Below are positions 1 to 64,000 of a stretch of 64,000 nt of DNA, piece after piece. This DNA is from Moniliella sp. 'wahieum'. Taxonomy: Eukaryota. The DNA lies in NCBI GenBank assembly GCA_003971905.1, contig RSEE01000058.1, forward strand, positions 124,001 to 188,000, read 5' to 3'. Within the stretch, counting starts at the first letter, position 1, and every line of letters starts with the position of its first letter. A program made the position numbers and the translations under genes. Under the pieces are notes generated by a model. It was not told where the DNA came from. It saw only the letters and a list, made by a program, of their open reading frames with translations, and searched no databases.

Positions 1-399
1 GTCTGCCTCGTCTGCCTATAACTGTCTTTTCAGATCTTATCGCGTTATCGCTTCCCGCCCGCCGTACCACGTGCACCATGCCCCCCCCATCTCTATTTCC
101 GAGACGACGGAACTGATCTGGGGAGAACACTCGCCCTTCTCCCGGAGACCCTTCCTCCTCCCCTGGCGGCTACACCAACTCAACGGCTCCATCGTCTGGC
201 CCTGGCCCGATGGGCTCCTTCGCCATGACGCGGAGCCCGTTTGAACGTCTTTTCACGCTCCTCAGGAAGGGTACCAGCATATGTATGAACGCGAGGTCTT
301 TTTCAGAACAACATGGCCCTCAAAACACAGCAATAACTCCCCCAAAAGAGACCACCTCGGAGGCACAACGCATGTCCCCCCATAGGGTCTCACCACTTG

Positions 400-570
400 A
401 CAGCTGCGACGATCAACACGATACCCGGCATCGCCGAGCGGATCACGCGCAAGGGCAACAACTATCGACGGCTGTTGTGGGGTCAAAAAGCAGCATATAC
501 TTCTTCTATGGCTAACCCCAACACCGATCCCCCACGTCCCTACACTAGCAAACTGATTGTTTTGAGAGTA
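400..570 (+). mobile_element. Decayed Ty1/copia integrase fragment
   Basis: ORF 397-597 reads PGIAERITRK...RRLLWGQKAAYTSSMAN...SKLIVL, colinear with copia integrase motifs NGxAERxNRT, LWGEAxxTAxYLxNR and SHLRVFG. Matched by eye only. Confidence 0.45.
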
Positions 571-1183
571 GGCCGTCTCAAGACCTCGCTTTCCTGAACC
601 GAGACTTCGGGCGACGGCAGCCAGAGTGCCGAGACCTTCTTCTCCACCGAGTTGATCCCGCTCTCTTCCCGGAGCGCCGTCAGAGGTGGGAGGAGATGCG
701 TTAAAGGGCAAAAATCTCCGAATACACTACAGACTGTAGGTGCCAACCACTGATTTGGTCGGAACTTGTGTTCCTACTCGCCCCGTCCCCCACGTCTACT
801 ATATAGCCCCCCAATATACGACCACTGCATTCAGCTGGCAGACGCAGGCCTGCTTTCGTCAATGATCTTAAAATGATTAGCGAGGCCAAAGATGGGCAAG
901 TTCGCGTAAGAGTCGGAACCTTTAAACACCACAGACATAAGAGCGAGTGCGACTGTGCTACAAACCGACTTGCAAGTTCCAGGACCACTGCCACTGCCGC
1001 ACAACCGACTGCGGCCAGCCAAAAGACTCCTGGCGTGAAGTGTGTATTCAGAGAGAATATGAATCTGTGGCATTTCCCCTTCTATACCACACGCTAACAA
1101 CACGTGGCCACGAGCATCGTGACGAAGCATACTGCAAGGTAATCGTTTCGGTAAACACGCATGTACTTTGCGATCACACGCGA

Positions 1184-1565
1184 TTAAAGACCAGGCAGGT
1201 TCTGGCCCGTGAGCGACTTGAAGCCCGACTCGATACCGTTGCTGATCTCCTGGGTCTGGTTCTGGCTCAGGTCGTGGCCGAGGACCTGCTGCTCGCCGTA
1301 CTCAACAGCCTTGTCAACGTAGTCGTTGGTGAAGCCACCCTGCTGGCCCTGCTGCTGGCCTTGCTGGCCTTGCTGGTTGCCCTGGGGCTGTTGCTGTTGC
1401 TGGATTGGGATGGAGAGGACTGGAAGATGGGAGATGGGGTTAGCTTTTCGTACTTCAAGGAGTATGCCTTGTGTGGGGCCATGCATCGTGCCTCAGGGAC
1501 GCATCCGCAATCGGTGACGGCAGGAGAGAAGAGGGGGAAAGGTGCAAAATAAGACGTACGTCCAT
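1184..1565 (-). CDS. Small Gln/Gly-rich hydrophilic protein (~73 aa, 2 exons)
   Basis: ATG GAC at 1565-1560; intron GTACGT(1559)...GCTAAC...CAG(~1400); exon 2 QQQQPQGNQQGQQG...NDYVDKAVEYGEQQVLGHDL...GFKSLTGQNLPGL*. TATATAAAA lies about 65 nt upstream. Confidence 0.75.
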
Positions 1566-2409
1566 GATGTTAGAGTTGACAGTAACGTTGGTGGGGGTAA
1601 TCAAGAAGGAGGAGGAAGACAGAGGCGTTTTATATACCCGCCAGACCAGCAGTTTCCGCTGTGGATGGAAGGATGCACATGGCACGTGTGCAGTGGACGG
1701 ATAAGGAACGGCGTTCGGGTGGGTGGATGGCTTGGCTTGCCACAGACAGGCGCTCGCCTTGCTCGCCACACCGAACTGCTCGAATGTTCGTTGGACGGAC
1801 ATGGTGCAGGCACAGCACTGGTACAGTCGCCTGCCTCGCCCTGGCTGCGTATGCGTGATGCTGATGCATGATGCACCGCTTTCCAGTTGCGAGTGACTAA
1901 GTGACTCGTCCCTTGCCCGCGCGTCACTAATCATGGTCGCTTTGATTCACCCCCATAACAGTGGCATGCGACACCTTCATTGTCATGTATCATGCATGTC
2001 ATGTACTCAGATGCTTCTCGGCATCATCATGTCACCCACCCGTCAGCGTCACCACGCAATGGGTGGCATCCCCCCTTCTACTTCCGCCCAATGCATGAGT
2101 ATCGAGTACCTGAGCGCATGGGCAGCCAGAACCTTGTCACTCTAACTCACTCTATATAATCACTCACTACCTCTCTGCCTTCTCCGGCCACTAGCCACTA
2201 TTGGGACCTATTGCGGGTGTCTTATGGCCCCGGTCTTTTGGTATGCCTCCACTTGACAGCACGACCAGCAGATCCCCCGTCTGCTCCCACTCAGCCATTG
2301 CCATCGTCAAACGGATCTGCGATAACATCACAACCGGCACTACACTTGCCGGTCGCTGTGACAGGGGGATCACATCGATCACCGGTCACCGGCCGATAAC
2401 CAAACGCCG

Positions 2410-3320
2410 TTTGGTTAGGACACTGAGAAGGAAAACTGCGGTGAACACGCTGTCGAGATGGGATACAGTTTCGTTTGGTGGGTAGAGGCAGTCGCTGGTA
2501 TAGGCCACCAGACACTGTAGTGTCATGCGGAGGGTGGCCGTTTGACGGATACAGATGTAGGAAGGGCAGGGTGGAACGCCAAGTCGCTGAAAACGAGCAT
2601 TACAACGCCGGCGTGGGGCGCTGTGTGGCCCGTTGAAGCGTAAAAATCAGATGCTCTCTTCGCAGGTTGAGAAAGCCTGAGGTCGAGAACCACGATTGTG
2701 TGTCTTTCGGCGGAAGCTGTAAGAGAGACTACAGAGGTAGGTATGCAGGTGGCAATAATGAGATTGTGCAGTACGTTGCATGTGCGCACACAACGCGTCA
2801 ACTGAACTGAGGGCAGAGTGTCCTGGGCCCGCCCTGATCAGGACTGGCCCTCAGCGCAAGAGACCTGTTGCTGATGATTGGAGAGTATGGAGCCTGGGGC
2901 GCCTATAAACATAGGGAATTGTAAGGGTCAGGCGAAACGAGTGAGACCAAGTCCCATCAAGGGAAGCGCAAGATACATTTGTAGAGGGACTAATCACACT
3001 AGAACAGGATCGGCGAAGAGCAGTGACTCGTGAGAAGAGGTGCACCTGATTAGCAGCTATAAGAGGACCGTAACAGAATCCTTACAAGATCGATTGATAA
3101 CTTAGTCGGTAATCAGAGAGCAAATAGAGTGTGCCTGTGCGACAACATTGGTCTCGCACCTTGAGCCGTCCGCAGCTGTGAAGACACGATCATGAACATC
3201 GCAGATCTCAAGCTGAGGTACCGCCAGCCAAAACGACCCGATCCGGGTGTACCATGAGAGATCGCCCTGATTCAGCCTGCTCCATTGATCCTGGGTATCA
3301 TGTATGATGGGCCCAGATGA
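2410..3320 (-). mobile_element. Decayed Ty1/copia reverse transcriptase-RNase H fragment
   Basis: Colinear degenerate motifs on the minus strand: NQGDLSWYTRI (~DLGxLxYFLGI), YQS-LV-G-LL near 3070-3098 (~YQSLVGSLLY), TSVVSLTASAERH (~VALSTAEAEY), LVFSD (~CDN) and LLSVLTKR (~QLADILTK). Several stops and shifts. Confidence 0.55.
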
Positions 3321-3751
3321 CATTGTTAGAAGGGTGCAGCTAGGTGTTGGTGCAAATACCTTCGTTCTGCTCTGGTTTAGGGTGTGAGAGCAGGAGGCCT
3401 TTCCTTTGCAGGATTGCTAGACGCCATTCGCACTTCTGAAGAGAGACACAGCAGTACTCCCTATTCTAAAAAAGAGGGATCGGGAAAAACGGCCCGACGT
3501 ACTGGACACATCGGGGCACATCGTACATCGTATACGTCCAGTAGGCTGATGAGGCGGTGGTGATGGAGATGTGGCAACACCAAACACTATATATCACTCG
3601 GATTTCATTCACCGGTCACCTATCGCCATTTTTGAAATTGGCATTGATCATTTCGACGCGGTCACGTTGGGTTCCGGCAGCGCGACGCGTTCACTGACCT
3701 TCATTTCTTCTTGGTTCTCTCCCCACCATCTCTGCCCAACAGCCGCTCCAG

Positions 3752-4601
3752 ATGACCGCCCCCCTTACTCCCCCGCTGGCAATTGCCAGCTCGATCACCG
3801 AGAAAGAGCAGGTGCAGGTTCATATCATGCCGTTCCAAATTGACTATTCGGGTCCCGCCCCGGTCAGCACCTTTCTCCTCCTTTCACCTGCTGAGGAAGG
3901 ATTGGCGGCAGAGGTGGGGTCCGGCGTCAATTCGGAAGAGAACAAAACGTTGAGAGAGAATGGGGAAGAACTGCCACCGCTCCCTCAACTTACATCTGCA
4001 TTTCGAGGAAGGCAAATGCATGCCACACCCTTACCCCTTCCTCCAGGGTGGGCGGGGGGTGTATACGAGGTACCTCCTCCCCTTCCGCCGCTCAGGTGGT
4101 GGCGCCACCAACGGCATTCCCGAGTAAGCCCAAGCCTGCACCCGCACCTGCCAGTACCAAATCCTCGGGCCACCCCAAAAAGTTTAGTCTCGATTCGGAT
4201 TCGGACTCAGACGAATCGGACGCCGAAGCCCCGCCAGGACCGGAACCGGTTTTGGATGGTGCTGCCGGTGACATGACCGCCGGACAGCTCCTCTTCTCCA
4301 ACGGCTTTATCGATGAGGACGAGTCCATCATTCCGACTCCTACTCGACCCGCACAGACGCTTACCCCTCTCGCTGACTTGGCCCCGATGCCAAATGACCC
4401 GCGCAACGCCCTTTTGGTATGGGCCGCGGACGGGCCAGCGGACGTGGGAGACGACCGATTCTTCCGCACTTTGGGCGAATGGCAGTCGGTTGTCATTGAT
4501 TCGGTACGTCTTCTTTGCAAGAGGGGGAAATATGAAAACTGACCCCGTGATCCCTTTGCCAGCTACAATCCTACGATGCCATCGGCCCAGAGGCACTCTA
4601 G
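3752..4601 (+). CDS. RNH203: Ribonuclease H2 subunit C (Rnh203/RNASEH2C family)
   Basis: HIMPFQIDYSGPAPVSTF and SAFRGRQMHATPLPLPPGWAGGV motifs. Frameshift near 4090 into the frame containing LVWAADGP...RTLGEW. Intron 4504-4562 (GTACGT...CTGAC...CAG); last exon LQSYDAIGPEAL*. Confidence 0.8.
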
Positions 4602-4901
4602 CCGTCCAGGGCCGCAACCTCCTCGGGGCTTTCTCTTCGCCATGTCTCGTGTTCGTGTGCGTTTCAGTCTGACCCAGGTAAGCTGGTAAAGGCTCACGCG
4701 TTACATCAATGCGAAAATGGCATGGGTTTGAAAATGCATCGCGACCACCATGTAAGTCAAAACGACGGGCCATAGCAGATGGGAGAAGGGGCATCAAATC
4801 GCAAGCGTAGACATATCGCCCCTTTTTAGACAACGGAAACAGGGCCGCTGAACGGATGCATGGGACATGAACGATCAACCCAAGCAATCGGGTCTAATCC
4901 C

Positions 4902-5444
4902 TTAGGCCGAAGCACGAGCCACAGCAGGGTTGACCTTCTTGCCATCCTTGTTGAAACGCACGCGCACAGGGGGCGCGCGGTTGCGGCGGTCAACACGCGA
5001 GCGAACACGCACCGTCTTCGAGTGAATGGCGCAGGAAACGCAGTAGTGGACCTTGTTGTACAGCTTGGGCAAGGTGTACTCGGCGTACACCGAAGCCTCG
5101 CTCATGTCACGCACAGCGGCGGCCTCCACCACGTTACGGACGGTGAAGCGCTTGATCGCCTTGTCCTTAGGAACGGCGCGGGAGCAGTTCGAGCAGCGAA
5201 CAAAGTTGACATGGCCACGGCCGTGCTTGTTGCGGCCACCGTTCCTGCGCTTGGTCGTCACTGGCAAAAGAGAAATCAGTCAGTACACAGGACAAAAAAC
5301 ATCCCGACATATCGTGACGGGAAGAACATAGCACTTGAAGGACGTAGCAGGTGGCGGGATACACCCATTTCAAATAGGGGAGCATCCCCACGCGCACACG
5401 CACACGCTGTCACCCATCAAGAGAAAAGGGCGACGACACTCACT
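4902..5444 (-). CDS. RPS26: 40S ribosomal protein S26 (eS26)
   Basis: [37 protein letters not shown]...YCVSCAIH. Intron 5443-5261 (GTGAGT...CTGAC...CAG); splicing creates the ATG (A at 5444 plus TG at 5260-5259). Confidence 0.95.
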
Positions 5445-5548
5445 CTTGGGCAAAGAGGATCAACTTGCTGTTGGCGAGCTAGCAGATGGGACGAACGCGG
5501 CTGCGTAGGGCAGCGCCCTGGTTTCCGACCGACGCCTGGGGCAACAAT

Positions 5549-5570
5549 AGGGTTGGCGCAGGGTTGGCGC
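5549..5570. promoter_or_regulatory. Tandem 11-bp repeat (AGGGTTGGCGC x2) in the RPS26 promoter
   Basis: Perfect direct duplication about 105-125 nt upstream of the RPS26 start. Regulatory role is inferred from position only. Confidence 0.3.
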
Positions 5571-5803
5571 AATAAAATGTCCTTCGTGCCAGTGTTAGGT
5601 AATCCACACTCCCCCCGCTTCATGGGTTGTTTTAAAAAAAAACCTCGCTCGATGACCGCAGCACCTGCGAGGGGCGGAATGGAATAGGCCAGCCATTCGC
5701 TTGCTCCACCTTCTCCATGGCGAACACGGTGCTTATGTTGCACGTAACACACATTGAGGGGTAGAACAAATGAGTATCCCGTATCCCAGCGGGGAACAAA
5801 AAA

Positions 5804-5898
5804 TGCTTCAAAGGGGAATCGAACCCCTGTCACATCGATGTCATACGGAGGCTGGCAGTGCTTGGCAACGATGTAGTATACCACTAACCCATTGAAGC
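5804..5898 (-). tRNA. tRNA-Gly(GCC) with 24-nt intron
   Basis: Acceptor stem GCTTCAA/TTGAAGC+A; anticodon arm CATCG-TTGCCA[intron]T-CGATG; T-arm AGGGG-TTCGATT-CCCCT; followed by a T6 Pol III terminator. Confidence 0.95.
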
Positions 5899-7489
5899 TT
5901 GTGTCATTCTTTTGAATGCATCAGTTTTGCACATGCGTGCATACGTACAAATTATCTTGTTAGCTCTATAAAGCTCACACCCCCAAAGCCGACACTCAGT
6001 CTAGATCACAACGCTCAAGCTCAACCCTCTCATTCTCCGTCAAACGTGATGATCAAGATCAATATATGCCCCTCTGTGGTCATCCCGCCATTTCTCAGCA
6101 GGGCTTACATTCACAGTTTCTTCAATCGGCATGATCCACTGCCACTGCCTTTCTTGCTTTCCTCCTCAGGTAGTCTATGTGGTTGTATGTCGTCGTTCCT
6201 CGCCTTTCGGCGGCTTCTTAATACCCATCTGTCGCCTCTTCAATTTATAACCCTTCTCCTCCATCGCACTTTTTGCAACTCTACACAATCTCTAGAATTA
6301 CCAACAATGTCACCCCCTGTTGCTCCTCTCGTGTCCCATCAGCTCACGTCTTGTGCTTCTCTATGATTTCTCGTTTTCTTTAACAGAGTAAACACATTCA
6401 TCGCATTAGCGCACGTCATAAAGAAAAGAAGAACGATGACAAGTTCTTGACATTGAGTGGTCTCCTTCTTCTCATCACCCTTCCCCTCCTTCAATTTCAC
6501 GGGCCAGGGGGGAGATAAGTCTACCACTGACAGCACAAACCGGGGCTCACATCGGCGCTGAAGCGCTGAAGTCTCATCAACACTTGAGACCCCCTCCGTG
6601 AGCAGAAAGCACAGATGGCATGCAGTGGATGCAATGAGAGAAGGGGGAGAATCGGTGTGCAAATACAATAAGCACCCCGAACGCACCCAGAACGAGCACA
6701 GGATGATGTAGCGAACTACGGCACGTCTGTGACGGGGTGGCTGGCTTCCCAGGCGGAGACCTTCCCTGCCCATCGGAGACAAGACTCACGGAGGACTGAA
6801 CGCGTTTCAGATCCAAAGTCCAAGGCTCATTGGCGTGAACGTAGGAGGGTCGAGAGTGATGCTTTGCTGTGCGTCGAGCAAAGCCTGAGCAGCGGTCTGC
6901 GAGCAGAGGTTGCGTGTGTAGGGACTGGACGCGAAAGCGGGGAGCTCCGATATGGGCGAGGGAGGGCGAGCGAGCTGATCGAAAGGTGTTCCTTCTAGAA
7001 GTGGAGTGCCTAGAAGAAGGGTGAAGGGGAAAGAATGGTCAGCGGCTTCGGCCATCATCTCATTGGATCGAAGAACAAGCCGGTTTTATAGAAGAGAAGG
7101 GGAACAAGGGAAGACCAAGAGATCTACAACAGTGTAAAAGGGGAAACGAGTTAAAGGGAAGAAAGGGGACCAAGCGCGAGAGGGACGAGAGGAGGAGAGG
7201 AGACGAGGGTCAAGAGCAAACAGTGAACCCGAGGTGAGAAACGAGACGAGAAACCGAGTGGAAAACAACTGTGTGGTGTTTTGGATTTTAGACGAGGGCG
7301 AGCGGAGAAACGATGATTGTTGTGGGTTTTGTAGATAGAAAGAGGTCCGAGTCACGATAGGGGAAGAAGCCGAGAAGCGACAGCGACGATAAAGAAGTGG
7401 AGGCGGCTGTGCAAGGCAGCTCAGTCGTCGCCGCGTGACAACGTCCATCCACGGAACGTCTTCATGGGACCTCTGTCGCCGCTGCCCTA

Positions 7490-9400
7490 TGACTCCTTTT
7501 GCTTGATGCCAGTAAAAGGAGGGTGTTTGGACCGCAAAAAACAGGTACACTACGGACGTCCAAAACGTTCCACATTCGACATTTGGTGATTGGCCTGTTT
7601 GTAACCCGCGTTTAGTGCATTGCATGGAAAATGTATACACGGTATGGGGCGTGGCTTTCATTTCTCTAATAATGTTACAGAGTCGCTCTGTTGTCCCAGT
7701 TGTGTGTTAAGGTGAAGGTTATACGGAAAGATTATGTGGTTTGTAACTAGGGTCCATCTAATATATGTCCCACGGAAGGATTACCGCTTGGAGAGAAGCC
7801 TATGGTGTCGGAGTGTTTTCTATATGATCATAACGAGAGGGCACACCGTTCACAGTCCAGTCCTAGATTGGCGCCCACAAATTCTTCTCTACACTTTCTT
7901 CCCTCTGGTGTGATTGAAGTTCCACACCACCTTCTCCACCACCACATTCGACCTGTTGGCTATAAGTTTAGTGTGTGTACACAGAAGGCTGGCCATTAGC
8001 GGGAAACGCAAAAGTGTGTACTTACGTGGCATATGTACTGTGTGAAGAGGTTGGGAAAAGCATCAAACATGACACGATAATAGTGTCAAAGTCATATCTT
8101 ATGCTAGGGGGCTCCCTTCGCCCGGTATAGGCCTGTGTCGGTTCACAATAACCTACTAGGAAACGAGAGTGACAGTGTATACGCAACACGGAACTGACTG
8201 TGGAGAAGCGCGAGAGAGACCTGTTTTTTTATTCATATCATTTACACAGCTTAAGCCTGGGACAAAGAAACGCCGAGTCTATCAAGGTTCACTCACCCGG
8301 CGTGTGCTGCTTGTGTTCATTCCAATCCACAATTAGGAGTCAGTGGAGAAGAGTCGCTATAGCAGGCCGAAATCCTGTGACTGCCAATCCGGATGTATGT
8401 GTAGAGTCATGAATGCGAATGTGTGTGGTCTATATATGTGTGCGATGATCTATTATGAAGCTTGAAGTTAGATGGCTTGAGGCAGCTTCAGTGAGACTCC
8501 TCTATGTAAATCAAGGCTTCTCCAGCACTCAAGCGTGTTCTTTTTGTTGACCGTCTTGGTATGGCAGTACCCCGGGCGTGGTCAGACCAGGGGAAGAATG
8601 ACTCTCCTCTTCTTAAGCGCTTTCATGTGGGTCTTCACATTCCGCTTGTTCCAACAGTAGATGCACACACTCATTCTCGCTGTGTTCCGCAGACGTTTTG
8701 CGGTTGCCTTGTGTATACCACCTTCCGTCGGTACGCAGCAGCCATATATGCATGACCTCCTTCTTTGAAACCGATGAATCCCTCTCAAAGCGTGTGGTCC
8801 ACATCCATTCCGGATCCTCCAAACGCCCCTGGTCCCATCATGTACAACTCACAGTGGTCTTGTGCGGACGGGCTCCGGCGCCCAAGAGATTCCTCCCGGG
8901 TTCCGTTCCCAGTCCGGCGCGTTCCGCTTTCTCTTCTTTGTTGCGCTGCACCAGCACAATTAAAGTCTATAGTACGGTGGGTATTCCGGCCTTCCTCACA
9001 CGCTGCGTCTTGTCCTTTCTCCTTTTCCCTCTACAGCTGCGGCACGCTGAGAACGCGTGTGGGTATCCCGGACGGATCGCAGGAGCTACTGGAGGATATG
9101 GTCCGTCACACATTACCCTCGCGGAACGCACGAAGAATTGGATTGAGGGGGGTGCTAATGCGATAATGCCAAGATGTGCTCAATCGATAGCATCGATAAC
9201 ATCAGACCACACTTGCACTTGCTGCGCGAAGAACGGCACGGAGGGTATACGCTGGCGTACGACGGAGCTGGGTGGAGAGGCCAATCTGAATCAGGTTTTC
9301 CCTTGTCGGTGATGGGCTGGCTTGTGGCACTTGATGGCTGCTGTGGCATTGAAGAGGAAAGACAATGGTAGTTGAACCTATTGCCGCTCAACAACCGTAT
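7490..9400 (+). mobile_element. Decayed Ty1/copia pol (integrase C-terminus/SH3, RT, start of RNase H)
   Basis: Ordered degenerate motifs: TPF...DVQNVPHSTFG (7490-7590); WHMYCVKR (~8025-8050); KSYL/ARGLPSPGIG (8089-8132, ~KARLVARGFxQxPGID); LDGLRQ (8468-8485, ~LYGLKQ); PSHITLAERTKNWIEG (~9103-9150, ~HxxAAKRILRYLKG); GGYTLAYDGA-GW (~9240-9275). Confidence 0.6.
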
Positions 9401-9549
9401 TGCGACCATCCGCCTAGTACAAACGGTTATACATGCCGTTCTTAGGAGGCCGTTATTTAATGACAAGGTATCGGCAGTGCGGTAACGCCTGAGGATGTCA
9501 TCTATTGCATCGTGTCTTCTGATGTCATCGTCAGACACTCTGCGTTGCA

Positions 9550-12200
9550 AGTTACATGTTACACGTCAGCGGTACACGTCACACGTCCCATGTCCCATCC
9601 CAGAATGTCACACGCACTGTCTGGGTCCGGTGGGAAAGATGAATGATGCATGATGCCATTGTATCCAACAGGCAACTGGAGTGGCTACTGCGTCGGCTGT
9701 TGACGCGTTGACGCGTTGACGTTTGAAATTTGACGCGTGACGCCCTTGACGCTCTGTGCCGATGGGTGTGGCTGAGGAAGCCAGGGTCGTCAGGGACACG
9801 AGTGCCGGTCTGCGCCGGCGTACCGCGACCACTGATTATCGATTATCGATGACCCGGGTGCCATGTGAGCATGTGAGCGCTGAGCATGTGAGCGTGCCTG
9901 TACGCAGGACTTGCCAGGAGAAACGAGCGAGCCGCGCTGAGGTGGCGCAGCGCGCTCAACCTGGGCAGCGCCCAGGCTCGGAGTGTTGGTTCAGTACGTT
10001 GGACGTTGAACTTGGGCCGGCTTGAGCACGTTGAACACGTTGATGCGTTGAACGTTACACAGTTAGTGGTGCGTTGGCGTTGAACACGTTGAACGTGATA
10101 CGTTTGATATATGATAGCTAGTACGTGCTGGTCTGTCTTCCGACGGGATATCCGATACTCGATCTCAACAGAGCTCTACGTCAATAACGCTCAGCGCTTA
10201 CAGCTCGATCTGGGATTTAGACGTTAAACCCATCCCAGATCTCAACGATCTCAATTCTCTCTCAACCCACCGTAGCTTGAAGCTTGAAGCTTGAAGCTTG
10301 AAGCTTGAAGCTTGACCAGTGCCGACTTGACGCGTGACGCGTGACGCGCGACGTGAGACGGCGTGACAACGTGACAGCATAACGGCGTGATCGGTGATCG
10401 GTCGATGACCAGTGCCGTTGGCCAGGAACGACGGCAAGCATACCGCACACCTCGAACTTTCGCGTGTGCGCCATGTTTCGTTCTTATTTTGCCGGGCAAC
10501 ACGGTGAACTAGGCAGCCAGGATGTGCCAGTGCAGGCCAGCGCCTGAGGCTTGAAGCCTCGCCAAATGTGGAATCTGGGTAGGGTGTGCGTCTGGTGCCG
10601 GATGGTGGATGGCGTTTGGCGTTTCTCAGCCGCTCAGCGTCACGCGTTACCGGCTCAGCTTAACCAAATTAATCAATGGCGGATACAGGTGGTCACCGGT
10701 CAGAGGTTAAATATCGATCTATCGACGAGATATTCGTTGAACGTTGAACGTTGAATGTGGAACGTGGAACTAATTAGTTCGATGCAGCGCGCGTGGCCCT
10801 GTGGGGGCTACGCCGTGCTACGCCCCCGGCGCCACATGCCCAATCTGGATAGTAACTAGTAACTAGGTAACTAGTAACCGGTACAGTAGCGGGTCAGCGG
10901 CTGAGCTTGAGGCTCATGCACTCATGAGCGCAGCGTGCAAGCAGGTGCAAGCGCCAAGCCGAAACAGACCCGGGCGGATGCTGCGCGCTGGAATCTGGAT
11001 TCGAATGTGAGTGAGATGGTGACATCTAAGACCAAGGTCTGACATATCACTGTGACATGTGCCGCTCTAGACGCTCCAAGCCGAACCTGCCGCCCCCGTT
11101 CACCGGTCACCCGCTCACGCGTTGAGCTGCTCACGCTCACGGCTGAACGTTCAGCGTTCAGCTGTTCAGCGACCAGCGACCAGTGCCGCATTGCATGATG
11201 CATGATAGATGGTGCATGGTGCATGCATCATGCATCATGTGTGACACCACGCCGTTGTGTATTCCTAAGTTGGGACCTGCGACAGGTAAAGCTGTAAAGC
11301 TTGCAAAGCTTGAAGGGTGGTTACCTTACCCGTTGGGCCGATGATCGAGATGATCGATGATCGATGACTGGGAGCCTAGCATCTAGCAACTCGCATACCA
11401 CATTGTCCCATGCCACCAGGCTACCAAGGTTACCCGCGTCACATGTCACAGGCCGTGAAGGGTATCACGCTCGTACACACTTTCGCACACTCCCTCACTG
11501 CGTTTGAACTGGCATGGCCACGACACTCTCGCGCCCTTTGCCCGGCTGGCGAATGCATTCCCACACTGCGACACTGCTCTCCACCTGTCACATGTTATGT
11601 CCCACTCAGTACTCACATGCACACGTCATCCGTCCCATATTCCCGGTTCCCTGTACAGGTCACTGCTTAGTGCTTAGTGCTTAGTACTTAGTACTAGTCA
11701 CTTGTTACTAGAGTGGTCACTGGGTCACCGGTCACCGGTCACTCCGGTCTCTGGCCGCCGCTGCTGCCGCTCGCCCCAAGCTCAAGCTTCAAGTCCGGTC
11801 ACCGGTCACTCGTCACGCGTCACGGTCTCCGTTTGCTTCTCAGGATCTCAGATCTCTCAGATCTGAGATTCGAGAGCACACGCTCCATCGCAGCGTGGTG
11901 GGGCAGGCTGACACGCAGCCGAGGGCAATGCGGGGACCGCAACGTTCCTGGCTGGCGGCTGCTGCCTGCTGCGGGCTCCCCGCCCCCCCCGGGCAGGGTT
12001 CAGTGTTCGGCTTGCCGAGCGAGGCCGCAGGCACCAGGCAAGCATCATGCACCCGCGTCAGGTATCCGTGCATCAGCCACAACGCACCCGGGCAGCCGAA
12101 CCCATGCGCGCACTGGGCTACTGCGCCTGCCGGCCGCCTGTGGATTGCCGCGCATGTGCTTTGTCCGTGCATGATGCATGATGCATGTCAGCCGCTCAGC
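9550..12200. repeat. Dense block of 7-bp-period palindromic micro-repeats, (TNA + 4-bp palindrome)n
   Basis: (AGCTTGA)6 at 10274-10315; TGACGCG ~10328-10347; TGAACGT ~10738-10755; TAACTAG ~10853-10878; TGATGCA/TCATGCA ~11192-11240; TGATCGA ~11342-11367; TTAGTGC/TTAGTAC ~11667-11697; TCACCGG ~11725-11742; TCAGATC ~11843-11869. Confidence 0.9.
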
Positions 12201-12408
12201 GCTCGGGCTGAGCCTCACGCTCCCGCATCGCCCGCCCGCAGTGCGCTCCAGTGCCCCTCAAGCCGCGCCCTGCCCTGCCTTTTCCCATCCTGCCGCGCTT
12301 CCCACGGGGCTCAGCCAGGCCAGGCCCAGGCCCAGCTGCCAGCTTAACCACCGCTGCGCCTCGCTCCCTCTTGTCGTGCCCACCGCCACCTCCCCCGCTG
12401 CTGCTGCC

Positions 12409-13134
12409 ATGGTTGCCACCTCCCACTCCGCCCCACACGCCCTTCCCTCCGGCCGCCTCACCCACCCCACCTCTGCCTCCGCCTCCGCCTCTGCCTCCAG
12501 CTCCTCGGCTCGTGTGCGCAGCTCCACCACCACCGCCGCCTCCGTGCCCCTTCTGGCACCTGTCCCCCGTCGGGCCTCCTTCATCCACCGCCCCAAGCTC
12601 ATGCGTTCCCATGCCGTCTCCGCCGCCTCCAGGCCCACCACCCCGTGCACCCAACTGGCTGCCTCGCTCCAGAATGTGAGCTTGCACGCCCCCCTCCCGG
12701 CTCCACCGGTCGTACGCCCATCGGCGCCCCTTCGCCCACTGCCCCCCCGCCGCCGTCGTTGGAATCCGCTTCGCTTCCTTCGTTTGTGATTGACTGCGAT
12801 GCCCACGGATCTAGCCCCACCCCGGACGCCGAGTCATCGTTCCAGCCCTGTGGTCTGCCTGTCCCCTACCTGCCTTCACCCATCCCAACTCCCGCTCTCC
12901 CGTTCTTTCCCCCCCGCTCATACCTACCTGTACCATCAGCGCTTGTCTACCCCCACTGCCACGCCCCCTGCCAAGGACGCTCCTCCCCGCTCCCCCATTC
13001 CTCGCTCCTGCACACGAAACCCATTGGCAGCAGCCTTTTCCGCTCCACGGTCCACCACGCCTGTTCCTGGCCAAGTACTGGGCTTGGAACTGGGCTGCCC
13101 TGCCCCCTGGGCCCACCTCGACGTACGTGCTTGA
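12409..13134 (+). CDS. Hypothetical Pro/Ser/Ala-rich protein (frameshifted)
   Basis: GCCATGG start, GC-rich coding-like stretch carried over three overlapping ORFs (12178-12789, 12645-13469, 12790-13134). No recognisable domain. Confidence 0.4.
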
Positions 13135-14112
13135 TGGTCTTCCCCGCACATACAGAAGCGATCCCAAGCCCTGGGCCGGGCCATCCTGCTCCTTGCCACG
13201 TACAAACGACGGGAGGACACAAGACACAAGGACCATTCTCCTTATCCTCCTTTTTGCCCGTTCGTTTTCGTTCCGTCGGGGCATCTACCCCTGCTTTTTG
13301 TTTACGACTTCCTCTATTCCCTTCCCCCCCCCTCCCCTTCACCTATGTGACCACGAGCCACCCGCTGTCTGTACAACTGTTTTTTTGCCTTGGTAGTGGC
13401 CTTGACGTGGCCCTTCCTGCTGTACAACTCATACCATGCGTGCCCTATCCGGCTCAATGCTTTTCCTAGCCTCCTTTCGGCTCTCAGTGTGCATAGATGA
13501 CATCGACCTAGGATTGATTGGCTAACGAGGGCAGGGGAGGGGGAGAGTGCCACGCACATGTCCGTTATGGCGACCAACAGGCACGAGTGGTAGGTATGAC
13601 AGGCGGTGACCGGTGAGGCCCTAATGAGAGAAAGGAAAGAGGGCGAGGATTATTTGGGAGAATGATGCATTTCTGAATCGATTCGTGTACAATTAGGTAG
13701 AGGGAGTTCCTGGCTGTGCCTATCAACTTGGTGCATTGGCTGGAGGGACGAGCGCGGCTGGTGCAGCTGATGAAATGAGGAAGTCCCTTTGAGCAGGGTG
13801 AGAACCGCACGGTCCCAAGAAACGAGGAGAGTGCGACAGGTCGTGCTGATTGCCGTGCGGAAGCAGTCGGCAGCGACAGAGCGGCCGTCGTAAAAAACAT
13901 GACAGGGGGACGGGAGGACACCCAATGTGATGAACCTTTCAAAGCCAAAGCGGGGTCACCGGTCACGTGCCAACGCATTATGCATCATGCATCGTGCATC
14001 ATGATCCATGAGCATGAGCGGAAGTCGGGCTTCGGCGGGGTTCCGCCGATTTTCCATTTTAGATCGCCGAGCGTGGACGCGACGACCGAGTCGCGACCCA
14101 TCCCCACCACCA

Positions 14113-14153
14113 CCACTCCCGCCACTCCCGCCACTCCCGCCACTCCCGCCACT
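14113..14153. repeat. 9-bp tandem repeat (CCACTCCCG)4.5 just upstream of the U2AF start
   Basis: Directly visible in the sequence. Confidence 0.85.
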
Positions 14154-14185
14154 GCCAACCACTCTTGTCGCTGTTGTTTGTCGTC

Positions 14186-15211
14186 ATGGCTACCTACCTC
14201 GCCAGCATCTACGGCACGGAGCAGGACCGCGCCAACTGCTCTTTCCACCAGAAGATCGTGCTTGCCGCCATGGGGCGCGGTGTGGGCGCAAACACATTCG
14301 TCCGCTCTTTAGCCCTACGGTGCTCATCTCCAACGCATACCGCAACCCGCGTTACGCCACCACCTTTCCCCAGGGCGGCCCGGCGAGTGGCAAAGACCTT
14401 CAGGAACGCTTCGACCAGTTCTATGCCGATTGGTATGTTGAGCTCTCCAAGTACGGACGCTTACTCGAGCTACACGTTTGCGACAATGTCGAGGACCATC
14501 TGTTGGGCAATTTGTATGCCCGTTTTGAGTGGGAAGACGAGGCGCAGCACGCTTTGGAGGCCATCAATGGTCGCTGGTACGATGGTACGTTCTATGCTTC
14601 AGACTCTTTTTTGTGTCCTGTGGTTTCTGTTGTGTTGTGTTCTGGTTCAGGGGTGGGAGAGCAACAGGTACTAACCGATTTTTTGCTTTGGTCGGTCTAG
14701 GTCGTCCCATCTTTGCCGAACTGTCTCCGGTAACTGACTTTCGCGAGGCGTGTTGTCGGTCGTACGAGATGGGCAACTGCTCGCGCGCTCGCCAGTGCAA
14801 CTTTCTTCACTTGATGCGCCCTTCGGCGGGGGTGGAACGGACGCTGCGAATGGAAGCGGCGCGCGCAAGAGGCGTACGAGCGACAGAAGGACGATGCGCG
14901 GTTGGACCAGGCGTTGCGCACAGCTGCGTCGCCGTCGCCTCGCAAGCACGAGCAAGACACTTCTTCCGCCACAGCATCGGCTCCACTCGGATGGAAAGAA
15001 CGGATCGAACGCTTGTCTGGCCCACGGCAAGCGAAGAACCGGACCAGCCGTTTGCCCCGTTACCCCAAGACGCACTGTGGCGCCAAGGTCCTTCTGGCGG
15101 CGACTGGCGCCGCCCGTGTCCGCGTCCGCGCTGTCAGCGCCTACACCTGCGCCTGCGCCTGCGCCTTCTTCTGCCTCTCCACTGCCGCTGCCCCCGTTGC
15201 TGCGTCGGTAG
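14186..15211 (+). CDS. U2AF1: Splicing factor U2AF small subunit (U2AF1/U2AF23)
   Basis: MATYLASIYGTEQDRANCSF..KI(G)ACRHGARC..KH zinc finger 1; UHM with VCDNVEDHLLGNLYARF; intron 14585-14700; AELSPVTDFREACCR.YE..C...CNFLH zinc finger 2. One-base deletion near 14257; 3' end uncertain. Confidence 0.93.
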
Positions 15212-16237
15212 CATGATGCGTTGGTTGTTGACATTGGATTGGAATTGAATCGTGGCGAGAGAGGCTGCTTGGAATGTGGGGGGAGTTAACGATGAGGGAA
15301 AGCAAGGGCGCAGCAGGAGGAGGTTCAGGTGCAGGACGTAGTAGAACAGTTGGTGGAACGACTGGTGGAATAGCTGTCCGATAGCGTTTTGAGAAGCGGT
15401 CTTGGTATTCCTTGGTTAGACCTCAGTCGGACTGGTTCCCATAGTCTACCGGTTGTGCATGTATTGCACGACTGCTGCTCCCATCGGATGACCCCTCCGT
15501 CACTGGGTTTCCTTGGATCCTGAAGAATGGAATGGGATGGGCCGGTTCCGTCTGATATGATTAGATTTCGACATGTATGCCCTCAGGTTCTCTTCCCTAG
15601 TCTTGAATGAGAGGGGAAGGAGAGGGAGGGCAGCGCTGAGGCCGCGCTGAGGCGAACATGAAGTTCTTGTTCGTCGATGAGAGCGTTGGGCTCCCGTCAG
15701 CTGCCTTCGCGGACCACACAATCTGAGTCGTGTGGCTTTTTTCGCATACTCAGCTGGGTTGCCTTTCTTGACTTAATTGTCTTCGCTCTTGGTCGAGTTC
15801 AGAGCCGGCCGAGGGGGAGGGGGACCTAGCCAAGTTTGATGGGCTTCTTATCCTCTCGCTTTATCCTGAGATGGACTGGCAGAAACGTCCACAGGAGGAG
15901 CTATAGGTCTGTCCCTTGCGACTTCTACAATCGTTTCTCGGCCCGCTCTCCCGCTTCCCAAAACCACCACCCCAAAGATGTGTCTCGAAAACGTGTAGAA
16001 TCTGCACTAGGATTATGATTAAACACTAGATGATTAAAAACTACAATTGACAAAGCGACAAAGCTTCTCTATACAGGATCTACTGTTGCGGACATACAGG
16101 TAGATGCATATCGAAGGGAGAGAAACGAAACTGTGCGATATACAATCGTAAGACGTCCCACCGCTTTGGCGGGGGGGGGTGCAACAAACAAAGCACCTAG
16201 CCTCACAGCCACACAGAGGGCGCCAGTAAGAATCCGC

Positions 16238-18186
<1,949 letters not shown>

Positions 18187-18875
18187 GAGGGAGAAAAGAC
18201 GAGGAGGGTGGGGGGAAAGAGAGCAGCGGGAAAGAGGCGAGAGGATAGGCTTTAAAAGCAGGCTGGGTCCGTCCGTTCACATGGCGCCTGAGGTCGGTTG
18301 ACTGGCGCAGTTCGACACGTGTGGCTGAGCCTAGTTGCCTGAGCGCCGAGACCCACAGCGTACGGTCCTGGGCCACCGGCCACCCTCGGCGCACACATGG
18401 CAGAAGCCGAGGGAGGAGGGGGAGGGTACAGTGCTCCGGACTCAGCCAGTCTGCCCCACAGCCACATGCTCCGCTGCCCCCGTGCGGTACACGCCTGCCG
18501 CCTGGCCGCCTGGTATAACCTCTGCCCCGTTGGAGGGGCCCGTGCACGCTCCGTCGCCCCACCCCACTGCGCAACACTGGCGCTGCGCCCGTGTGTATTT
18601 CTACTGCTTTACCCGCACTGCGGCCACCCACGTCAGGCGGACGTACGCGGCGTACGGCGTAAGGCTACCCGCTAACCCCGGCAGGCGCTGACCAACGCTG
18701 ACCAATCCGCCCGCCCACGTCAGCGTCACCCCACCTTAACCCCGCTGCGCCTCTTGCACCGGTCTGTCACGTGCCGGCGCTTGCACCGATCCCATCACGT
18801 GCTGCCAGTTGCACCGATACGCCCCTCCCCTCTCTCGCTGCCTTGACCTTCGCCCTTCGCTCCCCCGCGCCACCG

Positions 18876-20496
18876 ATGGGCACAAGCGAGGCGCACGTGT
18901 ACCGCGACGTGTGCGCGCGCTGCGGGCGGCGGCCCACTGGCGCCCCGAACACGCCAAGTCGCTCGCCCGCCTCTTCCGCACCCACTTCCGCGCCCACCTC
19001 CACCAGCACCCCGCCCTCCCCCCCCGCCTGGCACCACACCCCTCCTCTTATCGCCAGCGCCCCCACAGCCCGCGCGCCTCCGCGCCGACATGGACGCCTG
19101 GCGCGCCGTCGCCCAGCCGCTCCTCGCCGCCGCGCCGACGCCATCGTCGCACGCGGCAAGTCCCAGTCCCAGCTCGCTGCCGTGCGCGACGCCCAGGCCG
19201 CCCGCGCCGCGTCGCTCGCCTCCCAGGGCCAGCTCGAGCTGCAGGAAACAGGCCAAGAGGCTCTTCGCCCAGGCCCAGCGCAAGGCCGGCGCTGCGGCCC
19301 TCGTCCAGATGGGCGTGCGCGATGCTGCGCGCGCCCCCTCCCGGGCGAGGTGGACAAACTGGTGCAACGCGCCATCCAACTCAATGACCGTGCCAGTGGT
19401 TTGGCCCGCTCCGCCAACCTGCGCACCCGCAAGAGCGTGCGCGTGCGCTGCGCTTGGCCCAGGCGCGCTTGGGCAACTCGGACCCTGTTCCGTCCGAGCA
19501 GATGGTGGGATTGGCGTCCTATGCCAGCGCCAAGCAGCCGCCCCCGACCTGCCGGCCAACATGGACATGGACGTGGACGCGGATGCTACGCCGCCCCCGG
19601 CGCCCGGGGTCAAAACGCTGGCTCACCAGGTCGTCGAGACCCTGTCGGCCCTTACGTACCGTTACCTATCGCAGACCACGCTCTTGTCCCGAAGCGAGGC
19701 GGCGGGACGGACTTGACGCAAGTTCCGTCTTTCGGTCGCACCACCTTGGCGTGATGAAAGAAGACCGCGCCTTGCTTGGCGATGGGGAGGGGGATGATAT
19801 GGAAACGTTCATTTCAGACGAGATGGCGTGGACGAAACGATGCGACAACACTTACCGATGTTGGTGGTACCGGCACGTATGTACGTGGGTCCTGCGCGGG
19901 ACTCGCGTGCTATTCCCACCGCACGGGGACCTCGACCGATTCGGACGTGGGACGGGCAAAAGTGAGGGCACCCGCTCCGTTGCCTTCGCCGCGACAAACT
20001 GGCTCAAGAGCGTGCCAAAGTCGACCGGGTGGCGCGCACGTTGGCCCAACGTGCCTTTTTGTTCCGCGAAGCCAAACCATATCGTCAAAGCGCGGGCGAA
20101 GTGGAGCGTGGCCTCCACGAAACGGCCTCCGGACTAGCATGGGACGACAGAGGTCCGTTGAGTGGGAACGACCTCAATTGGACTGGCGCGCGCTCGGGTG
20201 GGATGCCGCACGTCGGACACAAGAAGAAAACCAAGATTCGTTCAGAGCTCTTGGCCTTATCCCCGATCCGCCTCCAACACGAACGTGACCAGTTGGAAAA
20301 CGAGTATCATCAAGTGCGTCGGGTCCATAGCCGACTCGTTGGCTCGTTCCAAGGCAGGTCCTTCCTCGCTGCGGTTACCAGGAGCCCAAATCGGCCTTGC
20401 TCGGCTTGCTGCGCGATGAGCGGGAGAGGGAATGGGCTGGTGTTGGGCTCCGAGCGGTTTGCGCGTGTGTTTGCCGACCAACCGGTGGAGCCTTAG
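18876..20496 (+). CDS. Hypothetical protein, possibly prenyltransferase alpha-repeat (PTAR1/Ecm9-like)
   Basis: GC-rich coding-like region broken over several frames. Segments such as LRTRKS..CAW.RR and FISDEMAWTKRCDNTYRCWWYRH loosely resemble PPTA repeats; weak. Confidence 0.3.
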
Positions 20497-20668
20497 CGCT
20501 TCAGCGGCCAAGGGGGTAGGTATATAATAGGCCCGCCAAAATGTACTTACCCGCCGTTCTTCTATGTTTGGCCGACACCAACTCCCTCCCCCCCTCCCCC
20601 AACTCCAAACTCTATATTCATATCCATCGACCATTTGTCCTACACACCCTTACCAGACCCAGATACAA

Positions 20669-22873
20669 TTACAGGCACAGCGTGGCCCTGCCCGGCCTCT
20701 TCCTTACTCTTTGGTTGGAGCGGAACGCCAACAAGCACTCGAGCTCCGATACGGGACACGCCAATTAACAAAGTCGTGGTGCAGCATTGTTGGGCCGTAG
20801 CGCGGAACTTAACATTGACACAGAGGCAGACGGTCAAAAAACTTTTCAGTTCGTGCGACCAGGCTTCCGGGCTTGAGGGTCGGAGTGCCATTGGTAGCAA
20901 TCAAGTAGAGCGCCTTGAGCGGTTCTTCGTCCAAGTACGGCGGTTTCCGATTCCAGCAGTTCGATCAGCAGAATGCCCAAACTCCATATGTCCACTTTTT
21001 CCCATACTCCTCTTGCTTGACCACCTCGGGCGCCATCCAGTATGGCGTGCCGACCAACGTGGCCCGCTTGGATCGTTGGTCGGTCAGTTGGGCACAGAAC
21101 CCAAAGTCGGTGATTTTGACGTGGCCCCGATTGAGGAGGATGTTGTCGGACTTGATGTCGCGGTGGTGGATGATGGAGTGGGCATGGAGGTGCTGCAATC
21201 CTTTGCACGTCTCGCCCAAGATGGCGGCGATCTGGGGCTGTGAGGGTATTGTGATCAATCACTTCGGTCAAGGCCACCTTCCATGTACTCCATAATCACC
21301 CACACCTCCGTCTCCTTTTTGACCAAGAACGAACCGAGGAAATTGACCAGGTTCGGGTGCTGGGTCTGCTGCAGAACCAGAATCTCATTGACAAGCAACT
21401 TTTCGCGGCTGATGCGCCAACTCCATCGTCTTGATTGCTACCCGTTCCCCCGTAGCCAACCTCCTGCCACATACACCGACCCACTCGCTCCTTGCCCCAC
21501 CTTTTTGATCTTGGAATACAGCGTCGCAGGGTCTTGCCCCGACACGACCGTCCGCAGCTTAGCAACTAGTTGCGCGTCCGTCATGATATTCCTCCGCTTC
21601 TCCCTGGCCTGCCCGCTTCTTTCCCAGACCTGCCGCCGCACGCGGCTGGGGCGAAGCTGGGGCGGCAAGCTTGGGAGACGGAGCCGGACGGGGATGGGAG
21701 TGGGGATCAGGATGGGGGGGATGGGGATGAGCTTGAGGTTGTGGTTGTGGTTGAGGCTTGGACCGAGAGGGCGCCCCCCTAGCCAGCGCATATGTCGACG
21801 CAGACCCAGACCCAGACACAGACGTAGATGTAGACGCAGACGCAGATGAAGATGCAGATGCCGACCTTGCCGCTGGCGCGGCTTGCGTCCGGACGAAAGG
21901 GAAGCAGCGGCCTTGTTAGCCAACTGCGCATCCTGGGTCGTGCCCCTCGCGAACCAATGACGGGAGACGGCGTCCTGTTTATGGACCGGGGGTTGAGGGG
22001 CAGGACGTAGTCCCTGGGTAGGCACGGCTTGAAGGGCGTCTGGGCCGCTGGGCTTTCGTACCGGAGCGCGTGCCTATAGCCACGGTGCTAGTGGCTGCGG
22101 GTCGGGTTGTTTGGGGCACCACGACACGGGGGTTGGGGGAGGCAGGAGCGATGGGATGGCCCAAGCGCGTGTTGGTCGCGGGTTGAAGGCGAGTGTAAAA
22201 CTCGAGCACGTCCAAGACGGCCTGGGGGTTTTTGACATAATCTTCCTTGGTGATGGCCGAGGTGGTGAGCAGCCGGGTCCATTGTTCGGCAGGCCAGTGA
22301 ATCCGCCTGTGACCGGATCAAAGCCGACGTGCACTTGGTGCTGGAACCCCGTTGGCGCCGACACGCCCAGCTTGGGCGCCCGACTGTAAATCTCGTCCAT
22401 CCAACTGTACAGTTCGAAATCGGATTTGAATTGGACCCAGTACGATTTGCCCTTGGCCTCGAGCGAGGCAGTAGGGCTTGACATCGGACCGCGCCACCGA
22501 GGTTAGGTCTTGCAAAAACAACACAGCCACGGTTGGTATGTCGTTCGTCTTGTGCAGCGTCAACGTCTGTTCCCGCAGCGCCATCCACCGCTTGCTCCAC
22601 ATCCACGACCGCAGCCCGTCCTCCTTGACGGACACGTACCCGGACCGCACCACGGCGGTCGCGTCGAGCGCGGCCGAGGCGGCGGCAGAGCTCAGTCCAT
22701 ACGCACCGATGCCGGCGGGGGGTGCCGGCAATGGGCCGCAGCGGGCCCGTGAAGGGCAGACGGACTGGAGGCTTTTTGACGACGGATGAACCGGCGGCGC
22801 TGGGAGCGGGGGGCGGGGCGGGAGGAGTGAGGGAGCGGGCGAAGGGGTCGGGGGGCGTCGCAACGTAGCTCAT
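20669..22873 (-). CDS. CLA4: PAK-family Ser/Thr kinase with PH and CRIB domains (Cla4/Skm1)
   Basis: PH domain [51 protein letters not shown]; kinase [52 protein letters not shown]. Frameshifted. Confidence 0.93.
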
Positions 22874-23185
22874 ACCGTCGAGGGAGACCACCAAGGGGGG
22901 GGGGGGGGGCAGGACGATCTATACGAGGGCTTTCACAGCAGACGGAATAGTGTTTGTCGCGATATATAGCCAGAATCCAAAATGCGTCCAAAATTCCCTC
23001 GGCCATCCCACGACGCGTTTTTTACGCGTCACGCCATCACCCCCCATCAGCCATCTGCCCCGCCGCGCCGATTCCTTGCAACCTCTCTGACCATGCCACA
23101 CCGCCCCATACCACACCCGCACCGCCCGGTTGCACCCATCGCACTTGGCTGCCCTGCTGATCGACCTGATCAGCGGTGCGATCCG

Positions 23186-23823
23186 GTACTACTTGCTGCG
23201 TGCGAGTGGTGCGATGGCCAGGACAGACCCCTTGCCCTCGGGCCTAACCTAACCCCCCCCACGCACACGCTGCCTGCGCCACGCCTGCCACCGCACGCAG
23301 CATCCGTAGGGCCAAACGCCTGTCACACGCCCGTCCTCGCCACCACTCCTCCGCACGGCACTGCACACACGACGCCCATGTCAGCTCCGCCCGGACTGCA
23401 CACACACACATAGTCCTAGTCGCACGCGTTTCTCAGATCTCAGATCTCACGCTGCTCTAGCGCGTCCACACCATCCACAACACGCAACACCAAAATCAAA
23501 TCCGATCCAGCCACGTGTCCTCCTGCGACTCGTGGACCCTCCCTCCGGCCGGCGAACGTGATGTGGATTTTCTCGTCACGGAACCGGCTCAGGCCCAGGC
23601 CCAGGATGGCTTGGCGCTTCGGCCGCTCCAGGCCCGAAACGGGGCGGAGGACGGACGGGAGTGGGATGCTGTGCCTGCGTGTCGGACGCGGTCGTGGCCA
23701 TCGATCATCGCGACCTGGGCCTCGTGGCTGGTCTGGATCGACGGGACGCGGCGCGGAGGTGCTGGGGGTGGCGCCAGCGGGGTGCGAGGATGGCGGAGAA
23801 GCAGGATCGAATGGTGAGCTCAA
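23186..23823 (-). pseudogene. LSM7: Degenerate Lsm7-like sequence
   Basis: ERPKRQAILGLGLSRFRDEKIHITFAGRRE matches the Lsm7 N-terminus (ERPKKExILDLxKxxDKxIxVKFxGGRE). Degenerate Sm1 GHVAGSDLILVL. Out-of-frame downstream pieces EDGRVTG, RLG..ARG and SVLAIAP resemble the Sm2 region. Confidence 0.55.
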
Positions 23824-24081
23824 CGTTCAACGTAGCCAGCCAGACGAGGTTGCAGGTGGCAGCGGGGGGGATTCCGCCCCAGCGCGGAACATGGGGTTGA
23901 ACATTGCAAGCGGGCGGGCGCCTGGCCCTGCGTCGCTCGCCCCACACTGGCCAGCGGCTTGGGCGCGGACCCAGGCAGCTCGTCGTCTGCCTCGGCTTTG
24001 GCCGTCGTCGTCGTCGTCGTCGTTGCCGCCGCCGCCGCCGCCGCTGCTGTCGCCGTGCTTGGGCCCGGCGAGGCCGACTCC

Positions 24082-26055
24082 ATGGCCCGCACCCCGCCTC
24101 GCGCCCTCGACCCGTCCGCCATGGCGTCCCTGCGCCGCTCGAACGGCGGGGGGTCGCTGCGCCGCAACCACCTCAGCCCCAGTCTGAGCCCCAGCCCAGC
24201 CCCAGCCCCAGCCCAGCCCAGCCCCGCCCCCAGTCCCCTCTCCCCTCCACGCCCCGCTCCTCCACCCGCATGCGCCGCCCTGGACGCCCACGCGTGCCCG
24301 CCACACCGCCCAGAGGGGGCATCGCCTTCTCCTCCCTCGACCGCCGCCATCCCAGCAGCCCCACGTCAAGCCGCCGCCTCCGTTGCGCCCAGCGTCACCA
24401 GTGACAGCTGGCGTGCTCGGTCCGCGCCGTCCCCTGCGCCTCCCGCCCAGCTCCCGCGCCCCTCTGCATCTGCTTCGCTGCGCATGCCCATGCCTGCTCC
24501 GCCTTCCTCTTCCCCCTCGGTTGGCATGTCCGGGCGCCGGCCGAGGCCGAGCCCACGTGCTAATTCCCGCCCTGCGCCTGCGCTTCCGCTACGGCGCACC
24601 ATCCTGCCCCGCCTGGTACTCTTCCCAACGGCGCCGCTCCCTCGCCCGACCCACTCGCCTCGTTCCTCGCGCTGGATTGTGAAATGGTAGGTGTGGGGCC
24701 GGAGACGAGTGCCTTGGCCCGGGTCAGTCTGGTGGACACACGGGGGAAGGTGGTGTACGATAGCTTTGTCCAGCCGCCGGGCGGGTACAGGGTGGTGACG
24801 GATTACCGTACGTGGGTGTCGGGAGTGACCGAGGCCGACTTGCAGGCGGCGCCGCTGTTTGAACAGGCTCAAGCGACGGTTGCTGCGCTGATCCAGGATC
24901 GGGTGGTGGTGGGGCATGCACTGTACAATGATTTTGCGGCGCTGCGCTTGCCGCATCCATCGCACCTGACCAGGGACACGGCATGCAACCTGTGGCTGCG
25001 ACTGTTGGGCCAGATGGACACGTTTCAGCGCTTTACGCCCCCGCCGCCGCGCCCAGGCCAAGGCAGGAGCGAACCATTGCACGACCCCAAACCGACGGTA
25101 GCTCAGCCCCCTACCCACCCTTTGGTCCTTGGTTGCCCTTCAGCCCAGCGTCGCTCAAGGTGTGGATCAAGACGGCGCACGGAAAGTGCCCGACAGTTAC
25201 CAAGCGATCCAGGTCCCGTCGCTCAAACGTCTGGCTCGCATCGTGCTTGGCAAAGCTGTCCAGACCGACGGATCCCACTCTTCCATTGACGACGCACGCG
25301 CTACCATGGACATTTTCTTAGCTACCCGCGGCCTCTGGGACGAAGACCCCACCCCTGCCAACGTCAAGTGGCACCTTGCTTGGTTCTACCCCACTCGTAC
25401 CGACTCTTCGGGCCCAGGTCCGGGCCCGGGCCCGGGCCTCTTCATCTTCCCCTTCGTCCGTCCCCGTTCCTACCCCCACTCCCGCTCCCGCCCCGCTCCC
25501 GTTCCCGCCTCCGTCCCCACCCCCGCTTCCGTTCCCGTTCCCGCCGCTGTCCCCACCGCCGCTTCCGCTTCCACACCCGTACCTGCACCCGTACCTGCAC
25601 CTGCACCCACCGCTCCCTCTCCATCGACGTCGGCACCGACAGGACCGGCCCGTACTCTACCCCAGAGTGCACCCATCACGCCCGATGCACGCCACACCCA
25701 GATCAAAGCGTGGGCAGCTCAACAAGCGCGCACGGTCCGTCAACGTTTCCCTCCCCGCAGTGCTGCCAAGTACAAGCATCGTCGGCGCAAGATTCACAAA
25801 GTGCTTGTGCTCGTGGACCGGGTGGCACAAACGTTGTTGTTGGAACTTGCCAACGCTACCGTCGACTCTACTGCGAATGCGAATGCGAATGCGAATGCGA
25901 ACGCGTCCTATGGCGGAGTGCATCAGGAGTGGCAAACGGTGGTGCGCATGTTTGAGGAAGTGGGCGGCTCGGCTTCCGGGTTGGTCCCCCACCTGGCCTT
26001 GACGTACCCCTTCCCCCTCGGAATTCTACCGTACCTTCCTCCTCTTCCGCGCTAG
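24082..26055 (+). CDS. REX4: DEDDh RNA exonuclease, Rex4-like
   Basis: FLALDCEMVGVG, LARVSLVD, VTDYRTWVSGV, VVGHALYNDF, RDTA, PSLKRLA, HSSIDDARATM. Low-complexity N- and C-terminal extensions; both ends uncertain. Confidence 0.8.
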
Positions 26056-26714
26056 CATCGTCTTCTTCCCGTACCATCGCTTCCCCTTCGGCCCAGCCTT
26101 CGGTTTCTGTCGCCGTCTCGGCTTCGGCTTCGGCTTCGGCTTCGGCTTCAGACCCCCTGCCCTCTGACTCTATGCCTTCCGAAGATGCTGCGCCTTCTGA
26201 TGCTGCTCCATCCGATGCTGCGTCGTCCGATGCTACACCTTCCGACCCCCTCTCTGTGCTGCTCTCGGACTTTCTTACCACCTCCGACACCCCTTCCAAT
26301 TTGCCCTGGCCTTCTTCGCAGCGGCGGAGAAGAGAGTCGATGCCTTGCTTGGCTTCCCCGTTCTCACCCCGCGCCTGCGCGAGAGACGACACACCCAATC
26401 GGTCCGGTGCATTGCACCGAGGGGCCGCTTCTGACTGCCGCGTCCCTTTGGTTGCCCTATGACGCCAATCCAGGTCGACCTGATACGCATGCACGACCGG
26501 CACCCTTTTTCGCCCCCATCCTCCCAGCTGGGGAGGTGGAACGAACGAGATAATTGCGTTCGTATCTATTTCATAACCTCACTCTCGGGGGGAAGAGCTA
26601 TCACATCGGATTCCAATCTTGGTCGGTAGTGCTCGTGCTAGGTAGGCTAGGCAGGCTAGGCAGGCAAAGTGGGCTAGAAACGCATGATACCAACCAGTAC
26701 CTCCTCCCATCGGC

Positions 26715-27626
26715 TTATTGAGTTTGGGGTCCGTACCCCCTCAAGCCCTCGGCAAAGCCCCATTCGGTCTCGTTCGACTTGGGGACCTCGTCAATCTCGA
26801 CCCCTTCCTTGGTGGCCTTGGCAAAGATGAACCGGTTGATCGAGCGGGCATCGCGGTAAAACAGGATCCGGAGACAATCTTGCAGGACCTGTTTCGCCTC
26901 GGCTTCGGTCAATTCGGTTTCACGTCCCACCACGCTCTTGCGCAACAAGGGGATGGCAATGTGCAATCCAAACCCAGTCGCAATCACCGACGAGGTGTAC
27001 GTCGTGCCGAGCAAATCAACAAACCCAAGGAACGACTCTCCTGTCGTTTGGTCCACCCCGCCCAAGACGTAGGCGTTCCAGAGCGGGTTCATCTTGGACC
27101 GTCGTTGGTACATCACCCGGGATAGGTAGGCGTACACTTGGTCTGGCGACAACGGCTGGTCGTCGTCCTCATTCGACTCTTTGATCCTACGAAAGGGGAG
27201 AGGAGAGGAGAGGAGAGGAGAAGTCAGTATCCACCTTGCAACTCCACTTCCCCCTCGACAACCAACGGAGGAGACAAGGGGACGGGACGTACATGAGCTT
27301 CTCCAGCATGGTTTGGGTGTACTGAAAGTCGGACATGTCCCCGCTCGCACCGAGGATGGTGTTGGCGCCCACATTGACGATGCGGCGAATGTCCATGAAC
27401 CGAGCCAGGGAGCCATACGAAGCAAGGGTGTCGGCCGCAAGCAAAACGCCGTCCTTGACTTGATGCCGAGCACCGACGTGCCCGTCACGATCGGTTGCTG
27501 AGTATGCTGCACGCCTTCGGCAAAGCTGTCATTGGCACCGGCGCGGGCATAGTCAGGACCAGCGACGGTGCGGGGGGTGGAGGACCAGGCCTGGCCAGGG
27601 AAGTGCGAGGGGGTGGTGAACTGCAT
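26715..27626 (-). CDS. PRE4: 20S proteasome beta7 subunit
   Basis: HTQQPIVTGTSVLGIK, LAADTLASYGSLARF, GASGDMSDFQ, MYQRRSKMNPLWN, ATGFGLHIAIPLLR, LFYRDARS, GYGPQTQ*. Intron 27292-27187. Confidence 0.95.
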   Translation of the reverse strand: MQFTTPSHFPGQAWSSTPRTVAGPDYARAGANDSFAEGVQHTQQPIVTGTSVLGIKSRTAFCLRPTPLLRMAPWLGSWTFAASSMWAPTPSSVRAGTCPTFSTPKPCWRSSCTSRPLVSSVGCRGGSGVARWILTSPLLSSPLPFRRIKESNEDDDQPLSPDQVYAYLSRVMYQRRSKMNPLWNAYVLGGVDQTTGESFLGFVDLLGTTYTSSVIATGFGLHIAIPLLRKSVVGRETELTEAEAKQVLQDCLRILFYRDARSINRFIFAKATKEGVEIDEVPKSNETEWGFAEGLRGYGPQTQ

Positions 27627-28639
27627 GTGGTGGCCGTGGGCAGTGATGGTGGGGCTGGGCCTGAACACTTGGCCACACTTGGGCCAGCAGCCACACGCGT
27701 CGTCACCAGCCGAGCGGAATTAAGTCGGCGAGGGCGGGGCCACCCACACAGGTCACATGACCTGACCGATGCGACTCGCCAATGAAATCAGTAATCATCG
27801 ATCAGGGATCACCGATCAGACCCAGGCAAGGGCAGGGGCTAACGGCAAACCCAGCAACGCACACGTCCCCTTCCCCACCGTGTGGGCGCAGCCGCTCGTC
27901 ACCGCCAATAGCCGTCCGGTGAAGGCATCTGGGCGGCCATGCTGGCGTCCAGGCACGCCTCCTCCCTCCGTGCCCCCATCCATGGCCCACATCGCAGACG
28001 ACGCAGACGGCAGTTGTGGTGGAACGTAGGACACACAAGCCCGGGAGCCGACAGAGTATATTGTAGTGCATACTTATACGTCCGCCGACATGCGCCCAGC
28101 GCCCCTCCCTGGTGGCATGCGAGCGAAAGCGGCATGACATGCATGAGGGTCTCCGCTCAACTGAGCACCACGCCCTTTGCCACATCTCTCCCGGTATGTA
28201 TCCCCCCCACTGGTATATATACGTCGGCGCCTGCTCAGCGCTCACTCTCGCTTCTGCCGCACAATTGCTCCCCCTCCTAGCTCACAACCCCTGTGTGTGG
28301 CTCTTCCGCTGTTCCATCGACCCCCTCCGCTCCGCCAAATGACCCCGATGGCGTTTGTACTTTACCCGTGCAAGCGAGCGTGTCCTCTCGTCGCAGCAGG
28401 TGCGCCTCGCCTCTGCGACATGCACCTCCTTGCTCCGTCCCAGCGTAGCCGTGACGCCCCGGACCGTGCCGCGTCCGTCCCGACCAAGCACTTTTGCTCC
28501 TATTCCACCGCACCTTCTTCCCCGATTCCCCGATTCCCCGATTCCTACCTCGCCCCACTTGGCAGGCATGCCTTACCCCCCCTCGTCTCTTGGCCTCGTT
28601 TGCCACGCAGGCCACTAGCCTGCCTGATCCGCGGAAAAG

Positions 28640-29775
28640 GACCTTGCCATCCCCAGGACGGCAGTCAAGGCCGTCTTTGACAAGAAGGGCGGGCCGTGTC
28701 GCATGGTGACCTACGACCCCTCCCAGATCCAACTCCAGCCCGGCCAAGTCTTGGTCCGCATCACCTACACCGGCGTCTGCCACACGTGCGTTTTCCCTTC
28801 TCGTCCTCTTTGAAACACGGATATAAGTATTGACGTGCCTATAAAAACAGGGACTTGCACGCCATGTTGGGCGACTGGCCGCTGCCCACCAAAGTGGAGA
28901 CGACAGGCGAGCCACTGGTGGGTGGCCACGAAGGCGCGGGGGTGGTAGTCAAGATAGCTGAGGGCGCAGACGCACATGTCGCGCTGGGCGACCGGGTGGG
29001 GATCAAGTGGGTGGCAAGTGCGTGTTTGAACTGCGACGAGTGCCGTGTAGGCCACGAATCGACCTGCATCGAGATCCAAAACTCTGGGTACCATGTCGAT
29101 GGTACCTTCCAACAGTATGTCGTTGCCCCAGCCAACTATGTGACGCCCATCCCGGATGCATTGCGCTTGCAGGACGCTGCGCCCATCCTCTGTGCCGGCG
29201 TGACGATTTACCGTGCGCTGCTCGAGGCTCAGCTGCCAGGCCAGTGGGTCGTCCTTCCCGGGGCAGGCGGTGGACTGGGGCACTTGGGTGTGCAGTATGC
29301 CACTGCGTTTGGGTACCGTGTTCTTGCCATTGACACGGGCGAAGAGAAGAAGGCGCTCAAGCAGCTCGGGGCAGAAGCTTGGATCGACTTTAACCAGTCC
29401 AAGGACCTTGTGGCCGACGTGAAGGCTATCACGGGCGGGGCAGGCGCCCATGCGTCCGTGGTGGCTGCCGCTTCGCCTCAGGCGTATGAACAAGCGTTGG
29501 CTTACCTCCGTCCCCATGGCACCCTTGTTTCGGTAGGTATGCCCCCTGACACCACCATCCAGGCCGACGTGTTTGACACCACTGTCAGCGCAAAGCGGAT
29601 CGTTGGTTCGATTGTGGGCAATCGACAAGACGCGATTGAGGCTCTGCGTATTGCCGCACTGGGAAAAGTCAAGGTCATTTACCACACCAGGGGTCTAACC
29701 GAACTGAATGAAGTCTATAAGGCCATGCAAGAGGGAAAGTTGGCCGGTCGCATCGTTCTCGATGTCGACAAATAA
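28640..29775 (+). CDS. ADH1: Zn-dependent alcohol dehydrogenase (yeast Adh1 type)
   Basis: VRITYTGVCHT|DLHA (intron 28786-28850); GGHEGAGVVV; CLNCDECRVGHESTC; APILCAGVT; GAGGGLGHLGVQYA; GRIVLD. The start codon was not resolved and probably lies further upstream. Confidence 0.9.
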
Positions 29776-31022
29776 AGTTATATCTTACACACACAAAAAC
29801 GCGCTGCACCTATCTCTGCTTTTCTAGTTTTTGATCTGAGAAAGACCCCTCACCTTCTTTCTGTACACTTTATCCACCCGACCTGCTGTCCCACGCTTCG
29901 AGAAATGACTAACGATTAACCAATCCAGAGTCCCAGGGCGTTGACTTTGTCAGGTGTTCTGAAGTAGAGGGGAGGGTGGATATGTGCGACCGTCAGAGGA
30001 CCACACGTTTCGACCTTTGTTTGACGGGGATGACATGGATGAAGAGCCCCACGACAAACCACAAACAAGCGAGGTTGTATCTGCATCATGGGCTGGTTAG
30101 TGTTACGATCCCTCCTGTGCCGTATGATCACCAGTCCCGCAGTCGGTTCATTTTGGTACATTTGAAGCACAGAAAAAGACTGTCGCTGCTCGCAAAGTGG
30201 CTGAGTCGGACCAAACCAAAGCCGGCATGGCGAGTCGAATTCGCATAGCCAAAATAAGTTGAGCAAACTCTTAACCGCTTCTCTTGTCACTTGATAAAAT
30301 ATTCCTGCCGAGGACCACGACATTCGTTCGAAACACAAGTCGACCGTCAGGCTGATTCTACAGCTTCAAGGACGGGTTGGTACTACGTGTGGGCCCAGGC
30401 CCAGGGCGTGGGCATAATCTTTACCATATGTAAGGGCTGTACATATGAGCATGCTTTTCTCTTTTCTGCTTCCAAAGACACAAACTCGTACCTTTACGTT
30501 CCGTCATGTAGCTCCAATGTTACTGCTATCTTCCTTCAGGTCTCGAGACCCTTCCATAATTGACGTAGTTGGATGTCTCAACCCTCATCGCTAGTAGATA
30601 TGCATTGGGGAACTACGATCGACTGTTGGATACTTTGGTCGCGCTGGTGCTGACGACGGAGGCGACGGCTACGCCTCAGAAAAACGCGTTGCTGGCCCAG
30701 AACATCTTTTTGCTTCAGCCCGTTGCTCTTGCCGGCTGTAGAGGATTATGGGGGTTGCACACACACCAACCTTTTGGCGATTGAGTGCCCAGTTCATTCA
30801 TCTCAGGTGTTCTCGCCCCCACTGCGCTTTCAGTGTGTTGCCTCTCTTCTGCGTCCCCTCTGTCTCCACTCTGCCCCGCTTCCAAAAAAAACAAGCGTTG
30901 CCCCACATCGCGTCTATATGTACATCACATGAGGTCACAAGGAAGAAGTGGATATAAGCAGGGCCACGGATTCACAGTGCCGTCCGATACACAGCATGCG
31001 CGCTGGCAAGCGACACCAATAT

Positions 31023-33321
31023 CTACCGCACAAAAGGCAAGAAGCAAACACGCCAAAGAACAAAACACAGCAAACAAGTGCATGGGAGTGATAGGGCTAG
31101 AAAGGATGATAAGGCCTTAGGCGGCCACGGCCGCAGGAGCGACCTGCTAAACAGATGAGGCTCCGCCTGCCGCAGCTCCTCCAGCCTCTGTTCCCACTTG
31201 GGGACGAGCAACAGCTCATGCTCCAGCCGCTGCTTCTCTTCCTGCAGCGCCAAGCGACGCTCGGCATCCAGCTCCGTGAAGACATAGTGTCCCTGTCCGT
31301 CAAACTGGAGGACGACCTTGTGGTACTTCCACAACGAGGGGCGGTGCGAGACAGTCATCATGGTGATGCCCAACTGCGTCGCATACTCGTACATGGCCCG
31401 TTCCACGTCAAACGACACGGCCGAGTGCACTCGTCCAGGATGGCGTACTTGGGTGCATGGTAGAACAGACGCGCCATGGCAATCCGCTGCTTGTCCCCGC
31501 CCGACAGACCGGCGTTCCAGTCCTGCAAACTGTCAACCCACCCTCACGGGACGAGGTGGTCCACATCCACTACCTTGAGTGCCGTGCGCAGGTCGTCGTC
31601 GGTCACCCCCTTCTTGCGCATCTCAGCCTCCGTGTCCGGGTAGATGACTTGGTCGCGCAGCGTACCGTGACATAGGTAGGGGCGTTGAGGAATGTAGGTA
31701 AACTCGGAGCTGGGCGGCTTGGAGACCGTGCCACCATAGACGGGCCAAAGGCCACCCAAGATACGGAAGAGGGAGGACTTACCGCACCCGTTGGGCCCGA
31801 CAATGAGAGCAAGTGCTGACCTGGCTGCACCTCGAATGACAGCTTGGACACCAACACGTCACCATTGGGTGACACGATGGGCACATCGGTGAACTTGACC
31901 GACTCGCCCAACGTGATCGTGCCGCGCTGGGAGAGAATCTTGCGGTGGTCTTCCAATGCGCCCTGGTCGGAGGAGACGAGGGCCTTGACATAATGTCCCT
32001 TGCGTACATCCTCCACCACATCCAGCAAGTCGGATACCCGCGCCGTGTACCCAGCCAGCTCCGAAAGGTTTTTGTACGACTGCATAAACCGGCCAAACGC
32101 ATCCGAGTTGCTCAGCAGCAGACGGCGGTTGGTCACAAAGGATTCGGTCCGATCCCAGGTTGGCCTTCTTGCTCGGGCCCATACCCGGCAGGGGGATCTT
32201 GGCAAACACAGGTACTGCGCATACCACCAACCCGATCGAACCCCAGAGCCATTTGATGATACCTTCTTCCACCATGCCGTGGCCTACGCGAACGCGGTAG
32301 ATGCGGTTGACGTGCTTGATCAGTGCAAAGTACGCCCGCTCAATCACGTTCTTCTCGGCAAACTCGCCCCGGAGCAAAGCAATCTCTTCGGCATTGTCGA
32401 TGATGCGCGCATGGGCAAATCGGAAGTCGCCTTCCAGAGCTTGCTCTTCCGCTGCATACGCACCAAAGGGGGGCGTAAGCTTGCGCAGGAGGAACGCCGA
32501 GCGGTTGACGAGGAAGGTCATTGCCACCAAGGCCTCACCTCCGACCGTATGGGAGAGCTGGTACGAGTAGAGGCACACATCCAGCACTGGCTTGGCCACG
32601 TTTCCCCACATCTCGGCCAAGCTCGCTGAGAACTTGGCAATGTCGACGGTGATGAGCTGATCAGCGTTGCGCACACGGTCGTCCAGGTTGCCAAGCTGGT
32701 AGAAAGCACGGGTCTTGTCGTCCAGATAGGCCTCTTGAACCTTGGTGGTCAGCGCCGTGCGGTAGGCCAAGGCCAAGCTGGACTGGAGATAGTCGATCAT
32801 CGAGTTGGTGTACGTTGCCGGCACAGCGACCGCAAGCCAGGCGGCAATGCCCATGAGGAACTGTTTGGGCTTGCGCCGCACCAGCGCCGCCACGATGCGG
32901 CCGTCGAGATCTGCGACGTAGAGACTGAGCATGGTGCGGAACACAAGGAAGGCCGAGTGGAGCATGAGCAGGATGGCCGCGCGCGACTTGAGGCCGGGGA
33001 GGACAATGCGCAGAATGCGGCCGAGACGCTCAAAGAAGACATCGTCCACGGCCACGCGGGGGCGCCGCGGGAGGGCGTGGCGGGCTTGGCGGGTTGGGCA
33101 GCGACGTCGGACGCGGCGGCGGCGGGACGCTTGCGGCGGGCCTTGGGGGGCTTGAAGGTGAAGTAGGTGCCGATGAGGATGAAGGCGATGTAGCCGCCGC
33201 CCCAGGCGCGGCGGATGGCGGTCTGGTGGGTGGCGTACCACATGCCAAAGCGCAGGGCGCGGGACAGGGCGCGGTCGCGGGCGCCGGCGCCCCAGGCAGC
33301 GAGCGTGCTCTGGACAGCCAT
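31023..33321 (-). CDS. PXA2: Peroxisomal ABC half-transporter, subfamily D (Pxa2-like)
   Basis: [35 protein letters not shown] motif [27 protein letters not shown], Walker [28 protein letters not shown]. Frameshifted; 3' end uncertain. Confidence 0.88.
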
Positions 33322-33572
33322 GGGGGAGAACGCCAGCAGAAGCGACGGGCTGGAGGTGTGGGTGGCCGCGCTTAGGCTACGACTAACCATAACCATCCAC
33401 GGCCCACACCGGCCCGGCTGCATTCACGCTGGCAGCCGGCGGCTGCAACTTTCAACTCCCGCCTTCCCCCGGTCACGTGCCCCCGCGGCGCCCTTCCGCT
33501 TCCGCCCTGGCCTTCGCATTTTTCCAGCCACGCCCAGCTGGCGCTGCCCTCTGGTCCACAAGTACGAACACC

Positions 33573-35268
33573 ATGTCCCGCGCCCGCCCGCCAAGGCCGC
33601 CGCCCCGACGACGGCCTGAGCGACCAGGAGCGGCAGGTGTACGACACCATCGCCGCCCGCCCGGCGGCGCCATCACCTCCGCCGAGCTCGCCTCCGTCTT
33701 CAGCTCGCTCAAGGGCGAGGAGCGCGTGCAGCTGATCAACAAGCTCTCCCGCAAACATCTTCTCACCGCCGAACGGCTCCAGTCCGGCGTGCGCTGGACG
33801 GTGGTCGACAAGAACGAGGCTCTGCTCGTTGGCTCTCTCTCGGCCGACGAGCGGATGATTTTCTCCGTCATCCGCGACGCTGGCAACGAGGGCATCTGGT
33901 CCCGCCATGTCAAGGACCGCACAGGCCTCCACACCACCATCGTGACCAAAGTGCTGAAGAACTTGGAGAACCAGCGCTATGTCAAGATTGTCAAATCGGT
34001 CAAATTTCCCACCAGAAAGATCTACATGCTGGCGTCTCTGCAGCCGTCGGCCGAGTTGTCGGGGGGACCGTGGTACTCCGACACGGAGCTGGACGTTGAG
34101 TTCATCACCACCCTCTCCAAGTTGTGTGAGGGCTTTATTGCCTCGCGCACCTTCCCTCCGCCCTCTTCCGATGGCCAGCTGTTCCCGCCGGATGGTTGGA
34201 GAAGAAGCTGCCCACCGCGGAGGAAATCCACCAACACATCAAACAATCCCGTGTGGTCAATACCCAGATTGGGGTGGAGCACATTACCCAAATCCTCAAC
34301 ACACTGGTGTACGATGGCAAGGTCGAACGTTTCCCCTCGATGTTTGGCCGGCCTACGCGTTCCGGATCGAGGAACGATGAGAGCGAGTATGAGTCCGAGT
34401 CTGAATCTGGGTCGGGTCTGGGTCTGGGTCCGAGTCGACCTCCCACTCTGAATCTGAAACTGCCTCCGAATCAACTCAAGCTCCGAGACGGAAGGACGGA
34501 AGCGCAAGCGCACCAGTAACAAGTTGCGCACCCGCAGCAGCAGGAGTAGGAGTCGAAGTAAATCCCGCTCGAAGCGACACAGGTCGTCCCGCTCTCGCTC
34601 CAAGCGGAAAGATTCGGACGAGTCGGGATCCGAGACAAGCTCTGCGTCCGAATCCGAGTCGGACAGCAACCGTCGTGCTCGCTCCCGCTCCCGGTCCTTG
34701 TCCAAGTCGAAAAAGTCTAGTTCCAAACGAAAAGCCCGCCCGATTTCGGACGACTCGGAGGAGGAAGTGGAGGCGCAACCCCCCCCGGGGCTGACTTGTA
34801 CGTCTACCGCACTCTGCGGCAGTGGAAAGGATCCGCGTCCTCCACGGTGCTACAAGAAGGAACCGGGTACGCGCTTGCCTATACACTGGGGCTTGGCCTG
34901 GAGGAGGAAGTGGTGGATGAGCTGGAGACCGAGGTTAAGGCTTCCCTGGCCCAGTCCGACTCGACTGGTTTGGCTGTCAGCCAGATTCCTTGTGGTTCTT
35001 CTTCTGCTGGGGAATTTTGTTCCCAGGGTGGAACCACGACCGCGGAGGAGTGTCCCCACTTTGCCTCCTGGCTGGAAGCGGGGTGGAAAGCACGGGTGTC
35101 GCGGATTTCCAAGGCCAAGGCAACGGTGCGGGAACGGACAATGCCGACCAGTGTGGTGCCAGAAGAAAATGGCGATGGCGACGCCGATGCGGAGGCCGAG
35201 GGCCTAGAGGAGGGGGGGAGCAGGAGCAGGAGGACTACGAGATGCAGGAGGATGCGGGGTACGAGTGA
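33573..35268 (+). CDS. RPC34: RNA polymerase III subunit C34 (Rpc34/RPC6)
   Basis: IRDAGNEGIW, VKSVKFPTRKIYML..LQPS..LSGGPWYSDTELDVEFI, ILNTLVYDGKVE; C-terminal IPCG...FC..GG.....C.HF..WL. Long Ser/Arg insertion; several frameshifts. Confidence 0.9.
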
Positions 35269-35716
35269 GTCGAGCAAAAGAATGAGATACCAGACTTGGG
35301 ATGTAGGCAGAAACGGGAGGGGTAGCCTGCGCTGGTTGAACGTTGATTGATGGGTAGGGCTGCTGCTACACTGGGCGGATCGGCACGTGGTGTGGGACCA
35401 GAATGTTCAAAAAGGGGTGGCGCACCAGGCAGCACCCGCGAGGGTTCGAACACCCGCACACTGGCGCTGCGCCTGCGCCCATCTCGCACAGGCACAGCCG
35501 ATGGGCGCGCTCTGACACACCGCACTGGCCCAGTGTCGCTGGGCGCCTGCAACCCTATGCCGATCAGAGGCAGTGCACAGCACTGGTCGTCAGATCTCAG
35601 ATGCTCTGTTTCGACTGCCCCCAACTCGCCGATCGCGGCCCCCAGAGAGGCGGACCACCACCACCACCGCCCCTTCTTCGCCTTTACCCCCGCCCCTGCG
35701 CCGCCATCGCCCAACG

Positions 35717-36779
35717 ATGCGCATCCCTCCCTCCCTCCTCTCGTCCCTGGGCGTCGCCTTGGCCTTCGTGCTGCAGGTGCATGCCAGTGCCGCTCCCAAG
35801 CAACCGAACCCGACACCACCCCTGCGTCTGCTCCGTATCCAACAACCGTCTGTCCGCCGACCAGAACGCCTTTGTGTCCGCCTGCGACAACCTCCACTAC
35901 TGTGGCACCGACAACAAGTGCCATCCGAATGGGTGCAGGAAAGACGAGTATCCGTTTGGCTATGCGCGCAAATCCGACTGGCCACCCCTCTGCCCTTCCA
36001 ACACCTTCTGTCCCGACGAGCTCGACTCGTGCAAGCCCCTCGTTCCTCTCGGCGGTAGCTGCCAGCTGAACCGGGATGACGAGTGTCAGCCCCCTCCTGA
36101 ATCGCTTGCCGCGCAGGGCGTCAAGTCCATCTGTCTCGAGTTCAAGTGCCAGTACCAGAACCACACTGGAGGCGACAAGTGCACCAATGAGAACACAGTC
36201 TACACGGTCTATGAAACGCCTACCCTCACCTACGGCGACATTATTTCGCGCGACAACTGCCATCCTCGGTTCTACTGCGACGCTCCAACCTTGACCTGCA
36301 TGCTCAAGAAGAACCTGGGGCAACATTGTGCGGCCGACAAGGAGTGCCGCTCCTTCCACTGCGTCGACCACTCGGGTGCGTCCGGATCGCAGCTGTACAA
36401 CAACGATGCGACGGGCGTGTGCAAGGAGCCACCCAACATCCCTTCCAAAACGGGAGCTTGGGTGTATGTGCTGGTAGCACTGGGCCTTGTGGCAGGTGGG
36501 ATTGTACTCTGTTTGGCCCTGCTATACTTGCACACCAACTCGCGCCGGACCCGCAACCGGGAAATCAAGTCTTACTACCAACTCCAGACCCAACTGCGGA
36601 CGACATCCAGAGATGTAGAGGCAGCTAAGGAAACAGTGGCCCAACACACAGCGCCCAACTCACGTGTCCAGAGCCAGTACCACCTCCGCTCCCCCGCCGG
36701 CAGCGCTGCCAACTTGCCCGCCCGTTCGTCCCAGATTGGTCTGACGGGACCCACGTCGCCTCCTGTGCGACGGTACTAA
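35717..36779 (+). CDS. Cys-rich type I membrane protein (signal peptide, Cys-rich ectodomain, one TM helix)
   Basis: Signal-like MRIPPSLLSSLGVALAFVLQVHASA; frameshift near 35820; about 20 Cys (GCRKDEYPFGY, PLCPSNTFCPDE, CQLNRDDEC); TM WVYVLVALGLVAGGIVLCLALLYL; cytosolic tail. Confidence 0.8.
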
Positions 36780-37369
36780 CGCAAACCGTCCATCATCCAC
36801 TTTTTCTTCTTGTTAGCTAGTCCTCCTCCCCTCCTCCCCTCCCGTCCCCTCCCCTCCCCTCTCTGGATGCCTCTCCTTCCTTTTCCCCCCGTGTCCTCTC
36901 GCTCTCGCATCAGCATGTTTTGCACCCGTTTATTCCCCTCGGGTCGTCATGGTCGTCCTCCTTGTGCGAAACATGTGTCCCTGTTGGTCTCGCTCTATCA
37001 AGGCGCTCTCTATACGGGGAAAATGGGAAGGATGTATAGGCGGGACGCGGCCAATAGGTTCTGGCTGGCGGGCATGGACATGGACCGTAGGATTGTCCCC
37101 ATGATGCTCAGGGCCCCACCCAGTGGTCAACCTGATAGAAAACCAACTGCCACACGTGCTGCTGGCGCCAATCCTCTCGCCCGCATGTGGCTTTGTTGAT
37201 CTTTTTATTGGATGCATAGTTGGACTTCAAGGGGAGGACGTTACCGAATAGCGAGCGACCCAGTAACCAAGAAATGTGCTCCGAGGCATGAACCTTGCCG
37301 ATAATCTCTCCGCCTTCAGTTCGTTAACCGGTGTGATCGTGATCCGAGGCGAAGGACCACAGTTTGCCA

Positions 37370-37510
37370 ACTGAAGAGGTTGAGGGGGATGGACGGAACG
37401 CAGAGGGGTCATTAGGAGGTGGTTATAAGACGTTTCTCTTCCCCGCAGGCTACAAGTGCATGTGGGCGTCAATGACCCGTAGCGTTTTGGAAGGGTCGAG
37501 CCTGACAGCC
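37370..37510 (+). mobile_element. Small copia pol SH3-like relic
   Basis: DGRNAEGSLGGGYKTFLFPAGYKCMWASMTRSVLEGS resembles KLDxRAxxGxFxGY....GYKC....TRxxxxS. Confidence 0.35.
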
Positions 37511-37950
37511 AATGATAGCGCGAAATTGCTCAATAGACGGACAACGTTTTGTTTTGGACGAGGTGAGCTGGAATGAGAACCTACTAGTCAAGAAGTCGAA
37601 TAACGCGTTTGTTGCCAACACCAGGATCCGTTACGGGGGTCGCGAGCGGGGTGTCAGGCGGCGCCAACTGAGGGTGGGCTCGGCTGATGCTGCACGCAGC
37701 ATGGCGAATGAAGTCCTTGCTAGATCGCTGGGTCCCACCGATCCCACGGTGGCCTTCAATCCGTGCAATTGATACTCGATATCGAACTGATAATCGTGCT
37801 CTGGCCTCTCAGGCAAGGCAGCTGGGCGAGTTGGGCAAGTGTATATGGTTACGTCAGCGGCCGCAGCCCCCCCTGCCGGCCGCTGCCACCTCCGCCACCT
37901 CGGCCGCCCCGCCACCGCCGCCCGCCGCTGCCCCCCCGCCGTCGGCCGCC

Positions 37951-39029
37951 ATGTCCACCGGCAGCGCTGAGCGCGCCGCGCGCTTCTCCTCGCTGCACGC
38001 CGCCACGCTCCAACTTGTGCAAGAGCGCCAGCGTGCGCGCGGCCTCAACCTACCCGTTGCCGCCGTTGCGCCGACCGAGGCTTTGATCGAGACCAACTTG
38101 GCCCAGCTCGTCGACGCCGCCCAGGGCATAGCCGAGGAGTTGCGCGACACGGACCAGGCCGCTCGTAATGGACGCGTGGCGCTGGCCGAGGTGCGTCAGG
38201 CAGAAGACGATTTGGCAGAAGCCAAGTCCAACCTCACCTCCTTGCTTACCATGCTTGGCACCGACCCTTGGGCCACCGCGTTGCGCACCACCACCAAGGC
38301 TTCGTACGTTTCCCCCTCTGCTTTCCTCTTGCCTTACTGAAGATGCAATTGGGCTGACCAAGGTGTAGATCTGCCCTGCTCAACCCGCCTCCTACCGAGC
38401 CCGCTGCGCTTCCCGTGGAAGGCACGCCCTCCACCCCCACGTCAAGCGGGCCGACGCAGGCCAAAGCGCAACGACCAGACTACTACCATGACGACATTGA
38501 GGATGACGTGGAGGCCAGTGCAGCGTTGCTCCAAAGCCAACAACTGCAGATGGACACTCAAGATGCCCACCTGGACTTGCTTGGACAGAGTATTCAACGG
38601 CAACAGCACCTCAGCCTGCAGATGAACGAGGAATTGGGCCGACAGTACGTCCCCCCCCCCTTCCCTGCTCTCTGCTCTCCTCTCCTCTCGGTATGATGAT
38701 GGGATGCTAACATTCTAACGTTTCCTCCCCCGCGCCCCCATTAGCTCGGAACTGTTGGACAGCTTGGACAGCGCAGTGGACAATACAGCCTCAGGGTTGA
38801 GTTCGGCCCACCGGAGGTTAGATACGTTCCGCCGCGCTTCGCGAGAACATGGTACGTCCTCTCTTCTCTTCCCTTCCCTTCTCTTCCCTTGCCTGCCTTT
38901 CCTTTCCCTTGCCATGGGCCGCTGGCTGCTGGGGTGCGACGAGGAAACTGATTGTGTCGGACCAGGAACAAGTTTACGATTGTTGGGCTGATTATTCTGC
39001 TCATTTTGATCATTGCACTGGTCAAGTGA
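37951..39029 (+). CDS. SYN8: Qc-SNARE, syntaxin-8-like
   Basis: N-terminal TLQLVQERQR; SNARE motif QQLQMDTQDAHLDLLGQSIQRQQHLSLQMNEELGR|HSELLDSLD; C-terminal TM IVGLIILLILIIALVK*. Introns 38304-38368, 38645-38744 and 38852-38965. Confidence 0.85.
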
Positions 39030-39383
39030 GGGAGGGAGAGGGGGTTCCAACGGTTTGTCGATCTGTACGATGTCCCGGTACCATTCCCCCCCGCGCCCTT
39101 CTTTAGGGGGGTTGAGGGGGGGGGTATTGTGATGAATCCAAAGCGTGTTTAGAATACATTTTTGCCTTGCCAAGTCTAGGACACGGTGTGTCCACCAAGA
39201 GAGGAGAGGGTGGGTGAGAGAGACAGGGTGGGTAGGGGGCATCGAAGCGAGGGTGAGATGTGGTGGTAAGGAGGGGAGAGAGCGGGAAAGAGGGGAGAGG
39301 AACGGGAAGGAGGGGAGAGGAGCGGAAAGGAGAGGATGGGATGGGAAGGGTAGGGTAGGGCAGGGCAGATGAAAAACGCGAGT

Positions 39384-42300
39384 TCAAGTGGTGCGCGAAG
39401 CCACATCGAGCGTCAAGGGGCGCAGGGCCAACTTGCGCGAGGACTGGGCCTGATGATTGGGTAGACTGGTGGTAGCGGTGGGAGTGGGAGTGGTCTCGGT
39501 AGGTTCTTGCGAGGGGGGCGTTAGGCCATCGGTTTCGACCGAGATGGAGGTAGGGGCACTGTGTTCGCATGAGGAAGACGGGTCGCGGGGTGGGGTGGAA
39601 GAATTGGAGCCGGGTAACTTGAGTCCACTCAAATCGGCCTTGGTGGTAGTATGCATCTCATTGTACGCTTCGCTCAACGCTTCTTGCAACGCACGAATTT
39701 GCGATTGCGCCTGCCGCTTCTCCGCTTCCAACGTCACCACCGTATCGTCCAGATCGCGTACTCGCAACGACAGTTGCTGGCCATCCATTCCCAGCGTCAT
39801 GGTCCGCAACGACGAGGGCTTGCTCCGGTGTCCCAGCGCGGGCTGCGACCGCGTACTGGCCTGCGACGAGGGACGAGAGAGACTGGGTGCATGGCCGGCA
39901 GTAAGCCCAGTAGGCAACGAAGGTACCGGTGGCACATCCCCAGCTTCCGACGACGGTGGCTCAAAGATTCGCGCAACGGGCGGCACGGGCTGCAACTTGA
40001 ACGATTTCCGTCCGCCCGACCGTTGTCGGTCTGCACGACTCGCCGCTCTGGATTGCGAAAAGGATGCGGAAGAGCTAGAGGGCACCCGGTTGGGAATGCG
40101 GTGCGGGGTCCAAGTATGCGTCCGGGCCGCCGCCGAGGGCGCCGAGGTGGACGATAGCGACGGCGAAGGAATTTCCCGCGCATGTACGCGCGCAAGCGCC
40201 TCGTCCAGCATGGCACCTGGCGCACTGGTCATTGGGAGTCTGGTACAACGGGAAAGGGGGAAGTTAGAATGTACTTAAGAAACGAGGAAGAGGAAGAAAG
40301 GAAGAGAGGGAAGGAGGAAAGAAAGAAACAAAGTAAAAGGGAGGGAAGGAAGGACGTACCCAAGCTCGCTATGGGCAGGCGTGTTGACTGTCGACACTGC
40401 CTCGATCGACTTGTCCAGCAAGCCGCGCATACCAGTAAGGAACCGCTCCAAACGTGCCTTCTCCTGGTGGCTCGCCATGACTTGCGTCCGGAGGGCGTGG
40501 ATCAAGCTCCGCATCTCCTTGACCTCACCCACCACCCTTGTCCAATCCAACGGGGCCTGCTTGCCCGTCGAAGCGAGGCCGAGCGTGGGCGGGGTGGAAC
40601 CGGCGCGGCTGATAGGCGTGACGGGCGTCGGAAGCGACATGGCCAAGTGACGGGAGTACTTTGCGGTGTTCCACGCTCCAAGACGGGCGAAGAGGGATTG
40701 GTACTGCGCTGCTCAAAGCGCGAACGCAGACTGCTCACGTCCACCTTGCCCGAACCGGAGGAGGTGGTAGAGACGGTGACACCGGGACTGCGAGAGCGGT
40801 GACAGGCGAAGGCCACGTCCCAGCCAACCGGTTCTTGGGCAGAGGAGGAACTTCGTCGGTGCCCATACTGGCCGTGACGCTGGGCGTCGTTCCTCCCCCC
40901 AAGGAAGCCTGGGGGAAGAGCGAAACAAGCTCGGCCAACTCGGGTTGCAGAAGGACCCGGCTGAGTCGAGGAGGAAGCAAGCAGTGGTTTGGCCCGATCG
41001 CCTTTGCCCGTGCCGAATCGAGCTCGACCCGCATCGCTGCCGCATCCCGCGCCAGTTGCTCGTTCTCCGCTCGCAAATGGTCATACTGCTCATGCAGCGC
41101 AGCGAATTGGACGCGCAGACGGGCATGTTCCTCGCCCAAGGCGGCGTGACGAGCCAAGTGCGACCGATCCTCCTCGCTCCGGGGGGAAGAGGAGGGGGAC
41201 ATGGGCGCGAGCGTACGGAGTGAGACGCCTGCATCGCCTTCATCGTCGGCAATGTCCGTGTGAGCATCGGTGTACTCGCTAGAGGGAATGGGCGACGAAG
41301 GTTCCACTTCCTTTATCACCACGGGCACAGGCGCGAGCATCTCCATCTCATCCGGCTCGGAGCTGAGGATTTCCGACGTGATGGGCGGCGCCAACGATCG
41401 CGCGCCACCGAAACGTAGGGAGGGAGGCTGGTACAGCAGGGGCGTGGGATACGGCCTCGAGCTCTTTTGCAAGACGCGCACGCTCAACTTCCAATCGCTG
41501 GCACTCGGTCCGCAGCACCGCCGTCTCGGCGGTCAATTCGGCCGTGGCATGCTGTGCTTCCAACGCGGCCCGCTCTGCCATGTCCAAACGTCCAGCCAGA
41601 CCAAGCAACTCGGGGTGGTCCAAAGAAGACACGGAGCCCGTCTTGTCCGCCCGCAGGGCCGAAACCAACCGCGTTTCCAGCTCTGCGACACGAGTGTGCG
41701 CGAAGCGGCTAACTCGGGCTCCAGCGACGCGACGGTGCGCTGGAGAGCACGTCTTGGCCTCCAACGCGGCTAGCTTGGTGCCATCGACCACAGGCTGGCC
41801 TTGCTTGGCTGTCGTCGCACTGCTATGCGCCTTGGCCAGTTCTTCCTCAACAACGTCACCTGCACCGCCTTGTCTTGGGTCTGCTGCCGTGCCTCATCCA
41901 GCGCCTTGCGCAGCCCTGCCACAGCTTGCTCCAATGCAGACCGGTCCACCTCCACCGACTGCGCTTGACTTCAGCGTCCCGCGTCAGCTTGGTCTGCTCG
42001 GCCAGCTCCAGCTCGTAGCGTGATACGGTGCTGAGCATTTCCTCCAGCTGCCGCGCCAGCCCCGCCGTTTCGCCCGAGTGGGAACGACGAGCAAGTTCAG
42101 CACTGCGGGGACCGCCATCTCTCGTGGCTTCCGTCCCGATCGCCCGCTCCCGGTCCGTCTCCGTCTCCGCTCCGTCTCTGTCCCTTCGTCCTCCGTCTCC
42201 AACCCAGGGTTCGGGACTCGTTCGGACGCCGGTTGCACACCGCCGCCGCGCCGTTCCAGCTCATCAAACGCGTCGGTAATGTGTTCCGAGATGGACGAGA

Positions 42301-45300
42301 TGAGGGAATCAATGTTCTGACCTGCCGTTTCGCGTTGTCGAGGCACCGAAACGCCCTTGATTTGCAACAAGAGTTGTCCATCTCTTCCCGTCCATCCACC
42401 TTGCCCAACATCTCAGCACACCTCCGATCTTCTTCGCGCAACCTTGCTTCGGCCGACTCGAGGCGGCGCTCAAATGCGGAAAAGAGGCCTTCGCGCTCGG
42501 CCAAAATCCTTCGTTCAGCCGCAACAGCCAACTCGAGCTGCCGCAATCCTCGCTCCGCCTCGTCTGCCCGTCGTACAGCCTCGTCCCGTCGTCCCGCTGC
42601 TCCTGGACGAGCCGATCGGCATGCGTCCGGAACGCACCGTAACTCGCCAACCTGCTTTTCTTGCTCTGTCATCTCCTGCTCTCGTTGAGCCAAGGCGGTT
42701 CCAACTCGGTTCGGACCGCTTCGTGCTGCGCCGTAGCCAAGGCAGGTCCCTTGCCTCCTCGGCCGCCCGCTGCGCCGCACGTAGATCCGCCTCGACCTCT
42801 GCAAGCCCGATGCAACGAACCCACGTCTGACGCCGCTTGCTCTTGCGCAGCCACAAGCGCCTGATGAGCTTTTGCTCGGCCTGGCGCGCCGCGACCAACG
42901 CCCTGCTCGTCTCGAGCGACTCGGCACGGCATGGTGCGTATCGAGTAACTCGCGATGCGCACGACGCAGTTCGTCCAATTGCCCTCGGCCAACTGCGCAC
43001 GCAGGTGCGCCGGCGCGCCCGCCGTACGTCGTTCGACCCATCTTGCCAGAAGCCGAGCCGGGCACCAAAGGTGGCGAAACCATCTGCCACTCCCCTGGGT
43101 CCCCGTCGACTCGCTGTGCACCAGTCCGACCTCGCGCGTCAAATGTCGGATGGATCGGAGGAGCGGAGGGGGCGGAAGGGTCGGCAGTAGACAGGCCGCG
43201 GAGCGTAGCCCCATGTTCGCTTGGCCATCAGTACCGATTGCCTCCACCGCTCGGCCTCGGCTTTGGCGTGGGCCGCCTCGGCCCGAGCTGCCTCCAGTTC
43301 CTCCGTGAGCGAGGCGAGCGTCGTGGCAGTCGTGCCCGTGAGCGCAGCAGGAGAAGGGAGCCGGACCGCAGGAAGCGGACTACCGCCTCCAACCGGTTCG
43401 CGAGCGAATTGAGCTGGTCTCAGCCTGGTCGGCAGCGCGTTGCAGCGTGTCTCGCATCTGCCTCTCGCCTTTCGGCTGCTTCGACACGGGCTGTGGCTTG
43501 AGCCAGCGCAGCGGCGTCACCCGCGTCTCCCGCGTCCAAAGGTGGAAACGAGAACAGAAAGAGAACGGATGGGAGAAGGAGGATTGGGAGAGGCGGCAAG
43601 TTGCTGTTGCAATGCCTCTTTGGTAGATACGAGTTGGTCCGTCTTGCTCCCATGCCAAGGCAGTTGGGCCAGCTGAGCATGGTCCGCTTTGTCCTGCCAC
43701 ACGAAGCTTGCCTTCCTCCCCTTTTGCGCTCGGCCTGGCCACTGCCTCCTCCAGCTCCTGCACGCGACCGTCGTCCGTCGGCGTCCGCGCCGCGTCGTAA
43801 CGGTCTCCTCTCGACGGAAGGTCGGCTGGGGGCTTGTAGAGTAGCATGGGTGGAAAGGAGATCGGTATGTTGCTGTGCCAGCCTCGTGGGTGTCCGTGAG
43901 AGCACGGTGGGACTGTTCCAGGTCCTGATGTTTGCTCCAGCGCGCTGCATGCATCTCCTTGGCCCCGTCCCGTTCGCTTGGAGATGCGTCTGGGTCTCGA
44001 GGAGGGTGGTGAGCCTGTGTCAGCTCTCGTGCTTCGTGCGCCAGGCATCTCGGTCCTCTACGACCGAAGCATGCCGGGCTTGCAACTGATCCCGCCGTGC
44101 GTGAGTTGGGCCAGGTCGCGTGCCAGCGCGTCGACTTGGGCTTGAGCTTGGTCCTGCGCCTCCCGCAACGCCTGTGTCCACCGCTGTTCCTCTTGCTCAG
44201 CACGAAGCAGGTGCTGTCGATTGGCCTCGGCATGGTCTGCGTCGCGTTGAGCCAGCGCCGTCTGGTGTGCCTTCTGCGCCCGTTCGTTCGCCTCCACTTG
44301 GGCAGCGTGCTCGGCTTGCCAGTGCGCCACTTGCTGTTCGAATGCCTTGCGTTCGGCCAAATGCTGCGCGACCAACGTCGCTTTTCGTCGCCGCCTTGCG
44401 CGCTCGGTCCAGCTCGCTCTCCATGCTCCCAGCACGCAACGCAATGATCTGCATCGCCTTGGCAAACGAAATGGACTCCGAATCACTCGAACTGGGCGGC
44501 GAAGCTAACGCCGCAGCCGTAGCGGCAGCCATCAACGTGTCGGCCCCTGCGTCCGTACCTGCCGTGGCCAAAGTCGAACGTGCCTCGGGCTCTGCCTTGG
44601 CGGTACCTGGGGCACGATCTCAGGCTGCAAGGAACTGGGCATGTCGATCCCGTTGGCCACGCCTGCCTCGCCGGCAGGACCAGGAGAAAGGGAGGAGGGC
44701 AAGGGCCAGTTGGCGGGAGCGGGCAGCGAGTGGTGTGCGACCAACGCTTTGCGCAGCCCGGCAGCCTTGTCCGTCAAGGCCGCAGCTTGGTCGGTAGCTT
44801 GCGCAGCCTGGGCCGCGGCCAACTTAGTTTGGGCATCGGCCATTCGGCGCGCAACGCCATCCGACTTTCTGTCCGATCCGCCCCGGGCGAGGTACTGCTG
44901 CTCGACCTGGGACGGGCAGCAGGCAAAGAAAGGGAGAGAGAGCCCGTGGAAGCGTACCCGGCCGACGGCGAGGCCGACGAGAAGGACTGATCGGGTTCGG
45001 CCTCCTCTGGGTCCGTAAGCTCTTCCACATGGTCCGGGTCGGCCGGTAGGCCAAGGTGGACCCGGGCGGGACGGGAGAGCCAGCGGGGGACGGAGCGCGC
45101 GCAATCGGGCAAGGTACCTTGGCGAACAAGGGGTGTAGCACCCGGGGTGGTACCGGGGGACAAGCCTTCGGTTGAAGGGACCGGCGGCGGTGGACCAGGG
45201 GTGGGACCGGCACGCAGACTGGGCAAGGGCGCCATGCCAAATGGATCGTCGAGTACGTCCAGGTGCATGGGCAGGAGCGGATGCAAGCCCCTGGTCCCTC

Positions 45301-45968
45301 TTCGGCTTCGGGGCCATCGTCGGTATCGGTCGGGTGGGCTTCGCTGTCGCTCTCCTGGAGTGGGTGCTGCCACCAGCCTGGTTCGGCGAGCTGGAACGCG
45401 AAGCGGGGGCGGACGAGCAGAGGGGCTGTCGACGTCGGCGTCCCCGTCGCGTCGTCAGCATCGGCATCGAGGGTGGGAGTAGATGTCGAGCGCAGCGTCC
45501 AGCAGCGACGCACGGACGGTCGCCAGGGAGATGGGGCGGAGAGGGGGGGGGAAGGGGTGGTACTGCTGGCGCCGATGGCCGAGCCGGCCAGCACGTCAAG
45601 GGCCGTATAGTGGGGCGAGGGGGACGCAGCCCGTCGGACGCACTGAAGCTCGAGGGGCGCACGGTGGGTGTGGAGAGGGACCCGGTGCGTTGCTCTGTTG
45701 CCTGGGTCGGGCTCACCTGGCTCAGGCCAGGCCCAGGCCAGGCCGAGACCGAGGCCCACGGGGGCGCTGCTGGAGTCGGTCGAGGGCGAGGGCGGGCGCA
45801 AGCGCAGGCAGGGGCGGCAGGTCGAGGGGCCCGCGGGGCAGAGGCGGTGGGTCCGAGTCGCGTGCACGCGCCTGGAGTTCGTGGAAGCTGAGCAGACGTG
45901 CGCGGGAGGGGCGGGCTATGCGGGACTGTCGGACGGCGTGGACGATGGCATGGGCGTGCTCGTCGTCG

Positions 45969-45999
<31 letters not shown>

Positions 46000-46158
46000 T
46001 GCCGCTGGCGTCGTCGGGGGTGGGGGAGGAGTGGCGGTCGGGGGAGGGGGTGTGCGGCAGGGGCTCGTCGGCAGCGGGGGATGGGGGATGGAGGAGGAGG
46101 AGGGGGACGAGCGTGGCGGGAAGACAAAGGTGGCCATGGAGTCCAGCGCGCGTGCCAT
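39384..46158 (-). CDS. Very large coiled-coil protein (possibly Uds1/septation-related family)
   Basis: Continuous Ala/Glu/Gln/Arg heptad-rich segments across many shifted frames (e.g. HLAERKAFEQQVAHWQ, FSAFERRLESAEARLREEDRR, EVKEMRSLIHALRTQV); intron 40359-40240. RKALVAHH segment weakly recalls the Uds1 domain. Start uncertain. Confidence 0.55.
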
Positions 46159-46919
46159 GTTGCAGCGGCGGGGGGGGGGGGGCGCACACGACCAGGGCCA
46201 AGGGAGCGGACGCGGCGGAGGGGATGGAGGGGTGGGGTGGTGGGGGTGCCGGCGCGACGGGAAGGGACGGACGCAGGTGTGCGTGCCTGGAGCGAGGCGC
46301 AGTGGCTAGTGGCTAGTGACTGGGTGAGCTAGGCGTGGGATGCATGAATGCGGTGCGCTGCCTGCCTGCGTGGGCGCATGCCACGTGCCAGCCGCACGAA
46401 GCGCCCGCACAGCGCCAGTGTGCCGCGTGCGATCGGCGGCCCGGCCGGTGGGCCTGCGGTGGACACGCGTAGGGTTGCGGTGCGCACACTGCCCGCGTGC
46501 CGCCGCCCGCCGCCCGGCCGCCGCGGTGGAGCACGCCGGAGCACGCCACGCCCGCTGGTGCGCCCTGGTGCGCACACGCGCCTGGTGGGTGCTGCGGGTG
46601 TGCGCTGGGATGCGCTGCGCCCCCTGGCCGGCGCCCTCTGCAACAGTGGGCTCGTGTGGCCAGGGTCCGCTGCGTGTCTGCTGTGGCTCTGGCCTGCACT
46701 GGCCTGCACTGGCACGCTCCGCCACGCGCTGGCTCAGCACTGCTCCTCAGCCGCCCCCTTGCGCAGACGCGCACGCCCAGCATCACGTCCATCCTCCATC
46801 CTCCATCCGCCCTCCTCCCGCCTCCACTCTCCTCCTCCACCCGCTCCGACTCTCATCCCCTCCCCTCCCACCTTCCCCAGTATGCAGTGCCTCCTTTTCT
46901 CTGTGTCAGCTCGCCATCC

Positions 46920-47392
46920 GTCGTTTTAGCGTTCAGCGTGTTCAACCTTGAAGCTTCAAGTTCAACTTGAACGTCAACGTCAATGTCGTCAACGCGTCAA
47001 CCCGCAACTGGAACGTCACCGGCTAGTCATTAGTATACTCATTTCTAAGCTCCGCTCCCCCCCTTTTTTCTGATAGCGGCGTAACGCGTATTACGCGTAA
47101 ACGCGTAAGCGAGATAAGCGCACCGCGTTCAACCCAAACGCGCTACGCGTTACGCGTTCCAAGCCCCCCCCCACTTGCCACTGGCCACTGGCCAAGCATC
47201 ATGCATCATGCCACTGCATCAGCACATCAGCGCATCCTCCTGCACCTCTCTCGCCCTAATCCACAACCTGGCAAATTCGCATCTCTTGGCTGCCACCGCC
47301 ACCCCATCTACCCCACACGCGTCTGCATAACGTCGTCCAACCTTACCGGTTAGGCCCGTCGATCATCGACCGTCACGCGTCACGCGTCACCT
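46920..47392. repeat. Cluster of TNA-N4 heptamer palindromic repeats
   Basis: TTGAAGCTTCAAGTTCAACTTGAACGTCAACGTCAA; GTAACGCGTATTACGCGTAAACGCGTAA; CATCATGCATCATG; GTCACGCGTCACGCGTCAC. Confidence 0.85.
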
Positions 47393-47650
47393 GCACTGCA
47401 GACGGACGCCCCCCCTCCATCCGATCCCCACACATCACCATCAGCTCGAGCGGCCGAAACCTACTCTGATCTACATGTATCGACATCACATCACGAATTG
47501 TGATGTGATGCCACCAGAATCCGGGAGTCCTGCTGGAATCTCTGTTGAGAGTTGCGGTACATGCCACACATACACTGTGTGCAAAAGCACAATCCTTAAT
47601 CTTCTGTAAGGTTACCCACCCCTCCTCTTCCTATCTTGCTTTTGCATGCA

Positions 47651-47737
47651 TCCTCGATGGTCCAACGGCTATGATGTGACGCTCTCACTGCACCTGCAGC
47701 AACCGTCAAGACCCGGGTTCGACTCCCGGTCGGGGAA
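47651..47737 (+). tRNA. tRNA-Glu(CTC) with 15-nt intron
   Basis: Acceptor stem TCCTCGA/TCGGGGA+A; anticodon arm TGACG-CTCTCA[intron]C-CGTCA; T-arm CCGGG-TTCGACT-CCCGG; T5 run just downstream. Confidence 0.95.
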
Positions 47738-48449
47738 TCTTTTTGGATATGGGACGCCTTAACCTTCGTTCGTGAGCGCATAGACCATCCACAAAGCTCT
47801 CATTGCCTTTGGCCAAGCCGTCATTCGCGTCATTCATCTTTTTTCCTTGGCAAAAAAAGTGTGCTCATTGCACTCCAAAAGAAGCATCATTTTGGGTAAA
47901 CGAAGGTGGCGTCAATGTAATTGCGCTTCTTGCCAACACTGGCAATTAAAAGTCCGCCACGGTCGCTTCCTACCGAAAACAAAACATCTGCCTTTGATCT
48001 GTGGTATCCGTATCGTCCGGCCTCGCTGGGGGCGCGAAGATGAGAACGGAGAACTGGGGAGAAACGATAGACGAAAAGTACGCTGTGTGTTGGTGCCCCA
48101 CAGAATACACGTGATATACTACTACCTCTCTTCGGTGCCATCCAATTGCCATGGGAGAGACTTTCATCGGCTCCCACTTCGGATAAACACACCTACATAC
48201 TGGCCTCGGCGCCTCAGCTTGAGACCTGAGGAGGGATTGAAGGGACGTTGACCAAAGCGCAGAAGCCACCCACAGTGGCTCGGTGCTACTCAGCGCGCAA
48301 CGCTCTCTCAACGTTCACCTAAGCCTCAGCGAACAACTTTGAGGCTCAGCACCGGGCACCCCTCTATCATATTGCACTTGTTCGGCACATCCTCCCCCCC
48401 CACACACACTAAGCCACAAGCGATCTACTGCCCCTTCCACCTTGCCCTC

Positions 48450-49250
48450 TCGTTGTAAGTACAACTCACGTGTTGCTGAAAAAGGAGTACATCATGCCAT
48501 GGTCTACCTCCCGCGTTACCTCTATTCTTTTTCCACAGACGGCTCTGAGAGCATGGGCGTGGTCGCCAGGTAGAGAACCCACACATTGAAGCTTTTGGAT
48601 CGGTTCCCGTACGACCTTGTGCAACGCGCGCGCCACCCGCTCGGATCGGTTTTTGGGTGGCGGATAATCCAAGCGCCAAACTACCACACACGAAGAATTC
48701 CAAGACATAAGATGTGGCCTCAATCGCATAATATCGCAAACTGTATATATACTGGCCCAGGAGTCAAAGGCGGCAGTTGCACGACTTGGACGCAGGAATG
48801 AAGATAAGGTTGCAATCCTTGGAAGATCTGAAAAGAGTATGTAGGCAACCTGTCGTAGTTAGGCTGATCGATCTGAGAGATTTGATCTGATCTCGCGCCA
48901 AGCATTTCCAATTTCTTCGTCCCGAACGTCTCTCGCACTTTCCCTGTCTTTGCTCCGCTTCGCACCATGTCCTCTGCTCTTGCCTCTTCCCCCACGAACG
49001 ATTGCTACATACCTGCACCTGGCCTTGACTATGGTCTCCTTGCCCTTAGCGCCGACTTGTGACAATCAAAGCCCTTCTTCGTCATTCTCTGTTGCATCTT
49101 GCCGTTGTCGCAGATCATGTAGTCGTTGCGACCAGTGCCAGTGGTGGCCACGTAAAAAGGGTTTTCACCGATAAAGATTGAACTTCAACGTTCCAATTCA
49201 AACTAACAGCGGATGCGTGTGGGGCATCTGAGCTCTAGAGCCCTGCACGG
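48450..49250 (-). mobile_element. Decayed Ty1/copia integrase core
   Basis: FGTKKLEMLGARSDQ (~GKKIKxLRSDN), YPPPKNRSERVARALHKVVR (~PQQNGxAERxNRTLxExVR) and LPGDHAHALRAV (~LPxxxWAEAV), in the expected order. Confidence 0.55.
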
Positions 49251-49559
49251 CCAGCACCCATTGCAGTCAGAAAAATTACGCCACGGACGGGTAGGGTGGC
49301 CACTACGGCCTACGAGAAGACAGAGTGTGCGGTGGTGAGCAACAGCACGAGAGTAACTGAGTACTGGGTACTGATGTGGTATACCTTCTACCGAGTGCTA
49401 CTGGGGCTGATGCACTGGCGCATGATGGTACCGTGGTTCGCTGCTGTAGTGATGGGGGTGGATGGAGATTGTGGGTGCTCATGGCGCTCATGCACTCATG
49501 GTGCATGACTAACACAACTCATCGTTTTGGATGTGTTTCGCGTTGCCGCGCAGGTGTTG

Positions 49560-50190
49560 GACAATGTTGACGCGTTGACGACGTTTGCCACAGTTTGCCA
49601 CAATAAGGCCAACGTTGAACGTTGAACGTTGAGTTGAATGTTGACCCACAACGGTTACCGGGTACCGGTTATCAGCTTGAAGCTTTAAGCTTTCCTATTA
49701 CTTCCAGTTACCGCGGTTATATACTCTCGGCCAGGGGTCGTTAATCATGCAGATCATGTGAATCAACCCGAGTTAAGTAACTACTATGGCATAACATGTA
49801 ACAACTACTACCGTTGCATCCGGGTAGAACTGAAGCTCAGGCTGACTACAGTGGCAGCTTGACTAATAGAACGGATTCACGAGATGCAATGGTCTCCTGG
49901 GAACTTGAAGATCTCTCCTGAGCGCCTGTGTCATGTACCATGGGATATGGACCTCGTGCCCATGTCATGCCGCCGGCCACAGGGAATTGCGCCCTACTAC
50001 TACATCATCATATAGGCGCAGCCACAACAGCAGCGCCGCACCCGAAGAGAAGAGAGTGTCCAACACCGCCCGCGAGGCCTCAGGCACAGCAGGGGCAAAC
50101 AGCGAGTCGCACAGCAGCACACACGCCTTCTGCCTAACCCACGAGGATCGGGGGGGAACTGAATACTGAAGCTTGAAGCGCGATTAAGCT
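49560..50190. repeat. Cluster of TNA-N4 heptamer palindromic repeats
   Basis: TTGACGCGTTGAC; AACGTTGAACGTTGAACGTTGA; TTACCGGGTACCGGTTATCAGCTTGAAGCTTTAAGCTT; CTGAAGCTCAG; CTGAAGCTTGAAGC. Confidence 0.8.
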
Positions 50191-50592
50191 AACCCACAAC
50201 AAGCCCTGCCGCAGCAGCTGGAAGCATAACAAGTAGATGGACAAACTACACACTGTGTGCTCTTCGGCTCTCTGTGGTGCTGGTAGCAGCTATACCACTG
50301 GGATCACTTTCATTCTCGCGGTCCCACATGTCACAGCTCCATAACCCCTCTTTTCACCAATTCCGTCTCTCGCCACCTCCCCTCCTCTCCCTCCTCTCCT
50401 CTCCTCCTCCATCTCTTGTTGCCATCAATAGTCCTCCAGCTCCCTCTGTTGTTGGTGCTCACGACACTCCCCTCACCGGCTTCACCCATCCATCCTCGCC
50501 CTCTCCGTCTGCCAGTACACACCATTGGCTTATGCAGTTGAACACACGTCTCCCCCCAGTGCTCTGCTTCGCCGCCCCATACTCCTCACGCC

Positions 50593-51291
50593 ATGTCTGA
50601 CGCCCAACTGCGCCCTACTCCCCCCTAAGATGCTATCCTGCCCTCTCCCCCGACACCGAATCGAGCCCCGACAACCTGTCCGTCTCCACACCCCATACCG
50701 ACGTGTACCGGGCGGGCTCCGAGGGCAAAAAACCACTGCTGGCAGCATTGCTTGGCATTCCACCCCGTTCTCCTATTCCCTCCTGCTCGCCATGCGCTTG
50801 ACAAACTGGAAGCTCTTCTCGATCGAATGGAGCACATGCCCTCTCCGCCTCTCCCGCCCTCTTTTTGCCTTGCACCTTCCCACGCCCCGCGTCGAGTTCG
50901 CGGGAACCAAATGAGGGCCATCAGGCGCCCTGGGGCGACCGCTCGCACTTTCGTCCCATCGACGGAACAGATCGAGATCCACACCCAAATTGGAAAGGGC
51001 AAGTCTACCCGCCGGCTCGGCGTCGCAAACTCTCGCCAGGCTTTGTGCTGGGCCCCCCACTCACCTCGCCGCCCGCCATTCCCTTGCCCCTCGATCCGGC
51101 CACGGCACCGTCGTTCGCCTTCTCGGTGCCGCACCCCATTATGGAAACCAAGACCAATCCCAATGCCACGACCAATCCCAATCCCAATCCCAATCCCAAG
51201 ATGTTCTTCATTCTCCAATGGCGTACGGACGTCTTCCTCAGCACTTCCCGATGCGGCGCCTCCTATCTATGACATTGGCCCTCTCTCCTAA
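50593..51291 (+). CDS. Hypothetical Pro-rich protein (frameshifted)
   Basis: GCCATG after a pyrimidine-rich leader; overlapping ORFs with RHALDKLEALLDRME and a (CCCAAT)n-encoded PIPIPIP tract. No known domain. Confidence 0.35.
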
Positions 51292-51539
51292 TAGCTTATG
51301 CTCTGGCTTTGCTGTTGCTCTCTATAAGTTTTTGTGTTGCCCTGTGCATTTGCATCCTGTGAATATACCCATATCACTTTATCTATACGTGTCCCTTCTG
51401 TTATGTCCCTTTTCTTCGGTCTCTTATCGCCCTTCGTTTCATCCCACATGCTCATATTCCCGCTGAGTTGCACGGGATATAGTACATCCATCTTCCATTT
51501 TCCAGCACAGCGTCCCTATTCCCACACGGCGACAACCAT

Positions 51540-54188
51540 ATGTATGCGCATGCCTTTATGCCTCTTCTCTCTATCCCCTTTCTCTCTTTCATTATATGGG
51601 ATGAGACCACCGGACCTACGGCCCGGTCAGCTGGGGCTTCGCCCCAGCTTGGTGCTGCGTCGCCACCGTCGCCACCCTTCCCCCAAGAATAATGTCACGA
51701 ACGCTGGTGTAGGTGCGCAAAAAGGGATTGCAGCATATATGCCGGGGGATGTTCTTGATGGACGCCGGGATTGATGTATTGAGTGATTGAGCCAGAGTAG
51801 TTGTTGGGCCACATTTGAGCGGCTTGTGGGCTTCGGGAACCATGAGCCAGAGCTGCGCATAGCGAGGTCCATTCTGTTGTTCCGGCGGTGCGGGTTCCGG
51901 GTTGCGTTCATGGTACGTGACAGGATAAATTAAGGGGTCCAACTGCAGTATAAGTAGTGCCATGAAGGAGACCAATGAATACACTTCCCAACAGCATTTG
52001 CCAAGCGATGGCCATATTTGGCAATCCATGAGGTGAGAAAGGCCATCAACGTTCCATTGTACATATACGCATTTTGGACAACTGTTCTGTGGCTCGAGAC
52101 GGAAGCCGTCACGGATGCGTCCAAAAAGTTTTGGACAGGGGGGGCATGGCTTAAGATTGGGAATGTTCACCTTGCCTACATACTGAGCGTTAGAAGAGCA
52201 GGGCAAACAAGAGGAAGATGAACACACCTTGGCTGGAGCATATAGAGAGAAAAGTGAGGATTGATTGGGACGAATTATGGACATGTTCTTCTGCAAACAT
52301 GTAAGCGTTGGAGTAACTGCATATATATGATCTCTCCCAATGACAACTTCAGCGTGTTGTCTGTAGTTCTCACGCACATTACTAGGACCAAACACATCGC
52401 CCTCGACCCAGGCTGGATTATTGGCGGCCACACCGACAAAGGCATGACGGCCCGGGGCAACAACAGAATCCATGGTCATTTTGGAGCCACAATTGGGATA
52501 GTGTCTCCCTCATGTTAGAGGGTACTGCTAGGGTTCTCCTGCGCGGCCCTCAATGGATCGGTGACGCTCGCCTAGCCGAGCGGAAGCGTTCCGCTCGCAG
52601 GCCGCGCACGCCTGCTCGCTTCATCTCCCTTCTCTCTCTCCTTTCTCCTTCCCTTCAGACGTTGCTTGAAGACTTGTGGCTCACCACTTTGCCTTCACGC
52701 CTTGTCTGAAGGCTGCTTTGCAGCTGATCCTAGGATCGCGAGTGCTCCCAAGTCGCACTCTAGCACCTCAGAGAGAGACCTGGACCCTGCTCACGCGTAG
52801 CTAGTCATTGTATAGCCGAGTTGGCTTGCCCTCTGGACCTTTCCTCGAGAGACGCCTGGGACTTCTGCTCATAGTTAGTCAGTGTATAGCCGAGCTGACC
52901 TGCCCTCTGGTGCCTGTGCTTCTAGCCGAGCCGGTCTGCTCTCTGGTGCTTCCCTCAGAGACTCCTGCAGTCTTTCCTCATGCGTGGTTTGAACAGGTCG
53001 GTTTAGGCGTAGCTTTTCCCTGTCCCAGCCTTAAGCTCTGTGAATGATATGGATGCAGTATGGAGATGTGGCTGTATTGATACAAACTCCTTCCGACGTC
53101 TGAGGATAATTCAATCCCATCTCTTTCCCCTTTGCCAAATGAAGCCATCTGGCATACTATACCGGTTTGTCCAACAACAGGGTTTGATTCTTGCCCTCCT
53201 TTTTCTCCTTGGATCGATGAGGGACAGGTCAGAAGAGGGAGGGAATGATCCAAACATACATGAGAGAGCGACGAGTCAATGACAGAGGGTGTGCGGATGG
53301 TGCACGGTAGGATGCTCGATCAAGTACCGTGCCGACTGAGGTGGCGCAACAGCGGTGACGCCACCAGCGAACCGTATCCAACGGCGAAGGGAGCTGAACA
53401 TCGGGCAATGAGACCGTCACCGCCCCCGGCCTTGCCGCCGGTTAAGGTCCTGGTCCTGGTCCTGGTCCTGGTTCTGGTTCCGGCCCCGGCTCCCCCACAG
53501 TACCTAACATCGAGGCCGTCCCCCCGCGATTCACTCCACTCACCCACCTCGCCACCGCCTCATTCGCCCCCCTCTTCACCGGGCCCCAGGCAGCTTGGGC
53601 TTTGAGTCCTTCCCCCGCCCCCCCCCGGCTGGAAAGAGTTGAAGTGAATGAGATACGCCTGTAGCTGCCAGAAAGGTGGCAGCAGGGCCCAACGAAAGTA
53701 CCGTGGCCGACATGATGCAAGAGCCCTTGACCGTGCTTCCCAACGGGACGACACGGACTTCTTCGCTCCGCCTTCTCCACCTGGAGACGTCCCTCTGGCG
53801 CGGTAATACTGCACTCACAACATCATCATATGCCAGTGGATGAGGTCGTTCTGTCCTCTTCGCCATCACCTCTCCTTCCCCCTTCCCCTTCTTCTCGCTC
53901 GCCTCGTTGCTTGATTATTACTCGCTGGTCGTCTGTGGTTTAGAGACTAGGTGTCTGCAGGTCAGAGCCTTCACGCGTCCTTACAATTCCCTGGCATATT
54001 TCAGTCACTAGTCGCAGCCGCCTGTTTTGGCCTTGGAGCCAGCCAGTACCGCTGAGCCAAGAGCTCACCCGCTGAACCACTTACTCCTGACTCTGTGACG
54101 CTTGAAGACCTGATTAATGGGATTCCAATCGCTACCCGTGGTCTACCTTGGGCTCCACCGCCGCTACTTTCCTCGTGTTAGAGCCAAC
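51540..54188 (-). mobile_element. Decayed Ty1/copia element (LTR-like end, protease, integrase, SH3)
   Basis: VIDSSLSHVCLDHSL at ~53240-53283 (~WIIDSGASxHMC). The 287-aa ORF 51616-52479 has NPAWVEGDVFGP (~PLELVHSDVxGP), HERNPEPAPPEQQNG (~HExTxPxTPEQNG), LNTSIP..IKNIP and IILGGRVA (~LRVFGCxA); KGMRIH at ~51540 (~KGYRIY). TGTTGG on the minus strand at 54188 is a candidate LTR start. Confidence 0.65.
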
Positions 54189-54259
54189 ACACAGTTTTGT
54201 TGTCTCCTCCGTTCCCTCCCCCAAGTCATTATATTGTCGGCATAGCAACGCGCGCCTGC

Positions 54260-55448
54260 TCAAAAGTTCTTGATGATCGCGTCGGTGAATTGCTGCGTGG
54301 TGGCTGTGCCGCCCATGTCGGGCGTGCCAATGCGGTTCTCCGAGATGACCTTGTACAGCGAGTTGGCAATCGAGTTGGCCTGGGCGTTGAGACCAAGGTG
54401 GCGCAGCATCATCGTCGACGAAAGCAGCATCGCCGTCGGGTTGGCCTTGCCTGTGCCCTCAATGTCCTTGGCCACGTGCCGGCAGCCCGGCTCGTACAGC
54501 GCGTATTCCCGCCCAATGTTGGCGCCTGGGATCACACCGGGCCCGCCTACCAGCGCAGCACCAATGTTGGAAACAATGTTGCCGTACAAGTTGGGGGTGA
54601 CGACCACGTCAAACTGCTGCGGGTTGCTGACCAGCTGCATGGACGTGTTGTCGACAATCATCGCGTTGTGCGTAATGCCAGCATGGGTGTACTCCTTGGC
54701 CACGTCGTTAAAGGTACGGAGGAAGAGACCGTCACCGAGCTTCATAATGTTGGCCTTGTGCACGCACGTCACCTTTTTGCGGCCGTTGCGCACAGCAAAG
54801 TCAAATGCGAAGCGGGCAATGCGCTCCGCCTTGGCGCGCGTCGAGACCTTGAGCGACTCGACGACACCAGGGTAGGACTGGTGCTCGAGCCCCGAGTACT
54901 CGCCCTCGGTGTTCTCGCGAATAATGACAAAGTCCACGTTGGGGTGGCGCGTGGGGTGGCCGGGCAGGGTCTTGCAAATGACCATGGAGGCGTAAATGTC
55001 GAGCTGCTGGCGCATGGCCACGTTCCACGAGTTGTGGCTGCCGGCCTCGATGGGGGTGTAGAAGATGCCTGGGATGGGGGTTAGTACGGCAGGGGCAGGC
55101 GGTGCAGTGCAGGGGGGAGGAGCGTACCCTTGAGGCCGACCTTGTTGCGCTGGAGCGACTGCATGGCATCCTGGAACAGGGCCTCGCTGCCGTGGGTCTC
55201 GCCGAGACGTCGAACTCCTCCCACTCGACGGGGACGTTGATGGACTCGAAGACCTGCTTGACCGAGTGGGTGACCTCCTTGCCGATGCCGTCGCCGGGGC
55301 AGAGGGTGACGACGGACACGCCGCCGTACTTCTTGGGGAGGGCGGCGACGTCGTCGAGGCTGAGGGTGGACATGGCGCGGGCCGCGAGGCGCGGGGCGGG
55401 GGCGGCGCGGAGGGCGCGGGCAAGACCGAGGCTGCGCGGGAGGGCCAT
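54260..55448 (-). CDS. IDH1: Mitochondrial NAD-dependent isocitrate dehydrogenase, regulatory subunit 1
   Basis: PKKYGGVSVVTLCPGDGIGKE; GLK|GIFYTP (intron 55127-55069); [53 protein letters not shown]. Confidence 0.95.
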
Positions 55449-55947
55449 GGCGGGGGGCGGGGTGGAGGGAGGGGAGGAGAAGCGCCGTGCGGGTGTTTTG
55501 ATTTGTTTTTGGGATTGGATTTGGCCAGGCGTCGTGGGTGGGCTGCTGGCTCTGCTGGCTGGGCTGCGTCGTCGGGCTGGGCCGGGAAGAAGCGGGGGAC
55601 GCCTGCATCGAACTCTCAGTGCGGGCGAGCGCAGCAGGCAGGGCGCCAGTGTTGGCTGGCCTGCCAGGAGACAACCCTAGCGCTGTGTGCATGCTGGCGG
55701 TGCTCCCCGCGTGGAGTGCAGCGCTGGCGCCGTGCGGACGCTGGGGTCAGTGTGTGCATCTAAGCAGCATGCCTGCCGTCTGCTGGCCAGCCGCCTGTTT
55801 GTAACCCCCCGACGCAACCCATTTCAATCCAGCCCACGCCAGCCCAGCCCAGCCACCACCCACGCCCAAGGCCAGCCACAGCCCCACTCTGCCCGCTTCT
55901 TACTCTCTTCTTCCTGCTGCTGCCCCCACCACCCCCCGCCTAGCCCC
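55449..55947. promoter_or_regulatory. Putative bidirectional promoter of IDH1 and IDH2
   Basis: About 500 bp between divergent start codons at 55448 (minus) and 55948 (plus). Confidence 0.6.
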
Positions 55948-57095
55948 ATGCTTGCCCTCCCCGCCCTCCGCACGGGCCTCGGCGCCGCCTCCCTCCGCCC
56001 TGCCCTCGCCCGCGCCGCCGCCCACCCTCGCCCGTGGCCTCCAAACCCCCCGGCGGCGTCACCACCGCGTACGCCAAGCAGCCCGAGGCCGACGGCAAGT
56101 ACCTCGTCACCCTTGTGCCTGGCGACGGCATTGGCCCCGAGGTCGCCGACGCCGTCAAGAACATCTACCACGCCGCCGACGTGCCCATCAAGTGGGAGGA
56201 GGTCGAGGTCACGCCCTACATCAACGAGCACGGCAAGTCCACCATCCCTGCCGACGCCGTCAAGAGCATTCGCCAAAACACCGTCGCCCTCAAGGGCCCG
56301 CTCGCCACGCCCATCGGCAAGGGCCACGTCTCGCTCAACCTGACGCTGCGCCGGACGTTCAAGTTGTATGCCAATGTGCGTCCGTGCCGCTCGATCGAGG
56401 GCTTCAAGACGGCCTACGACAATGTCAACACGGTTCTCATTCGGGAAAACACCGAGGGCGAGTACTCGGGCATTGAGCACGAGATTGTGGATGGGGTGGT
56501 GCAGTCCATCAAGCTCATCACGCTCGAGGCGTCCGAACGCGTCGCTCGCTACGCGTTCCACCATGCGCAGCAGAGCGGGCGGAAGCGGGTGACGGCAGTG
56601 CACAAGGCCAACATTATGCGCATGTCCGACGGCATGTTCCTCCACGCCTGCCGCTCCGTCGCCAAGGAGTACCCAGACATTGCGTACGACGAGGACCTGC
56701 TGGACCGTGCCTGCTTGCGGATCGTGCAGGACCCGGCGCCCTACTCGGACCGCGTGATGGTCATGCCCAACCTGTACGGTGACATTTTGTCCGACATGTG
56801 CGCCGGTCTGATTGGTGGCCTGGGGCTCACGCCCTCGGGCAACATTGGGTACGATGCCAGCATCTTTGAAGCGGTGCATGGCTCGGCCCCGGACATCCAG
56901 GGCATGGACAAGGCCAACCCGACGGCGCTGCTGCTTTCGTCGATTATGATGCTGCGTCACATGAGCCTCTTCGACAAGGCCGACAAGATCGAGGCCGCTG
57001 TCTTCAAGGCCATTGCCGAGGGCCAACGCACCGGCGACTTGGGCGGCAAGCTTGGCACGCGTGCGTTTACCGACGAGATCATCAAGCGCCTCTAA
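55948..57095 (+). CDS. IDH2: Mitochondrial NAD-dependent isocitrate dehydrogenase, catalytic subunit 2
   Basis: Presequence [17 protein letters not shown] (frameshift near 56030); [57 protein letters not shown]. Confidence 0.95.
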
Positions 57096-57856
57096 GAGGA
57101 CAGTCTCGTGATTCTGTGCTTTGTAGACCAAGCGGAACGCTATGAAAACGATTCAATCGGCAAGCCGGCTGGTATGCTATCTATCCCACGTCCCTTCCCT
57201 GGTGGCTAAAGTGTGATAGATATAATTAGGGCGTGAAGCCATGAAAAGATGCCGGGAGTGGTTTGGTAGTAGGTAGCGGAGATGACGGAGGGAGGTATGA
57301 TGGCTCTGGCCACAGACCTGACACATTTCTCTGTTTGGTTGCGTAGTTGCAGATGGTGTGTCGCAGTCATTCAGCCTCCCTGGGGCGTCCAACGAGTAGT
57401 GACGGGTGGGCGAACGACGTTGTTCTGCTCAAGCTCGCGGTTGGAAGCTCGCGGTTGGAGAGCATGCGAAGCGAAGTGGCTGCTGGGGAGGCATCCGAGG
57501 CAGTGGCAGCGCATCAACCATCGGTGGATCTGCCTCAGCCGGGCTGGCCTGTCTGCCTTGCTATACACAGAGCCGGCAGGACGCATTCAGGCATCGTCAT
57601 GCACCATTCCTCCCGCAGCAGCTGGCAGCGCTGTGGGGCCGCATGGGGGCTGTCCTGCCGTCCCCAGCGTCGGCGTGGACACTGCCCCTGCGCGGCATCC
57701 TGGCACACGATCATCCATCAGTCCTCCGTAACGCGTAACACTCAATCCTATAGGCGCTGGGATGGCATGCTCTGCGTCCCTATAAAAAACGCATCTGAGC
57801 TATGCCTCGCCCTCCTGCCACCCACATCGCCTCCTGCCCCCCAGCCATCCCCGCCC

Positions 57857-60800
57857 ATGTCCACCCCCAAGGGGAAGCTGTATGCGCAACAACTCAACCA
57901 GGCGCGGATGCGCGGAGATGAGTATTATGACGCCGACCAAGACCGCTCCAGCCCCCCTCTACCCTCCTCGTCCGCGCCTTCCTCGTCCGATCAACGCAAG
58001 ACGGCTGGTGGGCTAAAAGAGGACCGGTTGGGCCGCTTCGCCAGCGGGACAGTTCCTGAGCTGGCCCGCAAGTACGCCAAGCACAATCCCTACGACACGG
58101 TTGTGGCGCAAGTGGCGGTGGCTGAGTACGAGCTACGCAGTTTCCTACGTGTCTACTGGGCCAGCCAGCATGGGATGGCCCACGGCCACGCAGGGATGGT
58201 GGCTGACTGTGCGCGTCCCGACGGTCGTACACATACCCCTGCTATTTTCTCTCCCACTGTGCCCCCCACGGGATCGGGGCTCGGGTGGGACGCGGAGCAG
58301 TACGCATGTATCGTAGCCAACCTCGAGTGGTTGCACAAGAGGACCGTGGGTACGACGCAACACTTATCCACCACAGCGCTGTTGGCCTATGCGTATCTGA
58401 ATGCCGGTCGGGACGAGGCGGTGGTGAGGGTGGTGCACGATGCACAACTGATCGAGGCAGTGGAGTTGACGGACCCGTCTTATGCGCGGTCTCATGCCGA
58501 TGAAGATTACGATATGGTGCTTCTCCTACTTGGCTTTGTAGTCTATGGCCAAGCCAATGAGCGCATGCACCTCCGTCACCCCTCGGTGGGATACCGTCCA
58601 TTCTGCTTGGCTGGGTACACAAGAGCGATTGAGCTGTACACCCGTGTGCGTCGTACGCGACTGCCATCGAGCCCGGTGGACGAGTTGGACCGGTGGGCCG
58701 AGGTGGCGCTGTACCGGACCGCGCTCCTGACCGTGCGCGAAGCACCGACGACGGAGGACGTGCAACTGGGGCTCAATGCACTGCGAGCTTACCAGGCCAA
58801 AGCGACCTCTTGGCCCATCACTTTCCGTCCCACCCAGCGCGCCATCATCTACCGCACCTACCTCGACGTACTTAATCGTACCGTCGTGCAGCACTCTTAT
58901 CTCTCGCCCCCCCTGCCCCCGGAACCTGGACAACACGACCCCCGCTTACTACTCTACCAGATCAACGTGATCCACACCCTTGCGGCAAGTGTACCGTTGC
59001 GGGCGAACAGCGCAGCCAGTAGTTCGGCCGGGATGAGGCACCAACTCTCTCGCTTGGTTGTATGGGACCAACCGCTCATACTGTGGTCAGCCGTACCGTT
59101 TCGACTCGCAGGCCCCACCCCTACCGCATCCTGCGTCCTGCCCTACCCGTGTGGACTGAAGAGGTCTACGCGGTGATACATGCACTTCCTCTCGTCCTTG
59201 AGCATGTCAAGAGCTTCCCATTGGCGGGGGAGACTAACGTGCTTGCTCTTGAGCTGGCCAAAGCGATGATGGTCTCGTGGAAGCTCAGTGGACAAGAAGG
59301 TGACGCGGTAGCAGACACAGTGGTAAAGGTACCGTATTATCCCCCCCCCCCCACATACACAGCTGAAATCACAACTTAAGGCTTCGTACTGATCCGTGGT
59401 GTATAGGCCCTCCATGCCTTGACGCGCCTCACATTTGGCTCGCACTTGGTCGCCCGCAGTCTGGTTGAGGCCTTGATGGTAGCAGAGCAATACGAAGAGG
59501 CGGAGCGAGCGTTGCGCTTGTACGTCGAGCTGGTGGACAAGGCTCGGGAACAGGTCAAGCCCGAAACCAAAGATGGCAGTAGTGGCGGCAAGAAGGAGAT
59601 TGGGCAAGATGCAGCGGAACCCCCGGGAGAGCCCACTGAGGGAGCGACATACATTGTCGACGATCGGGATGACAGCGCGACGTATGCCCGTATGCTGATC
59701 TACGGCGCGCGGCTGCTGGGGAAGTATCGGCGCAAGTACCGCGATGCAGACCAGTTGGCGCGTCGAGCTGTAGAAGTAGTACTTGTACCGTCCGATGATG
59801 GGATGATGATACCTGCGTTTGCCCAACCGAGTGAAACGGAGGAGGTGCAGCTGAGCTGTGCCCAGCTCGTGGGTTTAGTCAAGCGTGGAGCCGGGATTTC
59901 CCGGCTCGCTCTTGCTACCACACTTGCCCAGCCCTCTGGGCGTGAAAGGCTGCAACAGGAAGCACTGGTGTTGCTCCTGGAATCGAGCCAAGCCGACCCA
60001 CAAGCTGCCGAGACGTTCTACCATCTGGCATGGCTACAAACCCAATTGCACGACGTTCCTCGTGCCACAGCCTCGGTGCGCAAGGCAATCGAATTGGAGC
60101 CGGCGTCAATAGAGTCTTGGCATCTTCTCGTGCTTCTGCTCTCCAGCACGAAGAACTATAAGGATGCTCTTCGGATCGCCACGGGTGCGCTGAAAGAGGC
60201 GGAAAAGGACGCGGAGCTTGATCGCGAAGTGGCCCCTCGTCGTGGTGAAGACCCGGGCTCTTCCCTGGTTGCTGAAGCGAACCTGGAAGAGGCGTACAAC
60301 TACAACTACGGTCCGGAAGAAGTGGTGGAACTGCGTACCGAATTGTTGTCCTACGACTTCCCCCCTACCCGTCGGGACCATTCCCAATCCATGGTTCAAC
60401 TGCACATCACCTGCAACGTCCTGCAAGAGCTTGTGGCGGGAACAGCAGCAGCGTTGGAAGGGCAAAAAGCGATGTTTGGGTACTTCGGTACCCATGTATC
60501 CAGCCATGCCATTGATCAGCCGATGAAGCAGAGGGGCCACAACGGCCTCCCGCCGGCCAATACCCAGACCAATGCTCCCCCTCCAATTGATTCCACCGCC
60601 CCCCCTCTCTGGGTACGTTCCTCCTGGTTCTCACTTTACTTCGCTTCTCCATGGCAGAGTTGGATTGGAAGCGGGTCCGTACCGTACCCGAACTGGTCTG
60701 GGACTGAGCGGAGCAAATACTGCTCCCACGAGGGCCAGACTTGGACATGCAAGGCCTGGGAAGGAGATTACCGCTGTTGCATCATCTCCCCCCCCTCCAC

Positions 60801-61613
60801 CGGCTACTATTGTTACGATGAAGACGGACAAGGCGGCGCACCAGGCCGAGAGCTGGCTCCCCCACAGGTGGCTCAGCTTGGGCTACAGTTCGTCGAACCC
60901 AGTATGCACAATGGGAATCTGGACTGCTGGCGCGTCTCTGGCTCCGGAGCGCAGCGACCTTCCGTCGCGCCGGGCAACTTGCCGAGTGTCGTGCGGCGAT
61001 TCAGGAAGCCGAACGGGCCATGCCGGACTTGGCAGCGGTCTGGATTGAGTTGGGACTGTACCATGTGATGCAGAACAATCGGTGCACTCCAGCGATCCAA
61101 TGTTTGTACAAGGCTTTAGCGTGTGACCGTGACTCGGTACCAGCCCGCGTTCACCTAGCTCGCTTGCTCCTTTCTTTTCCCGAGGACAATACCCCAAGCA
61201 CGGCGGCAAATGCAACGCTTAAAGACTGGAAAGCGACTGTACCAGTCCGTTCCCTTGGGTCTTCGCTGCAAGAACAGCAAGACACCAGTGCGGGGAGAGA
61301 CGAGGAAAAGGTGATGAAACGCGAGTCGACCATGCCAACTCTGTTGCCAGGCCCGAGTGTAGTAGGTTCTGGTTCTGCCGAGAAAGAGAATCCGGGGTAC
61401 ACAACGTCGCTTTCGGTAGCTGAGGGCGTGCTCACGTACACCACTGATGGGATGGGATGGGACGTACCCGAAGCTTGGCTTTACCTTGGCCAGGTGGCCC
61501 GCCAAACTCGTCGTGCCGAACGTGCTGTTCAGTACCTTCAATATGCACTGTGGCTCGAACAGAGTACGCCTGTGCGCTGCCTGAACGACGCGGTGCCTTT
61601 GTTCTCCATTTGA
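57857..61613 (+). CDS. YPP1: TPR protein of the Ypp1/TTC7 family (PI4-kinase complex scaffold)
   Basis: N-terminus KLYAQQLNQARMRG...VPELARKYAKHNP; intron 59329-59406; TPR segments FYHLAWLQTQLHDVPRA..VRKAIELEP..IESWHLLVLLLS; C-terminal GWDVPEAWLYLG...ALWLEQSTPVR. Frameshifted. Confidence 0.8.
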
Positions 61614-62307
61614 TCGCGCTTTCTCTCTGCTATACGCTTATACGTTTCTCTCTCGACACACAATCAGTGTGTGTACAGTGGATCTCACCTTAGAATGCTC
61701 GCCCTTCAATATAATTACTGCCCCCCTATTACTGATGGTTCACTGTTTCAGATCGCTCGCACGATGCCATTTCCATGGGCATATATACTCCCCTCGCTGT
61801 CCGCTTTTTTACCTGCGTCTATAACCGACTACGGCTGATCTGTCCTTCTCTTCAAGCTTCAAGCAATGAAATTCTTTGTAGTAGAGGCACTATGACAACC
61901 GCGGGGCGGGAAGAACCTGTCTGCAGTGCTCAAAACGTCCTGTCACCTGCAAATTAAGCGTGGCATCTTACTCTGTATGTGGAGAGGGAAGAGAAAAGAC
62001 CATTCGGGCCTCAGGGAATACCGGATAGCCTACAATCATAGACTTCCTTGGAGCCTTCCTTCGATTGCTCCCGCGATTGGGGGATGAGGGGGACGAAAGT
62101 GCTCAACACGACTATAGTATACTACCTCAGGGTCTTCCAGAGTATCCTATCTCGTTTCCTCTAAGCCCGGCGATAGACGTATTCTGCTGCATATGCAGCT
62201 TCTAATAGCTATATCCTTCCTCTTTCCCCTTCCCTACTGGAAAACTGGCGGTACCCGTGGAACACGCATAGATTCAAGGGACACGTATCCGAGGACGAGC
62301 GGTAGCG

Positions 62308-63794
62308 TTAGCGGTCCACCTCGCCGAACACCAAGTCCATGGTGCCAATGATGGCGACCATGTCTGCCACATCGTGGTGACGGGAGATCATGTCGGCGCC
62401 GGCGAGATGGAGGAATCCTGGGGCACGGATGCGGCACCGGTACGGCCGGTTGGTTCCGTCCGAGACAGGTAGACACCCATCTCGCCCTTGGCGCCTCGAT
62501 CGCCGCATACGTTTCACCGGGCGGGACATTGAAGTTTTGGGAAAAGAACTTAAAGTGATGGATCAGGCTCTCCATGCTTTCCTTCATGTTGGCCCGGGGG
62601 GGCGCGGTGAGCTTGTGGTCGTCGACCTTGACTTGACCAGGTGGCATCTTGTTGATGCACTGTTCGATGATCCGCAGCGACTGCCGCATCTCCTCCACCC
62701 GGCACAGTACGGTCAAAGCAATCGCCATTCTTACCCACCGGCACCTCGAATTCCACCTCGCCAAACTTTTCGTGGCTGGCTCTTGCGCAAGTCCCATGGG
62801 ATCCCACTTCCGCGCAACATCGGTCCGCTAAAGCCATAGTTCAGTGCCTGGTCCGCGGTTACCCGACCAATGCCCACCGTCCGCAGCTGCCAGATCCGGT
62901 TGCCCGTCACCACTTCTTCCACCTCGTCCAGGCGCGAGCTAAACTGGGACGCCCAGACATGAATGTCATCCAGCAAGCCGACCGGGGTCAAGGCGACGCC
63001 ACCTGGGCGGAAGTAAGCGGCGTGCAAGCGCGCGCCACAGACGCGCTCATAGAATTCCATGAGCTTCTCGCGTTCCTCAAACCCCACAAGAAGGGCGTGA
63101 GACCACCAACGTCCATCACATGGGACAGGACCGCCATCAAGTGATTGTTGAGGCGGGAAATTTCCGAGTAGAGGGTCCGGATCCATGCGCCCGCTCTGGC
63201 ACCTCAATGTTCAGTAGCTTCTCCACCGCCCGGACGTAGCACAGCTCATTGGTCATGGCCGAGGAGTAATCCAGACGATCAAAGTAAGGCATGGCTTGAG
63301 TATAGTTCTTGTACTCGATCAACTTCTCCGTGCCGCGGTGCAAGAGCCCAACGTGCGGGTCGGCACGCAGGATCTCCTCGCCATTGAGTTCGAGGATGAG
63401 ACGCAATACGCCATGCGCAGCCGGGTGTGAGGACCAAAGTTGATGGTAAAGTGGCGCATGTTGGCTTCCTTGCGCGAACTGGCCTCCTTGTAGATCGCGT
63501 TCGACATTTCGATCGAGGCACGGAGAACAATGCGGTCGCCATATGGGTCATGGTCCACAGTGGTCGGGGTGGTGATGACAGGAATACGTTTATCGAAAAA
63601 CCCATGCTCCAGACGATGCGGGTTGGCGCTCCCGGGCGGCACCTCGTATTTCGGCAGGGCTTCTTCGTCATTGGCCGCCCGGGCGGACGACGCGAGGCGG
63701 CGGACAGGAACGCAGCGCGCCGCACCACGCTCGACCACGAAGGCGACGCGCACGCATGTGCACGCAGTGCGCTGGAGAAGAGCGAAGAGCGCAT
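62308..63794 (-). CDS. NDUFS2: NADH:ubiquinone oxidoreductase 49 kDa subunit (NDUFS2/NUCM)
   Basis: [96 protein letters not shown]. Frameshifted. Confidence 0.95.
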
Positions 63795-64000
63795 GGTCAG
63801 CAGCGGGGAACAGGAACGCTGCAGAGACCGCTGGGCTCGGCGTCGCCGTCGTCGTCGTGGGGAGAGCGGCGACGGGATGGGATGGGCGAGGGGATGGACA
63901 GGTGAAATGTGCACTGCTCAGGCTGAGCGCTGACCGATCGATGATCCTCCGCCGGCGCCTTCTGGCTTATTAATTCGGCCTGGGCCAGACAGGCCGCATG

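Follow-up and report, generated by a model that had tools for sequence, protein, structure and literature searches.

A 2.6-kb non-coding block of TNA-palindrome heptamers in a smut-related basidiomycete, probably built of transposon excision footprints

The stretch of DNA analysed here (64 kb, hereafter the window) contains a block of short tandem runs that share a 7-bp period and a T-N-A anchor, with a 4-bp spacer that changes from run to run. Ordinary microsatellites amplify one unit; here the rule is conserved and the unit is not, and the question that this locus raises is what process writes such a rule. The original prediction offered two readings: a multimerised binding platform for a protein, or the footprint of a hairpin process. 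Among the 120 matches listed, the best named relatives of the IDH1 gene of the window belong to Tilletiaria (82%), Ceraceosorus (80%), and Tilletiopsis and Moesziomyces (78%), indicating that the host is a smut-related basidiomycete.

The number of TNA-N4-TNA units in the block (9550-12200) was 55, compared to 5.7 ± 2.6 in 500 dinucleotide shuffles. Palindromic spacers were present in 39 of them (71%), compared to 0.4 ± 0.6 in the shuffles (maximum 3); the heptamer pattern is therefore real, and the self-complementary spacers are a majority rather than the near totality that had been claimed. The control cores ANT, CNG and GNC remained at background in the same count (1, 2 and 2 units). The N4 spacing is enriched as predicted, but so is TNA-N5-TNA (26 versus 5.5 in the shuffles). 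A scan not assuming TNA (3-base core plus 2 inverted bases) also placed period 7 far above the other periods (62 versus 0.5 in the block), and TNA emerged as the core in 72 of its 114 window-wide matches. The block contains 32 exact period-7 runs, 18 of which obey the TNA/palindrome rule; window-wide, 39 of 90 such runs are self-complementary, 34 of these 39 with a T-N-A core, and self-complementary units are absent at periods 8 and 9 (0/32 and 0/22, respectively). Thirteen palindromic spacer types were found: the 11 named in the original prediction (AGCT, CGCG, ACGT, CTAG, TGCA, TCGA, GTAC, CCGG, GATC, GCGC, CATG), and AATT and TATA, once each. AT-only spacers were depleted (2 versus 9.2 expected) and GGCC was absent (0 versus 3.2 expected). 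The two anchors of a unit have the same middle base (N) in 58 of 73 units and complementary ones in only 5, meaning that the announced flips into 10-bp palindromes exist (11857-11866) and are rare.

Palindrome centres located 2 nt from a TNA reach 0.52 per TNA site in the block and 0.126 in genes. The edges of the block are sharp: a 250-bp bin holds 6-12 centres inside it and 0-2 immediately beyond. The neighbouring 7090-9549 does not rise above background (0.098 centres per TNA), and the limits originally given to the block were right (Table 1). The excess of palindrome centres (91, versus about 22 at the genic rate) corresponds to roughly 70 events, and the block would hold about 60-90 in all. 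The density edges hold, but the pattern is less local than had been thought: units recur in two further dense patches (Table 1) and singly upstream of other genes. A few runs of 7-mers lacking the T-N-A core (e.g. a CCA-C-TGG unit) were also observed beside a dense patch, at 47177-47194 and 46301-46318.

Table 1 Coordinates of the block, its setting, individual sites and further patches (positions of the window; ab and cd, flanking bases of the target ab-TNA-cd).
Feature	Coordinates	Strand	Remark
Host intergenic stretch, 5.3 kb, non-coding	7090..12409	.	Both flanking genes called by hand; probably a divergent promoter region
Non-coding block dense in putative scars	9556..12185	.	91 palindrome centres 2 nt from a TNA
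8-bp-period variant (TNA-N5-TNA)	9699..9721	.	Both flank overhangs can build the spacer
Longest pure array, 6 copies of one 7-mer	10274..10315	.	Folds back with a single mismatch in each unit (hairpin, z -6.3); slippage probably lengthened the array
Minimal one-sided putative scar, mirror type: TNA-cd, inverted cd, TNA-cd	11100..11111	.	
Mixed array, target GT-TCA-GC	11144..11171	.	Long inverted tract (flipped N), plain 7-bp duplication, 8-bp variant
Minimal one-sided putative scar: ab-TNA, inverted ab, ab-TNA	11604..11615	.	5-bp direct repeat + 2 inverted nt
Array on target GC-TTA-GT	11664..11695	.	Two plain 7-bp duplications (spacer cd+ab), then P-type unit
14-bp perfect palindrome	11855..11868	.	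Encloses the 10-bp flip; read as a full-length (7-nt) P tract
Second dense patch of TNA-palindrome units	46850..47450	.	22 centres per 40 TNA
Third dense patch of TNA-palindrome units	49100..50300	.	30 centres per 73 TNA

The origin of the spacer was sought in its flanks. For each run, the bases to the left and right of TNA-spacer-TNA that continue the 7-bp period were counted, the expectation being at least 4 matched bases in total for duplication of a whole unit, about 0 for a free motif, and 2 on one side for a flank-templated unit. Fewer than 4 matched bases were found in 29 of the 47 runs (short runs), the remaining 18 having at least 4, and 25 of the 29 short runs match at least 2 bases on one side, compared to 12% under the motif model. 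The spacer is copied from the adjoining bases: a unit consists of a direct repeat of 5 bp to which 2 inverted bases are added, and the two halves of a spacer, being inverse copies of each other, make it palindromic. The longer flank match peaks at exactly 2 bases (18 of 39 single-spacer units), the one-sided events are balanced (18 of left type and 18 of right type), and the non-templating flank is mixed in composition; templating and non-templating flanks did not differ significantly in AT bias (2 versus 8 of 36; p 0.085). These flanks give no support to the idea that the pattern began as a binding platform, with TNA-N4-TNA selected as the site of a general regulatory factor, origin or boundary protein, because the motif model leaves the flanks random and predicts no adjacent repeats, yet most of the short runs are templated.

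The same runs bear on ordinary microsatellite growth, i.e. hairpin-assisted slippage amplifying any near-palindromic 7-mer. A three-class mixture model over the 47 runs, without a mutation term, gave weights of 0.61 for footprints, 0.29 for slippage and 0.10 for free motifs, with a log-likelihood loss of 41 units when the footprint class was removed and of 10 units when the slippage class was removed. Slippage is favoured by this weight, by the 18 runs with at least 4 matched flank bases, and by the folding of the arrays as hairpins (2 of 4 tested with z below -3.8), which may aid secondary slippage in the long arrays. As the origin of the pattern it is disfavoured, and we consider it highly improbable: the short runs match fewer bases than a 7-bp duplication needs, in simulated slippage 2-3 of the short runs were templated and 8 types of spacer arose (versus 11 and 12 observed), and both the T-N-A core and the missing self-complementary units at periods 8 and 9 are left unexplained. 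Slippage stands as a secondary process.

The geometry of the units is stereotyped. Even palindromes are centred at TNA+2 in 130 of 348 strand-sites, compared to 19-33 at four other offsets, and odd-centred palindromes (14-26 of 348 at five offsets) do not exceed background. Half-units (TNA plus palindrome, the second TNA missing) were found 52 times versus 16 ± 3.9 expected, with no excess for the other three cores. Among the non-palindromic spacers with the same N, 3 of 8 are exactly cd+ab, that is, plain duplications of ab-TNA-cd, and plain 7-bp duplications occur in the same phase at 11151, 11667 and 11674; the coexistence of plain and P-type units on the GC-TTA-GT target (Table 1) allows the 7-bp phase to be assigned with no recourse to a palindrome. 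Pieces of flank overhang account for 35/40 N4, 7/16 N5 and 3/10 N6 spacers (4.8, 0.4 and 0.1, respectively, with permuted flanks), leaving 9/16 N5 and 7/10 N6 spacers unaccounted for.

We infer that a cut-and-paste DNA transposon left the units behind as healed, RAG/Transib-type footprints of its excision from a 7-bp target duplication; we regard this reading as likely. The geometry of the product is observed directly, and the transposon, the hairpin and the host nuclease would be the agents behind it. The element would insert into 7-bp targets ab-T-N-A-cd, duplicating them, and at excision the transposase would seal each flank as a blunt hairpin, as RAG and Transib do. By known chemistry, an Artemis/Pso2-like host nuclease would then open each hairpin 2 nt 3' of its tip, leaving the overhang c-d-d'-c' on the left end and a right-end top strand that starts exactly at T-N-A, the bottom strand being the mirror image. 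Joining of these ends would give ab-TNA-[cd d'c']-TNA-cd or ab-TNA-[b'a' ab]-TNA-cd, the two products seen in the sequence. Such a joint would always add 7 bp, repeat N and carry a palindromic spacer dictated by the local flank; the 3-base anchor would be 7 minus 2 x 2, the period would be the length of the target site duplication (TSD), and the spacer would be palindromic by construction. A repeated visit would add the same spacer through the cohesive overhangs, since the new TNA sits in a self-complementary 7-mer, and the array would grow; a hit on the other TNA could add a different spacer, and slippage may later lengthen some arrays.

The marks of a flank-hairpin footprint are present in the block: remnants of the target duplication on both sides (the repeated N and the plain 7-bp duplications), inserted bases inverse to the flank (in the short runs and the N4 spacers), and an even palindrome at a fixed distance (TNA+2). 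A forward simulation of these events (90 events, 4-fold re-hit weight, 20% decay) reproduced all nine statistics within about 1.3 SD, under settings that were hand-chosen (six in all). Without the re-hit weight the simulation overshoots the short runs (25 versus 12), and the slippage-only and motif-only simulations miss several of the nine statistics. From the two readings first offered, the footprint of a hairpin process is thus the one favoured, in the form of a 7-bp target duplication with P nucleotides, and the binding platform as origin is not.

The transposon is deduced from its products: no credible pair of terminal inverted repeats with a 7-bp duplication was present in the 64-kb window, where repeat finding also showed none, and no transposase family was found among 102 of the 217 stop-to-stop open reading frames of at least 125 aa in the window, nor among 111 shorter ones in seven intergenic regions. 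Other features also count against excision footprints: to leave one event every 30-45 bp, the local traffic of elements would have to be extreme, with the 2.5 kb next to the block at background, and the depletion of AT-only spacers and the absence of GGCC lie outside the predictions of the model. So uniform a product is also unusual for excision, since fungal footprints are heterogeneous and V(D)J joints mostly lose their P nucleotides.

The same product could be made without a transposon, by a host or domesticated nuclease or by a template switch of the replication fork at T-N-A, two bases of the opposite strand being copied before re-entry 5 nt back. This explanation fits the same geometry, needs no element (none was seen in the window), and copes more easily with the density of the units and with the uniform outcome. 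We nevertheless judge it unlikely: microhomology re-entry would be equally good or better at CNG, GNC and ANT, cores which are not enriched; polymerase fold-back with a zero-base loop is impossible, and a cutting enzyme alone would presumably give no 7-bp duplication; the plain duplications in the same phase are what a TSD produces. Two further schemes were rejected. If only the 3-bp TNA were duplicated, with simple P nucleotides, no direct copy of cd could come ahead of its inverse, and fold-back at the centre of the spacer predicts a flipped N, found in just 5 of the 73 units.

The proposed excision chemistry has described counterparts. Hairpin opening at +2 with 4-nt 3' overhangs is reported as the dominant Artemis product, and most V(D)J joints as losing P nucleotides (PMC2175297); flank hairpins are described for hAT, Transib, MULE and RAG (PMC5499845). 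The block shares with RAG coding joints and Transib excision, as these sources describe them, a flank-templated even-centred palindrome in which the 2-nt P arm (4-nt overhang) is dominant and longer arms are rarer (PMC2175297, PMC5499845). Unlike in RAG and Transib, the P tract of the block is enclosed by a 7-bp target duplication whose core is T-N-A, and the outcome is near uniform (+7 bp), accumulates in an inherited genome and iterates to tandem arrays, and the enzyme is putative.

The hAT elements show a partial likeness. Footprints of Ac/Ds in plants and yeasts are described as TSD remnants with short P insertions from flank hairpins, those in fungi being varied (28 types in 128 Candida revertants; PMC5873905), and 7-bp TSDs are reported in basidiomycetes for hAT7, in rust fungi, and for Kyakuja (PMC12730594). 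The likeness thus extends to TSD remnants, P insertions and, for hAT7, the TSD length (PMC5873905, PMC12730594). The hAT palindromes are described as odd-centred, formed by the complement of the base beside the element, whereas in the block the even ones are enriched and the odd ones are at background; a hAT (Ac/Ds)-type 8-bp target with odd hairpins was rejected, as it predicts a complemented N and odd centres, the former found in only 5/73 units and the latter at background.

A Tc1/mariner footprint consists of TSD, short spacer and TSD, and the spacer can be palindromic, is fixed and comes from the element ends. In contrast, the 13 spacer types of the block follow the flank, which rules out a Tc1-type footprint with a fixed spacer. 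By the features tested, the footprint is thus neither of hAT nor of Tc1 type.

Blunt hairpins are plausible for EnSpm/CACTA elements, because the CMCT clade to which they belong is described as including Transib and RAG1 (PMC12730594, PMC12810828). The difference lies in the duplication: the CMCT elements described have TSDs of 2-5 bp (PMC12730594), with TA for CNEST and 3 bp for CNIRT6 (PMC12810828), compared to the 7 bp deduced here, and the element and reading-frame searches found no such element in the window; CA..TG termini and a Tnp2-type DDE transposase would be its marks. Kyakuja elements (KDZ) of Agaricomycotina, as described, have the 7-bp TSD in common with the block (PMC12730594), and no KDZ domain was found among the 102 long and 111 short reading frames searched in the window. 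In Ustilago maydis, '10-bp repeats' have been suggested to be transposable element footprints (PMC4081816); the likeness is one of description, in that they too are numerous, very small and intergenic, belong to a smut and have been interpreted as remnants of past transposition. Both components, P nucleotides and basidiomycete TSDs of 7 bp, are already known, and no description of iterated +7 TNA footprints, of their uniformity, density and iteration, was found in the literature searched, mostly surveyed at record level. A more specific proposal, which we put forward tentatively and hold to be doubtful, is that the footprint regenerates itself and comes from an undescribed RAG/Transib-like (EnSpm-related) lineage whose 7-bp duplication is centred on T-N-A; its excision would make a palindromic target with cohesive ends, and its repeated visits would have written the many-unit tandem repeats, about a fifth of some promoter regions, and so provided palindromic transcription-factor sites not present before, possibly of use to the host.

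The distribution of the units brings back the binding platform. None of 54 units lies in the 35.8 kb of hand-mapped genes, and on the hand-drawn gene map 34 clusters occupy divergent regions (15.5 kb), 6 tandem regions and 1 a convergent region (4.9 kb), 40 of the 41 being upstream of a start codon. This avoidance of genes and preference for divergent regions would suit a platform, as would the eight ACGCGT sites within the block, a motif that we take to be MCB. Most of the promoter bias comes from the block itself, with 23 of the 34 clusters; once the two dense regions are set aside, 6 clusters in 5.8 kb versus 1 in 4.9 kb remain. Transposon insertion can prefer open promoter DNA, and such a preference would yield an equal bias; retention of the units after insertion would also fit. 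Compared with a homotypic transcription-factor cluster, the block has the location upstream of genes and does not have a fixed motif independent of the flanks. Together with the templated flanks, this makes a platform selected for TNA-N4-TNA very unlikely in our estimation. Later regulatory co-option of the scars may nevertheless be a candidate role, since the clusters sit on the promoter side.

The total absence of units from genes also argues against an amplification or assembly artefact by ab initio synthesis of palindromic repeats. The assembly does have many frameshifting errors, but the units are short, set in unique sequence, copy the local flanks and decay, and we consider an artefact extremely improbable. 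The frameshifts are numerous in the conserved genes of 14187-22873, one of which is presumably U2AF1-like, and in other genes (including the flavoprotein and PAK kinase genes), as fits an error-prone long-read assembly.

In the window, which is eukaryotic, Pfam marks were obtained for RNase H2C, Rps26, a flavoprotein with a cytochrome b5 domain, a PAK kinase, an exonuclease, a proteasome subunit, ADH, an ABC transporter, Rpc34, two IDH subunits, a TPR protein and a complex I subunit; a homologue search with the open reading frame to the right of the block found none. The genes of the two NAD-isocitrate dehydrogenase subunits lie head to head with a gap of about 500 bp (54260-57095). Two tRNA-like genes, both missed by ARAGORN, were spotted by eye at ~5808-5900 (-) and ~47650-47740 (+); we take the first to be Gly-like with an intron and the second to be an Asp-like 3' half. 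Two possible solo-LTR-like stretches (~52500-53050 and 53900-54200), with TG...CA ends and a purine tract nearby, adjoin a 287-aa reading frame (51616-52479) that has a weak zinc-finger match; the domain search found no retroelement domain near them or in this reading frame.

Beyond the window, a metagenome scan with one three-unit array matched at least 123 loci, and the multi-spacer pattern was present in none of the loci among the matches listed; other palindromic units numbered no more than 4 in any one of these loci and were mainly AT-only, in DNA rich in AT. A separate search for look-alikes of the block found none. In several loci (L073, L071, L070, L060 and L050-L052, ~35% GC) a single heptamer, T-S-A followed by CGCG or in places TGCG, recurs in several scattered runs, not all in the same orientation; unlike the pattern of the block, this is a single-unit repeat. 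In L010-L011, 24-26 TCA-CGCG units crowd into 10 kb, where they form part of longer repeated blocks. In a prophage-like bacterial region (L046:960-9360) the intergenic gaps carry inverted pairs of non-palindromic heptamer tandem arrays of many different kinds, arrays which appear to us to resemble bacterial short tandem heptamer repeats.

If the footprint reading is true, the chemistry of the transposase is written into the genome by the arrays, in which the scars would reveal the TSD length (7), the target motif (NN-TNA-NN), the blunt hairpin and the +2 opening even after the element has been lost. Tandem repeats with many different units could then arise from footprints and not from slippage, and the old idea that the tiny repeats of smut genomes are transposon footprints would become testable. 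Because the palindromes sit upstream of genes, the scars would also be raw material for new regulatory sites.
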